NCBI GenBank assembly: GCA_017461425.1 | Contig: JAFTXY010000010.1 | Span: forward strand, 1 to 49,709 | Origin: Candidatus Gastranaerophilales bacterium | GTDB taxonomy: Bacteria; Cyanobacteriota; Vampirovibrionia; Gastranaerophilales; Gastranaerophilaceae | Length of the DNA stretch: 49,709 nt | Reading direction: 5' to 3' | Shown here: one piece after another, positions 1-49,709 of the stretch | Numbering within the stretch: the stretch's first letter is position 1 | Layout of the letters: each line of letters opens with the position of its first letter | Notes under the pieces: generated by a model | The model's database searches: none | What the model was told of the DNA's origin: nothing | The model's input: the letters and a program-made list of their open reading frames with translations, nothing else | Translations under genes and position numbers: made by a program

Positions 1-113
1 GCTTCACTCTTGGGGTACGATTTCGCACTCGGCACCAGCTCACCGCGGCTGCCGTCGTGCTCATACACCTATGCGCTCGTTTGCTCGTTAAGCCAAGTCT
101 GGCTAAACTCGCT
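1..113. repeat. GC-rich repeat element, left copy, truncated by the window edge. Related in inverted orientation to 5913-6120; contains the hairpin agccaagtctggct.
   Basis: About 55% GC against ~28% in the flanks. The 17-mer aagccaagtctggctaa plus flanks aligns to the reverse complement of 5958-6030 and 6068-6111. Confidence 0.5.
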
Positions 114-665
114 TCACTCACGTGTTCCATACAGGATTTGTGCTGGAGTTAATTCTTCCTGAACAGGTTTTCCGTTATAGCTTAAATTATCTTCTTGAGC
201 TAAATCTCCGATTTTGTAAAACATTTTAATTAGCTCAGGGTGATAAATTAAACCTAATTCAGAAAAAATCTCTTTTAATTTAGGTGAAGCAAATTGACTA
301 TAAGCATCACTAGCAACAGTCATATATTCTCTCAATTTGATAGAACTATTACTTGGAATTTCATTATCTTCTTTAAATAATTGGTTGTATTTAGCTAAAT
401 TGTTTTCAAGCTTTGTTTCTTCGTCTTTATCATACATACTTTTTTGTTTTCTAGACATTTCCAAAGCAATATCTAATAGCATTTCAACTGATTCTTGTGA
501 AAGATTTAATTTTTTAGCAATAGGCAAAAACTTAGCCTTTAATTCTTCATCCAAAGTAAAATCTTCTAAATTAGAGAACCTAGAGTAATCGTATTCATTT
601 GGCATACCAAATAATTTTTCGTTTTTTGTATCTTTTAAATATATATTTTGTAATTGTTCTTGCAT
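114..665 (-). CDS. Hypothetical alpha-helical protein, possibly a phage scaffold/head-assembly protein (183 aa).
   Basis: Long ORF in a phage packaging-gene context, charged and helical composition. No diagnostic motif. Confidence 0.45.
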   Translation of the reverse strand: MQEQLQNIYLKDTKNEKLFGMPNEYDYSRFSNLEDFTLDEELKAKFLPIAKKLNLSQESVEMLLDIALEMSRKQKSMYDKDEETKLENNLAKYNQLFKEDNEIPSNSSIKLREYMTVASDAYSQFASPKLKEIFSELGLIYHPELIKMFYKIGDLAQEDNLSYNGKPVQEELTPAQILYGTRE

Positions 666-713
666 AAATATCCTTTCTATGTGTTATAATTTTATTGTTA
701 TGGAGGAGTATTA

Positions 714-1148
714 ATGAAAAAGATTTTATTTTTAAGTGCATTATTAGGATTAATATTTATAAGTTCTCAAGCAGATGCAAATCAAATGAAATTTTATGAA
801 GCAATTAAGACATGTGAGACATTTGAACAACTTGGCGCAATTCCATATAAATCACAAATTTTCGACATAAAAGTCAATATCGAAAAAAAGCGTAACAAAT
901 GCGTATACACAGAAAAAATTTTCCAAGGAAAAGACTATCATTTACTTACTTGCAACTTTAAAATGGAAGATTTGGACTACATTTCAAATTCTATGAAAAG
1001 ATTCACAGAATCTTATCCAAAACAAATGGAAAAGAATAGAATTTTTGAAGCCAAAATGACAACTAATGCAGAAATTTACAACAACTACATTGCTGACCCT
1101 AAATATTGCACAATAACTAACTCGCTTAAGAAACAACAAGCTTTTTAA
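714..1148 (+). CDS. Secreted hypothetical protein with N-terminal signal peptide (144 aa).
   Basis: GGAGG RBS 6 nt upstream of the ATG. N-terminus MKKILFLSALLGLIFISSQADA is a typical Sec signal. Confidence 0.55.
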   Translation: MKKILFLSALLGLIFISSQADANQMKFYEAIKTCETFEQLGAIPYKSQIFDIKVNIEKKRNKCVYTEKIFQGKDYHLLTCNFKMEDLDYISNSMKRFTESYPKQMEKNRIFEAKMTTNAEIYNNYIADPKYCTITNSLKKQQAF

Positions 1149-2040
1149 AATAATCTAAATTCTTTTTAATATCATTAAGAAAAATTTCCATTCTTCTTTT
1201 TACAAGAATGGTTTTTTCTTTTTCGTCAATTTTTTTATTTACAGAATAAAAATAATTAAAATCATCCTCAAGCTGCAAAATAAAATCGTATCTTTGTTTA
1301 TCATCAAATTTTTGTAATAAAATTGCTGAATTTACAAGCTTTAATTCATCAATTAATGATGTTTTTCTAAAAGTTGTTAAAAGGGACTTATATCGAGTTA
1401 AAATATTGATATCTTTTAAATCTAATTTATTTTTATATGCCGATAAATCAAGTTTATTAAACTCGTCAAGATCATCTAATATCAAATTTCGCAATTTTAG
1501 AAATAATTTATAATCTTTTTTGGGTGTAGCATTGTTTAAATAATCGGAATCTTGCTTACTGATTGCAGATTTAAAATCTTCTTCAAACTTTAATATTAAA
1601 GCCTTGAATTGAAGTTCATTATATTTTTTTATTTTCGATATCCAATTAATTGCTTCTTGTGCTTTATTATAAATTTCGAATAATTTTTCATCATTATCCT
1701 TTGAAATCGAAGCCAAAATCAAAGAATTTTGAATAAAATTTTGATAAACATCCATTGCCCAAAATTCAAATTGAATTTTATAATGTTTATTTAATTCATC
1801 AACAAAAAATTCTTTTTTTGATTGGATTACAGAATCAATATTATGAAAATCAATATCTTTTTTTAAATTTAAAACTTCATTATCAAATTTTTCAATAAAT
1901 TTTTCATAATTATCAATAGCATTTTTTGATTCTAACTGAATAAAGCCGTCATCAGAAAACAATAAATTACGAACTAATAAATCCAATTTATTAATAAAAT
2001 CAATATAACGAGCGCTCAATATAACATTTTTATCAAACAT
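1126..2040 (-). CDS. Hypothetical protein, possible phage head morphogenesis/minor capsid protein (304 aa).
   Basis: Sits immediately downstream of the putative portal gene on the same strand. No motif recognised. Confidence 0.4.
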   Translation of the reverse strand: MFDKNVILSARYIDFINKLDLLVRNLLFSDDGFIQLESKNAIDNYEKFIEKFDNEVLNLKKDIDFHNIDSVIQSKKEFFVDELNKHYKIQFEFWAMDVYQNFIQNSLILASISKDNDEKLFEIYNKAQEAINWISKIKKYNELQFKALILKFEEDFKSAISKQDSDYLNNATPKKDYKLFLKLRNLILDDLDEFNKLDLSAYKNKLDLKDINILTRYKSLLTTFRKTSLIDELKLVNSAILLQKFDDKQRYDFILQLEDDFNYFYSVNKKIDEKEKTILVKRRMEIFLNDIKKNLDYFKKLVVS

Positions 2041-2049
2041 TACTACCTC

Positions 2050-3684
2050 CTAAATTATTCCAAAACGAGATAATAACTCAGAACCATAAGAATCAACCCC
2101 GCCCATATTTTGGATAATTTGAGTACCTTGAGATAATACATCAAGCTGTTGTTTTTGAAGCATACTATTAGAATTTTGCTCACGAATTTTTTCTAATTCA
2201 AATGATGAAACTAATTGCGTTGGGCTAATATTTGCAAAAGTTGCATAATCTTCGATTATTTTTTCACCATTTAATTTAGATTTCAAAACAGGGTCAATAG
2301 CATTTGCGATATTAGAAACAAAAGTTGTAAATCTTTCAATACTAGAAATATTAGCGACTTTTTGAGCTTGAGCCAAACTAGATACAAATTCTATTTTAAG
2401 ATTATTGTTTTTATATTCTTCTTTTAAAGGTTGCAGTATGCCAACACGAAGTTCTTCATCATAAATCCAATCCAAAATTTGTCTTAAAGCAGTATGAATT
2501 TGTTCTAATAATGGAGATAATAAGACCATTTTTTCTTCTTTTAATTCATTGACCTCGGTTGCCGTTCTGCCACGTTGTGCGGTTGATAAAATCATTGCAA
2601 ATAAATCATTATAAAAGTGTTCTTTAATTGCTTGTTTTAATTCATCTTTTTCTTGCTTTAATTCCAAAACTCTTGGGTTTACTTCATAAACAGGAGTAAT
2701 ACCTCTTCCGTTTTCATCTTCTTCAATATAGGCACCTGGAACATCTGCAAGTTTTTTATTTTTTAAACTTGCAGGACCCTTGTATGTAGGACAAACAATT
2801 TTTTTAACAGCTTTTGCATATTCTTTAACCATGGTCATTAATTGCTTAACATCCGCCAAGGCATTAATTCCAGGAGATTCTTGAGGATAATCAATGTCGG
2901 ATGAATAACCAGATTCAAAAACAACATATGGGAATTTTGAAAAACCTTTTATTGATAGGAATTCATTTTTTCCGGATAAAATTACAACTGAAATAAATTT
3001 TGAAAATTTTGAATTCAATCTTTTAGACTTATAAAATTTATTAGGTTCTATAAAATGAATTAATTCGTATTGTTTCAATGGGTTTTTAATTGCGACTTGC
3101 TGAATTTCAATAGGGCAATTTGAACCGAATTTTTCAACAATATTTTTTGCTGTTTCCATATAAACTCGACAAAATGTATCAATTTTACCTTTTGAATTTT
3201 TAGCATAAAAATATGAACCAATAGGAAGAACCTTAAAATTAACAACATTGTCATAATCTGACTCTAAGCTCATGCATCCAAATCCAAAAATACCAATTTG
3301 TTTATATATTTCAGGCAAGCATTGATAAAAATTTGAACTATACAAAATTTGTCTTGTTAGCTCTTCTTGTTTAGAGCACCATTTTTTCAAATAAAAATCA
3401 TTATTTAAATCTATATTTGGAAGCTGAGTTTTAAACCAACGATTTGTAGGGCTTGTAGCACCTGACATCATTCCTGATGAAAAATTTCTAAGTGCGATTA
3501 ATGGCGTTGAATCAATTATTTTTCTATTTTTTACAATTGGTTTTCTTGAGTTCCTTGCAATAAATTGAACACTTCTTGGAGAAAAATAATCAGCAAGCTC
3601 TTGCAAGTCAGGCTTTATAATGTTAAAAACATCCTCCATTTCTTTTTTTCGTCTTAAGAAATAATCGACTTCGTAAAATATCAT
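2050..3684 (-). CDS. Putative phage portal protein (544 aa).
   Basis: Size and position directly downstream of the large terminase gene on the same strand. Inferred from gene order, not from a motif. Confidence 0.45.
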   Translation of the reverse strand: MIFYEVDYFLRRKKEMEDVFNIIKPDLQELADYFSPRSVQFIARNSRKPIVKNRKIIDSTPLIALRNFSSGMMSGATSPTNRWFKTQLPNIDLNNDFYLKKWCSKQEELTRQILYSSNFYQCLPEIYKQIGIFGFGCMSLESDYDNVVNFKVLPIGSYFYAKNSKGKIDTFCRVYMETAKNIVEKFGSNCPIEIQQVAIKNPLKQYELIHFIEPNKFYKSKRLNSKFSKFISVVILSGKNEFLSIKGFSKFPYVVFESGYSSDIDYPQESPGINALADVKQLMTMVKEYAKAVKKIVCPTYKGPASLKNKKLADVPGAYIEEDENGRGITPVYEVNPRVLELKQEKDELKQAIKEHFYNDLFAMILSTAQRGRTATEVNELKEEKMVLLSPLLEQIHTALRQILDWIYDEELRVGILQPLKEEYKNNNLKIEFVSSLAQAQKVANISSIERFTTFVSNIANAIDPVLKSKLNGEKIIEDYATFANISPTQLVSSFELEKIREQNSNSMLQKQQLDVLSQGTQIIQNMGGVDSYGSELLSRFGII

Positions 3685-3687
3685 TAG

Positions 3688-3894
3688 TTATTCTCCTAAT
3701 AAAGTTTTTTTCTTATTGACAGAAGTATCTTCTAATCCCAACATAGAAGTTTTAATATTTTGTTTATAAGCAGATAGTTCTTTGTTATTTTGAGAATTTT
3801 TTGTAATATCCGCATCTGCTTCATGGATTTTTACAATATCCTCTTGAATAGTTTCTTTTGGAATTTTTGGTGTTGATGTTTTAACAAAACACAT
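3688..3894 (-). CDS. Small hypothetical protein (68 aa) between the terminase and portal genes.
   Basis: ORF tightly packed between two phage genes (gaps 3 and 19 nt). Confidence 0.3.
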   Translation of the reverse strand: MCFVKTSTPKIPKETIQEDIVKIHEADADITKNSQNNKELSAYKQNIKTSMLGLEDTSVNKKKTLLGE

Positions 3895-3913
3895 ACATTT
3901 CTCCTTTCATTAA

Positions 3914-5236
3914 TTAATCAAATGGTTCAAATTCACTCTCTACTATCGAATCAACCTGAAATGAATTTTGAATTAAGATATTAGAACAATAATTAATTGC
4001 ATAAAGCGCCATCATGGCACAGTCAGCGAAATCAGGGCTTTCATTTTGCTCTTTTCTTAATTCTTTTTTATCTTGAATTGCAATTAAACCATTGGGTTTA
4101 TAAGTCTTTTTTAAATATTCAAGCTGTCTTATTGAATTTTTATCTGTTAATTTTAAATAACCTTTTTCAAGATAATCTCTTAACGCTAAATACCCATCTG
4201 CTCTTGCATTTATTGCAAATTTTGAACAAGCTTTTTTTGCGCCACGAAACCCAATTGTTGAATTAATTATTTTTTGAATACTAATCCAAATTGGATAACC
4301 TAAGCCATCAGCATCCATAATAAGAATTTTGGGTTGCCATTTTGAATATAAAGATATTATTTTACCTTGAGTGACATCAGTATCAGATTCAGACCAACTA
4401 ATTGTTTCTTTTTCAAGCCAAGTAGTACTATTTTGTTGAACAAATAATTTAGCGACACATAAATCAGCACCAGATGCCGACAAATCTACACTCATAACCG
4501 AATTAACAAAATAAGAAGAGTCAACTTCAATTTTTAGATTAACTGAATTATCAAGAATTTCTGATGTAATTAAATATTCATTATTGTTCATTAAAGGATA
4601 TCCAAGCCAAATATGATTATAATCTGATATATTGGTATTTTTGGAAATTTCAGCTTCTTTAATAATTTTTTCATCTACAAAAGGATTATCAAAATAACAT
4701 ATATTAATGTGCAAACAATCTTTTCTTTTTGCGCAAAAATTATAAACAGAATCAAATCTTGTATATCTGTTCATTGTGAAGATTATTACAGAATTCTTTT
4801 TTCTAATTGTTGGAATTATGACATCTAAAGTAGGTTTTGTAATCGATTGAGCTTCATCAATCCAAAGAATATCAATACCTTCCAAACCTTTAATATTAAC
4901 TTTTCCTTGTTCCCTAAAACCTTTGAAAAAGATTTTAGAACCAGTATTTTTATTTGTTAAGCTATCATTTTTTATTTCAAAATCAAGATTGTATTGATTA
5001 ATTAAATCAATAAAAACGGTTTTAACAGATTCGTTAATAGAATTTTGAATCTCTCTACCGCAACATATTCTGACTCGACGATTTTCGCAAATATACAAAA
5101 GAAAACGGGCAGTGCTTTGTGTTTTTCCAGAAGCCCTGCCTCCTTCGAAGAGAAAATAAGAATAATGGTTGAAATGAAAAATAAAGGGATAGAGTTTAGG
5201 AGGGATGTTTAAAATTTCTGGCAAAACATAATTCAT
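3914..5236 (-). CDS. terL: Phage terminase large subunit (PBSX/Terminase_6-like ATPase + nuclease), 440 aa.
   Basis: Walker A FEGGRASGKTQS near the N-terminus, Walker B-like ILWIDEAQ. Size and C-terminal acidic nuclease-like region are typical. Confidence 0.8.
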   Translation of the reverse strand: MNYVLPEILNIPPKLYPFIFHFNHYSYFLFEGGRASGKTQSTARFLLYICENRRVRICCGREIQNSINESVKTVFIDLINQYNLDFEIKNDSLTNKNTGSKIFFKGFREQGKVNIKGLEGIDILWIDEAQSITKPTLDVIIPTIRKKNSVIIFTMNRYTRFDSVYNFCAKRKDCLHINICYFDNPFVDEKIIKEAEISKNTNISDYNHIWLGYPLMNNNEYLITSEILDNSVNLKIEVDSSYFVNSVMSVDLSASGADLCVAKLFVQQNSTTWLEKETISWSESDTDVTQGKIISLYSKWQPKILIMDADGLGYPIWISIQKIINSTIGFRGAKKACSKFAINARADGYLALRDYLEKGYLKLTDKNSIRQLEYLKKTYKPNGLIAIQDKKELRKEQNESPDFADCAMMALYAINYCSNILIQNSFQVDSIVESEFEPFD

Positions 5237-5239
5237 TAT

Positions 5240-5536
5240 TTATTCAAAATCTTCTCCTATGTTAAGTTTTAATTGTTTGCCATCCAAAGTTATTTGATTC
5301 ATTTGAACTTTGTTTAATGTTTTGATTTCTTTATTTGAGTACAAGCCTGCAATTTTTGCTTTATTTTCAATAGCTCTTAAAGCTGCAGAAATATTAGGAT
5401 TTCCGTTTTTATCAATACAATTTAGAGCAATTTCTTTGAGTTCATCAAACTCCCTTAGAGCATCTTCTTGCGTATATTTATTTTCATTTAAGGAAAAGTT
5501 GCTATATTTAATCAGTGAATTATTTTTATCACTCAT
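5240..5536 (-). CDS. Putative terminase small subunit (98 aa).
   Basis: Immediately upstream of terL with overlapping/adjacent stop-start. AALRAIENKAKIAGLYS resembles Terminase_2 small-subunit sequences. Confidence 0.4.
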   Translation of the reverse strand: MSDKNNSLIKYSNFSLNENKYTQEDALREFDELKEIALNCIDKNGNPNISAALRAIENKAKIAGLYSNKEIKTLNKVQMNQITLDGKQLKLNIGEDFE

Positions 5537-5912
5537 TTTCTATTTTTTTAATCAAAACTTTATTTCCGTAAAAATCGCAAGCATACTGTTCTATTGCAAT
5601 AATTTTTCCATTTTTTTTAATTTCTATATTTTTCCCATATTTAAAACCAGATGGCGCTTTATATTTGTTTTTATAGCCCAAAAGTGTTGATGCTACTTCC
5701 TTTTTAAATTTTTCCTTTATCTTAACAGCACCGCCAGAATAAAAATATTGTTCATAAAAATTTTTATGTTCATTATCGCAATAGAAATATAATGCCATTT
5801 TTTTATTACAAATTGGGCAATTGGCAATATATAATCTTCTATTAACTTGTGATTCTTTGTCAATCAAAAACCAAATATCTTCAGCTTGAAATACACTATT
5901 ACAATGACGCAT
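5529..5912 (-). CDS. Hypothetical Cys-rich (zinc-finger-like) protein (127 aa), first gene of the packaging operon.
   Basis: CPICNK...C..EH pattern. The start abuts the GC-rich repeat. Confidence 0.4.
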   Translation of the reverse strand: MRHCNSVFQAEDIWFLIDKESQVNRRLYIANCPICNKKMALYFYCDNEHKNFYEQYFYSGGAVKIKEKFKKEVASTLLGYKNKYKAPSGFKYGKNIEIKKNGKIIAIEQYACDFYGNKVLIKKIENE

Positions 5913-6120
5913 AGATACACTTATCCTATATTATTTCGTCAGCCTCGTTTCTCAACCTCAATCAAGTGAGCTTAGCCAGACGTGGCTTAGCGAGCGCAGA
6001 TTGAGGCAAAGGTGTGTGAGCAATGGTACAGCAAGCGATGAGCTTGGTGGACTATTGCAAAACCGTACCTCAATCAAGTGAGCTTAGCCAGACTTGGCTT
6101 TCACTTGGGTGATACAAATT
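5913..6120. repeat. GC-rich repeat region holding two related hairpin-containing units (5958-6008 and 6068-6111), inverted relative to 1-113.
   Basis: cctcaatcaagtgagcttagccagac(g/t)tggct occurs twice. Internal stems agcca-N4-tggct and cctcaatc...gattgagg. Reverse complement aligns to 40-113. Confidence 0.5.
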
Positions 6121-6222
6121 TGAATTGTCCGAAAATTACTTTTTTAGATTAACATATGTTTTTTAAAAAAGCTCGTTTTTTAGCCAAATCTTGTAAGACC
6201 TTACAAAAATATAGTATTTTTG

Positions 6223-6251
6223 TTGCTATTTTTTTATTTTTATTTTATAAT
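6223..6251 (+). promoter_or_regulatory. Candidate sigma70-type promoter for tRNA-His (-35 ttgcta, 17-nt spacer, -10 tataat).
   Basis: Hexamers read directly at 6223-6228 and 6246-6251, ~28 nt upstream of the tRNA 5' end. Confidence 0.35.
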
Positions 6252-6279
6252 AACAAGGCGCAAGCTGTAAGCAAATTAT

Positions 6280-6356
6280 GGCGCCTGTCGTCAAGTGGTC
6301 AAGACCTCGGATTGTGGTTCCGATATGCATGGGTTCGAATCCCATCAGGCGCCCCA
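6280..6356 (+). tRNA. tRNA-His (anticodon GTG) with encoded G-1 and 3' CCA.
   Basis: Cloverleaf folds by hand: acceptor GCGCCTG/CAGGCGC, G-1 paired to C73, anticodon arm TCGGA-TTGTGGT-TCCGA, T-arm ATGGG-TTCGAAT-CCCAT. The 3' half nearly matches E. coli tRNA-His. Confidence 0.92.
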
Positions 6357-6473
6357 TATATCAAAATCAACTCCCCTATTGGGAGTTTTTTTGTTGGTCG
6401 CCCTCGGGAGCAATCGCTCCGCTTTTGCCCTCTTGAAAAATGCTCAATGGTTCGCATTTTTCTGCGGCAGAGT
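6343..6473 (+). repeat. att-like repeat copy A (native attB side): tRNA-His 3' end (14 nt) + 74-nt downstream segment D + 43-nt segment S.
   Basis: Direct comparison with the copies at 6474-6561, 15429-15564 and 17946-18035. Confidence 0.8.
6369..6392 (+). terminator. Intrinsic terminator of tRNA-His (ctccc-ctatt-gggag + T7). It is part of the repeated att unit.
   Basis: GC stem with U-run directly after the tRNA. The same hairpin recurs at 6500-6523, 15446-15468 and 17988-18010. Confidence 0.7.
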
Positions 6474-6561
6474 CATCAGGCGCCCCATATATCAAAATCA
6501 ACTCCCCTATTGGGAGTTTTTTTGTTGGTCGCCCTCAGGAACAATCGCTCCGCTTTTGCCC
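6474..6561 (+). repeat. att-like repeat copy B: duplicated tRNA-His 3' end (catcaggcgcccca) + segment D' with SNPs (ctcaggaacaatcgc).
   Basis: About 97% identical to 6343-6430. Diverges into unique DNA at 6562. Confidence 0.8.
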
Positions 6562-6589
6562 TTATACATTGTCTTGCAGGTTGAGAATT

Positions 6590-6657
6590 TCCGACTTCAA
6601 AACGAGAATTTAACTCTCGAAATGAGAATTTTGGACAACTAGTTTTGAAATGTCGGA
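6590..6657. promoter_or_regulatory. Imperfect inverted repeat (tccgacttcaaaac ... gttttgaaatgtcgga) with three gagaattt direct repeats. Candidate recombinase-binding (res/att-like) site next to the resolvase gene.
   Basis: Arms at 6590-6603 and 6642-6657 are reverse complements with a 2-nt indel. Lies between the att copy and the serine recombinase gene. Confidence 0.3.
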
Positions 6658-6680
6658 CAGTTATTTTTGAAAACCTTTTT

Positions 6681-6694
6681 AGGAATAATTATTC
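6681..6694. promoter_or_regulatory. Perfect 14-bp palindrome ggaataattattcc upstream of the resolvase gene. Candidate operator/recombinase site.
   Basis: Perfect dyad symmetry. Shares the aataattatt core with the palindrome at 15587-15610. Confidence 0.3.
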
Positions 6695-6813
6695 CAATAA
6701 ATTTTCTCAAATTGGTTCCTATATTTTGGAGGAGTTCCTACAAAGAAAACATCTGTTAACAATAGTATGAATTTATACAAGAATAAGCAAAAATAAAGGT
6801 TTTTATCGAAACT

Positions 6814-7410
6814 ATGGCAACAAAAGCGTTTTAAAGAGTATCGACAGTACTTCAAGATACTGAAAAGAATAAGATTGATATACTACAATTTGCAAACAGC
6901 AAAAAACTAGGCAATGTAGAATTTATCGAAGAACATTGTTCCGGTCGAATAAGCTACAAAGATAGAAAATTAGGGAAACTACTGGAGTCTATGTATAAAG
7001 GTGATATTTTGATAGTACCAGAGCTTTCAAGGATTGCTCGCTCTGTTACACAAATACTTGAAGTAATAAAGATTACTAAAGATAAGGGTATTACACTTTA
7101 TTCACTAAAGGAAAACTTCTCTAATGAAGAGGACTCAATTTCTGCCACTGTAACAAGTACGATTTTTGCTCTTGTTGCTCAAATTGAAAGAGAATTAATA
7201 AGCTTGCGTACTCGTGAAGCTTTGCAAGCTCGTAAAGCTCAAGGAGTAAAACTCGGTAGACCCCAAGGCAAAGGTAAATCAAAGCTTGATGCCCACAAAG
7301 ACGATATAATAAAGATGTTATCTTTTGGAGTCCCAAAGACTCTTATAGCTAGGCAGTACAATACATCTGTAGGGAATTTATATAATTTTCTTGAAAAATC
7401 AAAATCCTAA
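6814..7410 (+). pseudogene. Small serine recombinase (resolvase/invertase family) disrupted by an in-frame TAA at codon 7 (6832-6834), just before the catalytic RVST serine motif.
   Basis: Reading frame MATKAF*RVSTVLQDTEKNKIDILQF...EEHCSGRISYKDRKLGKLLESMYKGDILIVPELSRIARS... continues into ORF 6991..7410, which carries the resolvase C-terminal HTH (PKTLIARQYNTSVGNLYNFL). Re-initiation at M57 would lack the catalytic serine. Confidence 0.75.
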
Positions 7411-7432
7411 AGACCTATGAAGTTAGGTCTTC
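7409..7432. terminator. Bidirectional hairpin (agaccta-tgaagt-taggtct) between the convergent resolvase and nuclease genes.
   Basis: 7-bp perfect stem located between two converging stop codons. Confidence 0.4.
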
Positions 7433-7446
7433 ATGGAGAATGTAAT

Positions 7447-8625
7447 TTAAAAAGAAACAGGACAAGGATTTACTATGTAGCAAGCTCTTTCATATAATTC
7501 ATCATAGGTTATGATTTCTACATTTCTACAATCACGTCTGTATCGCTCAAAAGTATTCGACTTAATCTTATCATTTATATTACCATTAGGATTTGGAATT
7601 TCTTTGCTATAATTACCAATGATAAAAACAACTTTAGAGTCTTGTACGTCGGCTTGTATTATTCTACCATCACTAGTAACAAATTCTTTTGAAGAATAGT
7701 TTTCAATTAAATCCTGTTTTTGAGCTAAACATTGACTAATCCCATCTATAAAATCAGAACTGAAAGACCATGTATTTGTTCTTGCAGTGCTTCTTCTAGC
7801 ATTAGTAAATATTGGAGTAGTATGCTTTTTTAACTCTACTAGAGTAGTATATTTATCGATGCAAACAAAATCACTTATAGGAGAGCCATGTCCACTTGTA
7901 TCAGGAGTTCCAATGTTAGCTTGAGGAATAATATCTCTTTGAAAAAATAATCTTAATGATATACCTGCAAATATCCAAGTATTAGTTTCAAAAAAAGCTT
8001 GCCAATCGTCTTCTGAAGTGTCGTCATCTTCGAGCAATGCTTTGAATGTTTCTAAAGATTTTTCTTTTGAAGTATCTAACAATCTTTCTAATTGTTGATA
8101 TGACAAATCTTTATCTTGTATAAATTCTTGTATTGTTTGTAGTTGTTCATCCACCTCGAAGCTATTAAACGTATCAATTAATTGGTCTTTACTAATAACT
8201 TTGTACTTGTTTTCAAACTCTCCCAGTTCAATTAAGTCATTAAATCCTTGAATAAAAGAAATCATTTCCCAAAATTTTGAAGCAATATCCCCCTCTTTAA
8301 GTGATATATTTACCTTTTCTTTTGAACCATCTTGGACTTGAGAGGTTACGTCTGCTTTTAGCTTATAAAAAGTAGGACGAGCAATAAATTTATTAGACTC
8401 TCTATTCTTATAAAAAGTCCAACTGCAAAAAGTATTGACTCTAGGATTGTTTGAGAGTTTAAACTCGGTAACAATAGACATTTTATCGTCTCTTTTGTTA
8501 ATATAACAGTGGTTACCGTCATTCGCCAAGCTTATCTCAATATCTCCCCAACTATCGCTATTTGTATCAAAGGATATTTTTTCAAAACCAGTAACAATAT
8601 CTTCCCAATTAATTAGCATTAACAT
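7447..8625 (-). CDS. DUF4263/Shedu-like putative PD-(D/E)xK nuclease, last gene of the defence operon (~392 aa).
   Basis: C-terminal motif GSPISDFVCIDKYTTLVELKK fits PD...ExK. The track start at 8634 is a TTG. An ATG at 8625 with a GAGG RBS is the more likely start, overlapping the upstream gene by 17 nt. Confidence 0.45.
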   Translation of the reverse strand: MLMLINWEDIVTGFEKISFDTNSDSWGDIEISLANDGNHCYINKRDDKMSIVTEFKLSNNPRVNTFCSWTFYKNRESNKFIARPTFYKLKADVTSQVQDGSKEKVNISLKEGDIASKFWEMISFIQGFNDLIELGEFENKYKVISKDQLIDTFNSFEVDEQLQTIQEFIQDKDLSYQQLERLLDTSKEKSLETFKALLEDDDTSEDDWQAFFETNTWIFAGISLRLFFQRDIIPQANIGTPDTSGHGSPISDFVCIDKYTTLVELKKHTTPIFTNARRSTARTNTWSFSSDFIDGISQCLAQKQDLIENYSSKEFVTSDGRIIQADVQDSKVVFIIGNYSKEIPNPNGNINDKIKSNTFERYRRDCRNVEIITYDELYERACYIVNPCPVSF

Positions 8626-11600
8626 TATCCTCAAAGTTTAATTTAGGTAAGCTTTTGACGATTTTTACTGTCGCTACAGACAATGAAATTACACTCAGGA
8701 GCAGGTCAAGTATGTATCTCGGTTTTCCGTGTTCTTCTGCCCAGTCATTCGGGTCATTCTTAATTTGACTGTCTTTGTTTATAGTTACTTGATAACGATC
8801 CATTACCCATTCAATAGCACTCTTACCATTTACCACATAGTCATAAGCAACTTCAGGTATATTTGTTATTCTGATATACGGATTATAAATAATTTCAGAC
8901 TTGTCTTCCTTACTTTTGAATCGCATTTTATCAACAGTAAATATTCCGCTTTCTTCTCCAATTACTTTTACTGTTGCAAGAGGAGCTTGGTCTTCATAGT
9001 TTAGATGTAATTTTGCCAAATCTCTGCCTGCATTAGAGAATGCCCAAAAATCTTCTACTTTATCAACCAATGGAATTCTTGGAAGCATTTTCTTTAAATC
9101 GGCAGCAAACTTGGTTCGATAATCTTCACTATGCAAGATGCCGTAAACATAATAGAAAATATCTTCTTTTGTTACCTTATGACCATATTTTTCTTTAGCA
9201 AGATTATGTATGAAGTCTGTTATACCGTCATGACGAATATATTTATCATTGTCTTCTTCTTGGTTTCCGAATAAAGATTGTTGTTGTGAGTTCTTCTTCT
9301 CATTTTCTTCATACCAATATAGAGGAAAACTCTGTGATTTTTCTATCATATCTAAACAAGGAATACTATTAACTATTAATGAAGAAAAATCCTTATTAGA
9401 CCCTGTTCCTGAAATGGAAATACAAATATTCTCATGCTTATTTGTTGGGAATATTTTGGGTAATTGATAAAGCATTTCATTAAAAGAATTATCTATATAA
9501 CCATTTTGTTTCACAAAGGGTCTATAAATACCTTCATATATTTTGTCAGGGTTAAATCGGCATTCTTTATTCAATTTTAGGCTATTTTTTAATGCTCTTG
9601 ACCAACTGATTTTTGTACTATCAGTATTTATAAATTCTTCAACTTCAATTTCTCTATTGTTTAAATAATCAATTCTTTGCGAATTATAGAAATTTATAGT
9701 ATTTTGCATGTTAATTATTAATTGTTCTTTTGAAGAATTGTAACACCAAGCATCACGACTAGTTACAACACCCCCCGAATATATAGAGAAAAATTTATTT
9801 TTATTTGTAGCATCTTTATCACCTATTGTCGGATATGTTCCAAATAAATCACTTCTCTGATTTAACCAATCATTGTGTTCATTTGGTTTAAGCATTGTTG
9901 GTTCAAATTTTGGCGATAATACAGAACCAACATTTTTAACTATATCAAGTTTTTCTTCTCTTGATAAATAATCACCTATATCATGGTAATATATTGTTAC
10001 TTTTTCTTTTTTGTCATTAGGATTCTTTACAAGTAAAGTTATTGATATAGGTGTTCTGCTACCCTCACCAAAGACATTACCTTTTTCTTTCCTTCTTTGT
10101 TCTCCTGATGTTCTTGCATTACCTCTTAAATTATATACATAAACAGAAGAAAATTCAGTCTCTAAACAATGTCGGAAGCCATCCATACCATTTGAATCCA
10201 ACCAACTACCATTAGATACATAGCAAATAATTCCGCCATTTGAATTTAACCTATCAGATGCCCATCTAAATGCTTTAATATAACTATCGTATAGTCCTTT
10301 ATTTAGAGTTGCATTAGAGTACCTAACATATGTTTCTGAAATCTTGGAATCTAATTTTTCATATTTTTGATTTTTTGCATTATCATTTTCTGACTTTTGA
10401 CCGATTGAATATGGTGGATTACCTACAATAACTGTAATAGGAGTCTCTTTTTGTTTTCGTACTCGTTTTACGTTACGAGGGAAGAATTCTGACGGTATCT
10501 TTTGTTGGTCTTCTTCTCCAAGTTGGAAAGTATCCGTTAAACATATACCCTCAAAGTTTTGGTATTCTCCTTCTTTAGCTCCGATTAAATCATGGTATGT
10601 GTTTTCAATGTTTATGGACGCTATATAATATGCTAACAGGACTATTTCGTTTGCATGAAGTTCCTCTTCATATTTACGTTTTAGGTCTTCTTTTTTAATA
10701 CGTCCTGACTGAAGTAGTCTTGTAATAAAAGTACCAGTACCCGTGAACGGGTCAAGGATATGCACATTTTTATCTGATATATCTCTGTTGAATTCTTTTT
10801 TCAGTACGTCAGCTACAGAGTTGATAATAAAATCAACAACTTCAACAGGAGTATAGACTATGCCCAGTTTCTCAACTACTTTAGGGAGTGCCGTTTTGAA
10901 GAATTTGTCATACAATTCAATAATGACTTTTTGCTTACCCTCAGCATTATCTATACCTTCGCAACGTTGTCTTACGTCAGCGTAGAATTTTTCTAAGGTT
11001 TCAGTTTCTTTATCAATAGCGTTTTCGTCAAGTATATCAAGAATTTTCTGCATAGCTATTGAAACAGAGTTATTACCGATAAAGGAATAATTTTCAAACA
11101 GAGCTTCAAATACAGGACGTGTGATAATATGCTGAGCTAACATTTCAATAGCTTCTTCCTGCATAATGTACGGGTTAATATTTGTATGCAGACCGTCCAT
11201 AAATTCTTTGAAATCGGCTTTGTATTTTTCGTCTGCTACAATACGGGTAATTCTATCCACGTGTCTTTGTGCAATCTGAGCTATATCTTTTGCCCACTGT
11301 TCCCAGTATTTACGGCTTCCGACTTTTTGAACCATACGGGCATATATTACACTTTGAAGTTCCCCAAATTGCATGGTCAGTTGTTTTACGACATTATCAG
11401 AGAGCTTCTCTTCAACACGTTCACGTTTATTTGTAGCAGAGTCTTTAGCTCCACCATCGTCTTCATGTCTAGGGACGCCACCGACAATAACAGTGCCATT
11501 GTCATTCGGGTTCTTTTTATTAAGGTCAATCTTATTTATCATAGCATTGAACCTGTCATCGTGTGCTCTAAGTGCGTTCAAGACAGTCCAAACAACTTTA

Positions 11601-13531
11601 AAGTTATCATTCTTATCAAGAGCTTCTTCGGGTTTAACATTTAAAGGTACTGCAACAGGAATGATAATGTATCCGTATTTTTTACCCTGAGCACGTCTCA
11701 TAACACGTCCTACGGATTGTACAACATCAACCTGTGAATTTCTTGCTGATAAAAACATAACTGCATCCAAAGATGGAACATCCACACCTTCAGAAAGACA
11801 GCGTACATTAGTAAGAATTCTACATTCTTTGCCATCTGTAGGTGCGTGTTTTAACCAAGAAAGTTTTTCATCTCTCATAGAAGCTCCCATCCCACCATCA
11901 ACGTGGTCTGCTTCTACGTTTACAACTTCATTACGTTCTTCTTCAGATAAGCTTTCATAGTAGCTTTCTGAGTGTGTATTAAAGATATTTTTAATTTTTT
12001 GAGATGCTTTAATATTAGGACAAAATGCTACTGCTGTGTGCATAGGGTTAGGGTCAGTTGCACTCAATAATTCAGCTTCATTTTCTTGTCCTGCATATTT
12101 AATCATGCGTTTTGATAAAGCATTTATACAACCTATAAGCTTTGTTGCATCATCTGTATTAATTTCATACTCAGGATTAGAAATTGCTTTTTGCAAGGTA
12201 TCAGGTACTTGGTCGTCAGTCAAAGTTAATACAAGTACTTTGTAATCAGATAACAGGTTATTTTGTACTGCTTCCCCAAATCCTATACGATAAATTTCTT
12301 CTCCATATAATCCTTCATCATCCATAGAACAGAGAATACAGTTATTATCTGTAGCTTTTTGTTTTGCATTATCATCGTATAACCTAGGGGTAGCCGTCAT
12401 ATATAAACGTTTTTTAGACTTAATTATCTGATTATCATGAACTTTAGTAAAAGCAGACTCTTCTTTATTACCTGCAAGAATAACACCTGTTGTACGGTGT
12501 GCTTCATCGCATATAATTAAGTCAAATTCTGCTTTATCTCCAAATTCAGATATAAGTTCTGCCTGAGCTTTAGCAATAACATCTATTGACTGATATGTAG
12601 AGAATACAACAGTCATTCCTTCTTTTTTAGTCGCCTGTATCCACTTGAATTGTTTAACAATGTTATGAACATTAGTTGATGCAGGAAGTGCTAAATCCGT
12701 TACTGAGGTTAGGTTATCATCAGTTTCATTCTTTGAAGTTTTCTTACTTGCTGTAGGGTCAGAACATATACAGATGGCATTTAACTTTTCTTCTGCTTCA
12801 GAATACCATTCATTAAGAGTTTGTCCTAAAAGTGCTATTGACGGTACTAAAAAAAGTATAAGTCCTTTTCCCCCTGTTTCATTTTCTGCAATTTTCAAAG
12901 AAGTATATGTCTTACCTGTACCGCAAGCCATAATGAGTTTACCTCTATTTTTTGTTTTAAAATATTCATGGGTATCATTTATAGCTTTGAGCTGATGTTT
13001 CATTGGAGTCTTCTTTTTAGCACGTGCTCCACTTCCTGATATTCCCTCATCAAGTTTATCCCAATCAACAGGAGACTCTTCAAGTTCTAATAAACTTAAT
13101 CTCGATACAGGTGGGTCTTGGTTTTTAATAGTATTTTCAGCTTCAGAGTTCCATTTATTAGTAGTTGAAATCCAAAGTCTATGAGTGAACTTTTGTTGAG
13201 TTCCGTTTTCATCAAAGAAAATTTTACTTGAAGTTGCAAGGAATGTATCTACATCGGGTTTTGTTATACGGTTATTTTCTTGAAAACATTTGCATTGAAC
13301 TGCCCAGTATTCATCTTTGTATGTTTTAACAACAATATCAATACCTATATCTTTTCCGCCAAAATCACTTCTATATGGAAATTCATTCCACAGCCAAACT
13401 TCTTTCAACTCTGAAGTATAACGAGGGTCTGTTTTTAGGTATGCTTGCATAAGTCTTTCAAAACGTGTACCTTTATCACGTTCAGAAAATGCTATCTTTC
13501 TATACTTTTCTAATATCTGTTCAAATCCCAT
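8609..13531 (-). CDS. Type ISP-like single-polypeptide restriction-modification enzyme, 1640 aa: N-terminal Mrr-like PD-(D/E)xK nuclease, SF2 DEAH translocase, gamma-class N6-adenine methyltransferase, C-terminal target-recognition domain.
   Basis: DIGIDIVV...YWAVQCK (Mrr-cat). Walker A MACGTGKTYT, DEAH box LIICDEAHR, motif III MTATP, motif VI QSVGRVMRR. MTase motif I ILDPFTGTGTF and motif IV VIVGNPPYS. Same domain order as LlaGI/LlaBIII. Confidence 0.8.
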   Translation of the reverse strand: MGFEQILEKYRKIAFSERDKGTRFERLMQAYLKTDPRYTSELKEVWLWNEFPYRSDFGGKDIGIDIVVKTYKDEYWAVQCKCFQENNRITKPDVDTFLATSSKIFFDENGTQQKFTHRLWISTTNKWNSEAENTIKNQDPPVSRLSLLELEESPVDWDKLDEGISGSGARAKKKTPMKHQLKAINDTHEYFKTKNRGKLIMACGTGKTYTSLKIAENETGGKGLILFLVPSIALLGQTLNEWYSEAEEKLNAICICSDPTASKKTSKNETDDNLTSVTDLALPASTNVHNIVKQFKWIQATKKEGMTVVFSTYQSIDVIAKAQAELISEFGDKAEFDLIICDEAHRTTGVILAGNKEESAFTKVHDNQIIKSKKRLYMTATPRLYDDNAKQKATDNNCILCSMDDEGLYGEEIYRIGFGEAVQNNLLSDYKVLVLTLTDDQVPDTLQKAISNPEYEINTDDATKLIGCINALSKRMIKYAGQENEAELLSATDPNPMHTAVAFCPNIKASQKIKNIFNTHSESYYESLSEEERNEVVNVEADHVDGGMGASMRDEKLSWLKHAPTDGKECRILTNVRCLSEGVDVPSLDAVMFLSARNSQVDVVQSVGRVMRRAQGKKYGYIIIPVAVPLNVKPEEALDKNDNFKVVWTVLNALRAHDDRFNAMINKIDLNKKNPNDNGTVIVGGVPRHEDDGGAKDSATNKRERVEEKLSDNVVKQLTMQFGELQSVIYARMVQKVGSRKYWEQWAKDIAQIAQRHVDRITRIVADEKYKADFKEFMDGLHTNINPYIMQEEAIEMLAQHIITRPVFEALFENYSFIGNNSVSIAMQKILDILDENAIDKETETLEKFYADVRQRCEGIDNAEGKQKVIIELYDKFFKTALPKVVEKLGIVYTPVEVVDFIINSVADVLKKEFNRDISDKNVHILDPFTGTGTFITRLLQSGRIKKEDLKRKYEEELHANEIVLLAYYIASINIENTYHDLIGAKEGEYQNFEGICLTDTFQLGEEDQQKIPSEFFPRNVKRVRKQKETPITVIVGNPPYSIGQKSENDNAKNQKYEKLDSKISETYVRYSNATLNKGLYDSYIKAFRWASDRLNSNGGIICYVSNGSWLDSNGMDGFRHCLETEFSSVYVYNLRGNARTSGEQRRKEKGNVFGEGSRTPISITLLVKNPNDKKEKVTIYYHDIGDYLSREEKLDIVKNVGSVLSPKFEPTMLKPNEHNDWLNQRSDLFGTYPTIGDKDATNKNKFFSIYSGGVVTSRDAWCYNSSKEQLIINMQNTINFYNSQRIDYLNNREIEVEEFINTDSTKISWSRALKNSLKLNKECRFNPDKIYEGIYRPFVKQNGYIDNSFNEMLYQLPKIFPTNKHENICISISGTGSNKDFSSLIVNSIPCLDMIEKSQSFPLYWYEENEKKNSQQQSLFGNQEEDNDKYIRHDGITDFIHNLAKEKYGHKVTKEDIFYYVYGILHSEDYRTKFAADLKKMLPRIPLVDKVEDFWAFSNAGRDLAKLHLNYEDQAPLATVKVIGEESGIFTVDKMRFKSKEDKSEIIYNPYIRITNIPEVAYDYVVNGKSAIEWVMDRYQVTINKDSQIKNDPNDWAEEHGKPRYILDLLLSVISLSVATVKIVKSLPKLNFEDNVNAN

Positions 13532-13536
13532 GTATA

Positions 13537-15000
13537 TTACCCCTCTTCAGTTTCCAGTTTCTTGTAAAATTCTACAACTTCTTTATTTGCTACAATTTTG
13601 TTATGGTCAAACCCTCTTATAATAAGTCCATCAAGAGTTCTCGTTCTACTCAATGCTACGTATGCTTGTCCGTAATCAAATATCCTATTGAAATTGACCA
13701 CCAATTTATCAAATGTCATCCCCTGAGACTTATGTATAGTTATACCATAAGCAAGACGTAAAGGGTATTGTGTCCGCTTAATCTTAGTACGTCCTTCTTT
13801 TATGTATTCAAATTCTACAGGAAGTAAATTTGCACGTACCCCATTATCAAACTGTATATCAATAGAACCACCTGTCAGCTGTTTAACTGTACCGCAACTT
13901 CCATTTGCTAATCCTTTTTTAACGTCAATATTCTTTAGAAGCATTACCCTACAACCTTCTTTAAGTTCTAGTTTTTCAGGAGCTTTACAGTCATCATTAA
14001 ACTTCTTTAATGCCATTAAATCATACTTATTAACATTCTTATTGGTTATGTCTTTAGTATTCAATACTGTTACAGATTGCTCTCCAACATCATTGTAAAT
14101 ATAAAGTTCATCTTTAGCTTCATAAGTATAAGGTCTTTCAGGTATCTCATTAAAACACTTATCATTATAGGCATCTGCATCAGCATTAGTTCCAAATATC
14201 TGAAGAATGTCTCTTGATGCTTCATATTCAGGCTCGACATCTCTTTTGTAAAATACTTTCAGGTCTTCAGCACTTGTTTTATCTATACGAACATTATTTA
14301 ATGCTTCTGAAAGTTCTTTCTCTGACTGACGTTTTACCTCTTTTAAAACAACAGGTTTTAAATTTAAGTCATTCCATGTCTGACTATTGAAGCAGAAGTC
14401 TTTTCCGTCTTCTTTCATGCGCACAGGAGGTAATTGAAAGAAATCACCAAATATGAGAACCTGAATACCACCAAAAGGTTTATCATTTTCTCGTATTGCT
14501 TTTAGAACCTCATTAACATAATCAAAGGTAATATTATCTAACATAGATATTTCATCAATAGCAAGCATTTCACAACATAGTAAAGTTTTATACAATGTAG
14601 GTTTTCTACGTATTTTACTAACAACATCTTCGACTGGTTTCTCAGCAAGTCCTATTCCTGCCCAAGAATGAAGAGTCTGTCCATTAACATTAATAGCAGA
14701 TATTCCAGTCGTACTTGTTATATGTAGCTTCTTATCATACTTTTCTTTAAGCTTATTTAGGGTATACGACTTCCCAACTCCAGCACCACCTGTAATGAAG
14801 ACATTATACCCACTATCTATAAGTGAAAGGATTTTTTTTATATTAACATCCTTAGGTTCTTCTATAGGTGTATTTATGTTGTTATCTATTCTATTTTTAT
14901 TACGAAGCCATGAGAACATAGTCTTATTATAGTATAAGAAAGCATCTTCTGTAACTTTGTTAAGTTTTATATTCGCTCTTATAATAGCAGGCAAATACAT
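13537..15000 (-). CDS. PIF1/RecD-like SF1 DNA helicase (AAA_30 + UvrD_C-like), 487 aa. First gene of the operon.
   Basis: Walker A ITGGAGVGKS. Motifs LAIDEISM, GDFFQLPPV, AYGITIHKSQGMTFDKL, YVALSRTRTLDGL. Its stop is 5 nt from the next start, and the RBS of the next gene overlaps its stop. Confidence 0.75.
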   Translation of the reverse strand: MYLPAIIRANIKLNKVTEDAFLYYNKTMFSWLRNKNRIDNNINTPIEEPKDVNIKKILSLIDSGYNVFITGGAGVGKSYTLNKLKEKYDKKLHITSTTGISAINVNGQTLHSWAGIGLAEKPVEDVVSKIRRKPTLYKTLLCCEMLAIDEISMLDNITFDYVNEVLKAIRENDKPFGGIQVLIFGDFFQLPPVRMKEDGKDFCFNSQTWNDLNLKPVVLKEVKRQSEKELSEALNNVRIDKTSAEDLKVFYKRDVEPEYEASRDILQIFGTNADADAYNDKCFNEIPERPYTYEAKDELYIYNDVGEQSVTVLNTKDITNKNVNKYDLMALKKFNDDCKAPEKLELKEGCRVMLLKNIDVKKGLANGSCGTVKQLTGGSIDIQFDNGVRANLLPVEFEYIKEGRTKIKRTQYPLRLAYGITIHKSQGMTFDKLVVNFNRIFDYGQAYVALSRTRTLDGLIIRGFDHNKIVANKEVVEFYKKLETEEG

Positions 15001-15428
15001 TTTGAATGCATATCAACAACAACACATACTATCAGTATGTAGTTCGTCGCAGGCTCCTCACTCCATATTTTAAGTACTTGTCTTTGCAGAGACACACTCT
15101 TAATTTCTTTATCTTCTCCTATTATTTTCGCTTTAAAAATTTTTACTTTTTATGATAATTATTTTTATATAAATCTCTATATAAACAGACTAAACAACAA
15201 TAGCAATAGAGTTTTGACATTTATTAATACAACAAAAAATATTAAAATTTATATAGCAATAGATATTAAGAGACACATTCAAGACCAAGTATTCTCCTAA
15301 TATTATAATAGGTTTGCATACTACGTTTGATAATAACAACTAGATTTTTATAGGTAAATCTACCTTTATCAGGTAATTCTATTGGCATTTTGTCTTCCCC
15401 TAAAGGTTCTAAAATCATCCAATCTCCA

Positions 15429-15564
15429 GCCCCATATATCAAAATCAACTCCCCTATTGGGAGTTTTTTGTTGGTCGCCCTCGGGAGCAACCGCTCCGCT
15501 TTTGCCCTCTTGAAAAATGCTCAATGGTTCGCATTTTTCTGCGGCAGAGTCATCAGGCGCCCCA
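15429..15564 (+). repeat. att-like repeat copy C: partial tRNA-His 3' end + D (T6 variant, aaccgctcc SNP) + S + tRNA 3' end (catcaggcgcccca).
   Basis: Near-identical to 6351-6487. Marks the boundary between island 1 and island 2. Confidence 0.8.
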
Positions 15565-15586
15565 TTACAATAAAAATTACAATAAG

Positions 15587-15610
15587 AGTTGCAATAATTA
15601 TTGCAACTCT
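15587..15610. promoter_or_regulatory. Perfect 24-bp palindrome gagttgcaataattattgcaactc between att copy C and the 675-aa gene. Candidate operator/recombination site.
   Basis: Perfect dyad. Preceded by tacaataa direct repeats. Confidence 0.3.
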
Positions 15611-15644
15611 TTTGTGTTATTATTAGGCAAAAGGAGTCTTTTTT

Positions 15645-17672
15645 ATGAGTGAAAACATGGTGTCTGCAATAATAGTTGTAATAGTAATTGGGGTAATTTT
15701 GTATCAAGTCTTTTCTTCAAAACAAAAAGAAGAATCTACACCAAAGAATGTTGTTTCAGATAAATTACAAGCATTGTTTGATATGTCACCAAACGATTTT
15801 GCAACTAAAATTTTAGCATCAAAAATTGGTGATTTTTCATCACCCATAACAAAACACCTAAACCTGCCTGAAAGTACTGTAAAAGAGGTTATACATTCTG
15901 CACCTAAATATATGTTTGAATTTAGTATGCTAATTTTATATTTTGCATATGCAGTTTCAAAATCTCGTAACAAAGAAATATCTTATAGTAACTTACTAAA
16001 CTTTGCTACAAAATCTGCTATTTCAGGTATGGGAATGCTTGCATTTGGAATAGACAAAAGAATCTATGATAACTTTGAACCCGTGTTTAAAAATCGTATG
16101 GAATTGTATAACAATAAATCAAATTCTCAAATTAAAAATATTTTATGCAATCTATGCTTTGAAGAAATAAAAGAGGGCAAACCTGTAATTAAAAAAGAAG
16201 TAACTGATAATACAATTAGTGGTATGCCTTTATTTATAGACCATTTGAACAATGTTTTTGCAGGGAATGAATTGTATGTTTTTTCTGAATTAGTATTTAT
16301 GTATATAGACCATAACAGAAAATTATTCGAAACATCAGAAGAAGATACTTCTAACGAATCAGAACACATAGAAACACTAATGTATGATATCGATAGACCT
16401 GAACCTTCGCAGTTCTTTGTAGATACAAGGAAATTAGTAGGAAATTGGTTACAGCAAAGAATGAATCAAATAGATGGAACTCGTTGGATAAAAGGTTATT
16501 TGACTTATCCTGCATTTGAACACCTATCTTTTTCCTATAAAAATCAAATATTTTGTGTAGTTGTAGATATTATTGATGAAAATACAAAAGAATCTTGTTT
16601 GCCTGAAGAAACTAAAAGTTTGCTAATCAATGAATGTAAAAAAAATAATTTAATTCCATGTTTATACAAAGTTTTAGTCGATAATCCTAAAAATCCTGCA
16701 TACAATACACTCAAACAATATAGCGATGGTTGGAATTTATTTGATGCAAGAACAAATGAACCGGTTATTCCTGAAAGGTTAGGAACAGACGATTTTGTAG
16801 AAATGTCTGAATGGGAATTAAACGATTTTGCTATTCAAATTGTAAGAGATTACATAACAGATAATCTAAAATTAAAAATTCTATCCTATCAAAATATTGT
16901 GGGTGTTGACCCACAACTTTGGTTTATGGATGACAATCGTAAAAAAAACTATGTAATTGTAAGGTACACTATGTATCCTAATAAAGATGTTAAAATGCCA
17001 AATAACATTTCAGGTATTCAAAATAAATGTAAAGGTTATGATGGTTTTTTTGCAAGTGTTGCATTTTGCTCAAAAGGAGAAAATCCTTCAATGTTATATA
17101 GAGGTCAAGAATCTTATATTTCCTTTGACGGTTTAAAGAAATTAGAACCTTTAAAAGAAATTCCAACATTACCATTAGAAGAATTTGCATTAAAAATTTC
17201 TGCAAAAGTTGCAAATACTTTTATAAAATTTAATTTAAAAAATTTAACCGAAGATGAAAGATTAGATTATTTATATATGTATTCAACTGAATTGTTACTC
17301 TGCATATACTCTAATTTAATAGTTGAAAGAAATACAAGTGCAAATGAAAATAATTTATTCCCGATATTTTTAGCATATTTAGAAAAAATGACACCCCCTA
17401 ATCATAGAAATTTAATTGATTGGACAAATGTTGTTATGAGTAGATGCAAAATTTATCGGCAAATGGTGAACTTGGATAAAGATACCTATAGTTTATATTT
17501 TACTAAACTTTGTCAGCACGAAATTATTAATGGAACTATCTATACATATGAATCAATAGAAAATATACCGACAACTTCGTATGATAGCAAGTTGAACCGT
17601 TTCTATGAGGAAATTACAAAGACAAATATAATTTATGATATAAAAAATAAACTAAAAAGTTATTTATCGTAA
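15645..17672 (+). CDS. Hypothetical membrane-anchored protein (N-terminal TM helix, 675 aa). Sole cargo of the island bounded by att copies C and D.
   Basis: AGGAG RBS. Hydrophobic segment AIIVVIVIGVILYQVF at the N-terminus. No recognised catalytic motif. Confidence 0.6.
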   Translation: MSENMVSAIIVVIVIGVILYQVFSSKQKEESTPKNVVSDKLQALFDMSPNDFATKILASKIGDFSSPITKHLNLPESTVKEVIHSAPKYMFEFSMLILYFAYAVSKSRNKEISYSNLLNFATKSAISGMGMLAFGIDKRIYDNFEPVFKNRMELYNNKSNSQIKNILCNLCFEEIKEGKPVIKKEVTDNTISGMPLFIDHLNNVFAGNELYVFSELVFMYIDHNRKLFETSEEDTSNESEHIETLMYDIDRPEPSQFFVDTRKLVGNWLQQRMNQIDGTRWIKGYLTYPAFEHLSFSYKNQIFCVVVDIIDENTKESCLPEETKSLLINECKKNNLIPCLYKVLVDNPKNPAYNTLKQYSDGWNLFDARTNEPVIPERLGTDDFVEMSEWELNDFAIQIVRDYITDNLKLKILSYQNIVGVDPQLWFMDDNRKKNYVIVRYTMYPNKDVKMPNNISGIQNKCKGYDGFFASVAFCSKGENPSMLYRGQESYISFDGLKKLEPLKEIPTLPLEEFALKISAKVANTFIKFNLKNLTEDERLDYLYMYSTELLLCIYSNLIVERNTSANENNLFPIFLAYLEKMTPPNHRNLIDWTNVVMSRCKIYRQMVNLDKDTYSLYFTKLCQHEIINGTIYTYESIENIPTTSYDSKLNRFYEEITKTNIIYDIKNKLKSYLS

Positions 17673-17945
17673 AATCACTTTTGAAAAACTTTGCAGATAA
17701 AAAATCAAAGTGAATATTAGAAATTTTTCAAATTTAAGCACACCACTTCTCTATGTTAGATATAACCTCTGTTTCATGTAAACACAATTGAGTAAATTCG
17801 GCATAATTGGGTTTGCGTCTTGTCCCATTACTCGCTCCATTAAATAGACTCCTTTAGAGAGTCTATTTTAGTATGGGAATCGAACCGTTGTTTTCGCTTT
17901 GCTGCAACAATGGTTCTCCCCCTCAGAAAACGTGCCACCGGCACC

Positions 17946-18035
17946 TTTTCTGCGGCAGAGTCATCAGGCGCCCCATATATCAAAATCAACTCCCCTATTG
18001 GGAGTTTTTTGTTGGTCGCCCTCGGGAGCAATCGC
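17946..18035 (+). repeat. att-like repeat copy D: partial S + tRNA-His 3' end + 60 nt of D (T6 variant).
   Basis: Identical to the corresponding parts of copies A and C. Diverges at 18036. Confidence 0.8.
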
Positions 18036-18044
18036 ATCAAACAA

Positions 18045-19187
18045 TTAATCCAAAAGTGACGAAACGAGCTCTTTTGCGTAAAGCTCAGATTCTTTATCAA
18101 AACTACTCATTTTAGTAATTTTATCGCTTGGAATTTTACCTACAATTTCAATATCAGATGGTTTTATTGAATCTGTATAAAAATACTCTAATGGTTTATC
18201 ATTATACTCATCTAATTTGTCCAATCCTATGCCTTCTTGAATTCGCTGTAGATAATCAGAAAGAAAAATGTTCATAACAATATTTTCGGCGCCTAAGTTA
18301 TCATTTGGCGCAATTTTATTATCAATAAGATAATCTTCTAATAAAGTGTAATCATCGCTATCTTGTTCTGATAATAATCGATATTGAGGAAAAGGATTTA
18401 AAATATCTTCCTGATTTCTAACTTTAATTTTATCTAAATTAAGATTTCTTGTAGGTACTTTTAATAAAACCAATCCAGCATTTTCATCAGAATGAAATGC
18501 GCAATGATGCAATAATTTAACCAACAAAGATTTTTCTATGCTTGAGTTTTGTTTATTTGTTAAATTTGCCCAATTATGCAGCAAATCACTTTCAGAAACA
18601 AAAAAGCAGGCTTTTTCACCGTCTTCAATTAATCGTTTGTCAAAAGACATATTTAATCCATTTTTTAGAATGCCTGCAAGATTATCTGCATGAGTTATAT
18701 GATATAAATATTCAGGCAATTTTTTTGCATCTTGCTGAGCAATTTCAGGGGTAACAAATGCTGTTTTAGAAACTACTTCATCAGATGAAAACTCAATTCT
18801 TTTCCTTATTGAACCATCTTTATTGAAAGTCTTTTTAATTGCATTGCCATTTGGTTGTCTATCAAGAGTATATAGCTTCACTCCATCTTTTGAATAAACA
18901 GTATCAATTATTGAACCGTATGGAGTATTAACCTTTTGATATAACATAATACCATTAGTATTATATAATCGAAATTTGCCAGGAGTTGTTGTTGTATAAA
19001 ATCTTACTTCGCCTGCATTATTTTTAATTTCGGTTTTATAAACATTTTCCGTATTTATCAAGTCAGGCTGTTGGGATTGAAATGCTCTAATGCTTGCATC
19101 ATCAGTTCTCGAAGCTAATTTATCTGCCGATTTATGCAATTTTATTCTAGAAAAAAATTCTTTTGGATTAATACTTATAGTATGCAT
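18045..19187 (-). CDS. Fusion protein (380 aa): N-terminal MORN/YwqK-like repeats + DarT/Tpt1-like ADP-ribosyltransferase domain.
   Basis: EYLYHITHADNLAGILKNGL closely matches the DarT (DUF4433) signature YHITHIDNLKGIL and the Tpt1 motif LYHGT...IL..GL. The N-terminal G...Y..NG-type repeats (FYTTTTPGKFRLYNTNGIMLYQK...) resemble YwqK/MORN variants. ATG start with AAGGGGA RBS. Confidence 0.55.
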   Translation of the reverse strand: MHTISINPKEFFSRIKLHKSADKLASRTDDASIRAFQSQQPDLINTENVYKTEIKNNAGEVRFYTTTTPGKFRLYNTNGIMLYQKVNTPYGSIIDTVYSKDGVKLYTLDRQPNGNAIKKTFNKDGSIRKRIEFSSDEVVSKTAFVTPEIAQQDAKKLPEYLYHITHADNLAGILKNGLNMSFDKRLIEDGEKACFFVSESDLLHNWANLTNKQNSSIEKSLLVKLLHHCAFHSDENAGLVLLKVPTRNLNLDKIKVRNQEDILNPFPQYRLLSEQDSDDYTLLEDYLIDNKIAPNDNLGAENIVMNIFLSDYLQRIQEGIGLDKLDEYNDKPLEYFYTDSIKPSDIEIVGKIPSDKITKMSSFDKESELYAKELVSSLLD

Positions 19188-19285
19188 ATTTTCCCCTTGG
19201 GGTAATAAAGTAAAAACAAGAAAAAAAATTGCCCTAAAAAAATAAATAGTCTAAAATATTTTAAGCAGAATGTTATGGTGTCTTT

Positions 19286-20173
19286 ATGAATACATTAAAA
19301 CTACAAAATTCAATATTTAAAATAATTATAGAATTATTTATTTGGAACAAAAAAGCTCGCTCGAAAGCAAAAGCAAATTGGACAAAATGGCATTTAAAAA
19401 AATATGTCAATAAAGCGATAAAAGAAACACAAATAGAAAATATTAAAACAAATAATGAAAGACCAATAATTTGGCAATATTGGCATCAAGGAATAGAAAA
19501 TGCACCATTATTAATTCAAAAATGCATAGAATCAACTAAAAAATTTCATCCTGATTACGAAATAAAGGTTTTATCATTCGAAAACATAAACGACTATGTT
19601 GATATTCCAAAAAAATATTATGATTTATTAGAGCAAAAGAAGATTCCTATCGCAATATTTAGCGATATTTTAAGATTATATCTATTAACAAAATATGGGG
19701 GATGTTGGGTGGATGCAACATTATATTTTACAGGAAGAATCCCTGATAAAATATTAAATTCAAAATTCTTTGTGCCCCAAAAAAATCCAAAGACTGATGC
19801 TTTTGGCGATAAAATGTCTTGTTATTTTATTCGCTCAGATAAAGATTCTATATGGATTCACTTAATAAAAAATGCTATTGAAAATTATTGGAATGAAAAC
19901 GATTATTTAATTCATTATTTTATGTTTGAGCATGTAGTTTCTATGATTTCAGAATCAACAAAAGAATTAAAAAATGACTGGAAAAAAATGCCTTTCATTT
20001 TGACTCAAGAATTTGAAATATTTAGAAAAAATTTATATGACACATATTCTGATGAACTATTTAAGGAAATCAAAAAAACATCATTTATGCACAAATTATC
20101 GTATAAAATCATCCAAAATTCATCAAATAGCAATACCTTCTATGATAAAATCATAAACAATGAGCTATTTTAG
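19286..20173 (+). CDS. Glycosyltransferase with DXD motif (capsular polysaccharide synthesis / OCH1-like sugar-binding family), 295 aa.
   Basis: IWQYWHQG...PIAIFSDILRLYLLTKYGGCWVDAT is characteristic of the Gly_transf_sug / Caps_synth family. Confidence 0.6.
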   Translation: MNTLKLQNSIFKIIIELFIWNKKARSKAKANWTKWHLKKYVNKAIKETQIENIKTNNERPIIWQYWHQGIENAPLLIQKCIESTKKFHPDYEIKVLSFENINDYVDIPKKYYDLLEQKKIPIAIFSDILRLYLLTKYGGCWVDATLYFTGRIPDKILNSKFFVPQKNPKTDAFGDKMSCYFIRSDKDSIWIHLIKNAIENYWNENDYLIHYFMFEHVVSMISESTKELKNDWKKMPFILTQEFEIFRKNLYDTYSDELFKEIKKTSFMHKLSYKIIQNSSNSNTFYDKIINNELF

Positions 20174-21370
20174 CTACTTAGTTTTGTGCAAAATCAAATC
20201 ATACATTTCCAAAATATTACCCATGGATTGAGCATTAGAAAATAAATTTGGATTTTTTATATCACCCAAACCGTATGAATTTCTCATAATATCTCTAATC
20301 AAATTAAATTTTTCTTCAACGGTCATCTTATCAAAGTTTACTATAGCATACTTTCTATCGACATATTTCTTTTTGAGGGAATTTTGCAAACCTTGCTGAC
20401 GAATAATATTACTATATTTATACAAAGGAGAATTTTTTATTTCTTTTGCAAGGTCAAATGGGATTTGTGATTCAATAACCGCACCTTCTCTATATAATTC
20501 AACAAACATTGCTGTTTTATAGTATTGTTCACGTGTAGCGATATCTTCAGGTAATAATTCTGCTAATCTTATGTTAAAATCTGCCGCCGCAACAAAATCA
20601 TTTGAAGAATTGTCAAGATTATTTTCAAACCCTTCTAAATCATAAACACTAAATCCAGCCTTATAATATGCATCTTTAGCTAATTTTAATCCTTTTTCAA
20701 TATAACTGATAGATAAAACTTCAGGCAGAGAATTTGCTGGAGTAGAAACTAAATTTTGATTTATTTCATCTTTCAGCTGCCATCGAGCTTTTTGAGCGCA
20801 ATATTCAGTTGAAGATTTAGAATCATCGATAATTATAAATAGGGCATCGCAATCTGAGCCCGGAAAAGCAAAACCACGACCCATTGAACAATTTTTATCA
20901 TATCCAATAAAAACAGGCTTAAAGCCCATATTTTTCCCAAGCTTATGTGCAACTTTAAATATGTCATGTTCTGCAAATTGACGAACCAATTTTAAATCAG
21001 GAAATCCAGTCTGCAAACAGTATTCCTGAATAAATTTCTCCTTCTGATGATAAGAAAGATTGTCTAATTGAGAAATTAAAAATGGAGCCAATTTATTATT
21101 AAGTATTTCAGAAGCATCATATACACCGTTTACATATTTAAAATATTGCTTTTGAACATTTGTTTTAGAGGTTTCTTCTAAAAAATCTTTAGGATTAAAT
21201 TCCTTATCTTGTTTCAAATCAACATCAAAAGGAACAATCCAATCATTCGGCAAAGAAACACGATACTCAACATTTTCAAAAGTTTTATTTTCATCTCCCT
21301 TAAAGGAAATATTATTTTTACCAACATAATTTGACGCAGTAAATTTAAATAATGAAACACCAGAAATCAC
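20174..21370 (-). CDS. Nucleotidyltransferase-fold protein (GlnE/GlnD-like Pol-beta superfamily NTase), 398 aa.
   Basis: IGYDKNCSMGRGFAFPGSDCDALFIIID fits the G[GS]-x9-13-DxD NTase signature, here G-x-G...SDxDhhh. Confidence 0.45.
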   Translation of the reverse strand: MISGVSLFKFTASNYVGKNNISFKGDENKTFENVEYRVSLPNDWIVPFDVDLKQDKEFNPKDFLEETSKTNVQKQYFKYVNGVYDASEILNNKLAPFLISQLDNLSYHQKEKFIQEYCLQTGFPDLKLVRQFAEHDIFKVAHKLGKNMGFKPVFIGYDKNCSMGRGFAFPGSDCDALFIIIDDSKSSTEYCAQKARWQLKDEINQNLVSTPANSLPEVLSISYIEKGLKLAKDAYYKAGFSVYDLEGFENNLDNSSNDFVAAADFNIRLAELLPEDIATREQYYKTAMFVELYREGAVIESQIPFDLAKEIKNSPLYKYSNIIRQQGLQNSLKKKYVDRKYAIVNFDKMTVEEKFNLIRDIMRNSYGLGDIKNPNLFSNAQSMGNILEMYDLILHKTK

Positions 21371-21427
21371 AACAGCAATCCTTATTTTTACAATTATATA
21401 ATACGCAAAAACAATATTTTTTGCATA

Positions 21428-22297
21428 TTATTTTGCCAAAAATAAAACCAAAAGAAGAACGCCTAAATAAACAAAAAATAAAGCTTTTAATGTCAAATCT
21501 TTTTCTACATAAACAATAGGGTCGTCAACTTTAGATTGTAAACTGTTTAAATACAATAACCTAAAAAATATTAAAGTAAAAGGAATTACAGTAATATAAA
21601 GATATTTTGTATCTGCTCTTAAAATAGTTGCTTCATCCATTACATAAGTAAAATAAAATGCAATCGATAAAACCGCATTAATAACAATATATTGATTTAT
21701 TGTTTCAAGAGTCATTTTTTTAATTGATTTTCGCCTGTTATCGCCAAGTAATAATAATTCCATTTTTCTTTTTGAAAAAGTGAAAAACATTGAAGTAAAA
21801 AATGTCAACAATATAACTAATGCAGAAGGCTCAACTTCAATCGCAAAACCACCAGAAATTATTCTCAAAACAAAACCAAGGGCAATACATGCAACATCAA
21901 TTAATTCAATATGTTTTAAATATAACGAATAAAAAACGTTTAATATAAAGTAGCTTATAATGCAAGCAAAACAGGTTATATTTAAATATAACGACAAGCA
22001 TACAGAAACAAGAATTAAAATTAAAAACAAAAATAATGCCAATTTTTTAGATATTTTTCCACTTGCAATTGGTCTATTGCATTTTTGAGGATGTTTGCAA
22101 TCAGATTTATAATCAATTAAATCATTCATTATATAAACAGCGGAGGATATAAAACAAAAGGCAAGAAATATAATAAAACAATCAAACCATAAATCAATCT
22201 TTAAAAAATTCAAAGAAAAAATTAAAGGAACAATAACAATTATATTTTTAATATAATGATTAACTTTAAAAAGTTTTAAAATTGCACTTAGCATCAT
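21428..22297 (-). CDS. UbiA-family polyprenyl-phosphate prenyl/phosphoribosyl-transferase (289 aa). Possibly a polyprenyl-phosphate pentose synthase, given the context.
   Basis: NDLIDYKSDCKHPQKCNRPIASG matches the UbiA NDxxDxxxD...RP(L/I)xSG motif. 7-9 TM helices. Confidence 0.6.
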   Translation of the reverse strand: MMLSAILKLFKVNHYIKNIIVIVPLIFSLNFLKIDLWFDCFIIFLAFCFISSAVYIMNDLIDYKSDCKHPQKCNRPIASGKISKKLALFLFLILILVSVCLSLYLNITCFACIISYFILNVFYSLYLKHIELIDVACIALGFVLRIISGGFAIEVEPSALVILLTFFTSMFFTFSKRKMELLLLGDNRRKSIKKMTLETINQYIVINAVLSIAFYFTYVMDEATILRADTKYLYITVIPFTLIFFRLLYLNSLQSKVDDPIVYVEKDLTLKALFFVYLGVLLLVLFLAK

Positions 22298-22345
22298 ATT
22301 CTCCCTTGAGGCACGATAATTAAAATATAATACAAAATCAATAAA

Positions 22346-23863
22346 TTAAACACATTTATTGGATAAAATTAAAAAAATTAAATGTATAACAAAGAGAATT
22401 AAATATCCGCCAAGATAAAATATATATTTACAATCTAAGCACAAAGAAAAAATTCTCTCATTAATTAATCTTTTTAAAATATAACAAATTAAAGCAAAAA
22501 TAAAAAACAATATAACCGCATAAAAAATCACATCCAAAATATTGTAATCAGAATTTTTTGCTAAAAATTGCTTAATTTTATAAATAGCTCTAATATTTGT
22601 AAAAATTTGATAGACAATAAAAGAAGAACAGGTCGCAATCATGAGTTTTCTGGGAACAAATTTATATAAAAATGCAAAAAATAACATTAAACAACAAAAA
22701 CAATTCTGTGCATAAATAAAAGAGTTTAAAACTTCATAATAATATGAAGCAATTAGATAAAGAATGACATTTGGTAAAATTAAAGGCGCAAACCTTTTAA
22801 AAGAATCATCTTTAATTGCTTTAAAAAACCAAAAAAGAGGTAGTAGCGCAAATAAAATAAAAGGAATATAGCGCACTAGCTTTTGATTTTGATAAAATAT
22901 CCAATGTTTAGTTTTTATTTTTTCATGAGTTACAATGTGCCTAGAGTAAAATCGCCAGCTTGATTTTCCAGATTTCATAGCATACATAGGTTGTATAAGA
23001 GCGCCTTTTAATAAAAGATTAAACCTTTCTGAAGTTTTATATTTATTAAAATATTTAGCACCTGGATGTTCTTCTTTTTTTAAAATATGTTTAGCTATCG
23101 GGTTTGCAAAAGATTTAACATTATAAGTATTTGATTGAAGAGGCACTAAAATTAGCAAAAAAATTGAAAAAATTGTAAAAATTTTCAAAAAAGCAATAGC
23201 AATCAGCTTTAAATTATTTTTATATACAACGAACAAAAGATAAATTATTAAAATCAAAGAATACAGAGAATTAAAAAGATTTAAAGAAAAAACATAAACG
23301 GAAAGCAGTGCAATAACTACAATTTGCGTATTTTTAAGTTCTTTAATATTATCATCAAGAACCAAACTAATTATATAGTATATAAATAAAGATTGTACTA
23401 AACCAACATATATATATGTTTCTGGAATAGCCGCAAGAATTAAAATAGTATAACTAAAACCAACTATCAAAGTAAAAAATGAAATCAAAGCTTTATTATC
23501 ATAAAATATTTTTTTCAAAATACTGTTAAATATGCAAACAATTCCGCTAGCGCAAAGCGATTGAATAACAATTAAAGATAACGAAGAAGAGCTTAAAATT
23601 GCTTTAAAAAAAGAAACAAGTAGTGACGTAATTGATGATATAGGATGAACAACTGTATGAAATGCTGCAGGATTTTTATACATATATAAAAAACGATAGC
23701 CAGTATCAAAGTTATATATTAAATCAAGCTCCACATCAAGCACTAATGGATTAAAATTAACCAAATACAAGCCAACAAGCAAATATATGAAAAAAAATAT
23801 TAAAAATAAACTACAAGAGAGAGGGAGGGATTGGAATTTTCTTAAACATTCAATTTTTTTCAT
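22346..23863 (-). CDS. Polytopic membrane protein, GT-C-like glycosyltransferase/polymerase candidate (505 aa), paralog A.
   Basis: About 12 hydrophobic segments. Acidic first-loop motif NFDTGYRF. Tandem paralog of 23923..25440. Confidence 0.5.
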   Translation of the reverse strand: MKKIECLRKFQSLPLSCSLFLIFFFIYLLVGLYLVNFNPLVLDVELDLIYNFDTGYRFLYMYKNPAAFHTVVHPISSITSLLVSFFKAILSSSSLSLIVIQSLCASGIVCIFNSILKKIFYDNKALISFFTLIVGFSYTILILAAIPETYIYVGLVQSLFIYYIISLVLDDNIKELKNTQIVVIALLSVYVFSLNLFNSLYSLILIIYLLFVVYKNNLKLIAIAFLKIFTIFSIFLLILVPLQSNTYNVKSFANPIAKHILKKEEHPGAKYFNKYKTSERFNLLLKGALIQPMYAMKSGKSSWRFYSRHIVTHEKIKTKHWIFYQNQKLVRYIPFILFALLPLFWFFKAIKDDSFKRFAPLILPNVILYLIASYYYEVLNSFIYAQNCFCCLMLFFAFLYKFVPRKLMIATCSSFIVYQIFTNIRAIYKIKQFLAKNSDYNILDVIFYAVILFFIFALICYILKRLINERIFSLCLDCKYIFYLGGYLILFVIHLIFLILSNKCV

Positions 23864-23922
23864 AAAACTACCTGTAACAAAATTTATAATATAAAAAATA
23901 TAGAAAATTCACAAGAAAATAA

Positions 23923-25440
23923 TCAAATACAATTTTTTGACATAATTAAAAACATCTGATAAAAAATAGAATAAATTATATATGCGCCAAATAAAATCAA
24001 ATATTTATTTGTCAAAGTTAGTTTTGAAAATTCTTTATTAAAAAATTTCTTGAAAATATAAAAAACAAACACACAAGCAAAAAAGATAGCAATTGAATAT
24101 AGAATAACATCAAATATATTATAAGAAGAATTTTTAGCTATAAACTGTTTTATTTTATAAATAGTGCTAAAATTTATAAACAATTGATAGGCTAAAAAAA
24201 CAGAACATGTTGTTATTAATATTTTTTTAGGTACAAATTTATACAAAAAAGCAAGAAATAGCATAAAACAGCAAAAACAATTTTGTGTATAGATAAAAGA
24301 ATAAACAACTCCGTAAAAATAAGAGCAAAGCGCATATACAAAAATATTTATACACAACAATGGAAAAGTTATTCTAAAAAACTCGTCTTTTTTATTTTTA
24401 AAAACCCAAAATAATGGCAAAATTAAAAAGAAAAGAAAAGGGAGATATCTTGTTACTTTTTGTTTTTCACTAAAATCCCATTTTTTTGTTTTAATTACAC
24501 CACTACCACCTCTAAGATAACATTTGGAAACTTTTTTAGTGGGTTCAGATTTCATTGAATATATAGATTGAATAAAAGCACCTTTAATTAAATAATTAAA
24601 TCTATCTATATTTTTTAATTTATTAAAATATTCTAAACAGCGATGTTCTTTGGTTCCTTTAATATGCTCTACAACAGGCGCAAAAGAAGATTTTATATTA
24701 TATGCTTTTGTTTGCAATGGGACCAATATTGCAACCATTAATGAAAAAATAGCAAATATTTTTAAAAAGATTTTAATTATAGATTTATAATCTTTTTTAT
24801 ATTTTGCAAACAAAAGGTACAAAACAAAAACCAAAGAAAACAAAATGTTAGCCAAATTTATTGCAAAACTAAAAAGCATTAAAATAGAAAGAACTAATGC
24901 ACTTCTTATATCTATTTCATTTTGATTTTTATCAAATAAAAGCTCAATAACATAATACAAAAATAAAATATGGATTAGACCAACAAATATGTAAACTTCA
25001 GGAATTGCAGAAGTAATTAAGACACAAAACGCAAAAGCAAAAAGCAAAGTAAATAATAAAATCAAAATTTTATTATCAGAAAAAAGCTTTCTTAAAATTT
25101 TATTAAACAAACAAACACTAAAACTAGCACAAATTGCCTGCAAAATATTTACACATAACGAAGAGCTAATGACAAAACCCTTTAATAAAGAGGTCAAAGG
25201 AATTAAAATTCCTAAGATAGGATGCGCATCAACTTCAGTTGGAATAAGCACCTTATACATATAATAAAATCTATCGCCATTATCAAAGTTAAAAACTAAA
25301 TTCCATCTCACTTGTTCAATTAAAGGATTGAATGAAACTAAATATATACCAATAAATAGATATATAAAAAAGAACATTAAAAATAAACTACAAGAGAAGG
25401 GGAAAGATTGGAATTTTCTTAAACATTCAATTTTTTTCAT
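23923..25440 (-). CDS. Polytopic membrane protein, GT-C-like glycosyltransferase/polymerase candidate (505 aa), paralog B.
   Basis: Same length and topology as paralog A. Loop motif NFDNGDRF. The first ~20 codons and 58 nt of 5' leader are nearly identical to paralog A. Confidence 0.5.
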   Translation of the reverse strand: MKKIECLRKFQSFPFSCSLFLMFFFIYLFIGIYLVSFNPLIEQVRWNLVFNFDNGDRFYYMYKVLIPTEVDAHPILGILIPLTSLLKGFVISSSLCVNILQAICASFSVCLFNKILRKLFSDNKILILLFTLLFAFAFCVLITSAIPEVYIFVGLIHILFLYYVIELLFDKNQNEIDIRSALVLSILMLFSFAINLANILFSLVFVLYLLFAKYKKDYKSIIKIFLKIFAIFSLMVAILVPLQTKAYNIKSSFAPVVEHIKGTKEHRCLEYFNKLKNIDRFNYLIKGAFIQSIYSMKSEPTKKVSKCYLRGGSGVIKTKKWDFSEKQKVTRYLPFLFFLILPLFWVFKNKKDEFFRITFPLLCINIFVYALCSYFYGVVYSFIYTQNCFCCFMLFLAFLYKFVPKKILITTCSVFLAYQLFINFSTIYKIKQFIAKNSSYNIFDVILYSIAIFFACVFVFYIFKKFFNKEFSKLTLTNKYLILFGAYIIYSIFYQMFLIMSKNCI

Positions 25441-25551
25441 AAAACTACCTGTAACAAAATTTATAATATAAAAAATATAGAAAATTCACAAGAAAAACCA
25501 TTTGAATTTAAAAATTGAAGAGTTAAACTTTTCTTTGGAAAAGAGGAAAAT

Positions 25552-26211
25552 ATGAAAAAAATATTATTAACAACAGCATTAGCAACAACCATTTTCTTTA
25601 ATTGCAACAGTTGCTTTGCACACAATAGCGAAAATTTATCTGCAGAAAATGCGCTAAAAAAATTAAAAGAAGGAAACGAAAGATTTATAAAATTTCATCA
25701 AAAACATCCTGACGAAAACAAAAAAAGAAGAAAAGCAATGTTAAAAGGTCAACACCCTTTTGTTGTTATACTTTCTTGCTCTGATTCAAGAGTGCCACCA
25801 GAGTTGATTTTTGACCAAGGTTTAGGAGATATCTTTGAAATTAGAAATGCGGGAAATGTTCTAGATGACCATATAATAGGAAGTATTGAGTATGCCGTTA
25901 TGCATTGTGGTGTAAAACTAATCGTAATAATGGGACACCAAGATTGCGGAGCGGTAAATGCTACATTATCTGGTGTTTCAGAAACAAAATATATAAAATC
26001 TTTAGAAGATTCAATTCAACCTGCGATAGAAAAATGCAAAAAAGATAACCAAGAAATCACACCAGATAACGTTGCAAAAGCACATGTCGTACAAGATATC
26101 AATGAATTATTAGAGCAAGATAGCGATTTAGTTAAATATATGAAAGAAAATAATGTTCAAATAATTCCTGCTTATTACAATCTTGATAGTGGAAAGGTTG
26201 ATTTTATATAA
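25552..26211 (+). CDS. Beta-class carbonic anhydrase with signal peptide (219 aa).
   Basis: CSDSRVPPE and HQDCGA zinc-ligand motifs. N-terminal signal MKKILLTTALATTIFF. Confidence 0.8.
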   Translation: MKKILLTTALATTIFFNCNSCFAHNSENLSAENALKKLKEGNERFIKFHQKHPDENKKRRKAMLKGQHPFVVILSCSDSRVPPELIFDQGLGDIFEIRNAGNVLDDHIIGSIEYAVMHCGVKLIVIMGHQDCGAVNATLSGVSETKYIKSLEDSIQPAIEKCKKDNQEITPDNVAKAHVVQDINELLEQDSDLVKYMKENNVQIIPAYYNLDSGKVDFI

Positions 26212-26241
26212 CAAAAAACCTCTCTTATGAGAGGTTTTTTA
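26212..26241. terminator. Bidirectional intrinsic terminator (A7-cctctc-ttat-gagagg-T6) between the carbonic anhydrase and gdhA genes.
   Basis: Perfect 6-bp GC-containing stem flanked by an A-run and a T-run. Confidence 0.65.
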
Positions 26242-26257
26242 ATATTGTTTTTATTTA

Positions 26258-27609
26258 TTATATAACACCTTGAGCCATCATAGCATCAGATACCTTTTTA
26301 AATGCTGCAATATTAGCACCAGCAACATAATTTGTGCCTAAATCATATTCTTGCGCAGTTGCTGCACACATATTAAAGATATTTGTCATAATCATATCAA
26401 GTTTTTGATTGACTTCATCAAAACTCCAAGAATAACGCATAGAGTTTTGACTCATCTCTAATGCTGAAGTAGCAACACCGCCAGCATTAGCTGCTTTTGC
26501 GGGAGCTAAAAGAACATTATTTTCTAATAGATATTGAATTGCTTCGTTTGTTGTAGGCATATTTGCACCTTCACCAACGGCAATTACGCTATTTTGAACC
26601 AATATCTTGGCAGTTTCAAGGTTAATATCGTTTTGAGTAGCACAAGGCAATACAATATCAACAGGAACAGTATACACAGATGGAGTTTCACCTTGCGTAT
26701 TTTCCATATAAATTGCATTAGGATATTCTACTAAATATTCTTTAATTCTTAATCTTTCTTTTTCTTTAATTCTTTTAATCTCGTCTAAATCGATACCCAT
26801 TTCATCATATATACATCCATTTGAATCACTCATAGCAACAACTTTTGCACCGTATTCAATAGCTTTTTGGGCAGCATATATCGCAACATTACCAGAACCA
26901 GATATAGAAACTTTTTTGTTTTCAAGAGTCATGTTATTTGCTTTTAACATTTCTCTCATGAAATAAATCAAACCAAAACCAGTAGCTTCTTTTCTGGCTA
27001 AAGAACCACCGTAAGACAATCCTTTTCCAGTTAATACTCCGGCTTCATAAGTATTTTTAATTTTTCTATATTGACCAAATAAATATCCTACTTCACGAGC
27101 GCCAACACCAATATCTCCAGCGGGAACATCAAGATTATGACCAATATGGCGATATAATTCAGACATAAAACTTTGACAAAAACGCATAATTTCGTTATCA
27201 GACTTGCCTTTTGGATCAAAATCTGAACCACCTTTGCCACCACCAATAGGTAAACCAGTTAAAGCATTTTTAAAAGTCTGTTCAAATGCCAAAAATTTCA
27301 TAATACTTTGATTAACGCTTGGATGAAATCTTAAGCCGCCTTTGTATGGTCCAATGCTACCGTTAAACTGTATTCTATATCCACGATTTACATGTATATT
27401 TCCATCATCATCAACCCAAGGAACTCTAAAAGTAATAATTCTTTCAGGTTCAACAAGTCTTTCTAATAACGATACTCTTCTAAATTCATCATGTCTATCT
27501 ATAACAGGTTTTAATGATGACAAAACTTCAGCAACTGCTTGTTTGAATTCAACTTCATGTGAATCTTTGTTGTTAACTTCAGCTAAAACTTTTTCTAAAT
27601 AATTACTCA
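26258..27609 (-). CDS. gdhA: NADP-specific glutamate dehydrogenase (450 aa). True start is most likely MSNYLEKVL at 27609, not the extended track ORF ending at 27682.
   Basis: GDH signature LPIGGGKGGSDFDPKGKS. The N-terminus MSNYLEKVLAEV matches canonical GDH starts. AGGAGC RBS upstream of 27609. Confidence 0.85.
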
Positions 27610-27668
27610 TATAATGCTCCTGTATTTTTTCAAAAAAATTATAACATAATGAAAAAAAATTATTCAAC

Positions 27669-27700
27669 AAAAAAGACCTCATTTGCAGAGGTCTTTTTTA
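27669..27700. terminator. Intrinsic terminator hairpin (agacctc-atttgca-gaggtct + T-run) downstream of the SPFH gene.
   Basis: 7-bp stem with flanking A- and T-runs. Confidence 0.6.
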
Positions 27701-27715
27701 AAAATTAAACTAAAA

Positions 27716-29044
27716 CTAAATAACAATATCGTTTTTGATAACTGGCTGAGCTTCTTTATTGGCGCACAGTACAACTAACAAGTTATTAACCATATTTGCT
27801 TTTGTTTTATCATCTAGAATAATATTAGTGTTTCTTTGTAATTTATTTAATGCAAGTTCAACAATGTCAACAGCACCATCTACAATTGCTTTTCTTGCAT
27901 CAATTACTGCGTTTGCTTGTTGTCTTTGTAGCATTGCGGCCGCAATTTCTGTTGAATATGCAAGATGCGTAATTTTTGCATCAACAATTTTTAAGCCTGC
28001 ATTTCTTACAGCCATTTGAATTTCTTTTTTCAATTTAGCAGAAATTTCAGCACTATCACCTCTTAAAGATTGAACATCAGAATCATCAGGTGCATCATAT
28101 GGATACATTCTAACAATATTTCTTAAAACACTATCACTTTGCGCAGATAAAAATGAAGAATAATCATCAACATTAAACAAAGCTTTTGCTGTATCTTTTA
28201 CTTCCCAGATTATAATAATACCAACTTCGATTGGATTACCAGATTTATCATTAATCTTTTGTCTGCCATTTTCAAGAGTTCTTGCTTTCAAGGAAATTGT
28301 TCCACCAAAAGCAGCGCCATTATACGAAGCAGTTAACGGATTTATATAATGAAATCCTGCTCCTTTAAGAGTTCCTGCATATTTACCAAAAAGAGTTAAA
28401 ACCAAGGCTTCTTGTGGCTTTAAAACTACAAAGCCTTTCAATAAAAATACGCCTATAAAAATTAATGGAAATGCAAAAAATGCAGAGAATGGAATAACTG
28501 TCGAACTTATAAATAAAAATACAATAAAAGCAACATATAAAAGTGCAATAATAAGAGCTGTCCATCCATCTAATCTAAAGGCCGCTCTTTCTTCTTCTTG
28601 TCCTTGAAGATTTATATCAGATGAAAATGAATTAAAGTTTTCTGGCATAGGTGTAATATCCTCTCTATTGAAATATGTTTTCACAAATTCAGCATTTGAC
28701 ATTTGTTTAATAGATTTATCCGCAAAAAGATTAAAGAATTTAGACAACTCTCCATCATCAAACAAAAGATATTCGCAATTATCGCATCTATCAATAACGA
28801 CATCATTAAATAAAACTTTTTGCATGTTTAACGAACATGATGGACATAATTTTGCAGATTCATTAACAACAGCTGCTTTTGAATTAAAAATTTTATCAAA
28901 ATTATCTCTGGATGTGATTTTGCGATAAAGTTTTTTTAATTCTGATTTTTTAAGAAAAATTGAACTACAATTTTTACAAATCCCAAAAGTTATATCAGAA
29001 TAGATATACTGATTAAACTCTCCATTGCATTTTGAACAAGTCAT
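27716..29044 (-). CDS. SPFH/band-7 family membrane protein with N-terminal tandem zinc-ribbon (CxxC) motifs, 442 aa.
   Basis: N-terminus CSKCNG...CKNC...CPSC...CDNC. Two TM helices, then an SPFH-like domain (IIIWEVKDTAKALFNVDDY...). Confidence 0.6.
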   Translation of the reverse strand: MTCSKCNGEFNQYIYSDITFGICKNCSSIFLKKSELKKLYRKITSRDNFDKIFNSKAAVVNESAKLCPSCSLNMQKVLFNDVVIDRCDNCEYLLFDDGELSKFFNLFADKSIKQMSNAEFVKTYFNREDITPMPENFNSFSSDINLQGQEEERAAFRLDGWTALIIALLYVAFIVFLFISSTVIPFSAFFAFPLIFIGVFLLKGFVVLKPQEALVLTLFGKYAGTLKGAGFHYINPLTASYNGAAFGGTISLKARTLENGRQKINDKSGNPIEVGIIIIWEVKDTAKALFNVDDYSSFLSAQSDSVLRNIVRMYPYDAPDDSDVQSLRGDSAEISAKLKKEIQMAVRNAGLKIVDAKITHLAYSTEIAAAMLQRQQANAVIDARKAIVDGAVDIVELALNKLQRNTNIILDDKTKANMVNNLLVVLCANKEAQPVIKNDIVI

Positions 29045-29200
29045 ACTTCCTCCTTAAATTAAAACTAGCATATTTAAACTAAGAAAGTATCATATTAAAG
29101 TATTATTTCATAATTTGCATTCAAAAAGGAAAGCTTGTATACTGATATGTAACAAAACATCTGCAATTGGGGTTTTACATTGGGGAGAATAAACTAATTA

Positions 29201-30121
29201 ATGTTTGATTTTATATTTAAAATTGAAAAAAGTACTCCAAGCCATATTTCATTTAGAATTTTTGGCATAAAGTTAAACTGCCTAAAACCTGGTATCAAAA
29301 AAGAACGCAAAAAAATTGCACAATATTATCAATCTTTTAAATCAGCATCAGACATTCCAAAAGCACAAGGAGGCTTGAGATTAATACAGCAAGCTAATGC
29401 TGGTTTTTTAAAATTATTTGATAGAATATGCCAAGAAAATAATTTTAATTACTGGATTGATTTTGGAACATTATTAGGTTCAATAAGACATAATGGTTTT
29501 ATTCCTTGGGATGATGATATTGATGTATCAATGTTAAGAGAAGATTATGAAAGATTTATTGAGCAATTCAAAAATGGATTTGAAAATTACCCAGAATTAG
29601 AAATAACTTTTGAAAACAACAAAAGAAACAAATGCTTTATTAAAATCCAACATAAACATAGCGAAAATTTATTTATTGATATCTTCCCATATGACAAATA
29701 TCATAGTGAATTAAGCAATGAAGAAAAAATATTATTATCTGAAAAAATTACTGAATTCAGAAATAAAAAAACAACAAAAAAATTCAAAACCATTGACGAT
29801 ATAAGAAACAACTTTAAAAAAATTACACAAGAAAAAATTCTTGAAAATAAAAAAATCGAAAGCGAAACCCCTGCAATTTTTATGGGAGTCGACTTTCCAC
29901 ACAAATGGAAAAATAAAGCTTTTGATTGGAATGTAATTTTTCCATTACAAAGAATTAATTTCGAGCATATTCAAGTCAATGCCCCAAATATGCCAAAAAT
30001 TGTTTTAGAAAAAATTTATGGAAACTATATGAGTATTCCAAAAGATTCATACCCAAGACATTCAAGTTATCTTGATATAAATGAAAACGAAAGAAACATT
30101 CTGGAGAATATAGCAAAATGA
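29201..30121 (+). CDS. licD: LicD-family phosphotransferase (phosphocholine/ribitol-phosphate transfer to glycans), 306 aa.
   Basis: LLGSIRHNGFIPWDDDIDV is the LicD nucleotidyltransferase-fold DxD motif. Confidence 0.7.
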   Translation: MFDFIFKIEKSTPSHISFRIFGIKLNCLKPGIKKERKKIAQYYQSFKSASDIPKAQGGLRLIQQANAGFLKLFDRICQENNFNYWIDFGTLLGSIRHNGFIPWDDDIDVSMLREDYERFIEQFKNGFENYPELEITFENNKRNKCFIKIQHKHSENLFIDIFPYDKYHSELSNEEKILLSEKITEFRNKKTTKKFKTIDDIRNNFKKITQEKILENKKIESETPAIFMGVDFPHKWKNKAFDWNVIFPLQRINFEHIQVNAPNMPKIVLEKIYGNYMSIPKDSYPRHSSYLDINENERNILENIAK

Positions 30122-30513
30122 AAAGAGTAATAACATACGGAACATATGACGTATTACATTATGGACACATCAATCTTTTAAAAAGAGCAAAAGCTCTTGG
30201 AGATTATTTAATTGTTGTTTTATCAAGTGATGAATTTAACGCAATAAAAAATAAAAAATCATATTACACATACGAACAAAGGAAAACAATTCTAGAGGCT
30301 TGCAGATACGTTGATTTAGTAATTCCTGAATATAATTGGGAGCAAAAAATAGAAGATGTTCAAAAATATCAGGCAGATATTTTTGTAATGGGTGATGATT
30401 GGGAAGGTAAATTTGATTTTCTAAAGGAATACTGTGAAGTAGTATACCTGCCTAGAACTCCTGATGTTTCCAGCACACAAACAAAAGAACATTTAAATAA
30501 AATTGCAAAATAA
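30118..30513 (+). CDS. tagD: Glycerol-3-phosphate (or related alditol-phosphate) cytidylyltransferase, TagD-like, 131 aa.
   Basis: ITYGTYDVLHYGHINLL (HxGH) and the short ~130-aa length are typical of TagD/TarD. Start overlaps the stop of licD. Confidence 0.75.
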   Translation: MKRVITYGTYDVLHYGHINLLKRAKALGDYLIVVLSSDEFNAIKNKKSYYTYEQRKTILEACRYVDLVIPEYNWEQKIEDVQKYQADIFVMGDDWEGKFDFLKEYCEVVYLPRTPDVSSTQTKEHLNKIAK

Positions 30514-30521
30514 GGATAACA

Positions 30522-31601
30522 ATGTTTTTAAATATTTTTAAAAGAAAAATAAAATCACCCGAAATTAAAGATAACACAGTAATTGTCTGGGAAGCATGTT
30601 CTGAATCACATGCAGAAGTTGTGCCAGGCTTTGTTAAATATTTTTCTGATTTAGGTTATCATGTATCCGTCCTAGTGGAGCCAGATAGATTAAAAGAAGG
30701 TTTGTTTGAAAGGTTTAACCTTGAAAATGTAACCATAAATAAAATGAGTGCCAAAGAAAGCAGAAAATTTTTTCTAAATTCAGACCTTAGCAGATTAAAA
30801 GGCATTATGGTAACAACTGTCGGAAAAATATGTCAAGGAGTAAATTACAAAACGGCATTTGATACATTCAATAAAACTCTTGATAAAAACAAATTATTTC
30901 TAGTTGAACATGATATTAAAGATCCAATCGAACAAGGCACTTGGAATGATAATATAATAACCCTAAGAGAGATGGATTACAAAAATGCAAATCCAATTGC
31001 CATAAATCCTCATTATTTTGGCGAAATAAAAATTACTCCAAAAAATAAAGATATTATCAACTTTTTAACCGTTGGAGTTATCAAACCAAGAAAGAAAAAT
31101 AATAGCACAATAATAAATGCTGTTATGGATTTGCACAATAAAGGAATTACAAATTTCAAAGTAACAGTTGTTGGAAAAGGTCATATCAAGGATATTCCAA
31201 AAGAAATTCAAAAATATTTTGATATAAAAGGAAGATTGCCATTTAATAAAATGTATGATGAAATTGAAAAAGCAGACTTTTTAATCACAGCATATGATTC
31301 TGATAATCCAAGACATTTAAGATACATAACAACAGGAACAAGCGGCAACTTCCAATTAATTTACGGCTTTACAAAACCTTGTTTAATTAATAAAAAATAT
31401 GCACCATTAAATGAGTTTAATGAAGAAAATTCAATATTATATGAAAATCCTGAAGATTATTCTAAAGCAATGGAATATGCAATGAATATGACACAAGAAG
31501 AATATTCAAGTATGCAGGATAATCTTAAAATAACAACAGAAAAAATATACAAAAAATCATTAGAAAACACTAAAAAACTATTACAAAGAGGAAATTCTTA
31601 A
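30522..31601 (+). CDS. Putative polysaccharide/teichoic-acid biosynthesis glycosyl- or glycerophosphotransferase (359 aa).
   Basis: Operon context. C-terminal Rossmann-like region FLTVGVIKPRKKN...VTVVGKG. No firm motif. Confidence 0.35.
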   Translation: MFLNIFKRKIKSPEIKDNTVIVWEACSESHAEVVPGFVKYFSDLGYHVSVLVEPDRLKEGLFERFNLENVTINKMSAKESRKFFLNSDLSRLKGIMVTTVGKICQGVNYKTAFDTFNKTLDKNKLFLVEHDIKDPIEQGTWNDNIITLREMDYKNANPIAINPHYFGEIKITPKNKDIINFLTVGVIKPRKKNNSTIINAVMDLHNKGITNFKVTVVGKGHIKDIPKEIQKYFDIKGRLPFNKMYDEIEKADFLITAYDSDNPRHLRYITTGTSGNFQLIYGFTKPCLINKKYAPLNEFNEENSILYENPEDYSKAMEYAMNMTQEEYSSMQDNLKITTEKIYKKSLENTKKLLQRGNS

Positions 31602-32494
31602 TGACAGTTATACCAATAGTTTTAACTTTTGATAAAAGAATTGTTTTAGCAGGGGCTGTTGCAATTCAAAGTCTTATCGATAATGCAAAACCTGAAACAC
31701 AATATGATATATATGTATATCATCCAGATATAGATGAAAAAACTATACAAGAGTATCAAAAAATTACTGAAAATACACGTCACAAATTAACATTTAAATA
31801 TATATCAAAAGAAAGATTTAAAAATGCACCGATAAATAAACACGGCTCTTGGACAGAAATTGTATATTATAGATTATTAGTCCCTGAACTACTACCACAA
31901 TATGATAAAATAATATACTTTGATACAGATGCAGTAATATTAGGAGATTTAGAAGAAGTTTATAATGAAGATTTAGGCGATTACGATTGCGCAGCAGTTG
32001 CTATGGAAATAAATAATGAAAATATGATAAGCCATAAATACTTCCCAGAAAACAAACACGAATACACATATATATCTTCATTTATTGTGTTTAACAACAA
32101 GAGATTAAGAGAAAATAATTTTATAGAAAGAATTTATGCCAATATTGAAAAATTCAATACAAGACTTAAGTTTTTTGATTTAGATTTATTAAATTTAACT
32201 TGTGAAAAAATTAAAGACTTGAAATATAGATATGGAGTATTCCAAAGCATATATTACCATGATGATTTTACAAAAGGATATGAATATTCCTTTTTGAAAC
32301 ACGTATATTCAATGGAAGAGCTGCAAAAAGAAAAAGAAAATACAGTTATGCTCCATTTTGCAGGATACCCAGGAAAACCTTGGAGATTTAAAAAACCTCC
32401 TGAAGAATTTTTAAAATACCAAAACAAAATTCCAAAAAAATTAGTTAAATATACATTTAGAGACTTCAGAAAACGCTTATTTTCAAAAGTGTAG
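31601..32494 (+). CDS. Glycosyltransferase family 8 (LPS 1,3-galactosyl/glucosyltransferase-like), 297 aa.
   Basis: IIYFDTDAVILGDL (DxD) and the N-terminal IPIVLTFDKRIVLAGAVAIQS are typical of GT8. Confidence 0.65.
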   Translation: MTVIPIVLTFDKRIVLAGAVAIQSLIDNAKPETQYDIYVYHPDIDEKTIQEYQKITENTRHKLTFKYISKERFKNAPINKHGSWTEIVYYRLLVPELLPQYDKIIYFDTDAVILGDLEEVYNEDLGDYDCAAVAMEINNENMISHKYFPENKHEYTYISSFIVFNNKRLRENNFIERIYANIEKFNTRLKFFDLDLLNLTCEKIKDLKYRYGVFQSIYYHDDFTKGYEYSFLKHVYSMEELQKEKENTVMLHFAGYPGKPWRFKKPPEEFLKYQNKIPKKLVKYTFRDFRKRLFSKV

Positions 32495-32499
32495 GTGAA

Positions 32500-33054
32500 A
32501 TGCCATTTATATTTGAAAAACAAGAAATAGAAGATGTAATTATAATAAAACCTTTGTCATTTGGCGATTCCAGAGGTGTTTTCTTGGAAACTTACAAGAA
32601 ATCAGATTTTATAAAAAATGGAATCAAGGATGATTTTTTGCAAGATAATTATTCAAAATCCCATAAAAATGTCCTTAGAGGCTTGCATTTTCAAAAAAAA
32701 CCATACGAACAATCAAAGCTATTGAGATGTATAAAAGGCGAAATACTGGATATTGTAATCGATATAAGACCCAAATCAAAAACTTTTAAAAAATATTTAA
32801 AATTTAATCTGTCTGAATCAAATAACAATATTCTATACATCCCAAAGGGCTTTGCGCATGGATTTTATGTTTTGTCAGATATTGCTGAAATATCCTATAA
32901 GGCATCAGCAGAATACAATAAAGAATATGATTGTGGAATAATATGGGACGATTACAGTTTAAAAATTGATTGGAATATTAAAAACCCGATTCTATCTGAA
33001 AAAGATAAAAACCTTGCAACACTAGATACATTAATAAAAGAAGGTGTTTTATGA
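32500..33054 (+). CDS. rmlC: dTDP-4-dehydrorhamnose 3,5-epimerase (184 aa).
   Basis: DSRGVFLETY...LRGLHFQKKPYEQSKLLRCIKGEILDIVIDIR...IPKGFAHGFYVLSD is cupin-fold RmlC. Confidence 0.8.
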   Translation: MPFIFEKQEIEDVIIIKPLSFGDSRGVFLETYKKSDFIKNGIKDDFLQDNYSKSHKNVLRGLHFQKKPYEQSKLLRCIKGEILDIVIDIRPKSKTFKKYLKFNLSESNNNILYIPKGFAHGFYVLSDIAEISYKASAEYNKEYDCGIIWDDYSLKIDWNIKNPILSEKDKNLATLDTLIKEGVL

Positions 33055-34001
33055 AAATACTTGTAACAGGTGGACTAGGGTTTATTGGAAGTCATTTTAT
33101 AAAACATATTCTTAAAAAATATCCAAATTATGAAATTATTAATTTAGATATAGTTTCATATTGTGCTAATTTTAAAAACCTTGAGGAAATTGAAAATAAT
33201 AAAAATTATACTTTTATAAAAGGTGATATTTCTGATAAAAATATCGTTGAAAAGATTACGCAAGAAGTAAATTGTATAATAAATTTTGCCGCACAAACAC
33301 ATGTAGATAACTCAATAAAAAACCCAAAAGACTTTATCAAAACAAATATCGAAGGGGTTTACGTACTTCTTGAAGCAATAAAAAAATATAATATTGAAAA
33401 ATTTATACAAATTTCAACAGACGAAGTATATGGAAGTATAGCAAATGGGTTTTTTAGCGAAAATGCAAACCTAGAGCCAAACAATCCTTATTCCGCATCA
33501 AAAGCAAGTGCTGATTTATTAATACGCTCTTATCAAAACACCTACAAAATTCCAGCAATAATTACAAGATGCGCAAATAATTATGGAGAAAATCAATACC
33601 CTGAAAAATTAATTCCTCATTTTATTTCGCAACTTTTAAACAACAAGAAAGTTCCGTTATATGGGAATGGTCTTAATAAAAGAGATTGGATATATGTAAA
33701 AGATAATGTAAAAGCGCTAGATTTAATATTACATCAAGGAAAAATTGGTGAAATATATAATATTAGTGCAAATTGCGAAAAAACAAATCTTGAAATAACA
33801 AAAATAATTTTAAAAGAATTAAACAAGGATGAAAATTATATTGAATATGTAGAAGATAGACCAGGACACGATTTAAGATATGGAATTGATAGTTCAAAAC
33901 TAAAAAAAGAATTAAATTGGACTCCAGATTATAATTTTAACGAACAATTCATAAAAACAATTCATTGGTATATTAATAATAAAGATTGGCTCAAAAATTA
34001 A
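33051..34001 (+). CDS. rmlB: dTDP-glucose 4,6-dehydratase (316 aa).
   Basis: ILVTGGLGFIGSHF NAD-binding motif and YSASKASAD catalytic YxxxK. Confidence 0.85.
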   Translation: MKILVTGGLGFIGSHFIKHILKKYPNYEIINLDIVSYCANFKNLEEIENNKNYTFIKGDISDKNIVEKITQEVNCIINFAAQTHVDNSIKNPKDFIKTNIEGVYVLLEAIKKYNIEKFIQISTDEVYGSIANGFFSENANLEPNNPYSASKASADLLIRSYQNTYKIPAIITRCANNYGENQYPEKLIPHFISQLLNNKKVPLYGNGLNKRDWIYVKDNVKALDLILHQGKIGEIYNISANCEKTNLEITKIILKELNKDENYIEYVEDRPGHDLRYGIDSSKLKKELNWTPDYNFNEQFIKTIHWYINNKDWLKN

Positions 34002-34820
34002 ATGAAAGTTTTAATCACTGGCGCAAATGGAATGTTAGGTAAAGATTTATGCTATTTTTTAGATGAAATAGGCTGCTTTATAATACCGACAAATAAAGAA
34101 ATAATGGATATAACCAATAATCAAATTGTAAACAATGTGATTTCAAAAACAAAACCAGATTTAATAATACATACTGCAGCATATACGGATGTAAATAATG
34201 CAGAAAAAGAAAAAAAACAGGCAGAAGAAATTAATATTGAAGGTACTAAAAATATAGCAAAAGCAGCAAAAAAATATAATTCAACATTAATTTATATATC
34301 AACAGACTATGTTTTTAATGGCGAAAAAAATTCACCATATCTGCCAAACGATAAACAAAATCCAATAAATCAATATGGCAAAACAAAATTCAAAGCCGAA
34401 TTAGAAGTTCAAAAAAATTGTGAAAAATATTATATTATAAGAACAAGTTGGCTTTATGGGTTAAATGGAAACAATTTTATTGAAAAAATTTTAACAAATA
34501 AAAACAAAGAAATTAAAGTTGTAGAAGATGAAATTGGCTGTCCAACTTGGACAATGGAATTAATTCAGGGTATATTAAAGATTTTATCTATGCCATATGG
34601 CATTTATCATATTTGCTCAAATGGCGAAACATCTAGATATAATTTAGCAAAAAAAATCATAGAATTAGAAAAAATCGATAAAACTATTATTCCAATTTCC
34701 CAAAAGGAAACAAATTCAACAATAAAAAGACCAAAATATAGTGTAATGCAATCAAATATCACACTAAAAAATTGGGAAGAATCTTTAAAAGAATATTTAA
34801 ATTTAAGAAAAAACTCCTAA
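34002..34820 (+). CDS. rmlD: dTDP-4-dehydrorhamnose reductase (272 aa).
   Basis: VLITGANGMLG and size. Follows rmlB in operon. Confidence 0.75.
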   Translation: MKVLITGANGMLGKDLCYFLDEIGCFIIPTNKEIMDITNNQIVNNVISKTKPDLIIHTAAYTDVNNAEKEKKQAEEINIEGTKNIAKAAKKYNSTLIYISTDYVFNGEKNSPYLPNDKQNPINQYGKTKFKAELEVQKNCEKYYIIRTSWLYGLNGNNFIEKILTNKNKEIKVVEDEIGCPTWTMELIQGILKILSMPYGIYHICSNGETSRYNLAKKIIELEKIDKTIIPISQKETNSTIKRPKYSVMQSNITLKNWEESLKEYLNLRKNS

Positions 34821-35767
34821 AACATTCCTTTTTTTGCAAAAAATACAGCAGCAGAAATTGCAGCAACTAATGAGATTATGCTTACAATCAAAAAACCGAA
34901 ATCATTATTTGCAAAAGGCACAGCGACATTCATCCCCCAGAAACTTGAAAACATAGTTGGTATTGCAAATATAATAGCAATTGATGTCAAAAATTTCATA
35001 ACAATATTTAAATTATTTGAAATAATAGAAGCAAATGCATCCATCATGTTTTCCAAGATGTTTCTGTGCATTTCAACCATTTCTAGCGCCTGTTTATTTT
35101 CAATAATTACATCTTCCAATAAATCAATATCATCTTCTGTAAATTTAAAGAACTTATTTGATTTTGAACTTTGAGTCAAACGCATAATTTTTTGCAACAC
35201 CATATAGTTATCTTTAAGCGCTGTTGTAAAATAAACAAGAGATTTCTGAACTTCAAACAACTGGAATAATGCTTTGTTTTTCATTGTTTTTCTAAGTTCT
35301 TCTTCGATTTTTTCGGATTGTTTATAGATATTGTTTAAATATTTCAAATAATATTTTGTTGAACGGAACAAAATATCAAGCAAGAATTTTGTTTTATTTC
35401 TGGTATCAAATGAACCTGATGTTTCTTTATTAAATGAGCTTATAACTTTATTTTTCTTAGAAGAAACTGTTATAAAGCCTCTATCTGTAAAAATTATACC
35501 CAAAGGCAATGTGTCATAGGTGCCTTCATCTTCCATTAAAGGAATATTTGTAATGATTAAAACCGAATCATCTTCAATTTCAATACGAGAACGTTCATCC
35601 ACGTCCAATGAATTTCTTAAAAAGCTTTCATCAAGATTCAAAACAAGGGAAACTTTTTGAATTTCATCATAGGTAGGATCAATCAAATTAAACCAAGACC
35701 CGCTTTGAGCTTCGCTTATTGTTAATTCCATCAATTTATCGTCTGTAGTTTTTAAAATCTCAATCAT
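34817..35767 (-). CDS. corA: CorA-family Mg2+/Co2+ transporter (316 aa).
   Basis: Signature FWGMNV (GMN motif) and two C-terminal TM helices. Confidence 0.8.
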   Translation of the reverse strand: MIEILKTTDDKLMELTISEAQSGSWFNLIDPTYDEIQKVSLVLNLDESFLRNSLDVDERSRIEIEDDSVLIITNIPLMEDEGTYDTLPLGIIFTDRGFITVSSKKNKVISSFNKETSGSFDTRNKTKFLLDILFRSTKYYLKYLNNIYKQSEKIEEELRKTMKNKALFQLFEVQKSLVYFTTALKDNYMVLQKIMRLTQSSKSNKFFKFTEDDIDLLEDVIIENKQALEMVEMHRNILENMMDAFASIISNNLNIVMKFLTSIAIIFAIPTMFSSFWGMNVAVPFANNDFGFLIVSIISLVAAISAAVFFAKKGMF

Positions 35768-35835
35768 ATCTACATCACTTCTATGGGGTACAAATATATT
35801 AAACTACACATTTAAAAATATGTAAACACAAAAAG

Positions 35836-35868
35836 AAACCTCTTTTGAAACAAAGAGGCTTTTAACAC
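35836..35868. terminator. Hairpin (cctcttt-tgaaac-aaagagg) with a flanking T-run on the minus strand. Likely terminator of the 35892..36242 gene.
   Basis: 7-bp stem. T-rich tract follows in minus-strand orientation. Confidence 0.4.
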
Positions 35869-35891
35869 ACACAAAACCAATTCAAACTTGT

Positions 35892-36242
35892 TTATGCAGA
35901 AGTTGGGCGAGGATCTTTCGCTAACCTCTGAGCTAATGTATTTTTTTGTGCCATTTGTGCAGCAACAACTTTTTTAGCTGCTTCAGCAATTCTTTCTTTT
36001 TTAGATTTAACAGATTTCATCTTCATATACTGAATATTCATAGAAATCGCTTTTGTACAAACATCTCTTAATGCTTGATGAATACGATAAGCTTCCATTT
36101 GAGCATTGGCATAATCATTCATTGTTGCCATCATTTTGTTCGGATCTATCATTGAAGTCTCAACAATAGCATTATCAACTTTTAAAGATTGATATTTGCG
36201 AACTAAGGCTTTATCTAAACTATCCTGTGCGCCAACTGCCAT
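35892..36242 (-). CDS. Hypothetical small alpha-helical protein (116 aa).
   Basis: ORF with locally higher GC. No motif recognised. Confidence 0.4.
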   Translation of the reverse strand: MAVGAQDSLDKALVRKYQSLKVDNAIVETSMIDPNKMMATMNDYANAQMEAYRIHQALRDVCTKAISMNIQYMKMKSVKSKKERIAEAAKKVVAAQMAQKNTLAQRLAKDPRPTSA

Positions 36243-36335
36243 TTTATATAGTAAGCTCCTAATAATATTCTCGTACTTAAATAAAGTATTTTTTTAGAGC
36301 AAAATTGATACAAGAAAAACTTTTGTTAACAAAAG

Positions 36336-36671
36336 TTAACAATTTAATTTAAATTCGTCAGGATTTTTTACATTTATTTTACTTGCAATTAAAGAAATAA
36401 AAGCATATCTAAAATGATATTTTTTTAATAGCTTATTGTAGTTTTTTATATCTAAATCAAAATTATTTTGAATTTTCTCAATATCCTTTTTATATTCATA
36501 AGCTTTGTTGCAGTCGCAGTCTGATTTTGCACAATATATCATTCCATTTAATTTATTTATATTGCAACCCAATTTATCAAGCTTTTTTGCATCTGTTTTA
36601 AACTGATTAATAAAAAATACAATTCCTAACAAAACAAAAAATGTGATTACAATCAAATAATATAAAATCAT
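36336..36671 (-). CDS. Hypothetical membrane-anchored small protein (111 aa), Cys-rich.
   Basis: N-terminal TM helix. CAKSDCDCNKAYEY. Confidence 0.4.
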   Translation of the reverse strand: MILYYLIVITFFVLLGIVFFINQFKTDAKKLDKLGCNINKLNGMIYCAKSDCDCNKAYEYKKDIEKIQNNFDLDIKNYNKLLKKYHFRYAFISLIASKINVKNPDEFKLNC

Positions 36672-36770
36672 AACAAGTAAACCTTTATAAACTAAAATAA
36701 TTATAAACTAAATATTGTATATGGTAAAAAAATATTTTAGAATATAATATAAATAGATTAAGGAGTTATC

Positions 36771-37022
36771 TTGGAAGATAAAAAAGTAGTATCGTTTAAA
36801 AAACAAGCAAAATCGAACGATAAACCAACTCAAGAGATAGAATATTGCAGTTTTTGCAAAAGACCCAATACTCAGGTTCCAAAGATGGTAAAAGGACCTG
36901 GGGTAAATATTTGCTCAGAGTGTACATTAATTGCTGTGCAATATTTAATTTTACAAGATGGATTGATGAGTCAAGATGCACAAAAAATTCTTGACCTTTT
37001 ATGGGGGACTTCAAAAAAATAA
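36771..37022 (+). CDS. Stand-alone ClpX-type C4 zinc-finger protein (83 aa).
   Basis: YCSFCKRPNTQVPKMVKGPGVNICSECT matches the ClpX N-terminal zinc-binding domain (CSFCGK...LIAGP.V.IC.EC). Confidence 0.6.
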   Translation: MEDKKVVSFKKQAKSNDKPTQEIEYCSFCKRPNTQVPKMVKGPGVNICSECTLIAVQYLILQDGLMSQDAQKILDLLWGTSKK

Positions 37023-38656
37023 TGGCTAATTCTTCAGAAAAAATGAAGCTAAGAGCAGAATTGATGTCAGTTTTAAACAAGTACACAACTGCTATTGAAA
37101 TCGACAACGATCAATTAAAAAACGATATAGAAATTTTAAAAGAATTTCCTGATAGAGAATTTCTGTGTAAAGCTTTATTTAAAGAACTCTTAGGAAAAGA
37201 TAATTTGTACACAAACGTTTGTGCAATTATTATCATTGAAGCTGTTGAAAATGAAATCTTTGAAGCTCAAGTTTATGATTTATTAAAAGATGAAAAAGTT
37301 TCTGATGATAAAAAATTCTATTTCATATCAATCTTAAAGCAAAAAGGTTTAACTTTTGACTACGATACCATTGACAATTACATCATGCATCCAGAAGAAC
37401 TTGCACAAAATGGTGTTAAAGACTTCTTAAACAATGCAATAGAAGACCCTGAAGTTCAATTAGATTTATTAGATTTTTATGTAAATATACCAGAAGACGA
37501 AAGACTTTCATTATTAAACAATTTAATAGAAGAATTCCAAGGTGATGATTTAGGGAATGCGCTAAGTTTAATTGCACAATTAGATAATTTAAGTGTTGTC
37601 GAGCTTGAATATTTAGTAAATGGATTAATCAAAGCAAAATCATCCTATAGCATTGAAGGTTTAAGACATATCTTAAATAATTATAAGTTTGACAAAAAAT
37701 CCACAAAAACTATCACAACTGCAACAAAAGAAATAGAATTTGCGCATCCAAATTTCATAAACACAGCCTTAATTAAAGATACAAAAGTTCTTAGCGCATA
37801 TATGAGCTTTATTGATGGAAATTCTAATTTTTCATTAACTCTTTCAAGATTAAGAGAAAACAAAACTGTTGACGTCGTATTAATTACAATAAACATTATG
37901 CAAGGTATAACTTCCTGCATGGGTTTTGGTTCGATTAACCAAGAAAACTATAATGCCGTAATGAATAGAGTCTTTAGCGATTCAATACCAATAAAAATTC
38001 CGCCATCAATCCTTAAAGGATTAAGCAAATATTACTATGAAAAAAATAAAAAATTAAAAATACAATTAACATATGAATATATTGTTTGGAAAAACTTATT
38101 CAACGACATCAAAGACTTAAAAGGAGATGTTGCAGAAATTATCAACTCCAAATTAGATACTGTTAATTTAACAGAGAGAAAAGTTAGAAAATTCTCAAGT
38201 TCTAATTTATTAAGCAGATGGTACTATTTATATGGTCAAAATGAACATATCGACGAATTAATTAAAACACTAGAACAAGAACACATTGTTGATATGGAAA
38301 AAATTAACGAATTAACTGAAAAATTAACTCAAGAAAAATTCGTAAACGATAAAAACTATAGACTAGAATTGCAAACAAGATTATTGCTTCAATCATATGC
38401 GGCATTTCAGGCAGATTTAAAAATGATGTCAGCAAATGCATATAGTTTATGTTTTGAAAATCCATATATTCCAATTTTAGTAAATTCAATTATAGATAAG
38501 AGTTTATATTGCTATTTTGCTCAAAAAATTGAAGATATCGAAGAAGGAATTGAAGAAAACGTATTTAAAAACGAAATAGAGTCTAAATATACAAAAGAAG
38601 AAGCAGTTATTCTTATGGAGCAACTGGAAGAAAAATGGAACCAAAAGAAAGAATAG
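37022..38656 (+). CDS. Hypothetical protein (~544 aa from the ATG at 37022). TAATG stop-start coupling with the upstream ClpX-ZnF gene.
   Basis: The track ORF starts at 37001, inside the upstream gene. The in-frame ATG at 37022 overlaps the TAA stop by one base. Confidence 0.5.
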   Translation: MANSSEKMKLRAELMSVLNKYTTAIEIDNDQLKNDIEILKEFPDREFLCKALFKELLGKDNLYTNVCAIIIIEAVENEIFEAQVYDLLKDEKVSDDKKFYFISILKQKGLTFDYDTIDNYIMHPEELAQNGVKDFLNNAIEDPEVQLDLLDFYVNIPEDERLSLLNNLIEEFQGDDLGNALSLIAQLDNLSVVELEYLVNGLIKAKSSYSIEGLRHILNNYKFDKKSTKTITTATKEIEFAHPNFINTALIKDTKVLSAYMSFIDGNSNFSLTLSRLRENKTVDVVLITINIMQGITSCMGFGSINQENYNAVMNRVFSDSIPIKIPPSILKGLSKYYYEKNKKLKIQLTYEYIVWKNLFNDIKDLKGDVAEIINSKLDTVNLTERKVRKFSSSNLLSRWYYLYGQNEHIDELIKTLEQEHIVDMEKINELTEKLTQEKFVNDKNYRLELQTRLLLQSYAAFQADLKMMSANAYSLCFENPYIPILVNSIIDKSLYCYFAQKIEDIEEGIEENVFKNEIESKYTKEEAVILMEQLEEKWNQKKE

Positions 38657-39051
38657 TTGCTCTTGATATTGGAACAAAAAGAATAGGTGTAGCAGTTTCT
38701 GATGCATTAGGTTTAGGAGCTAGCCCAGTTAAGCTAATACAAAGAAATAATGACAAACAAGCGCTATCAGAAATCGAAAAAATATGTAATGAATATAGAA
38801 CAAATACAATTTTAATTGGCATTCCATACAACATGGATGGGACATTGGGTTTTCAAGCTAAAAATTGCTTAAACTTCATAAAACCATTAGAAAACAAATA
38901 TAAGATATTAAAGCAAGATGAAAGATTATCATCTCAAGCAGCAGAAGATATCCTTAAACAAAAAGGCAAAAAATATACAAAAAACAAAGGTCTTGTTGAC
39001 ACAACTGCTGCGTGTGTGATATTACAAGAATATCTAGAAAATAACAGATAG
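38635..39051 (+). CDS. ruvX: YqgF/RuvX putative pre-16S rRNA nuclease / Holliday-junction resolvase-like (138 aa).
   Basis: IVALDIGTKRIGVAVSD N-terminal motif. Confidence 0.8.
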   Translation: MEPKERIVALDIGTKRIGVAVSDALGLGASPVKLIQRNNDKQALSEIEKICNEYRTNTILIGIPYNMDGTLGFQAKNCLNFIKPLENKYKILKQDERLSSQAAEDILKQKGKKYTKNKGLVDTTAACVILQEYLENNR

Positions 39052-39059
39052 GGAAAGAC

Positions 39060-39347
39060 ATGGAACAAGAAAACACTCCACAAATTATCAAAACCATCGG
39101 CGAAAATGGTGAAGAAATTTTTATGAAATTACAAGAAATAGTTAGTCTTGATGGTAAAGATTACGCATTATTATCAATAGTTGAAGATGATAAATTGCCA
39201 ACAAATGACAACGATGAAGCAGACGAACTAGTTATTATGAGAATGATAAAAACAGATGATGAATGCACATTTGAAATTATTGAAGACGATGATGAATTCA
39301 ATTCTGTTGCACAAGCTATAACTGATAGCGAAGATTTCGAAGAATAA
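39060..39347 (+). CDS. DUF1292-family acidic protein (yrzB-like), 95 aa.
   Basis: Acidic composition, YALLSIVEDD core, and conserved position immediately after ruvX/yrrK. Confidence 0.6.
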   Translation: MEQENTPQIIKTIGENGEEIFMKLQEIVSLDGKDYALLSIVEDDKLPTNDNDEADELVIMRMIKTDDECTFEIIEDDDEFNSVAQAITDSEDFEE

Positions 39348-39374
39348 TATTATTTTTAAAAATCAAGTCCGAAA

Positions 39375-40412
39375 TTAAACTCTTTGAAGAATTTCATCGA
39401 CTTGATTTTTTTGTTTCATAATTTTTGCTCGTTTATTTCTAAACAACATATCACAAAATGCTTCAATTCTAGTTATAAAACCAGCTTCGCCAGTATGTTC
39501 ATCGATTGTTAGATTTAATATTGGCTTATTAAAATTCTTAGATTTTCTTCTAATATCTTCAAGCATTAAACTATCTGGACCGCAACCAAAAGCAGTCAAT
39601 GTAATAATTCCATCAATTTTTTCATCTTGAAGGTAGTGTCCTGCGCATCCTGTCATTTCATATTGATTTGCCCAATATAAAGAAGAATTTAGAGCATTCA
39701 TACCACCTTTTAGCTGTTCTTGAGTTAATTGATATGCATTCAGTACTCTTACATCCATATTTTCCAATTTTTTAAATATATCCATGCAAATTCTTTTATC
39801 ATAGATATTATACGCATGACCAATTAAAGCAATACTTATAGGTTTTTCTTCTTTTTTTGGCGGAATAATAACTTGTCCATTTTTTGCATATTTTAACGCT
39901 TCATCAAATTCTAATCCATTTTGAACCATGACATTAAAATTATTTTGTACAACAAAACCTTGGTTTTGAGCTTTTTTGATAACCTCAGCGTCTGTAATAT
40001 TAAATTGTTTTGCAATTTCAGTTAAAAATTCATTCAATCCAGCATTTTTTTCAGATTTGTCTAAAGTTGCTTCAATTATGTTAAATTCACCCTTAACAAC
40101 ATTTCTGATTAAATCAGGAAGTCCTCTAATTTTAGAGCAATTATAGATTTTTGGTGCAATAGATTGAATAGAAGGAACAAAAATATTTTCTACGCCTTTT
40201 TCTAGCAAATTCAAAATATGTCCAACATATACTTTAACAGGCAAACAAGTTTCAGTAACAACCAAAGAAGCGCCATCAGAAATTGTTTTTTTTGTAGTTG
40301 GAGCAGATAAAACTATTTCAATATCTAAACTATTAAAGAAACCATACCAAAATGGAAAATAATTATAGTATGACATTGCTCTTGGTATTCCGATAACTTT
40401 TTTATTTTTCAT
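39375..40412 (-). CDS. DUF2229-like protein (CoA-substrate-specific enzyme activase-associated / 2-hydroxyacyl-CoA dehydratase-related), 345 aa.
   Basis: Overall resemblance to the DUF2229 family: N-terminus KVIGIPRAMSYYNYFPFWYGFF, conserved Cys pairs. Moderate confidence. Confidence 0.4.
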   Translation of the reverse strand: MKNKKVIGIPRAMSYYNYFPFWYGFFNSLDIEIVLSAPTTKKTISDGASLVVTETCLPVKVYVGHILNLLEKGVENIFVPSIQSIAPKIYNCSKIRGLPDLIRNVVKGEFNIIEATLDKSEKNAGLNEFLTEIAKQFNITDAEVIKKAQNQGFVVQNNFNVMVQNGLEFDEALKYAKNGQVIIPPKKEEKPISIALIGHAYNIYDKRICMDIFKKLENMDVRVLNAYQLTQEQLKGGMNALNSSLYWANQYEMTGCAGHYLQDEKIDGIITLTAFGCGPDSLMLEDIRRKSKNFNKPILNLTIDEHTGEAGFITRIEAFCDMLFRNKRAKIMKQKNQVDEILQRV

Positions 40413-40571
40413 ATATTTATTCCCTCTTTATTCATAATACCTTAAACAAGATAAAATCTCTAAATTCCATAATTAATTTTTGTTACTATTTTTAATTAAA
40501 ATGTTGTAATTCTAACAATAAAATTTAAATGTTCGTTTTAAAATATAATATAAGTGCTTATTTAGGAAATT

Positions 40572-43463
40572 ATGTCTTTTCAATATATAAATCCATATTT
40601 GGTGCCAAAAAACAATTATAATCAATTTTATCAGGCTAATAATTTTAGCCAATTCAGCACACCTCAATATGTGCAAAATCCATACGAGGCAAGTTTTTAC
40701 AATCAAAATTATATTTATCCATTTAATCCATTATATATGCCTAAAATTGGACAAAATTATTTCTCATTAGGGCAAATTCAAACACCAAATAATGACACTG
40801 TGCACTTGTTTCAATTACTAAACGGTCAAAAAGTAGCAATAGTTCCAAGAAAAGATGAAGCAACAATCGTAAAAACTTATCTTGATGGCGGTTCAATGAA
40901 TGAAACCGACAAAATAAGAGGTATAAGCCATTGTATTGAGCATTGTTTATTTAAAGGTTCAGACAAACTTGAAGATGGTGATGTATTTAGATTAACAAGT
41001 CTTATGGGCGCATCGACAAATGCATCAACTGACTATGCTCAAACTGATTACTATATAACTGCCCCATATATGGATTGCGAAAATCTAGCAAAAACTATCG
41101 AAATTCAAGGCGATATGATTTGTAATCCTAAATTTGATATTAATGCAATAGAATCAGAAAAAGGTCCTATAAAATCGGAAATATCAATGATAAATGATGA
41201 TGTTTTTACAAGAGCATTTGATAAAGTTATTAGAAATTTATTCCAAATAAATTCAACTTCTGACAATCTCGTTGCAGGCTCTATTGAAACTGTATCAAAT
41301 TTAACAAGAGAAGATATTGTTAATCATCATAATAAATACTACACTCCACAAAATCTTTATACTGTAGTAGTTGGAGATGTTGATGTTAATGAAACAATGG
41401 ATTTAATTTCAAAAAACTTCACTTTACCAACAAAAACAAATACTGGTCAATTAAAAGAAATTTTAACTCCAATCCAAAAACCAGTACGAGAAGATATTAT
41501 TAGTCCTAAAATTCAATATACAGGCGTAATTATGGCTTTTGCAGGTCCAAAGCCACAAGATTCAAAAGATGCAATTGTAACTTCCATGATTAATTATTAT
41601 CTTCAAAATTGTTCAAGTTCAGACTTAAAGAAAAAATTAGAAGAAATAAGCGGGAGCTATGATTGTGCAACACAAAAAGTTGGGCTAAATCCAAATGACC
41701 CAACTGCAAAAGTATGTATGATTTCTCTAAATCCAAAAGATGAACAAAAAGGTATTGATATATTTTATGATGCCATTCAAAAACTTCAAAATAAACCACT
41801 AAGTAATGAAGATTTAATAGCAATAAAAAATATGATGAAAAAAGACGTAGAATACGAAATGTCTGATAGTGTCGGTATTTGCGAATCTTTAGGAAAAAAT
41901 TTATTAGGCAATTCGCTTGACGGTTTTAGTAATTATAAAACAATTCTAGAAAATGTAACTCAAGAAGATATAATCAATTGCGCAAGAAAATATTTTGACT
42001 TAAATAAAGTATCAATCGTTGTAGTGCACCCAAAAGACATTACAAAAGAAGAAATAGATAGCAATTATAATAGTTCTAAATATTCATACAATAACGTCGT
42101 TTTAAAACAACCAAATCAAACGATTGCTTTTACGGGTATGAAAAAAAACGTAGTTGAAAAAGTTGAAGAATATACCCTACAAAACAATACTCGACTTGTT
42201 TTAAACCCAACAAATTCAGATATTTGCGCATTTCAGTGGTCAATTAATACGCCACCAATAAAACCAAAAAATCCAAATGCGCCATCCGTTTTAGCATATA
42301 TGTTCCATAAAGGAACAACATATAAAAACCAAAACGAATTAGAAAAATTCAAAGAATTAAATGCAATTGATACAGATGTTTTTGTTAATGGAAGAAGTAT
42401 AGAGATAAGCGCAGATTGTCTTAGTGAAAATTGCCAAAAAACTCTTTCATTAATGAATGAACTATTGTATCATCCAAAATTCTCAAGAGAAGATTTTAAT
42501 GAAGCAAAAAGATACATAAAAGATTCCCTTAAGGCAAGTCAAAAAGATGCAACATCAAACTTGTTAGATAATTTATATCCAGGCTTTTTCCCAACGGAAG
42601 CAACAATGCTCAAAACAATAGATGATTTAACATTAGATGATGTAAAGGAATTTTATAGCCAGATTTTAAATAGCGCAAGCTCAACATTTGTCGCAACAGC
42701 ACCAATTAATACTCATCCTGAATTAAGACAAGAAATTATTAATTATCAAAGCGCATCAAATATAACTTTTAAAGATTCCACTCCAAAATTAAGCCCAATT
42801 TTTACACCAAATAAAGAATCCAATGTTGTAGTTGATACAGACACTTTAAATCAAGCGCAAATTTATAAAACATATAAATTCCCAATGTCTGGTAACATTT
42901 TAGATGAAGCTAAATTTGAACTAGTTAATACAATTTTAGGTGGTTCACCAAATTCTAGATTATTCAAAGATTTAAGAGAAAAACAAAATCTAGCATATAG
43001 CGTTTCGTCAACTATTCAATCTTTTGAAAATACAGGTATTATAACCTTAAAAATTCAAACAACAACAGACGACAAAGAACAAAACGTTCTAAGCTATGAT
43101 AATGTTCAAAAATCACTAGAAGGCTTCAATAAACATGTAAACCAATTATGTACCGAGCAAGTAACTGATGAAGAATTAGCTGCGGCAAAAATGAAATTAA
43201 AGCAAAATCTTACAGGAATTTGCCAAGACCCATTATCTGAAACAGGTTTATTAGCAATGAATGCTCAAGAACCATACGGAATCAAAAGAATCGACAAATA
43301 CATTGAAGCAATTGATAAAATTACAAAAGAAGACATACAAAAAGCGTCTCAATTTATGTTTTCATTTAATCCAACAATATCAATACTTGCAAGCCCAGAA
43401 ACAATCGATTCGCAAATTAATTATTTAAGAACTCAAGGCAGAATAGATTTTATTAATTCATAA
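40572..43463 (+). CDS. M16-family (pitrilysin/insulinase-like) zinc peptidase, 963 aa, with a ~78-aa Q/N/Y/F/P-rich low-complexity N-terminal extension.
   Basis: Inverted zinc motif HCIEH (HxxEH). Canonical M16 N-terminus VHLFQLLNGQKVAIVP begins at residue ~79. AGGAAA RBS at the upstream ATG. Confidence 0.75.
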   Translation: MSFQYINPYLVPKNNYNQFYQANNFSQFSTPQYVQNPYEASFYNQNYIYPFNPLYMPKIGQNYFSLGQIQTPNNDTVHLFQLLNGQKVAIVPRKDEATIVKTYLDGGSMNETDKIRGISHCIEHCLFKGSDKLEDGDVFRLTSLMGASTNASTDYAQTDYYITAPYMDCENLAKTIEIQGDMICNPKFDINAIESEKGPIKSEISMINDDVFTRAFDKVIRNLFQINSTSDNLVAGSIETVSNLTREDIVNHHNKYYTPQNLYTVVVGDVDVNETMDLISKNFTLPTKTNTGQLKEILTPIQKPVREDIISPKIQYTGVIMAFAGPKPQDSKDAIVTSMINYYLQNCSSSDLKKKLEEISGSYDCATQKVGLNPNDPTAKVCMISLNPKDEQKGIDIFYDAIQKLQNKPLSNEDLIAIKNMMKKDVEYEMSDSVGICESLGKNLLGNSLDGFSNYKTILENVTQEDIINCARKYFDLNKVSIVVVHPKDITKEEIDSNYNSSKYSYNNVVLKQPNQTIAFTGMKKNVVEKVEEYTLQNNTRLVLNPTNSDICAFQWSINTPPIKPKNPNAPSVLAYMFHKGTTYKNQNELEKFKELNAIDTDVFVNGRSIEISADCLSENCQKTLSLMNELLYHPKFSREDFNEAKRYIKDSLKASQKDATSNLLDNLYPGFFPTEATMLKTIDDLTLDDVKEFYSQILNSASSTFVATAPINTHPELRQEIINYQSASNITFKDSTPKLSPIFTPNKESNVVVDTDTLNQAQIYKTYKFPMSGNILDEAKFELVNTILGGSPNSRLFKDLREKQNLAYSVSSTIQSFENTGIITLKIQTTTDDKEQNVLSYDNVQKSLEGFNKHVNQLCTEQVTDEELAAAKMKLKQNLTGICQDPLSETGLLAMNAQEPYGIKRIDKYIEAIDKITKEDIQKASQFMFSFNPTISILASPETIDSQINYLRTQGRIDFINS

Positions 43464-43496
43464 AAAAACGAGTATCATATGATACTCGTTTTTATT
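43463..43496. terminator. Bidirectional terminator, perfect palindrome aacgagtatcat/atgatactcgtt flanked by A- and T-runs.
   Basis: 11-bp perfect stem between convergent genes. Confidence 0.65.
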
Positions 43497-43508
43497 ATTA
43501 ATGAAAAA

Positions 43509-44573
43509 TTATTTTTGAATATCTTTCATTGATAAACCAATTCTGTGTTCTTGTGGAGTGAATTTTTTGATTAATACATCAATTTCATCACCAAGATTGA
43601 ACATAGAATTGATATTTACTTGACCATCAGCAATTTCTGATGATGGAAGCAATGCTTCAACACCAGGATAAATATTGATAAAAGCACCAAAAGAAGTGAT
43701 TTTATTAATAGTACCTTTAATTACATCGCCTTCTTTAAATTTATCAACAATTTCTTCCCATGGGTTAGCACCCATTCTTTTTAAAGATAAAGAAATACGT
43801 TTTAAGTCTTCATCAATTTTGATAATTTTAACTTCGATTTTTTGACCTAATTGAATAACATCAGATGGATGTTTAATTCTTTCCCAAGAAATTTCAGAAA
43901 TTGGAAGTAAACCATCAATACCTTCAATATCAACAAATGCGCCGAAATCAGCAATTCTAACTACTTCACCAGTAACAATTTGATCAACAGCAAGTCTTGA
44001 AATGATTTCATCAGCAACCATTTCTCTTTGTTGAGTGTAAACTTGTCTTTGAGATAAGATAAGTTTATTTCTTTTTGGGTCAGCTTCTAAAATTTTAACT
44101 TCAATTTCTTGTCCAACTTGCATTTCAGAAGGAGCACCAGTTCTTAATTGGCTTGATGGAATAAATCCTCTTAAGCCTTCGATTTCAGCAATTAAACCAC
44201 CTTTAACAGAAGATAAAACTTTTGCCATGCAGTTTTCATTACCATTTTTAATATCAGCAAGTTTTTGCCAAGCTTGAGCACAAGAAACTTTTTTAAGAGA
44301 AAGAATAGCTACTTCATCATCTTCTTCATCTTTAATGATGTAGAATTCTTTTTCGTCCCACAATTTGATAATTTCATCAACATTTTTGTCTGGGAAATTA
44401 GAAATTTCTCTGTTAGGTAAGAATGCTTCAGTTTTAGCACCAATGTCTACTAAATAGCCATCTTTTTCTTTTTTTACAACTACACCTTTAACAACGTCAG
44501 CAACGTTGATTTTGTAAGTGTAAGAATTTAACAACAATTGTTCAAATTCTTGATTTGACATAGTTTCTGTCAT
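43509..44573 (-). CDS. rpsA: 30S ribosomal protein S1 (short four-S1-domain form), 354 aa.
   Basis: Repeated S1-domain signatures (GxV.G.V..I..fGaFV). Sits immediately downstream of ispH, an arrangement fused in some low-GC lineages. Confidence 0.8.
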   Translation of the reverse strand: MTETMSNQEFEQLLLNSYTYKINVADVVKGVVVKKEKDGYLVDIGAKTEAFLPNREISNFPDKNVDEIIKLWDEKEFYIIKDEEDDEVAILSLKKVSCAQAWQKLADIKNGNENCMAKVLSSVKGGLIAEIEGLRGFIPSSQLRTGAPSEMQVGQEIEVKILEADPKRNKLILSQRQVYTQQREMVADEIISRLAVDQIVTGEVVRIADFGAFVDIEGIDGLLPISEISWERIKHPSDVIQLGQKIEVKIIKIDEDLKRISLSLKRMGANPWEEIVDKFKEGDVIKGTINKITSFGAFINIYPGVEALLPSSEIADGQVNINSMFNLGDEIDVLIKKFTPQEHRIGLSMKDIQK

Positions 44574-44574
44574 T

Positions 44575-45498
44575 TTACTTTGTCCTTTCTATATTATATT
44601 CTTCTAATTTTTCTAAAACTTTTTGTATCAATTTATCTGGAGTTGAAGCACCTGCTGTAACACCGATATTATTTGCATTTAAGATTAAATTATTGAATTC
44701 ATCTAATTCGTATTCATTTTCTATATGAATAGTTTGAGTGATTTCTGATAATAATTGAGCCAAATGAGTTGTATTTGCACTTTTTTTAGATCCAACAACA
44801 ACCATTAAATCAGAATTTTTTGCTAATTTTTTAGCTTCTTCTTGTCTTAATGAAGTAGATGGGCAAATCGTATTGACTATTTTTAAAATTTTGCAAATTG
44901 GCATTAAATAATTAACAACTTCGAATAAATATTCTTTAGTTTGAGTTGTTTGTAAAACCACACCCACTTTTGAAGAATTTTTAATTTTATTTTCAATCTC
45001 TTTTAATGAATTTATATTTGGCGCAACAAAAACATTATCATGATTATCTGCAGCCCTTTGAGCATTTTTAGATATCGCTAAAACTTCAGGGTGCTCTTTT
45101 TTGCCTAAAATAATTACAAAAAAGCCGTTTTGAACTAATTCAACAGCTCTTGATTGAACTTTTTTAACATCAAGACATGTTAAATCAACAAGCTCAAATC
45201 CTCTTTTTTGAACTTCTCTGAAAACATCATCACTTTCGCCATGGCTTCTTATAATACAAATACCTTCACCATTATCAGGGAGGGAATCCAAAGTTTTTAT
45301 ACCAAGAGTTTCGAGCTCTTTAATAACATGAGAATTATGAATTAATTCTCCAAGAACACACACACTTTTGTTAATATTTTCTTGCTTTAATTTAATTGTA
45401 GTGTCTACGGCTCTTTTGACGCCATAGCAAAAACCTGCATTTTTGGCTAGTTTTATAGTCTTTTTAATGGTATTAAACCAACTTTCTTTAAGAGTCAA
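44575..45498 (-). CDS. ispH: 4-hydroxy-3-methylbut-2-enyl diphosphate reductase (307 aa).
   Basis: LytB/IspH motifs: FCYGVKRAV, HNSHV, NTICPSTS (the three Fe-S cysteines). Confidence 0.85.
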   Translation of the reverse strand: MTLKESWFNTIKKTIKLAKNAGFCYGVKRAVDTTIKLKQENINKSVCVLGELIHNSHVIKELETLGIKTLDSLPDNGEGICIIRSHGESDDVFREVQKRGFELVDLTCLDVKKVQSRAVELVQNGFFVIILGKKEHPEVLAISKNAQRAADNHDNVFVAPNINSLKEIENKIKNSSKVGVVLQTTQTKEYLFEVVNYLMPICKILKIVNTICPSTSLRQEEAKKLAKNSDLMVVVGSKKSANTTHLAQLLSEITQTIHIENEYELDEFNNLILNANNIGVTAGASTPDKLIQKVLEKLEEYNIERTK

Positions 45499-45581
45499 TA
45501 TTTATAGATAAATATTGCTAAAATTATTTAAACATAAACATTTTTTTAGTACAATAGAAATATAATATTTTAGGAGTTTAA

Positions 45582-46217
45582 ATGGAATACAATATTCAAA
45601 ACTATAAACAAGAGTTAATTTACTGGGCAAAAAGACTTTACGAAAAAGGAATGTCACCTGCTTGCAGTGGAAATATTTCAATTAAGCTTGATAAAAAAAT
45701 ATTAATCTCAGCTTCTGGCACCTGTCTAAATGATTTAACTCAAGAAGATATTGTCATCATAGATTACAACGGAAATTTATTAGAAGGTAATAAAAAACCC
45801 TCTAGTGAAAAAATAATGCATAGCGAAATCTATACAAAAAGAGATGATATAAATGCAATTATTCATTGCCATTGCCCATTGATAACTTCTTTTGCGGTAG
45901 CTGGAATTCCAATGAAAAAACCAATACTGCCTGATTTTGCGCTATATTACGACGAAATTCCTTTAATCCCATATCATTGCCCATCTAGCATAGAATTAGC
46001 AGAAGTTGTTGGAAAAACTTTTGAAAAAAATTCAGCAGCATTATTAAAAAACCATGGAATAGTGATGGGTGCAGATAGCTTAAAAAATGCATTTTATCAA
46101 TTAGAATTACTAAGAGCCTACACAGAAACCTATTTTGGTGCAGAAGTTTTAGGCAGAGCTAAATCTATTTCAAAAAAGAATGTCGAAGAAATTAAGAGAC
46201 TTTACAGAAAAAATTAA
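45582..46217 (+). CDS. Class II aldolase/adducin-family protein (fuculose-phosphate aldolase-like), 211 aa.
   Basis: PACSGNISIK...HSEIY...IIHCHCP...HG motifs of class II aldolases. Confidence 0.7.
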   Translation: MEYNIQNYKQELIYWAKRLYEKGMSPACSGNISIKLDKKILISASGTCLNDLTQEDIVIIDYNGNLLEGNKKPSSEKIMHSEIYTKRDDINAIIHCHCPLITSFAVAGIPMKKPILPDFALYYDEIPLIPYHCPSSIELAEVVGKTFEKNSAALLKNHGIVMGADSLKNAFYQLELLRAYTETYFGAEVLGRAKSISKKNVEEIKRLYRKN

Positions 46218-46261
46218 ATTGTAAAATTGACTCAATATAAAAATTTTAATATAATTAACTT

Positions 46262-46516
46262 ATGCAACCACTTATAACTCCAGAAAACGTTGAAAAACTA
46301 GTAGAAGATATCCTTGTTGATATCCATTCTTGGCGCAAAGAGATGATTCATTACATTAAAGATGAAAATCCTGAATTAAATACAGCCATCATAGAAATTT
46401 CACAAAAAGCTGATCTTGACCCCAAAGCATTAGCAACAGGAGCATATATGGCATATAAACTGTTGGAAAATGAAATTGGAGAATACGAAGCAGATTTTCA
46501 AGAAGAAGAAAATTAG
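46262..46516 (+). CDS. Small acidic hypothetical protein (84 aa).
   Basis: ORF with acidic C-terminus. No motif. Confidence 0.35.
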   Translation: MQPLITPENVEKLVEDILVDIHSWRKEMIHYIKDENPELNTAIIEISQKADLDPKALATGAYMAYKLLENEIGEYEADFQEEEN

Positions 46517-46552
46517 TTTTGTAATTTCAAATTTACAGGTTAAAATTATATT

Positions 46553-47404
46553 ATGAGTCAATTGAACGAAAAACAAATCGAGCAAGCAAAAAAACTTGCC
46601 AATATGTCTAAAATAGCTCAAATTTTAGAAAATATTCGTGGCGTTATTGCAAAAGATAAAAAGCAAAAACAACCCTTGATTTTGCGCATAAATGAAGCAT
46701 TTATTTTTAATATCGCAAGAAAAGCAATTACACAAAAAGACTCAACTTTTATTTTATCAATAGCAGGCGAAAGCGCTTCAGGCAAAACAACATTAGTTAA
46801 AAATACAGCAAAAGCATGTATAAAATCAGAAACAAATAATGTTTACAGTGTTCTTTGTTGTGATGATTACTATAAAGACGCATCAAAAGAACTAACAGAA
46901 GCAGGCTCATATGAAAAATTATTCGAATCAGGTTTCAGTTTTGATACACCTGATGCGATTGATTTGGATTTAATGAAAGAACATTTAATCAAATTAAAAA
47001 ACGGAGAAGAAATCTATTCTCCTTTGTATAATTTTGTTACTTGTGAAAGCAAAAAGGATACAGTTCTAAAAAAACCTGCAAAACTGGTTTTAAACGAAGG
47101 TTTATACGTTCTTCATGAAAAAGTTAGAGATATAACAGACGTTAAGATATACGTTTATACACCTTTCGAAGTTATAAAGGATAGATGGTTTGCTCGCGCT
47201 ACAAGCAGGGGGAAAACTGGTCTTGCTGCACAAATGCAATTCCATGATGTTAATCAAACAGCATTTAGACATATTCGTCCAACAATGGATATAGCCGATG
47301 TTGTAATCAATGGAATGACTACGCAAGAATACATAGAAGATTTTGTTCATGAATTAATTGATGCAATTGTTAGCGTTACAAGACAAAAACACACAACATT
47401 GTAA
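46553..47404 (+). CDS. Uridine kinase / phosphoribulokinase-family P-loop kinase (283 aa).
   Basis: Walker A SIAGESASGKTT. Size and DDYYK motif are typical of the Udk/PRK family. Confidence 0.65.
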   Translation: MSQLNEKQIEQAKKLANMSKIAQILENIRGVIAKDKKQKQPLILRINEAFIFNIARKAITQKDSTFILSIAGESASGKTTLVKNTAKACIKSETNNVYSVLCCDDYYKDASKELTEAGSYEKLFESGFSFDTPDAIDLDLMKEHLIKLKNGEEIYSPLYNFVTCESKKDTVLKKPAKLVLNEGLYVLHEKVRDITDVKIYVYTPFEVIKDRWFARATSRGKTGLAAQMQFHDVNQTAFRHIRPTMDIADVVINGMTTQEYIEDFVHELIDAIVSVTRQKHTTL

Positions 47405-47472
47405 TTAATGCATTTGTAGGACAATTTATTCTTGACAAACATAATTTATATTATATGATAATACTTGTCCAT

Positions 47473-47545
47473 TGGGGCGTCGCCAAGTGGTAAGGCACCT
47501 GGTTTTGGTCCAGGCATCTCGGAGGTTCGAATCCTTCCGCCCCAG
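47473..47545 (+). tRNA. tRNA-Gln (anticodon TTG). CCA not encoded.
   Basis: 5' half TGGGGCGTCGCCAAGTGGTAAGGCACCTGG nearly matches E. coli tRNA-Gln. Anticodon arm CCTGG-TTTTGGT-CCAGG, T-arm GGAGG-TTCGAAT-CCTTC, acceptor pairs with CGCCCCA + G73. Confidence 0.88.
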
Positions 47546-47561
47546 AATTTGAGAACAGTTT

Positions 47562-47593
47562 AACCCTTTGACTAACATGTCAAAGGGTTTTCT
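47562..47593 (+). terminator. Intrinsic terminator after tRNA-Gln (ccctttgac-taacat-gtcaaaggg + TTTTC).
   Basis: 9-bp perfect stem followed by a T-run. Confidence 0.65.
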
Positions 47594-47796
47594 CATCGTA
47601 TAGTCTATGATTTGTATTTTTGAATTGATAAAATACAAATCATTTAAATTAGCATCTATATAATCGTAAATCTCTTCTATGTTTTTAATTTTAGGTTTAA
47701 TCATATTAAACAATCTCATTTAAAATAATAAATAATCATTACATATATTTGATTTGTTTAAAATAAACTGTAAAATCTTGCAGTTTAAAAACATTA

Positions 47797-47822
47797 TATC
47801 ATGATGCCTTCATGATATAATG
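47797..47822. promoter_or_regulatory. 10-bp-arm inverted repeat tatatcatga-tgcct-tcatgatata in the promoter region of the 47853 gene. Candidate operator.
   Basis: Perfect dyad ~30 nt upstream of the likely ATG/RBS. Confidence 0.3.
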
Positions 47823-47852
47823 TAATTGTTTAACTGTTTGGAGAAAATTATA

Positions 47853-48260
47853 ATGAGTTATGTTTGTAAAAATTGTGGTAAACTAATTACAAAACAAGAA
47901 TATATTGATAATTCTAGAAATAAAGGGCGATTTTTATTATTTTGTGTAATAATTTTGTGCTTCATGGCAGTAATTTTAATTCCTGTTGGTATAATTCTGC
48001 TAATTATTGTGAATAATAAGACCGCAGAAAATAAGTGCCCATATTGTAAAATGAAAGACTGTATTATTCCCAATGATACACCAATTGCTGCAGAATTAAT
48101 TAACAAAACATACAAAAAAGAAGATTTGAAAGAATTTTGCGCAAAAGAAAAAGCGCAGGAAATTAATAAAGAAAACCATAAAAATATTCAAAGAGGCTGT
48201 GCAATATTTTTATGGTTGTTAATTGTTGTAATGGCTATTGCAGCTTCAATAAGCAAATAA
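47853..48260 (+). CDS. Membrane protein with N-terminal and internal zinc-ribbon CxxC pairs (~135 aa from the ATG at 47853).
   Basis: The track start at 47826 is a TTG. ATG at 47853 has a GGAGAAA RBS. CKNCGK...CPYCKMKDC plus two TM helices. Confidence 0.5.
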   Translation: MSYVCKNCGKLITKQEYIDNSRNKGRFLLFCVIILCFMAVILIPVGIILLIIVNNKTAENKCPYCKMKDCIIPNDTPIAAELINKTYKKEDLKEFCAKEKAQEINKENHKNIQRGCAIFLWLLIVVMAIAASISK

Positions 48261-48479
48261 AACCTATTTTTTTGTTAATTTAAATATGTTTAAATTAGTC
48301 ACTTTGTTTATTTGGCTTTGTTTATAAATTTGGCATAATTAAATATTTTGTAATTTTACAAAATGTGCAATAAATAGTTTTTACAAAGCAACTATTCTGT
48401 TTTTTAAATTTTCAATTACATATTTTTCAAAAATGTCCGTTTATCTATATTGACCATTTAGGTATAGTTATACAAAGAA

Positions 48480-48881
48480 CTATTTTTTACTCAATAAACT
48501 TGGCAATATATTTGAAGTATACGCAAATGATTGTGGTGGAACAAAATTTATATTTTCATCAATAGGATTAATCGGGCTAGTTAAGTGTTCATATTTTTTT
48601 ATAACAATTGCATATCCCGTATTTTTGCCATCAAAATATTTAAAAAAACTTTTTTTATTTATTCCTGCTTTTGATTTACAAGTCTTCCATAATTCTTGCG
48701 GATTATCTTCAATGATTGTTTCTATAAATATTTTTCCAACAATCTGTTTTACTGGTGCAGACGAATACACCCAAATTTCAGATACTTTTTCTTTAAAAAT
48801 TGATTTTCTAAATTCGTACAATTTTAAGCCTTTTTTAATTTTTTCTACATATTTTGGCTTAATTGATAGTATAACGCTCAT
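48480..48881 (-). CDS. ASCH-domain (PUA-like fold) protein, 133 aa.
   Basis: N-terminus ILSIKPKYVEKIKKGLKLYEFRK is the ASCH beta-barrel signature (compare E. coli YqfB / TRIP4 ASCH). Confidence 0.55.
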   Translation of the reverse strand: MSVILSIKPKYVEKIKKGLKLYEFRKSIFKEKVSEIWVYSSAPVKQIVGKIFIETIIEDNPQELWKTCKSKAGINKKSFFKYFDGKNTGYAIVIKKYEHLTSPINPIDENINFVPPQSFAYTSNILPSLLSKK

Positions 48882-49709
48882 CTATATTTCCTTTGATTAA
48901 TTCTCTATATTGCTCATCTGTAATTTCTCGTATTGAATATATATTTCCAGTTATATTTAGTTTAGGCAACTCGTTAAGTTTAATTTCTTTTTTCAAATGA
49001 AAATTTTCATTAAAAAGTAAAACCAATGCTTCTTTTTCGCATATTTTTTTTATCTCATTAAAATTGAATACTGTTCTTTTTGCAATTAATTTTGACACAA
49101 GTTCAGGGTCTGTCATTTTTGAATACACATTTTGAACTGTGCAAAGTGTAGTTAATGCCATTCGTTCTTTTGATTGATAAAATAGAAGTATATCACCCTT
49201 GTTGACTTTAGTTGTATTAGCATTGCAAATATAAGCTTTTTTTATGCAGTTACTTTCACTGTAATTAAATAGATTTAAACCAAGCTGATAAACATCACCT
49301 TTACTATCAGGAAATAATCTTTTATGAAATTCGGGTTGTATTGGTATCAAATGTTTTTTGACGGTATTACCTTGATAAAATGCGGGATAATAAGTGTTAT
49401 TGTAATCCACTACTTCATCTGCATTAGTGATGCTTGTACTTTTGTTTGCCGTAATTTGTTTTAAAAAAACATCTTCATTGTTTGCATTTAAACCAATACG
49501 CTTAAAACCAAAGCTTTCAATTAGGTTTACCAAGTAATCATTTTCTTCTATAAAATGCGTAAGATAAATTTCTTCTAAATTATTTTTGCAGGCAAATTTA
49601 ATAGCTAAATCAATTAAGCGCTCACCTAATTTGAAACCTCTTGCGTGGTTAGCAACTTTAAAGGTGCATATTTTTAAAATTTTACCTTTAATAGTAATTG
49701 GGCTATTAC
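48859..49709 (-). CDS. GNAT-family acetyltransferase domain fused to a C-terminal domain of unknown function. 5' end lies beyond the window.
   Basis: The track M at 49533 is a TTG inside an open frame running to 49709. Upstream residues ...TFKVANHARGFKLGERLIDLAIKFA... fit GNAT motif A. Overlaps the ASCH gene by 23 nt. Confidence 0.5.
   Translation of the reverse strand, partial: NSPITIKGKILKICTFKVANHARGFKLGERLIDLAIKFACKNNLEEIYLTHFIEENDYLVNLIESFGFKRIGLNANNEDVFLKQITANKSTSITNADEVVDYNNTYYPAFYQGNTVKKHLIPIQPEFHKRLFPDSKGDVYQLGLNLFNYSESNCIKKAYICNANTTKVNKGDILLFYQSKERMALTTLCTVQNVYSKMTDPELVSKLIAKRTVFNFNEIKKICEKEALVLLFNENFHLKKEIKLNELPKLNITGNIYSIREITDEQYRELIKGNIDERYTIN

Follow-up and report, generated by a model that had tools for sequence, protein, structure and literature searches.

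The window, the whole 49,709-nucleotide stretch of Candidatus Gastranaerophilales DNA analysed here, carries a tRNA-His gene with phage DNA on its left and, on its right, a series of segments separated by repeats of the tRNA's own 3' end (Table 1). The last 14 nt of the tRNA, CATCAGGCGCCCCA (the core), occur exactly at 6343, 6474, 15551 and 17962, whereas 0.02 copies are expected and none of 100 shuffles reached four hits; the four-fold recurrence proposed from the sequence alone is therefore confirmed. The cores are accompanied by four copies of a terminator segment (A), each with a terminator-like hairpin, and by two copies of a segment S together with a 16-nt part of it. The three other exact 14-nt copies and two diverged tRNA 3' halves all lie on the same strand as tRNA-His, and no further copy of core, A or S was found elsewhere in the window. 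A dispersed MITE-like repeat was rejected, as the copies are confined to one locus and every unit in relatives ends in the adjacent tRNA's 3' end or in a tRNA-like end.

Table 1. Features at and around the tRNA-His gene (positions counted from the first base of the window)
Feature	Position	Strand	Remarks
BPP-1-like podovirus prophage, right-hand part	1-5912	-	runs on past the left end of the window
Portal	2050-3684	-	Pfam Head-tail_con; matches BPP-1-type phages
Large terminase	3914-5236	-	Pfam Terminase_3
Small ORFs of prophage	5240-5912	-	
Phage-derived non-coding region	5913-6280	+	conserved with L072, L078 and viral contig L086
Two 34-nt direct repeats	5955-5988, 6067-6100	+	in the non-coding region
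tRNA-His promoter, TTGCTA-17-TATAAT	6223-6251	+	phage-type
tRNA-His(GTG)	6281-6356	+	ARAGORN and Rfam
core1	6343-6356	+	last 14 nt of tRNA-His
Cargo-less unit 1	6357-6487	+	A1, S1 and core2; 131 nt
A1	6357-6431	+	terminator at 6369-6387
S1	6432-6473	+	
core2	6474-6487	+	
A2	6488-6562	+	second terminator segment; two private G>A changes
Island 1	6563-15404		contents by Pfam and PADLOC
Non-coding left module, about 110 nt	from 6563		conserved; also in L009 and L084
Small serine recombinase pseudogene	ATG 6814, end 7410	+	in-frame TAA at 6832-6834, seen in the sequence itself
Shedu SduA	7447-8634	-	Pfam/PADLOC
Type ISP restriction-modification enzyme	8609-13531	-	Pfam/PADLOC
Pif1-like helicase	13537-~14913	-	Pfam/PADLOC
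Diverged tRNA 3' half ending island 1, GGTTCTAAAATCATCCAATCTCCAGCCCCA	15405-15434	+	keeps only GCCCCA of the core
Cargo-less unit 2	15435-15564	+	A3, S3 and core3
A3	15435-15508	+	T6 run
S3	15509-15550	+	
core3	15551-15564	+	
Island 2 cassette	15565-17839	+	from the first base after the core
Island 2 own terminator	15584-15611	+	
675-aa protein (ORF675)	15645-17672	+	membrane-anchored; uncharacterised
Diverged tRNA 3' half, ..TCCCATTACTCGCTCCA	17809-17839	+	pseudo-core
X' unit with terminator and core4	17840-17975	+	most complete X' unit of the window; folding z = -4.4
Terminator of X' unit	17840-17869	+	
X' unit proper	17872-17961	+	last 16 nt are the end of S
Reverse-complement T-arm	17872-17887	+	
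Hairpin a	~17882-17916	+	then GGTTCTCCCCC
Hairpin b	17925-17951	+	then GCGGCAGAGT, then core4
core4	17962-17975	+	
A4	17976-18035	+	first 60 nt of terminator segment; cut by next cargo region
380-aa protein, first gene of third region	18045-19187	-	weak DarT/KptA-like N-terminal motif; no integrase

Chimeric joins at a short repeat during metagenome assembly could in principle have created such an array, the window being a MAG scaffold and the short-read contig L001 ending inside A4. A break at that point is, however, expected where the repeat is real, and the repeats (89-136 nt) are shorter than reads. The same genes surround the left-flank protein on five contigs (four of them known only from a look-up tool's summary), and the same architecture recurs in independent species, including the hifiasm-assembled MAG chromosome record L026, L110 and L112. 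We regard an artefact as scarcely credible.

To the left of the tRNA lies prophage DNA whose large terminase is 79% identical to that of the IMG/VR contig L086; in L002 the phage genes extend farther than the window's left end. The window, L072 and L078 have the phage flank and the promoter type in common directly upstream of tRNA-His, a position occupied in most other species by a response-regulator gene with another promoter. The phage family to the left of the gene and its phage-type promoter suggest that the window's tRNA-His would be the right-hand junction (an attR-side hybrid copy) of a prophage with a large serine recombinase (LSR), and the LSR gene would lie at the far (left) end of that prophage.

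To the right, the expectation of one defence payload per island was not upheld, as island 1 combines Shedu, a Type ISP restriction-modification enzyme, a Pif1-like helicase and a dead recombinase, and island 2 carries a single protein of 675 aa. Homologues of the latter are found among defence genes, so that it is defence-associated by neighbourhood only. A related island in L112-L115 has an intact 201-aa recombinase, and island 1 and its relatives, which sit at a tRNA 3' end, carry next to one of their own ends a Resolvase plus HTH_7 protein of ~200 aa. The repeat copies lie where the sequence-only reading had placed them, except that on its left the third has lost 9 of 14 core bases, and the stretch 17840-17945, which had been assigned to island 2, is a terminator with a fuller S-type unit. 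The 3' half that closes island 1, GGTTCTAAAATCATCCAATCTCCAGCCCCA, is not significant by itself (369 of 2000 shuffles), and the homologous island end in L112, TATCAGTCGCCCCA, matches 12 of 14 core bases; the pseudo-core of island 2, TCCCATTACTCGCTCCA, matches at 13 of 17 bases, and 23 of 2000 shuffles score equally well. Further cargo does start beyond 18036, as had been proposed, and a homologue of its first gene also adjoins tRNA-His in L011. The integrase sought beyond this third region has no place in the present picture, in which the recombinases are the island 1 pseudogene and, presumably, the LSR to the left of the tRNA.

Alignment of the copies returned the A variants that had been listed (T7 in A1 and A2, T6 in A3 and A4, the two changes in A2 and one T>C in A3), but host and element arms could not be separated by them and no crossover was mapped. 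A1 to A4 are 95-99% identical to one another over 60-75 nt, and S1 and S3 are identical (42/42). Such likeness among the A copies is unexpected for the arms of unrelated incoming elements, and indicates in-situ duplication or homologous exchange.

Integration at the 3' end of tRNA-His

Island 2 has a counterpart in a second host, L110, with 98-99% identity over 15565-~17887. In L110 the upstream gene is GlnA, the sequence left of the core is unrelated to that of the window, and the core, CATCATCCGCCCCA, is unlike the window's, the two sharing 11 of 14 bases. The L110 cassette nevertheless starts immediately behind its own second core (CCCCA/TTACAAT), on the base with which it also starts in the window. 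The same start base beside different cores shows precise insertion at the tRNA 3' end, and this two-host comparison places the crossover within the final ~6 nt of the core. The cores thus mark joints of independently acquired DNA, and to this extent the claim that the repeats delimit islands stands. The block of near-identity with L110 stops inside the X' unit (~17887, in hairpin a) and not at a core; a single simple crossover therefore cannot account for both ends of island 2.

LSR genes are linked to tRNA-His in relatives. Those of L045 and L032, which encode Resolvase, Recombinase and Zn-ribbon domains, are convergent with tRNA-His and stop 58 nt within the tRNA. The viral contig L086 carries, in order, a p127 homologue, the same non-coding repeats, a promoter and a phage-borne tRNA-His, which is overlapped by the convergent gene of a 510-aa LSR; this arrangement is an attP built upon a tRNA copy. 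Matches to the L086 LSR of at least 150 aa (tBLASTn) lie no more than ~200 nt from the tRNA-His 3' end in 12 of the 81 related species, and shorter remnants in ~13 more. Integration at tRNA-His is genuine and has recurred within the Gastranaerophilales. The window itself contains no LSR and no intact recombinase, the LSRs having been found in relatives and in the related phage contig; no Phage_integrase domain was detected among the window ORFs scanned, and no tyrosine-type recombinase among the ORFs scanned in 1-26211.

The extreme 3' end of tRNA-His (..GCCCCA/T) is, in our estimation, probably an att site used repeatedly by serine-recombinase elements in this order, with the window as the accumulated result. 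On the left, the promoter and tRNA 5' part of a BPP-1-like prophage would now make up the tRNA gene. On the right, four segments would be stacked, with a genuine or diverged tRNA 3' end closing each of them: the 131-nt cargo-less unit, defence island 1 with its dead small serine recombinase, the second cargo-less unit, and the ORF675 cassette, which lacks an integrase, together with its tRNA-like X' unit. The last unit would then have been cut by further cargo. Each insertion would leave a core followed by a terminator, so that the target is regenerated and the next element may enter at any core; cassettes lacking a working recombinase would presumably have been moved in trans by an LSR, for example that of the resident phage family. 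The enzyme that moved each segment and the order of events are what we infer from this arrangement. Repeated site-specific integration into tRNA-His, as put forward in the sequence-only reading, is largely right but incomplete.

Structured units at the joints

Segment S had been taken for a degraded T-arm. It is not a mere att scar or product of decay but a truncated copy of the X' unit, from which hairpin b has been deleted. The window's X' unit is related to units of L030, L069, L025 and L057, and pairing in hairpins a and b is kept by compensatory changes between the window and L110; cargo-less unit 1 folds weakly (z = -1.6). X and X' units form a lineage-wide family of structured, tRNA-mimicking units, for which searches of Rfam 15 with the window and eight X- or X'-bearing loci matched only tRNA. 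In an alignment of 19 X sequences, itself fitted to the model, 95% of cells pair and double changes occur in 18 of 32 pairs. There are 36 G-U against 9 A-C pairs, an excess that indicates that one strand is the folded strand, and helices P1 and P2 vary with the identity of the adjacent tRNA. Structure is selected for in these units, which is not expected of an att scar and counts against the accretion of elements as a full explanation.

X units without cargo, often in tandem, are present in many related species and also behind other tRNAs; after tRNA-His, cargo-less units occur in at least 11 species, with three in tandem in L112. Cargo-less repeats in relatives, which would speak for a stable tandem repeat in place of att sites, are thus encountered in part. 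The units are also patchy: behind a tRNA ending in ..CATCGGCA, X is present in L010 and L035 and absent in L039, and 32 of 81 related loci have none of these features directly 3' of tRNA-His. Where a cassette or island ends in the window, L110, L112, L057 and L025, the order is a diverged tRNA 3' half, terminator, unit and core. Two further observations count against accretion, namely that junctions between X units and foreign DNA lie at many different positions in relatives and that island 1 begins after A2, not straight after a core. A2 represents the leading arm of island 1 or else the beginning of a unit which island 1 interrupted; as with A2, L010, L015, L019 and L030 repeat the terminator and 5' unit part after a second core, followed by foreign DNA.

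The combination of terminator, tRNA-like X' and core might accordingly be a resident functional element of the tRNA-His locus, whose tandem copies arose through unequal crossing-over of the tRNA end with the unit core and are not att sites; islands would have been acquired or exchanged through homologous or homology-facilitated illegitimate recombination, the units serving as portable homology. The cargo-less and tandem units, the strong covariation of X, the varied junctions, the alikeness of the A copies and the end of the L110 block inside X' all fit such an element, as does the repeated terminator plus 5' part, which is near-identical inside one genome and different across species. Against it, the ORF675 left junction falls on one and the same base in both hosts, with just those 11 core bases common to their flanks, too little for homologous recombination, the diverged tRNA 3' halves come with the cassettes themselves, bona fide integrases aim at this very site, and X, patchy even for one tRNA, behaves like accessory DNA. 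We consider a resident element unlikely as the main explanation.

The units could also be the recombination sites proper, acting as folded single strands in the manner of integron attC or CTX-phage attP, with stems that mimic the tRNA T-arm and acceptor and a recombinase supplied in trans; the locus would in that case be a cassette platform of the integron type. The conservation of structure over sequence would agree with this, as would the P1 and P2 helices that follow the neighbouring tRNA, the shared block of island 2 that stops in hairpin a, and the alternation of cargo-less units with integrase-less cassettes. The pairs were, however, counted in an alignment fitted to the model, the window yielded neither an IntI-type nor an HUH enzyme, and serine recombinases, the sole family found at the site, work on double-stranded DNA. 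Cassette orientation is moreover mixed, the cassettes have their own terminators and promoter-like regions, and the left junction is at the core end, outside the unit. We regard folded sites as distinctly improbable.

A tentative and somewhat doubtful reading is that X/X' represents a new functional structured class, either a recombination or landing module or a tRNA-mimic RNA, forming an integron-like platform served in trans by serine recombinases from phages, on which integrase-less defence cassettes are stacked behind tRNA genes. The fold would comprise ~100-280 nt, in which a reverse complement and a split direct copy of the tRNA T-arm/acceptor 3' strand surround a conserved inserted hairpin domain.

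Relation to known arrays and significance

Tandem arrays that arise through the regeneration of the core on either side at integration are established (PMC7192596, PMC4383910, bioRxiv 10.1101/2020.12.28.424599), and two reference surveys state that serine integrases were not known to target tRNA genes. Islands of the Islander/TIGER type and Prochlorococcus tycheposons resemble the present locus in having an intact tRNA at one end and direct repeats of its 3' end at the joints, in the outward displacement of older elements by newer ones, in degenerate and cargo-only members, and in adaptive or defensive cargo. By layout and gene types, tycheposons are likened in particular to the tandem tRNA-proximal arrangement and to island 1 with its Pif1-like helicase and serine recombinase. 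Those systems are described as using tyrosine integrases, whereas only the serine family is found here (LSRs with genes ending in the tRNA, and a small resolvase-like enzyme). Most segments lack the integrase expected under the Islander definition, with only a pseudogene in island 1 and none in island 2 or the two short units, and a conserved structured unit between the joints is undescribed there.

Composite SCC islands contain cassettes without recombinase, stacked in tandem and mobilised in trans. SCCmec and the Enterococcus cassette chromosome at rlmH use LSRs, as the present locus presumably would; they insert at the very 3' end of a conserved gene that stays intact, and their cassettes are bounded by direct-repeat att copies (PMC6222049); insertion at the 3' end, direct-repeat bounds and some cassettes without recombinase are all found here. 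Their target is rlmH, however, and here it is a tRNA gene, and their ccrAB pair within the cassette contrasts with a single LSR gene that is phage-borne or overlaps the target. The tRNA-like units have no SCC counterpart, and the likeness drawn is one of architecture.

Integron arrays share the small, recombinase-less mobile cassettes and spacers conserved in secondary structure, not sequence. The present locus differs in the lack of IntI, attC core motifs, a common cassette orientation and shared promoter logic, in its junctions at a tRNA 3' end and in its recombinase family; the structure-conserved X/X' units appear to be three-way or tRNA-like folds closed by a tRNA 3' end rather than attC hairpins. 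In phiRSM, a small serine recombinase of the resolvase-like kind reportedly mediates integration into a tRNA 3' end, in that case of tRNA-Ser. Island 1 and its relatives are likened to phiRSM by the domains and position of their small recombinase, although in the window that gene is a pseudogene without a definable att site.

Tandem accretion behind tRNA genes is textbook knowledge, and it is the serine recombinases, the small cassettes without integrase and the structured spacer unit that go beyond it. The recombinases tied to the site are of the serine family, among them large serine integrases with reading frames that end within the tRNA gene; LSR/att pairs of this kind could be candidate tools for genome engineering, with a tRNA target that is universal and not disrupted by its use. 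Between the joints stands a structured element that covaries, matches its tRNA and has no Rfam family; should it take part in recombination or act as an RNA that mimics a tRNA, it would represent a new type of site or RNA. Small anti-phage cassettes that lack an integrase make up most of the stacked segments; one of them sits at an identical junction in two hosts, and this offers a simple route for the shuffling of defence genes in an uncultured gut lineage (Melainabacteria).

Layout of the repeat array at tRNA-His

Repeat finding and direct reading of the sequence gave the layout tabulated below, in which the last 14 nt of tRNA-His (the core) are followed by a terminator-bearing segment (A) and may be preceded by a 42-nt segment (S). 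The sequence-only reading had proposed that this tRNA end recurs fourfold together with A and S segments, and the repeat finding bears this out, with four exact core copies in the window against a chance expectation of 0.02. S1 and S3 show no differences, those among the A copies are limited to the variants already picked out in that reading, and all four A copies have terminator-like scores; the suggestion that copy-specific SNPs would divide host from element arms did not hold. Rightward of core4, no further core copy was found in the rest of the window, and no companion unit was found at tRNA-Gln (47472-47546). According to a database summary, five contigs with the left-flank protein show this gene neighbourhood, and one short-read contig ends within A4.

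Features of the tRNA-His array in the window, with examples of element X in related loci (L numbers denote loci or contigs of related genomes)
Feature	Position	Strand	Remarks
tRNA-His(GTG)	6281-6356	+	ARAGORN and Rfam
Exact core copies, CATCAGGCGCCCCA	6343, 6474, 15551, 17962	+	core1 to core4
Start of array			core1, A1 (75 nt, terminator hairpin), S1 (42 nt), core2, A2
Island 1	6563-15404
Small serine recombinase (Resolvase + HTH_7)	6814-7410		~198 aa, pseudogene
Diverged tRNA 3' half after island 1	15405-15434		then A3, S3, core3
Island 2	15565-17839
Terminator	17840-17869
Longer S-type unit	17872-17961		then core4
A4	truncated at 18035		60 nt; then ORF380
ORF380	18045-19187	-	380 aa; weak DarT/KptA-like N-terminal motif
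Element X, examples	L039:6459-6621; L012:896-1049; L027:3325-3473; L120:14095-14246

Cassettes and their boundaries

[quoted passage not shown] Its 675-aa protein (ORF675) has only 18 relatives, whose neighbours are defence genes such as AbiJ, GmrSD, HamA, AbiH and methylases. One relative is carried by a different host (L110), with GlnA as the upstream gene, a tRNA-His acceptor that differs from that of the window and a core reading CATCATCCGCCCCA; there, tRNA-His is followed by a terminator, a unit of that host's own, a second core and then the ORF675 cassette. The two cassettes are 98-99% identical from the first post-core base (15565, CCCCA/TTACAAT) to ~17887, and leftward of the core the sequences are unrelated. 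Both hosts retain their own core as far as ..GCCCCA, which puts the joint in the final ~6 nt of the tRNA-type core or immediately beyond. At the cassette's end stands a diverged tRNA 3' half (17809-17839), in which 13 of 17 core-region bases match, a score equalled by 23 of 2000 shuffles. The shared block extends over the terminator and the first 16 nt of a structured, tRNA-mimicking unit termed X', beyond which identity is ~55% and hairpins a and b still pair via compensatory changes between the window and L110. This second breakpoint, within the X' unit, is unexplained by a single crossover.

In the recombinase pseudogene of island 1, an in-frame TAA at codon 7 (6832-6834) stands immediately ahead of the catalytic RVST motif; Shedu, a 1640-aa Type ISP restriction-modification enzyme and a Pif1-like helicase follow in that order. 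One defence payload per island had been expected, and this was not borne out, island 1 having several defence systems and island 2 one uncharacterised gene. A related island in another species (L112-L115), with 84% nucleotide identity across the ISP-Pif1 part, has an intact recombinase of 201 aa (L113:10003-10608) and other genes in place of Shedu. Its end bears TATCAGTCGCCCCA, which matches the core at 12 of 14 bases; a terminator comes next, then a tandem of three units that each close with the core particular to that host. The pseudo 3' half closing island 1 of the window is weaker and by itself not significant. Because island 1 starts only past A2, this segment represents either the arm that leads into the island or what remains of a unit that was interrupted. 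The same pattern, a terminator and the 5' part of a unit after a second core and then foreign DNA, is seen in four related loci (L010, L015, L019 and L030).

Island 1 begins with a conserved non-coding module of ~110 nt (6563-~6680), which in L009 and L084 stands at the head of unrelated cargo straight after tRNA-His. Read in reverse complement, the opening bases of the module, ATTGTCTTGC, give GCAAGACAAT, which is conserved in element X (described below); this relation hints at an inverted site. Viral contigs gave only chance matches to the island-1 left-end motif.

Past the array, the first gene is ORF380, with its weak DarT/KptA-like motif; its interpretation as a decayed integrase was rejected. 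A homologue in another species (L011:1011-1790; 23% identity, E = 1e-10) occupies the same antisense position beside tRNA-His. A very low-GC block (22-26%) at 19286-25440 encodes a capsular-polysaccharide synthesis protein, a UbiA-family prenyltransferase and two adjoining 505-aa ORFs without a Pfam match; it may be part of a third acquired region, and no distal boundary was found for it.

Serine recombinases and a prophage at tRNA-His

A scan of species-representative genomes with the 3' 26 nt of tRNA-His returned 83 loci, almost all from Gastranaerophilales/Melainabacteria gut MAGs. Most of the loci have an OmpR-type response regulator upstream of the tRNA, with a conserved promoter after it, and the downstream side is highly varied. 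Nucleotide BLAST of the window against these loci gave almost no match outside the tRNA, so comparisons were made by structure or protein; exact S-plus-core and core-plus-A patterns had no match in genome, metagenome or viral collections, indicating that close relatives are rare there. In tBLASTn searches with a large serine recombinase (LSR) query, 12 species had a match covering 150 aa or more that lay either at the tRNA-His 3' end or at most ~200 nt from it, and ~13 additional species had short C-terminal LSR remnants at tRNA-His. Full LSR ORFs in L045 and L032 (550 and 578 aa, with Resolvase, Recombinase and Zn-ribbon domains) run convergent to tRNA-His and stop 58 nt within the tRNA gene. 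According to two reference surveys, serine integrases were not known to target tRNA genes (PMC4383910, PMC7192596).

The left flank of the window (1-5912) carries BPP-1-like podovirus genes, namely those for the portal and large terminase with their neighbours. The non-coding stretch that follows (5913-6280) contains the tRNA promoter as well as a pair of 34-nt repeats, and its conservation extends to L072, L078 and a related IMG/VR viral contig (L086), whose TerL is 79% identical to that of the window. In L086 the matching stretch precedes a phage-borne tRNA-His with its 3' end overlapped by a convergent 510-aa LSR, an arrangement that amounts to an attP formed from a tRNA copy. We infer that tRNA-His of the window is the attR-side hybrid copy of the prophage and that the promoter and tRNA 5' part originally belonging to the host would sit, together with the LSR, beyond the window at the far-left end of the prophage; the list of LSR homologues had no entry from the window's scaffold.

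The 34-nt direct repeats (5955-5988 and 6067-6100; 97% identical) lie between phage small ORFs and the tRNA promoter, are conserved in the phage-bearing loci L072, L078 and L086, and may serve in phage packaging or regulation. Between the promoter and tRNA-His of L086 (5730-5830, minus strand), a fragment begins like a tRNA-His 5' end (GGCGGGTGTCGCCAA) and then diverges.

Structured units and proposed origin of the array

Nine species have, behind tRNA-His, a terminator and then element X, which is ~150 nt long and closes with a second copy of the last 14-19 nt of the tRNA; L052 has a variant form, and in eight other species the 5' part of X alone precedes foreign DNA. RNAalifold predicts a three-way junction in which a 5' segment would pair with the T-stem 3' strand and acceptor start (P1), GAACC with GGUUC (P2), and a long hairpin (P3) would take the position of the T-loop. 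Searching with a covariance model yielded 19 strong copies. In their alignment, which was fitted to the model and hence favours the structure, 95.1% of cells pair vs 80.5% in shuffles, 18 of 32 pairs are changed on both sides (reached by none of 500 shuffles), and slid controls give 28-48% pairing; 36 G-U vs 9 A-C pairs place the fold on the tRNA-sense strand. X also occurs behind other tRNA types and in two viral contigs, its 3' end and P1/P2 partner strands fitting the local tRNA type at every site, and its patchiness across species and tRNAs means that it behaves as accessory DNA. The ends of X reproduce the T-arm and acceptor 3' strand of the adjacent tRNA, and its conserved single-stranded motifs are GCAGAG, CGUUUAACGC and CAAGAC. 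The CUGAUGAG motif of X was also considered as a hammerhead ribozyme, a reading discarded because the motif is not conserved and Rfam gives no match; apart from tRNA, no Rfam family matched in the window or in eight loci bearing X or X'.

The covariance model of X did not detect the units of the window, from which X itself is absent; these units belong to the separate X' subfamily, common to L030, L069, L025, L057 and L110. X' of L030 has a tRNA-like fold (z = -5.2), in which the acceptor-like stem has 8 bp and the tail reads CCCA, and window positions 17866-17975 fold with z = -4.4. S, previously taken for a mere decayed T-arm, is instead of a type (z = -1.6) that derives by deletion from the structured X' unit.

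In L057, ~920-1530 nt past tRNA-His (oriented), an insertion with GGTCGGGTTTTAACCCGAC-type hairpins at its borders and one ORF inside interrupts an X unit; this insertion may be an IS200/IS605- or RAYT-like element. In L045, a 3' part resembling that of X' (hairpin b and TCGGCAGAGT) lies ~210 nt upstream of tRNA-His and is fused to another end sequence, GCTCAGTATGATTC, so the X' module is not confined to tRNA-His cores.

An origin of the array by duplication plus homologous exchange, which we consider unlikely, draws some weight from four observations: the A copies are nearly identical, one breakpoint falls within X', tandem units occur without cargo, and X covaries; the same observations leave room for the units themselves being functional recombination modules or tRNA-mimic RNAs. 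The interpretation with the best support is that serine-recombinase elements inserted one after another, site-specifically, at the 3' end of tRNA-His; every insertion would regenerate the core-plus-terminator target, and cassettes without an integrase would have been moved in trans. Such movement would resemble that of the SCC/ECC composite islands at rlmH (PMC6222049), and the tRNA-His stack also resembles tRNA tandem arrays and tycheposons.

Follow-up and report, generated by a model that had tools for sequence, protein, structure and literature searches.

A premature stop codon in the small serine recombinase gene of a tRNA-His-associated defence island from a Gastranaerophilales bacterium

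A link between small serine recombinases and anti-phage systems is reported to be widespread (Andersen et al., PLoS Biol 2026, PMC13552941). For the founding example, the RADS bait EF_B0058 of Enterococcus faecalis pTEF2, the authors report that defence does not need the recombinase, and they assign it no function of its own (PMC13552941). The tycheposons of Prochlorococcus target tRNAs and combine an integrase of the tyrosine or large serine type with replication genes and a cargo that varies (Hackl et al., bioRxiv 10.1101/2020.12.28.424599). Among them are elements inserted one after another at the same tRNA as well as degenerate remnants; partial tRNAs lie scattered, and the labelled genes include a small serine recombinase (bioRxiv 10.1101/2020.12.28.424599).

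The window, which is the whole 49.7-kb stretch of DNA analysed here (49,709 nt), contains a small serine recombinase gene in an island at a tRNA-His (Table 1). Translation from position 6814 (ATG GCA ACA AAA GCG TTT TAA AGA GTA TCG ACA) gives MATKAF-stop-RVSTVLQDTE..., with the stop three codons ahead of the catalytic serine. Alignment with gamma-delta resolvase pairs F6-stop7-R8-V9-S10-T11 of the window frame with Y6-A7-R8-V9-S10-T11 of the resolvase, which bears out the placement of a TAA at codon 7, right before RVST, by the earlier note on this DNA. The catalytic motif F6-stop-R8-V9-S10-T11-V-L-Q14 is present, and the SRIARS stretch aligns with DRLGRD of gamma-delta resolvase. The frame from Arg8 onwards matches the Pfam Resolvase family (PF00239) with 92.6 bits (E 3e-26, cut-off 23.3), compared with 95 bits for the intact allele P0001. 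The C terminus scores 18.1 bits against HTH_7 (cut-off 23.8), and the alignments with Gin and gamma-delta span their HTH regions. The remainder of the 198-codon frame is intact, as had been claimed: direct translation showed no other stop until the TAA at 7408-7410, and the frame is 100% identical to P0001 save codon 7. However, it fails as an uninterrupted catalytic-domain ORF, with a TAA at codon 7 and the next in-frame start at codon 60, and its longest uninterrupted ORF in the ORF list is a residual one of 139 aa. The gene is a pseudogene of the small serine recombinase (resolvase/invertase) family.

Table 1. Coordinates of the features in the window
Feature	Position	Strand	Basis or remark
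T7-type portal	2050-3684	-	
PBSX-type large terminase	3914-5236	-	
tRNA-His (GTG), integration target	6281-6356	+	ARAGORN; Rfam tRNA 61.7 bits
att core, last 14 nt of tRNA-His, CATCAGGCGCCCCA	6343-6356	+	4 copies vs 0.02 expected
Repeated att-flank units, 131-nt tandem duplication	6357-6562	+	Repeat families D1-D3
tRNA terminator plus about 55 nt	6357-6473	+	Followed by core copy 6474-6487 and flank copy 6488-6562
Junction segment, 150 nt	6563-6713		blastn-short: no counterpart in related loci
Conserved non-coding block 5' of recombinase	6714-6813	+	3' part of the roughly 130-nt family block; 17-locus alignment; 94% identity to L002
Small serine recombinase pseudogene	6814-7410	+	198 codons plus stop; translation, Pfam, alignments
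Premature TAA, codon 7	6832-6834	+	Ancestral TTA (Leu); T-to-A at 6833; relatives' codons
Residual 139-codon ORF from Met60	6991-7410	+	Without Arg8 and Ser10; ORF list
Hairpin terminator between convergent recombinase and sduA	7408-7433		Terminator scan
Shedu defence gene sduA (cargo)	7447-8634	-	Pfam SduA_C 3.5e-24; PADLOC SduA 3.2e-55
Type ISP / IIG single-polypeptide restriction-modification enzyme, 1640 aa (cargo)	8609-13531	-	Pfam, PADLOC
Pif1/Dda-like SF1B helicase, 487 aa (cargo)	13537-15000	-	Pfam PIF1 3e-32; PHROG Dda-like helicase 8e-63
Conserved right end of element	15001-15434		attR junction CTCCAG/CCCCA, core 15430-15434
Third att-flank unit plus 14-nt core (15551-15564)	15435-15564	+	Island 1/island 2 boundary; repeats
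Island 2, second inserted segment	15565-17961		Repeat family D2
Fourth 14-nt core plus 61-nt tRNA-downstream flank	17962-18035	+	Distal end of island array; repeats

Since gene callers annotate the 139-aa residual ORF wherever the stop occurs, its exact product was used as a look-up query for the allele in other assemblies. The exact product is present on 8 contigs, which derive from no fewer than two BioSamples and two assembly pipelines and may represent related samples of one study, and all three of the contigs that were read (L041, L042 and L043) have the TAA. L041, a 520-kb ENA scaffold of SAMN15829960, matches the window at 100% identity over 17.4 kb and presumably is where the window comes from. 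The same TAA stands in L042, which was assembled independently (Logan) from SRR12529332. L043, an ENA assembly of SAMN15829957, has two non-coding differences from the window (6519 and 6638), indicating a slightly diverged strain that inherited the stop. This contig also lacks one 131-nt repeat unit; its single remaining unit reflects either a strain difference or a repeat collapsed in assembly. The change lies at the boundary of a T-run and an A-run (TTTTTAA vs. TTTTAAA), a context prone to homopolymer errors, in which an organism with TTA might be given the stop by an assembly or sequencing artefact. However, such an artefact is hardly credible given the identical TAA on 8 contigs, among them two ENA assemblies of different BioSamples and the independent Logan assembly, and given that one of the TAA contigs belongs to a slightly diverged strain. 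Judged from these assemblies, the TAA is a real allele.

A protein search with the window recombinase returned 1270 relatives. The best match, P0001, is an intact 198-aa protein that equals the window frame at all residues except Leu7, and the contig that encodes it (L001, a Logan assembly of SRR24653857) shares 97.9% identity with the window across 919 nt. Codon 7 is TTA in L001 and TTG in L002. The comparison of orthologous islands that the earlier note had proposed returned a sense codon in every relative aligned: leucine or isoleucine (TTA, TTG, CTA, CTG, ATA, ATC or ATT) in 26 of 26 related loci, with the stop only in the window. Thus, starting from an ancestral TTA, one T-to-A transversion at 6833 accounts for the stop, and the proposal that a single nonsense change inactivates an otherwise intact small serine recombinase holds. 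The transversion turned Leu7 into a TAA, and translation ends after six residues. Besides the nonsense change, the window gene differs from the intact allele by four synonymous third-position changes (codons 68, 118, 122 and 127; dS 0.03). As nothing else separates the two genes, the loss of the recombinase is recent. The dN/dS of the recombinase family is about 0.03-0.07, with synonymous sites saturated in most pairs, indicating that the recombinase is functional and strongly constrained elsewhere. About one in ten of the related loci (3 of 38) is also disrupted, by a frameshift in L036, a truncation near residue 93 in L038 and a reduction to a 43-residue stub in L040. A single-nucleotide pseudogene in a decaying genomic island is in itself routine.

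The earlier note had named recoding or suppression of the stop as alternatives, while holding that a sense reading of TAA was not supported by the other long ORFs. The latter view agrees with our count, in which TAA ends 28 of the 42 long ORFs in the window, and this count speaks against the former, as does the finding that a stop at codon 7 occurs in no relative, which indicates that a conserved recoding signal is absent. The sequence T-TTT-TAA-A does constitute a slippery context, and readthrough, a suppressor tRNA or frameshifting at this site would allow a full-length enzyme to be made. However, a +1 slip, as read from the sequence, leads into a frame that soon terminates and never returns to the RVST frame, and the only tRNAs found in the window by ARAGORN are His-GTG and Gln-TTG. 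The probability of a bypass is therefore close to negligible. Sequence inspection of the segment between the stop and Ser10 found no in-frame ATG, GTG or TTG. The Ser10 nucleophile is required for serine recombinase chemistry, and since the next start, Met60, lies past both catalytic Arg8 and Ser10, established chemistry predicts that no active enzyme can be made from this gene. A product spanning Met60-Ser198, with part of the catalytic domain, the E-helix and the HTH, might instead be expressed and kept as a non-catalytic DNA-binding regulator. The 139-codon ORF is intact, has GGAG just 5' of its ATG at 6991 and has accumulated zero non-synonymous changes, all of which a retained regulator would account for. 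However, the absence of decay is equally expected from a very recent mutation (dS 0.03 to the intact allele), the spacing between GGAG and ATG is only 3 nt, and no relative uses a start codon at Met60, so that a retained regulator is improbable.

The related loci come almost entirely from metagenome-assembled Candidatus Gastranaerophilales / Melainabacteria genomes. In most of them, a same-strand tRNA is located roughly 5.5-6.3 kb upstream of the small recombinase, and in the tyrosine-integrase element L005 this distance is 3.5 kb. The upstream tRNAs include those for His, Leu, Ala, Asn, Asp, Val and Tyr. Abutting the tRNA is the first gene of a conserved module that fills the interval up to the small recombinase; this gene encodes a large serine recombinase (LSR) of 559-579 aa with Resolvase, Recombinase and Zn-ribbon domains. 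The LSR gene is followed by a 53-64-aa ORF, a gene for a roughly 500-aa protein with a sub-threshold match to the rolling-circle Rep family Phage_CRI (19.7 bits, cut-off 21.7), further ORFs of about 310 aa and 92-148 aa, and finally a highly conserved 95-aa ORF and one of roughly 63 aa. The LSR adjoins the tRNA in L002, L003, L046 and L048, and a tyrosine integrase takes its place in L005 (tRNA-Val) and L026-L031 (tRNA-Lys). Sequence comparisons gave 96.5% identity for the LSRs of L002 and L003, the two tRNA-His elements compared, and 22-59% for elements at other tRNAs, whereas the small recombinase remains 77-97% identical across elements. The 95-aa ORF, located two genes upstream of the small recombinase in L002 (9337-9624), is 74-98% identical despite unrelated integrases and matches PHROG families including the C-terminal part of RecE-like exonucleases; the window lacks this ORF.

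The complete 11.5-kb element L046 is bounded by a 16-nt tRNA-Leu 3'-end repeat at 4425-4440 and 15911-15926; its LSR lies leftmost and its small recombinase in the interior. The cargo 3' of the small recombinase is variable and is defence-related in all six related contexts annotated. It comprises Shedu plus Type I restriction-modification in L002 and L048, an MmeI-type enzyme in L046 and Type III-like restriction-modification in L005; in L026, the recombinase lies between a retron-type reverse transcriptase and SNF2/methylase/nuclease genes. The similarity between elements breaks off within about the last six recombinase codons (7392-7410 in the window; likewise in L003, L004 and others), and the C-terminal tails differ accordingly (...NFLEKSKS, ...NFLGRLKECS and ...NYLSRIKITPS), suggesting that the variable cargo slot starts within the 3' end of the gene. 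Exact direct repeats of the tRNA-His end were not found in L002 and L003, and in L002 only a degenerate GCCCCA junction is visible at about 19800. A second LSR gene follows straight after the cargo of the first element in L048 (20042-20597), and L009 has two LSR genes (including 13468-14889); tandem accretion at one tRNA thus appears to be recurrent. Taken from these comparisons, the canonical order of the family is tRNA, integrase (large serine or tyrosine), a module of four or five genes that includes the weak Rep-like match, small recombinase, variable anti-phage cargo and a conserved right end with a short tRNA 3'-end repeat.

In the window, direct copies of CATCAGGCGCCCCA start at 6343, 6474, 15551 and 17962, each with 60-130 nt of repeated flank. 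Between these four copies of the tRNA-His 3' end lie two segments, called island 1 and island 2. Terminator-like hairpins are present at 6369-6387 and 6500-6518 in the tandem units. The junction segment, for which a blastn-short search of 45 loci gave no match, occupies the place of the roughly 5.7-kb integrase/replication module of the relatives, and homology with L002 begins right after it, 100 nt upstream of the recombinase. The sduA gene ends 37 nt downstream of the recombinase and is followed by the Type ISP enzyme, which has the Pfam domains Type_ISP_C, ISP_coupler, Mrr_cat_2 and ResIII and matches PADLOC REase_MTase_IIG with 2294 bits. For the SF1B helicase PADLOC gives weak candidate matches only, and its defence role is putative. 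The right end of island 1, the attR junction included, shows 95% identity to positions 19777-20210 of L048, where a canonical tRNA-His element has its right end. Island 2 lies between perfect 31-nt direct repeats (15535-15565 and 17946-17976) and holds a single 675-aa orphan ORF (15645-17672, plus strand) without a recombinase of its own; the ORF has no match in Pfam, NCBIfam, PHROG or PADLOC. Chromosomal genes resume past 18035, and an Rfam scan of 5800-18200 found nothing besides the tRNA. Island 1 is thus a canonical element without its mobility module, within a tandem att array at tRNA-His.

No homologue of an LSR or tyrosine integrase was found in the 49.7-kb window. A tblastn match to the LSR at 6302-6535 was rejected as a remnant, because it consists of the reverse-translated tRNA-His (18 identical residues) plus noise with stops. 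The LSR ORF of L002 (4276-6015) overlaps the complementary strand of the tRNA-His (4258-4333), so that the last 18 residues of the protein (GAPDGIRTHAYRNHNPRS) are encoded by tRNA sequence and a spurious match to the LSR arises on any tRNA-His. The earlier note in effect took the small recombinase itself for the integrase or excisionase of the island, considered a resolvase-type enzyme at a tRNA att site unusual, and concluded that the nonsense change had fixed the island in place. The small recombinase is indeed the sole recombinase between the att repeats in the window and lies about 330 nt from an att core copy. However, next to the tRNA every canonical relative has a dedicated integrase, either an LSR or a tyrosine integrase, and it is the LSR and not the small recombinase that varies from one tRNA target to another. 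The 198-aa protein lacks the large-serine-integrase domains Recombinase (PF07508) and zinc-ribbon (PF13408), which reside in the separate 559-579-aa gene of the relatives, and the right end of the island matches that of an LSR element. An integrase role with the stop as the lock at tRNA-His is very improbable on these comparisons, and neither part of the claim can be upheld: the att-site enzyme of the relatives is another protein, and the integrase module of island 1 is missing anyway. As the tRNA-proximal integrase of the relatives is a separate gene, the small recombinase is an accessory gene, and its proximity to the tRNA in the window results from the loss of the roughly 5.7-kb module.

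The preferred reading, which we hold to be quite probable, is that of a recent nonsense pseudogene of an accessory recombinase in a degenerate defence island that is immobile for want of an integrase, whichever of the two losses came first. The island would have lost the integrase/replication module but kept the recombinase together with its upstream control block, as well as the cargo and the right end, and the stop codon would be one further decay step in a domesticated defence island. Without an integrase, the island should not be able to move by itself, stop codon or not. However, an integrase encoded elsewhere in the genome could act in trans on the att cores that remain and so mobilise it.

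The normal role of the small recombinase was approached through the non-coding block 5' of the gene. Roughly 130 nt upstream are conserved in the alignment of 17 loci, although synonymous sites of the coding sequence are saturated. The block, which is present in a single copy, contains three direct ATACAAnGAAAA motifs and an imperfect dyad (ACAATRAAA-N10-TTTYATTGT), and a promoter scan found a promoter-like site within it at 6756-6784. A conserved 13-mer, AAAACGACCGTAT, occurs once per element at -113 to -137, and no second copy was found in cis. The block may hold candidate recombinase-binding sites, or it may be only promoter and operator. When partners of the 200 nt ahead of the gene, in inverted or direct orientation, were sought within 12 kb, 11 loci gave only AT-rich chance matches, none of them recurring, and an inverted site pair of the invertase type flanking a segment near the recombinase was not found in these loci or among the repeats of the window. 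A 25-nt inverted repeat of L046 (7247-7271 and 9874-9898) that touches the upstream block was treated as a chance match; it is also present in L004, which has the same recombinase protein, and in no other locus. The PHROG label of the recombinase is 'DNA invertase'. A single site beside the gene weakly favours a resolvase-type accessory role over that of an invertase. As far as can be inferred from these features, the small recombinase most likely acts at a single site in the roughly 130-bp upstream block, in resolution or some other accessory recombination.

The surroundings of the islands show some further features. At the left end of the window (1-5912; 1-8922 of L041), phage structural genes form a block that lies entirely on the minus strand; further left in L041 it includes GP7 capsid and Bbp16 genes. 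The block ends about 370 nt from the 5' side of the tRNA-His, where L002 and L048 have a response-regulator gene instead, suggesting that a prophage or phage remnant abuts the tRNA from the other side. Two 34-nt direct repeats (5955-5988 and 6067-6100, 97% identical) are located between the phage block and the tRNA-His, where the Rfam scan gave no match. Two adjacent 505-aa ORFs on the minus strand (22346-23863 and 23923-25440) lie in the part of the window with the lowest GC content (22-23%) and have no Pfam match; they are placed amid polysaccharide-synthesis genes (Caps_synth, UbiA, LicD). The tRNA-Gln (TTG) is located at 47472-47546, near the right end of the window.

In comparison with described serine recombinases, the domain layout and the catalytic positions (Arg8, Ser10 and two later arginines) are the same as in Tn3 and gamma-delta resolvase and the Gin and Hin invertases (1zr2, 1gdt, 4m6f and 3uj3). 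The matches to PDB structures cover nearly the full length with E-values of 1e-11 to 1e-10; as Gin, gamma-delta, Tn3 and Sin match with similar E-values, these do not separate resolvases from invertases. The best curated match over the full length is the Mpi master DNA invertase family (NCBIfam NF009949, E 1.2e-45). However, membership in this family was rejected, since the score of 155.8 bits is well under the cut-off of 272, and invertible promoters with matching inverted repeats were not found. The upstream block occupies the position relative to the recombinase that res has relative to tnpR, and its motifs are no more than suggestive of subsites. No enhancer, inverted-repeat partner or second res copy was found near the small recombinase.

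The likeness to the RADS systems lies in a serine recombinase of roughly 200 aa that adjoins variable anti-phage systems, both here and in the relatives. These neighbours are Shedu and Type I, IIL, III and ISP restriction-modification, with a retron-type reverse transcriptase in relatives. The window recombinase is immediately linked to anti-phage genes, and the likeness to EF_B0058 concerns this linkage. In contrast to the RADS case, the recombinases described here belong to another phylum (Melainabacteria/Vampirovibrionia) and reside in tRNA-integrated elements with a separate integrase, and the window copy is a pseudogene. The cargo in the window is intact although the recombinase is dead. 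The window thus presents a natural case in which a defence-linked small serine recombinase was lost while its Shedu and Type ISP cargo stayed intact, in agreement with the reported dispensability of such recombinases for defence (PMC13552941).

The comparison with tycheposons covers gene content and integration pattern. Their Prochlorococcus hosts also belong to the phylum Cyanobacteriota. Integration at the 3' end of a tRNA with partial tRNA repeats is shared by the window and L046, and signs of successive insertion by the window, L048 and L009. The window has no integrase or replication genes of its own; relatives have the integrase, and their Rep-like match is sub-threshold. A further difference is the cargo, which here consists of anti-phage defence in gut bacteria. 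On a broader reading, the recombinase and its upstream block would form a resolution or cargo-exchange device that marks the edge of the defence cargo in an undescribed tycheposon-like family, and the TAA would record domestication after the loss of the mobility genes. Such a family would belong to non-photosynthetic Cyanobacteriota, and the device would work with LSRs or tyrosine integrases as interchangeable parts. We regard this broader reading as unlikely. Irrespective of it, the elements compared here make up a modular family of gut Melainabacteria, variable in integrase type and tRNA target but highly conserved in the small recombinase, which could be used for testing what small serine recombinases do.

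What the first reader, a model, noticed from the sequence alone, without database searches (positions are those of the whole stretch)
7447..15000. Three-gene operon: PIF1-like SF1 helicase, Type ISP-like Mrr-helicase-methyltransferase, and a DUF4263/Shedu-like nuclease
Type ISP enzymes (LlaGI/LlaBIII) are self-contained single-polypeptide R-M systems. Here a complete-looking Type ISP-like gene (Mrr PD-QxK nuclease, DEAH translocase with motifs I/II/III/VI, gamma-class FxGxG...NPPY methyltransferase, ~500-aa TRD) is translationally coupled on both sides. Upstream a PIF1/RecD-like helicase ends 5 nt before the start, and the RBS overlaps its stop codon. Downstream a PD-(D/E)xK nuclease gene (PISD...ELK, DUF4263-like) starts inside the last codons of the ISP gene. 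Two helicases plus two nucleases plus one MTase in a single transcription unit on a tRNA-integrated island suggests an undescribed composite defence system. It could be a Type ISP core with an accessory helicase/nuclease module, or a hybrid of Shedu-like and R-M modules. Its location on island 1 of a tRNA-His accretion hotspot supports a defence role.
Basis: partly seen in the sequence, partly recalled or inferred. Interest (0 to 1): 0.82.

Follow-up and report, generated by a model that had tools for sequence, protein, structure and literature searches.

The report
Type ISP restriction enzyme with Pif1 partner
A normally self-contained restriction enzyme sits in one operon with a Pif1-type helicase that stays beside it across related gut bacteria, while the third gene, a Shedu nuclease, is a swappable add-on of an already known kind.

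Summary
Three tightly packed minus-strand genes sit on a degenerate island at tRNA-His in a Candidatus Gastranaerophilales genome. They are a Pif1-family SF1B helicase, a full-length LlaBIII-like Type ISP R-M enzyme, and a type I Shedu nuclease (SduA).

The "undescribed three-gene composite system" reading is only partly supported.

SduA is a separable module. An 80%-identical copy follows a Type I R-M operon on the same island backbone, and a 55% copy stands alone. Other Pif1-ISP loci carry a TIR-like cassette or nothing in that slot. Shedu inside R-M loci is already published.

The durable and apparently undescribed feature is the Pif1-ISP pair.
- It occurs in about 10 diverged lineages, all with gaps of -4 to +5 nt.
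- Both gene orders occur, the two proteins co-diverge, and Pif1 is under strong purifying selection.
- It is confined to one ISP sub-clade from gut and rumen bacteria and is not obligatory. Of 80 ISP loci, 75 lack Pif1, including 2 inside the sub-clade.
- A sister Pif1 branch is coupled to a different restriction-like operon.

The best reading is a Type ISP R-M with an accessory 5'-3' helicase plus an independent Shedu rider. What Pif1 does is inferred, not shown.

The parts
13537..14919 (-). Pif1-family SF1B helicase (460 aa from ATG 14919; the ORF is open back to 15000). It is the conserved partner of the ISP gene.
   Evidence: It hits Pfam PIF1 and Pif1_2B and PDB PIF1 structures at about 1e-57 to 1e-64. 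The Walker A GAGVGKS, DEISM, QLPPV and HKSQG motifs are intact. The N-terminal MFSWL[KR] peptide is shared with homologs. dN/dS is 0.04-0.08.
8609..13531 (-). Type ISP restriction-modification enzyme (1640 aa): Mrr nuclease, SF2 motor, coupler, gamma N6-adenine MTase and TRD.
   Evidence: Supported. The TRD core (residues 1226-1430) is only 35-58% identical where the motor is 93-96% identical. dN/dS is 0.08-0.12.
7447..8619 (-). Type I-architecture Shedu nuclease SduA (390 aa). It is a separable module co-transcribed behind the R-M genes.
   Evidence: It hits Pfam SduA_C and PADLOC SduA. D250, E262 and K264 are invariant across 55 homologs. The AF2 model has pLDDT 84.6, and its top Foldseek hits are B. 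cereus and E. coli Shedu structures.
7408..7433 (-). Terminator-like hairpin with a T-run directly after the SduA stop, marking the probable operon end.
   Evidence: Seen. The scan as a whole is at chance level, so the case rests on position alone.
14920..15268 (-). Upstream non-coding backbone, the likely promoter region. It is 94% identical to the region upstream of a Type I R-M operon in L011.
   Evidence: Window 14971-15472 matches L011 553-1051.
15269..15430 (-). Remnant (last ~55 codons) of a large serine recombinase gene, cut off by the att repeat.
   Evidence: Shown by comparing. The intact 603-aa gene is in L011.
6814..7410 (+). Small serine recombinase (resolvase) pseudogene. Codon 7 is TAA where the intact homolog has Leu, upstream of the catalytic Ser.
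   Evidence: Shown.
6281..6356 (+). tRNA-His (GTG), the integration site.
   Evidence: Found.
6343..6562 (+). Two tandem copies of the att-like repeat (tRNA 3' end plus flank), forming the left island boundary.
   Evidence: Families D1-D3.
15420..15565 (+). att-like repeat copy, forming the right boundary of island 1.
   Evidence: Found. The independent contig L001 equals window 6507-15458 at 100%.

Best explanation
The locus is a functional Type ISP R-M gene with two riders. It sits on an immobilised tRNA-His island of a Candidatus Gastranaerophilales chromosome.

1. The 1640-aa enzyme is a complete LlaGI/LlaBIII-type enzyme. By homology it methylates one strand of an asymmetric site, translocates on dsDNA using ATP, and nicks the 3'-5' strand when it collides with a converging enzyme.

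2. The Pif1-family 5'-3' SF1B helicase is a lineage-specific accessory partner of this ISP sub-clade, made from the same message by coupled translation. Inferred role: it acts on the nicked or gapped collision products, or on the displaced strand. That would make ISP damage irreversible or would extend it, much as RecD complements RecB.

3. SduA is an autonomous Shedu nuclease riding at the 3' end of whichever R-M operon occupies this island slot. Inferred role: a second layer that attacks the DNA ends R-M cleavage creates, or that backs up R-M.

Shown here: domain identities, operon packing, conservation patterns, modularity and purifying selection. Inferred: all biochemical roles of Pif1 and any synergy.
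For: The Pif1-ISP linkage was verified by reading the loci in ten diverged lineages. Gaps run from -4 to +5 nt. The order Pif1>ISP occurs in the window/L001, L002-5, L013, L015, L016, L006, L020 and the decayed L007-10. The order ISP>Pif1 occurs in L018/19 with L113-115 and in L109-112.

The linked loci come from MAGs labelled Gastranaerophilales, Clostridia and rumen bacterium.

ISP and Pif1 distances co-vary (r = 0.88), and the linked ISPs form one clade.

Pif1 dN/dS is 0.04-0.08 at dS of about 1.

The 53%-identical Pif1 P0081 and the viral Pif1s (28-41%) have no ISP nearby.

A sister Pif1 (P0035, 64%) is coupled to a UvrD/PD-(D/E)xK helicase-nuclease, a Type III-like MTase and a TnsA-like endonuclease.

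Matching contig lengths place seven more Pif1 clusters beside ISPs (circumstantial).

SduA modularity is shown and by the literature.

Type ISP nicking chemistry is described in the papers, and Shedu end-sensing.
Against: The pairing traces to a single ancestral union. Persistence could therefore partly reflect co-transfer of a compact cassette rather than function.

Pif1 is dispensable for close ISPs. L017 (76%) and L021 (66%) are solitary. All 73 ISP loci at 61% identity or below lack Pif1 within 8 kb.

No Pif1-ISP fusion protein appears among the top 120 ISP or top 120 Pif1 homologs.

LlaGI cleavage gives mainly 3' overhangs, which are not the preferred loading site for a 5'-3' helicase.

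In L007-L010 Pif1 is intact while ISP is broken, so Pif1 may have a use of its own.

No experiment or complex prediction was possible.
Confidence: 0.6

Rival explanations
1. This is an obligate three-component composite system. Pif1, ISP and SduA would act as one machine, for example with ISP recognising and translocating, Pif1 unwinding and SduA cutting.
For: The trio recurs in diverged Gastranaerophilales islands: the window, L013 and L015. The SduA start overlaps the ISP stop. The 5' end of the window's SduA appears to have arrived with the ISP cassette.
Against: Seven of ten Pif1-ISP lineages lack SduA. The closest SduA follows a Type I R-M, and another is solitary. ISP keeps its own intact Mrr nuclease. 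Only 1 of the 80 surveyed ISP loci has this SduA.
Confidence: 0.1
2. This is chance or defence-island adjacency. Three independent genes are merely packed together in a cargo hotspot, and Pif1 has no functional tie to ISP.
For: The slot between the island's two recombinase genes is a cargo hotspot. It holds Type I R-M in L011, a TIR-like cassette in L002 and SduA elsewhere. The pairing has a single origin. Solitary ISPs exist within the clade.
Against: Adjacency with near-zero spacing survived a gene-order inversion, transfer between phyla and more than one synonymous substitution per site. No third gene is conserved with the pair. A sister Pif1 is coupled to another restriction-type operon. 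Pif1 alone is not a known defence system in PADLOC.
Confidence: 0.17
3. Pif1 belongs to the mobile element's replication or transfer module, as the SF1B helicases used by phage satellites do, and not to the R-M system.
For: In L013 the Pif1 gene directly follows a DnaG-like primase and a DnaB-like helicase. SF1B helicases drive satellite replication in the PLE/ICP1 system (preprint listed).
Against: No replication genes flank the pair in L002, L006, L109 or L113. In the ISP>Pif1 order the helicase is separated from any upstream module by ISP itself. The pair persists on a dead island remnant under strong purifying selection.
Confidence: 0.08
4. Pif1 is a host-protective or regulatory factor. 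It would strip stalled or colliding ISP motors off chromosomal DNA, or clear roadblocks and R-loops for the translocase.
For: Pif1-family helicases displace proteins and resolve R-loops and G4 DNA in eukaryotes (abstracts listed). ISP translocates over long distances and remains on the DNA as a collision complex.
Against: There is no direct evidence. Solitary ISPs are the norm and are tolerated.
Confidence: 0.05

Closest known systems
LlaGI / LlaBIII Type ISP restriction-modification enzymes (PDB 5ffj, 4xqk)
   Same: The domain order is the same, and the alignment to LlaBIII is full length (1214 bits). The Mrr D...QxK, DEAH motor, coupler, NPPY MTase and hypervariable TRD are all present.
   Different: The lactococcal enzymes and most homologs are solitary single-gene systems. 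That holds for 75 of 80 genome loci, and no close Pif1 was found on the 176 ISP-bearing plasmids. Here a Pif1 helicase gene is translationally coupled.
Shedu (SduA) embedded in R-M loci (Gu et al. 2023, 10.1101/2023.08.10.552793; Loeff et al. 2023, 10.1101/2023.08.10.552762)
   Same: It has the type I architecture (about 386 aa, C-terminal DUF4263), conserved D/E/K residues and a Shedu nuclease fold. It also sits inside an R-M operon, as reported for 602 of 5,499 Shedu genes.
   Different: The N-terminal beta-rich domain shows no convincing match to the solved end-sensing clamps. The partner here is a Type ISP enzyme, which the text I read does not name explicitly.
RecBCD / AddAB-type bipolar end-processing machines (RecD is an SF1B helicase)
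   Same: A 5'-3' SF1B motor is paired with a nuclease-bearing motor that tracks the 3'-5' strand. Pif1 is the closest family to RecD. The sister operon pairs Pif1 with a UvrD/PD-(D/E)xK protein.
   Different: ISP is an SF2 dsDNA translocase that does not unwind DNA. No complex has been shown, so this is a working analogy from general knowledge and not a membership claim.
CglI/NgoAVII-type restriction enzymes with a separate helicase-like H subunit (PMC5737866, PMC5861437)
   Same: They are a precedent for a restriction endonuclease that works with a separately encoded ATP-dependent motor (abstracts).
   Different: H.CglI is the only motor in that system and is an SF2 DEAD-Z1 protein. Here the enzyme already has its own motor, and the extra one is an SF1B helicase.
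PrrC anticodon nuclease inside the EcoprrI Type Ic R-M operon (from my own knowledge, not checked here)
   Same: It is a second-line effector gene embedded in an R-M operon and co-expressed with it, which offers a model for SduA behind Type I or Type ISP genes.
   Different: The effector family and target differ (tRNA rather than DNA). No evidence shows that SduA is held latent by the R-M enzyme.

Membership tests
Type ISP R-M enzymes | A single polypeptide with Mrr-like nuclease, SF2 helicase-like ATPase, coupler, gamma-class N6-adenine MTase and C-terminal TRD, in that order. | tested here: met
   All six Pfam domains occur in order. The protein aligns full length to LlaBIII 4xqk and LlaGI 5ffj.
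Type ISP R-M enzymes | Catalytic motifs are intact: nuclease D...QxK, Walker A, DEAH, motif VI, MTase FxGxG and NPPY. | tested here: met
   All motifs were located, and they are invariant in the three-sequence alignment.
Type ISP R-M enzymes | Specificity is set by a variable TRD. | tested here: met
   The TRD core is 35-58% identical where the motor is 93-96% identical. Nucleotide similarity is lost over about 9250-9850 against L002, L015 and L016.
Type ISP R-M enzymes | ATP-driven translocation, collision-dependent nicking at head-to-head sites, and hemimethylation of one strand. | not testable with these tools
   This needs biochemistry or a methylome. The behaviour of the family is described in the papers.
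Type ISP R-M enzymes | Self-sufficiency: no accessory subunit. | tested here: inconclusive
   A coupled Pif1 gene is present in ten lineages. Close solitary ISPs also exist (L017 and L021).
Pif1 family (SF1B helicases) | A PIF1 helicase core with 2B domain and intact motifs I, II, III, V and VI. | tested here: met
   It hits Pfam PIF1 (112 bits) and Pif1_2B and PDB PIF1 structures. The motifs were read and are invariant in A2.
Pif1 family (SF1B helicases) | 5'-3' ssDNA translocation and unwinding. | not testable with these tools
   Inferred from family membership only.
Shedu (SduA) | A DUF4263/SduA_C PD-(D/E)xK nuclease domain with conserved catalytic D, E and K. | tested here: met
   Supported. 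D250, E262 and K264 are invariant in 55 sequences. Foldseek's top hits are 8ti9, 8ps4 and 8ti8.
Shedu (SduA) | Type I architecture: a long variable N-terminal region and a C-terminal DUF4263, about 386 aa in total. | tested here: met
   The protein is 390 aa with the domain at 206-381. The definition is given.
Shedu (SduA) | An N-terminal clamp that senses free DNA ends (E. coli SduA). | tested here: inconclusive
   The global TM score to 8ps4/8ps5 is only 0.37-0.38 with rmsd above 17 A. The N-terminal domain gives no specific match.
Shedu (SduA) | Works as an autonomous single-gene defence. | tested here: inconclusive
   A 55% homolog is solitary (L014). Here and in L011, L013 and L015 it is always the last gene of an R-M operon.
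   SduA is absent from 7 of 10 Pif1-ISP lineages and also occurs with Type I R-M or alone.

The most novel reading that the evidence does not exclude
A sub-clade of bacterial Pif1 helicases has been recruited as a dedicated second motor for restriction enzymes. Partners are Type ISP in two gene orders and, in a sister branch, a UvrD-nuclease/MTase/TnsA-like system. Pif1 would physically join the ISP collision complex or load at its nicks. Strand-specific nicks would then become unrepairable unwound or gapped DNA, or the need for two head-to-head sites would be relaxed. This would be the first physiological role assigned to a prokaryotic Pif1, and it would show that single-polypeptide Type ISP enzymes can be two-protein machines.
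Probability: 0.3. Interest if true: 0.75.

Novelty: new variant of a known kind. Interest (0 to 1): 0.55.

Why it matters
Type ISP enzymes are the textbook case of a restriction system packed into one polypeptide. A conserved, translationally coupled helicase partner would mean that some of them are two-protein machines, and it points to a weakness the partner may cover. That weakness could be nick-only chemistry, the requirement for head-to-head sites, or a lack of downstream DNA degradation.

What Pif1 helicases do in bacteria has been an open question since at least 2011 and was still described as little known in 2023. This locus and its relatives offer a compact two-gene test case.

The cargo swap on a shared island backbone (Type I R-M versus Pif1-ISP, both followed by the same Shedu gene) is also a clean natural example of how R-M cassettes are exchanged by recombination inside a flanking defence gene.

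Tried and rejected
The depth of the Pif1 tree was therefore sampled only by 12 exact-protein look-ups.
- Viral-contig scans were unproductive. The Pif1 relatives found there are only 28-41% identical and none is near an ISP. Only one ISP locus was found, without Pif1, and no SduA relative was found.
- The promoter and terminator scans are at chance level (42 found versus 37 expected; 3 versus 3.3). Only the position of one hairpin is informative.
- Rfam finds nothing on the island except the tRNA.
- No Pif1-ISP fusion (Rosetta stone) appears among the top 120 homologs of either protein.
- Foldseek could not assign the SduA N-terminal domain.
- I first misread the att copies near 15,400-15,560 as inverted. 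The repeat finder shows they are direct.
- I considered that the whole Pif1 clade above 55% identity is restriction-coupled, and rejected it. P0049, a basal member with an RQC domain, is a chromosomal gene that merely sits next to a variable hotspot.
- I considered ten independent unions and rejected that too. The trees indicate one union, one order swap and at least one loss.
- A complex prediction for Pif1 plus ISP was not attempted, because chimeric sequences are not accepted by the structure tool.
Full report
**1. What is there**

The window comes from a chromosome of a Candidatus Gastranaerophilales MAG. Exact-sequence look-up gives a 519,971-bp contig. NCBI names the three proteins only "AAA family ATPase", "DEAD/DEAH box helicase" and "DUF4263 domain-containing protein".

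Three minus-strand ORFs occupy 7447-15000.

- ORF 1 is a Pif1-family SF1B helicase. It hits Pfam PIF1 (3e-32) and Pif1_2B and PDB PIF1 structures at about 1e-57 to 1e-64. All helicase motifs are intact.
- ORF 2 (1640 aa) is a complete Type ISP R-M enzyme. It has Mrr_cat_2, ResIII, Helicase_C, ISP_coupler, Eco57I and Type_ISP_C domains. It matches a PADLOC model end to end at 2294 bits and aligns to LlaBIII over residues 16-1633. Every catalytic motif was located.
- ORF 3 is a Shedu nuclease. It hits SduA_C (3.5e-24) and PADLOC SduA (3e-55). D250, E262 and K264 are invariant among 55 homologs. A confident AF2 model (pLDDT 84.6) has only Shedu structures as significant matches. Its size and layout fit the "type I" Shedu of Loeff et al..

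**2. Junctions and boundaries**

- The Pif1 stop TAA (13539-13537) is followed by 5 nt and the ISP ATG at 13531. A GAGGGG sits in the last two Pif1 codons.
- The SduA ATG at 8619 overlaps the ISP stop (8611-8609) by 11 nt. GAGGA lies 8 nt upstream.
- The true Pif1 start is most likely ATG 14919. Homologs are 458-464 aa and share the N-terminal peptide MFSWLKK. Window 14971-15472 is backbone shared with a locus that has no Pif1.
- A hairpin with a T-run follows the SduA stop. The overall promoter and terminator scans are at chance level.

The segment is bounded by direct repeats of the tRNA-His 3' end plus flank. An independent 8,952-bp contig equals window 6507-15458 exactly.

The island is dead. 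Its small resolvase has TAA at codon 7 where the intact homolog has Leu. Only the last ~55 codons of its large serine recombinase remain.

**3. Is the trio a unit?**

SduA is separable.

- Pif1 homologs at 86%, 71% and 65% identity all sit directly upstream of an ISP gene, but the gene after ISP differs. L002-L004 have a 161-aa ORF plus a 327-aa ORF with a TIR-effector-like region (PADLOC 3e-9). L006 has only a 48-aa ORF.
- SduA homologs form a tight clade at 55-83% identity.
  - The 80% member follows a Type I R-M operon (HsdR-HNH-HsdM-x-HsdS) and precedes the same resolvase.
  - The 67% member is in a Pif1-ISP-SduA trio.
  - The 55% member is solitary.
- At nucleotide level, window 6720-8278 (resolvase plus the 3' two-thirds of sduA) is 90% identical to the Type I locus, and window 14971-15472 is 94% identical to it. 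Between these flanks the cargo differs completely.
- The window's SduA is closer to the Type I-linked copy (dS 0.43) than to the SduAs of the other trios (dS about 1.4).
- Its N-terminal ~115 residues differ from all relatives. The swap breakpoint therefore lies inside sduA.
- Shedu inside R-M loci is already reported for 602 of 5,499 Shedu genes.

**4. Is Pif1-ISP a unit?**

Within one sub-clade it is.

- A scan of one genome per GTDB species found 377 ISP relatives. I examined the best 80 (52-85% identity, up to 8 kb of flank) by tblastn.
- Pif1 is adjacent in five of them: L015, L016 and L020 upstream, and L018 and L019 downstream. All five have ISP at 67% identity or more.
- Pif1 is absent from L017 (76%), L021 (66%) and all 73 loci at 61% identity or below.
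- Plasmid records contain 176 ISP homologs. The only Pif1 relatives on plasmids are at 35% identity or below, and no accession is shared among the listed rows.
- From the Pif1 side, homologs at 62-64% (P0036, P0043) are joined to ISP in the order ISP>Pif1, with 0-nt spacing or a 1-nt overlap. A 53% homolog (P0081) and viral homologs (28-41%) have no ISP nearby.
- Altogether ten diverged lineages show gaps of -4 to +5 nt.
- Matching contig lengths place seven more Pif1 clusters and three more SduA clusters on ISP contigs. This last point is circumstantial.

**5. Evolutionary pattern**

- Linked ISPs form one clade. L017 is nested inside it, which implies loss, and L021 is basal.
- Pif1 and ISP distances co-vary (r = 0.88; the pairs are not independent).
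- This points to one ancestral union, one order swap, at least one loss, and spread among MAGs labelled Gastranaerophilales, Clostridia and rumen bacteria. It does not point to ten independent events.
- The case for function rests on four points:
  - Near-zero spacing survived the order swap.
  - Nothing else is conserved with the pair.
  - Pif1 dN/dS is 0.04-0.08 at dS of about 1.
  - The sister Pif1 branch (P0035) is coupled to a different restriction-like operon: a UvrD/PD-(D/E)xK helicase-nuclease, a Type III-like MTase and a TnsA-like endonuclease.
- The claim has limits. Basal P0049 is an ordinary chromosomal gene, and no fusion proteins were found.

**6. ISP is an active, diversifying enzyme**

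The TRD core is 35-58% identical where the motors are 93-96% identical. Domains are shuffled between lineages. dN/dS is 0.08-0.12.

**7. Mechanism**

The ISP mechanism is established for the family. It recognises a site, translocates unidirectionally using ATP, and nicks the 3'-5' strand on collision with a converging enzyme. Repeated nicking gives breaks with mostly 3' overhangs of at least 30 nt. Unrelated roadblocks do not activate cleavage.

My reading of Pif1 is inferred. It is a co-translated accessory that acts on the nicked or gapped products or on the opposite strand, in the manner of RecD beside RecB. It would make the damage irreversible or widen the substrate range.

Shedu from E. 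coli senses free DNA ends. SduA could therefore attack the ends made by R-M cleavage. The N-terminal domain here does not match the solved clamps, so this is also inference.

**8. Literature**

No paper in the library holds both "Type ISP" and "Pif1". Other probes found nothing on a helicase accessory to Type ISP. The role of bacterial Pif1 is described as unknown.

**9. Verdict**

The three-gene composite system is not supported as an obligate unit. The locus is a known Type ISP R-M plus a known kind of Shedu rider. It also carries a previously undescribed, sub-clade-specific Pif1 partner whose function remains to be tested.

Noticed in passing
window 6814-7410 (+): Small serine recombinase (resolvase) pseudogene. 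Codon 7 is TAA where the intact 198-aa homolog (L011 10201-10797) has Leu, upstream of the catalytic serine. The same stop is present in the independent contig L001.
   Followed up: yes
window 15269-15430 (-): Only the last ~55 codons remain of a large serine recombinase that is an intact 603-aa gene in L011, cut off by the att repeat. Together with the dead resolvase, this makes island 1 an immobilised remnant.
   Followed up: yes
window 114-5912 (-): Phage structural genes lie on the other side of tRNA-His: protease (114-665), T7-like portal (2050-3684) and large terminase (3914-5236). This is probably one end of a prophage.
   Followed up: partly
window 15645-17672 (+) and 18045-19187 (-): The second island between att copies carries a 675-aa ORF with no hit in Pfam, PADLOC, NCBIfam or PHROGs. 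The neighbouring 380-aa ORF is equally blank apart from a negligible DarT-like match.
   Followed up: partly
L121-L123, 7001-15716: A tightly packed four-gene operon: a 571-aa Pif1 (64% identical to the window's), a 956-aa UvrD-type helicase with a PD-(D/E)xK/Cas4 nuclease, a 589-aa Type III-like MTase and a TnsA_N-like protein of 877 aa. This looks like an undescribed restriction-like system that uses the same Pif1 sub-clade.
   Followed up: partly
L002 14341-15809 (also L003, L004): Where SduA is absent, ISP is followed by overlapping 161-aa and 327-aa ORFs. The second has a TIR-effector-like region (PADLOC E = 3e-9). It is a candidate alternative effector cassette in the same slot.
   Followed up: partly
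L006 11545-12087; L009 6070-6582; L109 1363-1911; L113 1264-1812: Short (170-182 aa) Phage_integrase-family ORFs recur right next to ISP genes in several lineages. They may drive TRD or cassette rearrangement, or they may be fragments.
   Followed up: no
L007-L010: Pif1 (476 aa) is intact in four samples while the adjacent ISP is split into a 183-aa Mrr piece and a truncated 767- or 979-aa piece. This is either decay in progress or a split variant.
   Followed up: partly
Pif1 termini (window 14899-14919 and homologs): Pif1 proteins encoded upstream of ISP share an N-terminal peptide (MFSWLKK / MGIFDFLKK / MFEWFRK). Those encoded downstream share a C-terminal [NS]-C-hydrophobic tail. Unlinked Pif1s have neither, so these may be docking motifs.
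   Followed up: partly
window 9244-9850 (ISP residues ~1226-1430): The TRD core is a hypervariable cassette. In addition, the coupler domain of L006/L020 is 91-92% identical to the window's while their motors are only 66% identical. The ISP genes are therefore mosaics made by recombination.
   Followed up: yes
window 8279-8619 (SduA residues 1-115): The N-terminal part of SduA differs from all close relatives, while the rest is nearly identical to the copy linked to a Type I R-M. The cassette-swap breakpoint therefore lies inside the Shedu gene.
   Followed up: yes
L125 844-7230 versus L124: A variable hotspot upstream of the chromosomal Pif1-RQC gene (P0049) holds a Hachiman-like pair (HamA plus helicase) and a MTase in one sample, and unrelated genes in another.
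   Followed up: no
L011 3890-5494 and 7058-7819: The Type I R-M operon on the sister island has a 534-aa HNH protein and a 253-aa unknown ORF embedded between hsdR, hsdM and hsdS.
   Followed up: no

What the first reader, a model, noticed from the sequence alone, without database searches (positions are those of the whole stretch)
15565..17945. Single-gene island: 675-aa membrane-anchored protein with no recognisable domains, bounded by two att copies
The DNA between att copies C and D contains exactly one gene (15645..17672) with a strong RBS, one N-terminal TM helix and no motif I can assign. A perfect 24-bp palindrome (15587-15610) sits in its leader. Single large ORFs delivered as the sole cargo of tRNA-integrated mini-islands are typical of abortive-infection or defence effectors, so this is a candidate novel single-protein system.
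Basis: inference. Interest (0 to 1): 0.6.

Follow-up and report, generated by a model that had tools for sequence, protein, structure and literature searches.

The report
Membrane-anchored nuclease-fold protein on mobile cassette
A real, conserved 675-residue gene of unknown family sits alone on a 2.4-kb cassette without its own integrase, next to a tRNA-His gene in an uncultured gut bacterium; its core has the fold of DNA- and RNA-cutting enzymes and it always lies among anti-phage genes, so it is a good but untested candidate for a new phage-defence protein.

Summary
One ORF (15645-17672, 675 aa) lies between two exact 31-nt repeats (15535-15565, 17946-17976) that end in the last 14 nt of tRNA-His. 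It has a GGAG ribosome-binding site and one N-terminal hydrophobic helix. The leader palindrome is 28 bp, not 24.

The host is a Candidatus Gastranaerophilales MAG. The gene is under purifying selection (dN/dS 0.11-0.20). It matches nothing in Pfam, NCBIfam, PADLOC, PHROGs or PDB sequences.

Full-length homologues occupy different loci, in at least five cases among known defence genes, with no conserved partner. A 98.4%-identical cassette follows another genome's own tRNA-His 3' end.

Best reading: an att-bounded cassette without an integrase, carrying a candidate single-protein defence effector. Function is untested. Interest is moderate.

The parts
6281..6356 (+). tRNA-His (GTG). Its last 14 nt, CATCAGGCGCCCCA, are the core of all the att-like repeats.
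   Evidence: ARAGORN; Rfam tRNA model, 61.7 bits.
15429..15565 (+). Repeat unit copy C: terminator-like hairpin at 15447-15465, a spacer, then a copy of the tRNA 3' end. Its last 31 nt (15535-15565) form the left direct repeat of the cassette.
15565..15611 (+). Left end of the cassette. It carries three phased direct TTRCAATAA sites (15565, 15577, 15589) and one inverted site (15598-15606), and ends in a perfect 28-bp palindrome (15584-15611). This is a putative operator or recombinase/Xis arm-site cluster. On the + strand it also looks like a hairpin followed by a T-run.
   Evidence: The sequence is identical in L015.
15630..15636 (+). Shine-Dalgarno sequence AAAGGAG, 8 nt upstream of the ATG.
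   Evidence: Read directly from the sequence.
15645..17672 (+). Protein-coding gene of 675 aa.
   Evidence: ORF. 18 homologues without frameshifts. dN/dS 0.11-0.20.
15657..15713 (+). N-terminal hydrophobic helix (aa 5-23), a putative membrane anchor.
   Evidence: Hydropathy 2.74. AlphaFold helix at 3-27. The segment is hydrophobic in the homologues.
15762..16349 (+). N-terminal all-alpha domain (aa 40-235). It is specific to this family and evolves faster than the core (71% mean pairwise identity).
16380..17150 (+). Core (aa 246-502): two tandem restriction-endonuclease-like (alpha-beta-beta-beta-alpha-beta) folds. E391 and R486 are invariant. This is the most conserved part of the protein (85-91% identity).
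17157..17669 (+). C-terminal all-alpha domain (aa 505-675), specific to this family (77% identity).
17673..17887 (+). Non-coding 3' part of the cassette, conserved at 98% in L015. It contains an AT-rich inverted repeat (17680-17732) and a hairpin followed by a T-run (17846-17869).
   Evidence: The hairpin was read directly from the sequence.
17888..17945 (+). Right-end module, related to the spacer of the 131-nt units. It contains the hairpin 17932-17944 just before the repeat.
17946..18035 (+). Repeat unit copy D. The first 31 nt (17946-17976) form the right direct repeat. The unit then continues through its hairpin (17988-18006) and stops at 18035.

Best explanation
The 2.4-kb segment is an att-bounded gene cassette without an integrase. 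It is one of several modules stacked behind tRNA-His in a defence island of a Candidatus Gastranaerophilales genome, comparable to a cis-mobilizable element (CIME) or a decayed tRNA-integrated island.

Its single gene encodes a membrane-tethered, probably cytoplasm-facing protein with this layout: N-terminal anchor helix, family-specific all-alpha domain, two tandem restriction-endonuclease-fold (Hjc/EndA-like) domains, second all-alpha domain.

The most likely role is a self-contained anti-phage or anti-mobile-element effector or sensor. In this model the conserved core binds or cuts nucleic acid (branched DNA, or RNA/tRNA) through a non-canonical site built around the invariant E391 and R486. 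The faster-evolving helical domains would provide triggering or specificity. The anchor would place the protein at the membrane, where phage DNA enters.

Shown: the gene is real; the repeats exist; the cassette is shared between two genomes; the fold is confident; the neighbourhoods are defence-rich.

Inferred: the defence role, the action on nucleic acid, the membrane topology, and mobilisation by a recombinase acting in trans.
For: Gene reality: 18 homologues and dN/dS 0.11-0.20.

Cassette:
- Exact 31-nt direct repeats contain the tRNA-His 3' end.
- L015, from a different genome (different tRNA-His sequence, glnA upstream, otherwise not alignable), carries a 98.4%-identical 2339-bp copy. It starts at the same base, immediately after a second copy of that genome's own tRNA 3' end.
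- In L009 a homologue is flanked by 48-nt repeats 2353 bp apart.
- No integrase lies between 6.3 and 18 kb. There is only a small serine recombinase ORF lacking its N-terminus; a frameshift was read from the sequence.

Defence association of full-length homologues at independent loci:
- Window: Shedu, type ISP restriction-modification, Pif1-like helicase.
- L001: type II REase, methylase, PtuA-like/AbiJ ATPase, adjacent to tRNA-Ser.
- L002/3: GmrSD, HamA, methylases.
- L007/8: Hhe/PDC-S37, AbiH, DUF1016, a Tn7-like element.
- L009: AbiEii, Macro, PDC-S53.
- L012: WYL and a faint HNH hit, a few kb away.

The core domain alone sits inside BREX/Pgl loci (L031, L046), next to HsdR (L020), next to large helicase-nucleases (L019, L042) and on an integrative element (L058).

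The helical domains evolve faster than the core. The core is rare in viral contigs: 3 of 2.9 million.
Against: - There is no experimental or sequence link to any validated defence family (PADLOC v2.0.0 of 2023 is negative). Newer catalogues could not be searched.
- The canonical PD-(D/E)xK catalytic residues are incomplete. In domain 1 D/E292 is 82% and D/E308 only 58% conserved, with no Lys at +2. Domain 2 has PQ in place of PD and VxR in place of (D/E)xK. The core may therefore be non-catalytic.
- Stand-alone core homologues also sit in housekeeping-looking loci: HlyD|core|BioG conserved in four genomes, and next to aconitase.
- In the 69%-identical branch the gene heads a tight operon (TPR, ion channel, DUF4236), so 'single-protein system' may not hold generally.
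- In L009-L011 the anchor helix appears to be split off by a frameshift in an A-run, read from the sequence.
- No excised-circle junction was found in JGI metagenomes.
Confidence: 0.5

Rival explanations
1. The protein is the cassette's own mobility or maintenance enzyme. On this view it is a Hjc/TnsA/homing-endonuclease-like nuclease that cuts or resolves at the TCATCA-containing tRNA 3'-end core, making the 2.4-kb unit a selfish single-gene element rather than a defence gene.
For: - The only gene between the repeats has Holliday-junction-resolvase-like folds.
- The same cassette sits at the tRNA-His 3' end in two different genomes.
- Locus-specific direct repeats with a similar TCATCAKG core flank a homologue in L009.
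- No integrase is present in the island.
Against: - Cassette ends are not conserved between branches. The palindromic leader exists only in the window/L015 branch; the others have a different upstream region.
- Most homologue loci show no flanking repeats.
- Hundreds of stand-alone core homologues are single genes without repeats in varied contexts.
- The catalytic motif is incomplete.
- No circle junction was found.
Confidence: 0.08
2. The gene is ordinary accessory cargo with a function unrelated to defence, for example a nucleic-acid-processing or repair factor, or an envelope-associated factor. On this view it merely accumulates in variable regions, and the defence neighbours are coincidental.
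For: - Stand-alone core homologues are conserved between HlyD-like and BioG genes in four Gastranaerophilales genomes, and lie next to aconitase, SecA and YebC genes elsewhere.
- The fold is shared with repair and RNA-processing enzymes such as Hjc, RecU and EndA.
- There is no hit in PADLOC.
Against: - Several independent full-length loci are known, at least five flanked by recognised defence genes, and none is shown to be a core-genome locus.
- The core is embedded in BREX/Pgl and next to HsdR in unrelated phyla.
- Distribution is patchy and a near-identical copy is shared between genomes.
Confidence: 0.25
3. The gene is an addiction or toxin-type or anti-defence gene of mobile elements. It would stabilise the island, or counter other systems, rather than protect against phage.
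For: - It is carried on mobile contexts: a Tn7-like element (L007, L016), an integrative element with NikA/integrase (L058), and tRNA-linked islands.
- It stands alone with its own leader palindrome.
Against: - No antitoxin-like small partner is conserved.
- The core is almost absent from phage genomes and plasmids.
- Strong purifying selection on a 675-aa multi-domain protein is atypical for simple toxins.
Confidence: 0.1

Closest known systems
Archaeal Holliday-junction resolvase Hjc and related minimal PD-(D/E)xK nucleases (RecU, VRR-NUC, YraN/UPF0102)
   Different: There is no sequence similarity (7-11% identity) and no Pfam Hjc hit. The E...D...ExK catalytic set is not conserved. The two folds are fused in tandem and embedded between a membrane anchor and two large helical domains.
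tRNA-splicing endonuclease subunits (EndA, Sen2/Sen34/Sen15/Sen54)
   Different: No conserved Tyr-His-Lys triad can be identified. There is no sequence match, and the context is bacterial mobile elements.
Single-gene PD-(D/E)xK defence proteins in defence islands, for example Shedu SduA (DUF4263)
   Same: It is a stand-alone gene in defence islands, with a nuclease-fold core plus variable N-terminal parts. A Shedu gene lies 7 kb away in the same island.
   Different: There is no hit to SduA or any PADLOC model. The catalytic motif is degenerate, the nuclease folds are in tandem, and the protein has a membrane anchor.
Cis-mobilizable elements (CIMEs) and tandem accretion at tRNA att sites
   Same: The cassette is flanked by intact att-like direct repeats derived from a tRNA 3' end. 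It has no integration or transfer genes and is stacked in tandem with other modules. This matches the definition in PMC6323972.
   Different: It is very small (2.4 kb, one gene). No partner ICE or integrase is visible in the window. The repeats are part of a tandemly repeated 131-nt unit. Mobilisation has not been shown.
Accessory genes embedded in BREX/Pgl loci
   Same: Stand-alone core-domain genes lie between pglX and the PglY-like/pglZ genes (L031) and directly upstream of pglZ-brxL (L046).
   Different: They do not correspond to any named Brx or Pgl component. The window copy is not in a BREX locus.

Membership tests
PD-(D/E)xK / restriction-endonuclease-like fold superfamily | Core alpha-beta-beta-beta-alpha-beta fold | tested here: met
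PD-(D/E)xK / restriction-endonuclease-like fold superfamily | Catalytic signature: an acidic residue at the start of strand 2 and (D/E)xK on strand 3 | tested here: not met
   Based on 50 family members. In domain 1, D/E292 is 82% and D/E308 58% conserved, and position +2 is hydrophobic. Domain 2 has P423-Q424 and V-x-R/K440. Only E391 and R486 are invariant. A non-canonical site is possible but unproven.
Hjc Holliday-junction resolvase family | Sequence membership (Pfam Hjc) and the E/D/E/K active site | tested here: not met
   No Pfam hit at E <= 0.01 for the protein or for 50 relatives. Identity in the structural alignments is 7-11%.
tRNA-splicing endonuclease family | Conserved Tyr-His-Lys catalytic triad | tested here: inconclusive
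Known anti-phage defence systems (PADLOC-DB v2.0.0) | Match to a model of a known or candidate defence protein | tested here: not met
   There were 0 hits for the protein. Among 50 core-domain relatives there was one spurious hit. Catalogues newer than 2023 could not be searched.
Defence-island gene (guilt by association) | Recurrent placement among recognised defence genes at independent loci | tested here: met
   Five independent full-length loci have defence neighbours, and a sixth has WYL/HNH genes a few kb away. The core domain occurs in BREX and type I restriction-modification loci. The association was not quantified against a background, and the stand-alone members are mixed.
tRNA-integrated genomic island / CIME | Flanking direct repeats that contain the 3' end of the target tRNA | tested here: met
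   The 31-nt exact repeats end in the last 14 nt of tRNA-His. In L015 the cassette follows a copy of that genome's own tRNA-His 3' end.
tRNA-integrated genomic island / CIME | Absence of its own integrase and transfer genes (CIME), or presence of an integrase (a classical island) | tested here: met
   The cassette holds one ORF with no recombinase domain. The nearest recombinase is a small serine recombinase ORF at 6991-7410 that lacks its N-terminus. This fits a CIME and fails the definition of a classical island.
tRNA-integrated genomic island / CIME | Excision or mobilisation by a recombinase acting at the att sites | not testable with these tools
   There is only indirect evidence: a near-identical cassette in a second genome. 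A search for the circle junction in JGI metagenomes was negative.
Integron gene cassette | An adjacent integron integrase with attI, and an attC site at the cassette end | tested here: not met
   No tyrosine recombinase lies near the array. The conserved right-end module of about 130 nt was not tested for attC-like folding.
Membrane-anchored abortive-infection effectors | A transmembrane segment | tested here: met
   There is one N-terminal hydrophobic helix. The topology is inferred only.
Membrane-anchored abortive-infection effectors | Phage-triggered growth arrest or cell death | not testable with these tools
   This requires an experiment.

The most novel reading that the evidence does not exclude
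The stack behind tRNA-His consists of empty 131-nt units, a 9-kb Shedu / type ISP / Pif1 module and the single-gene cassette. Each ends in the same right-end module of about 130 nt plus a copy of the tRNA 3' end. This stack could be an integron-like capture array for defence genes in Melainabacteria. Its cassettes would be moved between species by a recombinase acting in trans that recognises a TCATCA-type core, or, more radically, by the Hjc-like protein itself. The 675-aa protein would then also define a new, widespread defence domain with a non-canonical Glu/Arg active site.
Probability: 0.1. Interest if true: 0.8.

Novelty: new variant of a known kind. Interest (0 to 1): 0.5.

Why it matters
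If the protein is a defence effector, it would add a new family to the anti-phage repertoire. The 255-residue core alone spans about 580 clusters at 50% identity in Cyanobacteriota/Melainabacteria, Verrucomicrobiota, Bacteroidota, Alphaproteobacteria, Negativicutes, Synergistota, Spirochaetota and Elusimicrobiota. None of these proteins has any annotation.

It would also explain genes embedded in some BREX/Pgl loci. It offers a compact, experimentally tractable single-gene candidate with two clear mutational targets, E391 and R486.

The att-bounded cassette without an integrase, shared at 98% identity between genomes with different tRNA-His sequences, is a clean example of how defence genes move in an uncultured gut lineage.

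Tried and rejected
Sequence-level family assignment gave nothing:
- Pfam, NCBIfam, PADLOC and PHROGs on the protein.
- Pfam and PADLOC on 50 core-domain relatives.
- Profile searches against PDB sequences.
- tblastn against plasmids and phages.

The AlphaFold database was not available for Foldseek.

A conserved partner gene was rejected. The large upstream neighbours in L002 and L012 are unrelated, and no family recurs next to the full-length gene.

Searches on the repeats and mobility signals:
- The att repeat is absent from the GTDB representative genomes.
- Neither the excised-circle junction nor the 28-bp palindrome was found in JGI metagenomes.
- The palindrome occurs only once in the window, so no regulon could be defined.
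- Rfam finds no RNA family in the units or the leader.

A remnant of tRNA-Ser downstream of the gene, suggested by L001, is too weak to claim. A motif scan for the right-end module in other loci was too noisy in this AT-rich DNA.

A sigma-70 promoter for the gene could not be placed.
Full report
**1. What is in the sequence**

The window is from a Candidatus Gastranaerophilales (Melainabacteria) MAG. The encoded protein is 100% identical to NCBI 'IJ003_03675', and a 520-kb ENA scaffold matches 22 kb of the window exactly.

The ORF at 15645-17672 (+) encodes 675 aa and is the only substantial ORF in 15565-17945. AAAGGAG lies 8 nt before the ATG.

tRNA-His lies at 6281-6356. Its last 14 nt, CATCAGGCGCCCCA, occur four times, against 0.02 expected: at 6343, 6474, 15551 and 17962.

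The gene is bracketed by an exact 31-nt direct repeat at 15535-15565 and 17946-17976.

The repeats are part of a 131-nt unit: terminator-like hairpin, spacer, then a pseudo tRNA 3' end. This unit follows the tRNA in tandem (6357-6562) and recurs at 15429-15565 and 17946-18035. The last roughly 130 nt before repeat D are a diverged copy of the same unit.

The leader palindrome is 28 bp and perfect (15584-15611). It closes a run of four TTRCAATAA sites that starts at the first base of the cassette.

**2. The gene is real and the cassette is a discrete, exchanged unit**

Eighteen homologues were found, at 56-100% identity plus one distant relative. They align without frameshifts. dN/dS against five diverged homologues is 0.11-0.20.

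L015 comes from another genome. Its tRNA-His has a different sequence, glnA lies upstream, and nothing else aligns to the window. It nevertheless carries a 2339-bp stretch 98.4% identical to window 15551-17887. The cassette begins at exactly the same base, immediately after a second copy of that genome's own tRNA-His 3' end, CATCATCCGCCCCA. That copy lies 149 nt downstream of the true tRNA. Its right end carries the same kind of module...CCTCTTGAAAAATG...TTTTTCTCAGCAGAGTCATCA, before the contig ends.

In L009 a homologue is flanked by 48-nt repeats 2353 bp apart. The neighbouring 9-kb defence module there has its own 108-nt repeats, mirroring the window.

In the window, the 9-kb module between units B and C carries Shedu SduA, a type ISP restriction-modification enzyme and a Pif1-like helicase. 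It also carries a small serine recombinase ORF (6991-7410) that lacks its N-terminus. Reading, the catalytic RVST motif sits upstream in another frame, which indicates a frameshift. Small serine recombinases are reported markers of defence loci (PMC13552941).

No integrase is present.

This matches the definition of a cis-mobilizable element: att sites retained, integration and transfer genes lost (PMC6323972).

Excision itself is unproven. A circle-junction search in JGI metagenomes was negative. The 2440-bp Logan contig L014, bounded by the repeats, can be explained by assembly breaking at repeats.

**3. What the protein is**

No Pfam, NCBIfam, PADLOC or PHROG family matches, and no PDB sequence matches.

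One hydrophobic helix covers aa 5-23.

A full-length AlphaFold model is moderate (pLDDT 66). It gives all-alpha domains at about 40-228 and 510-675.

An exhaustive HMMER search found 581 representative proteins. Nearly all match only residues 246-502, and most are stand-alone proteins of 250-290 aa.

The canonical catalytic signature is not conserved:
- Domain 1 has D/E292 (82%) and D/E308 (58%), but a hydrophobic residue where the Lys should be.
- Domain 2 has P-Q instead of P-D and V-x-R/K instead of (D/E)-x-K.
- Only E391 (first helix of domain 2) and R486 are invariant in 50 sequences.

I therefore treat the core as an endonuclease-fold nucleic-acid-binding module. Catalysis, if any, is non-canonical. 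An invariant Glu/Arg pair would suit a metal-independent RNase of the EndA type, but this is inference.

The helical domains have no informative structural neighbours and are confined to this family. They evolve faster (71% and 77% mean identity) than the core (85-91%).

**4. Context evidence for function**

Full-length homologues occupy different loci with no conserved partner.
- L001: next to a type II REase and methylase and a PtuA-like/AbiJ ATPase, 300 nt from tRNA-Ser.
- L002/3: between an unknown 785-aa protein and GmrSD, HamA and methylases.
- L007/8 and L016: with Hhe/PDC-S37, AbiH, DUF1016 and a Tn7-like module.
- L009: with AbiEii, Macro and PDC-S53.
- L012: WYL and a faint HNH hit a few kb away.

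Stand-alone core genes lie in several defence or mobile settings:
- Between pglX and the PglY-like/pglZ genes (L031).
- Directly before pglZ-brxL (L046).
- Before HsdR (L020).
- Beside large helicase-nucleases (L019, L042).
- On an integrative element (L058).

They are almost absent from viral contigs, phage genomes and plasmids.

Against a pure defence reading:
- Other stand-alone members sit in housekeeping-looking, syntenic loci: HlyD|core|BioG in four genomes, and next to aconitase, SecA and YebC.
- In the 69%-identical branch the gene heads a tight operon with a TPR protein, an ion-channel protein and DUF4236.

**5. Verdict**

The best explanation (confidence about 0.5) is an att-bounded, horizontally exchanged cassette without an integrase. 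Its single gene would be a membrane-tethered endonuclease-fold protein acting as an anti-phage or anti-mobile-element effector or sensor.

Rivals:
- Non-defence accessory function (0.25).
- Toxin, addiction or anti-defence gene (0.1).
- The cassette's own mobility enzyme (0.08).

The family is unannotated and its architecture is unusual. The kind of thing, a nuclease-fold single-gene candidate in a defence island on a tRNA-linked element, is familiar. Hence 'new variant of a known kind' and moderate interest (0.5).

Noticed in passing
window 6563-15430: A 9-kb defence module lies between repeat units B and C. It carries Shedu SduA (7447-8634, -), a 1640-aa type ISP restriction-modification enzyme (8609-13531, -), a Pif1-like helicase (13537-15000, -) and a small serine recombinase. 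The recombinase appears frameshifted: the Pfam Resolvase hit covers 6991-7410, and the catalytic RVST motif sits upstream in another frame near 6838.
   Followed up: partly
window 6357-6562: Two tandem 'empty' copies of the 131-nt unit (hairpin, spacer, tRNA 3'-end copy) lie directly after tRNA-His. They look like scars of lost cassettes or spare attachment sites.
   Followed up: partly
window 18045-19187 (-): A 380-aa ORF abuts repeat copy D. It has no family assignment except a weak, sub-threshold match to the first 20 or so residues of DarT (PADLOC E 4e-4; Pfam E 0.009).
   Followed up: no
window 2050-5236 (-): Phage portal (2050-3684) and large terminase (3914-5236) genes lie on the 5' side of tRNA-His. 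In L015 glnA lies 5' of its tRNA-His instead. A prophage or phage-like element therefore borders the tRNA on the other side.
   Followed up: no
window 5955-5988 and 6067-6100: A 34-nt direct repeat (97% identical), ACCTCAATCAAGTGAGCTTAGCCAGACGTGGCTT, lies just upstream of tRNA-His, at the edge of the phage-like region.
   Followed up: no
window 22346-23863 and 23923-25440 (-): Two tandem paralogous 505-aa genes (about 70-89% nucleotide identity in blocks, spacing 1577) have no Pfam match.
   Followed up: no
L054 268-6214 (also L055, L056, L017): In the 69%-identical branch, the homologue is the first gene of a tightly spaced operon: TPR protein (429 aa), a 110-aa protein, an Ion_trans channel (232 aa), DUF4236 (351 aa) and a zinc-ribbon protein. 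A DUF4236/zinc-ribbon gene also lies in the L007 island.
   Followed up: no
L009 9906-10030 (also L010, L011): Here the anchor-helix coding part is in a different frame from the rest of the gene, apparently through a frameshift in an A-run. This is seen in three assemblies and could be phase variation or loss of the anchor.
   Followed up: no
L031 2722-15478; L046 8001-13524: Stand-alone core-domain genes are embedded in BREX/Pgl loci of Verrucomicrobiota. In L031 the order is PglX, three small genes including the core-domain gene, a DUF6079/PglY-like gene, then PglZ. In L046 the order is the core-domain gene, PglZ, then BrxL.
   Followed up: partly
L025-L028 about 5500-9420: In four Gastranaerophilales genomes a stand-alone core-domain gene sits in a conserved same-strand block: two unknown genes, an HlyD-like gene, the core-domain gene, then BioG. 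The block has syntenic flanks including prfA, so this copy behaves like a core-genome gene.
   Followed up: partly
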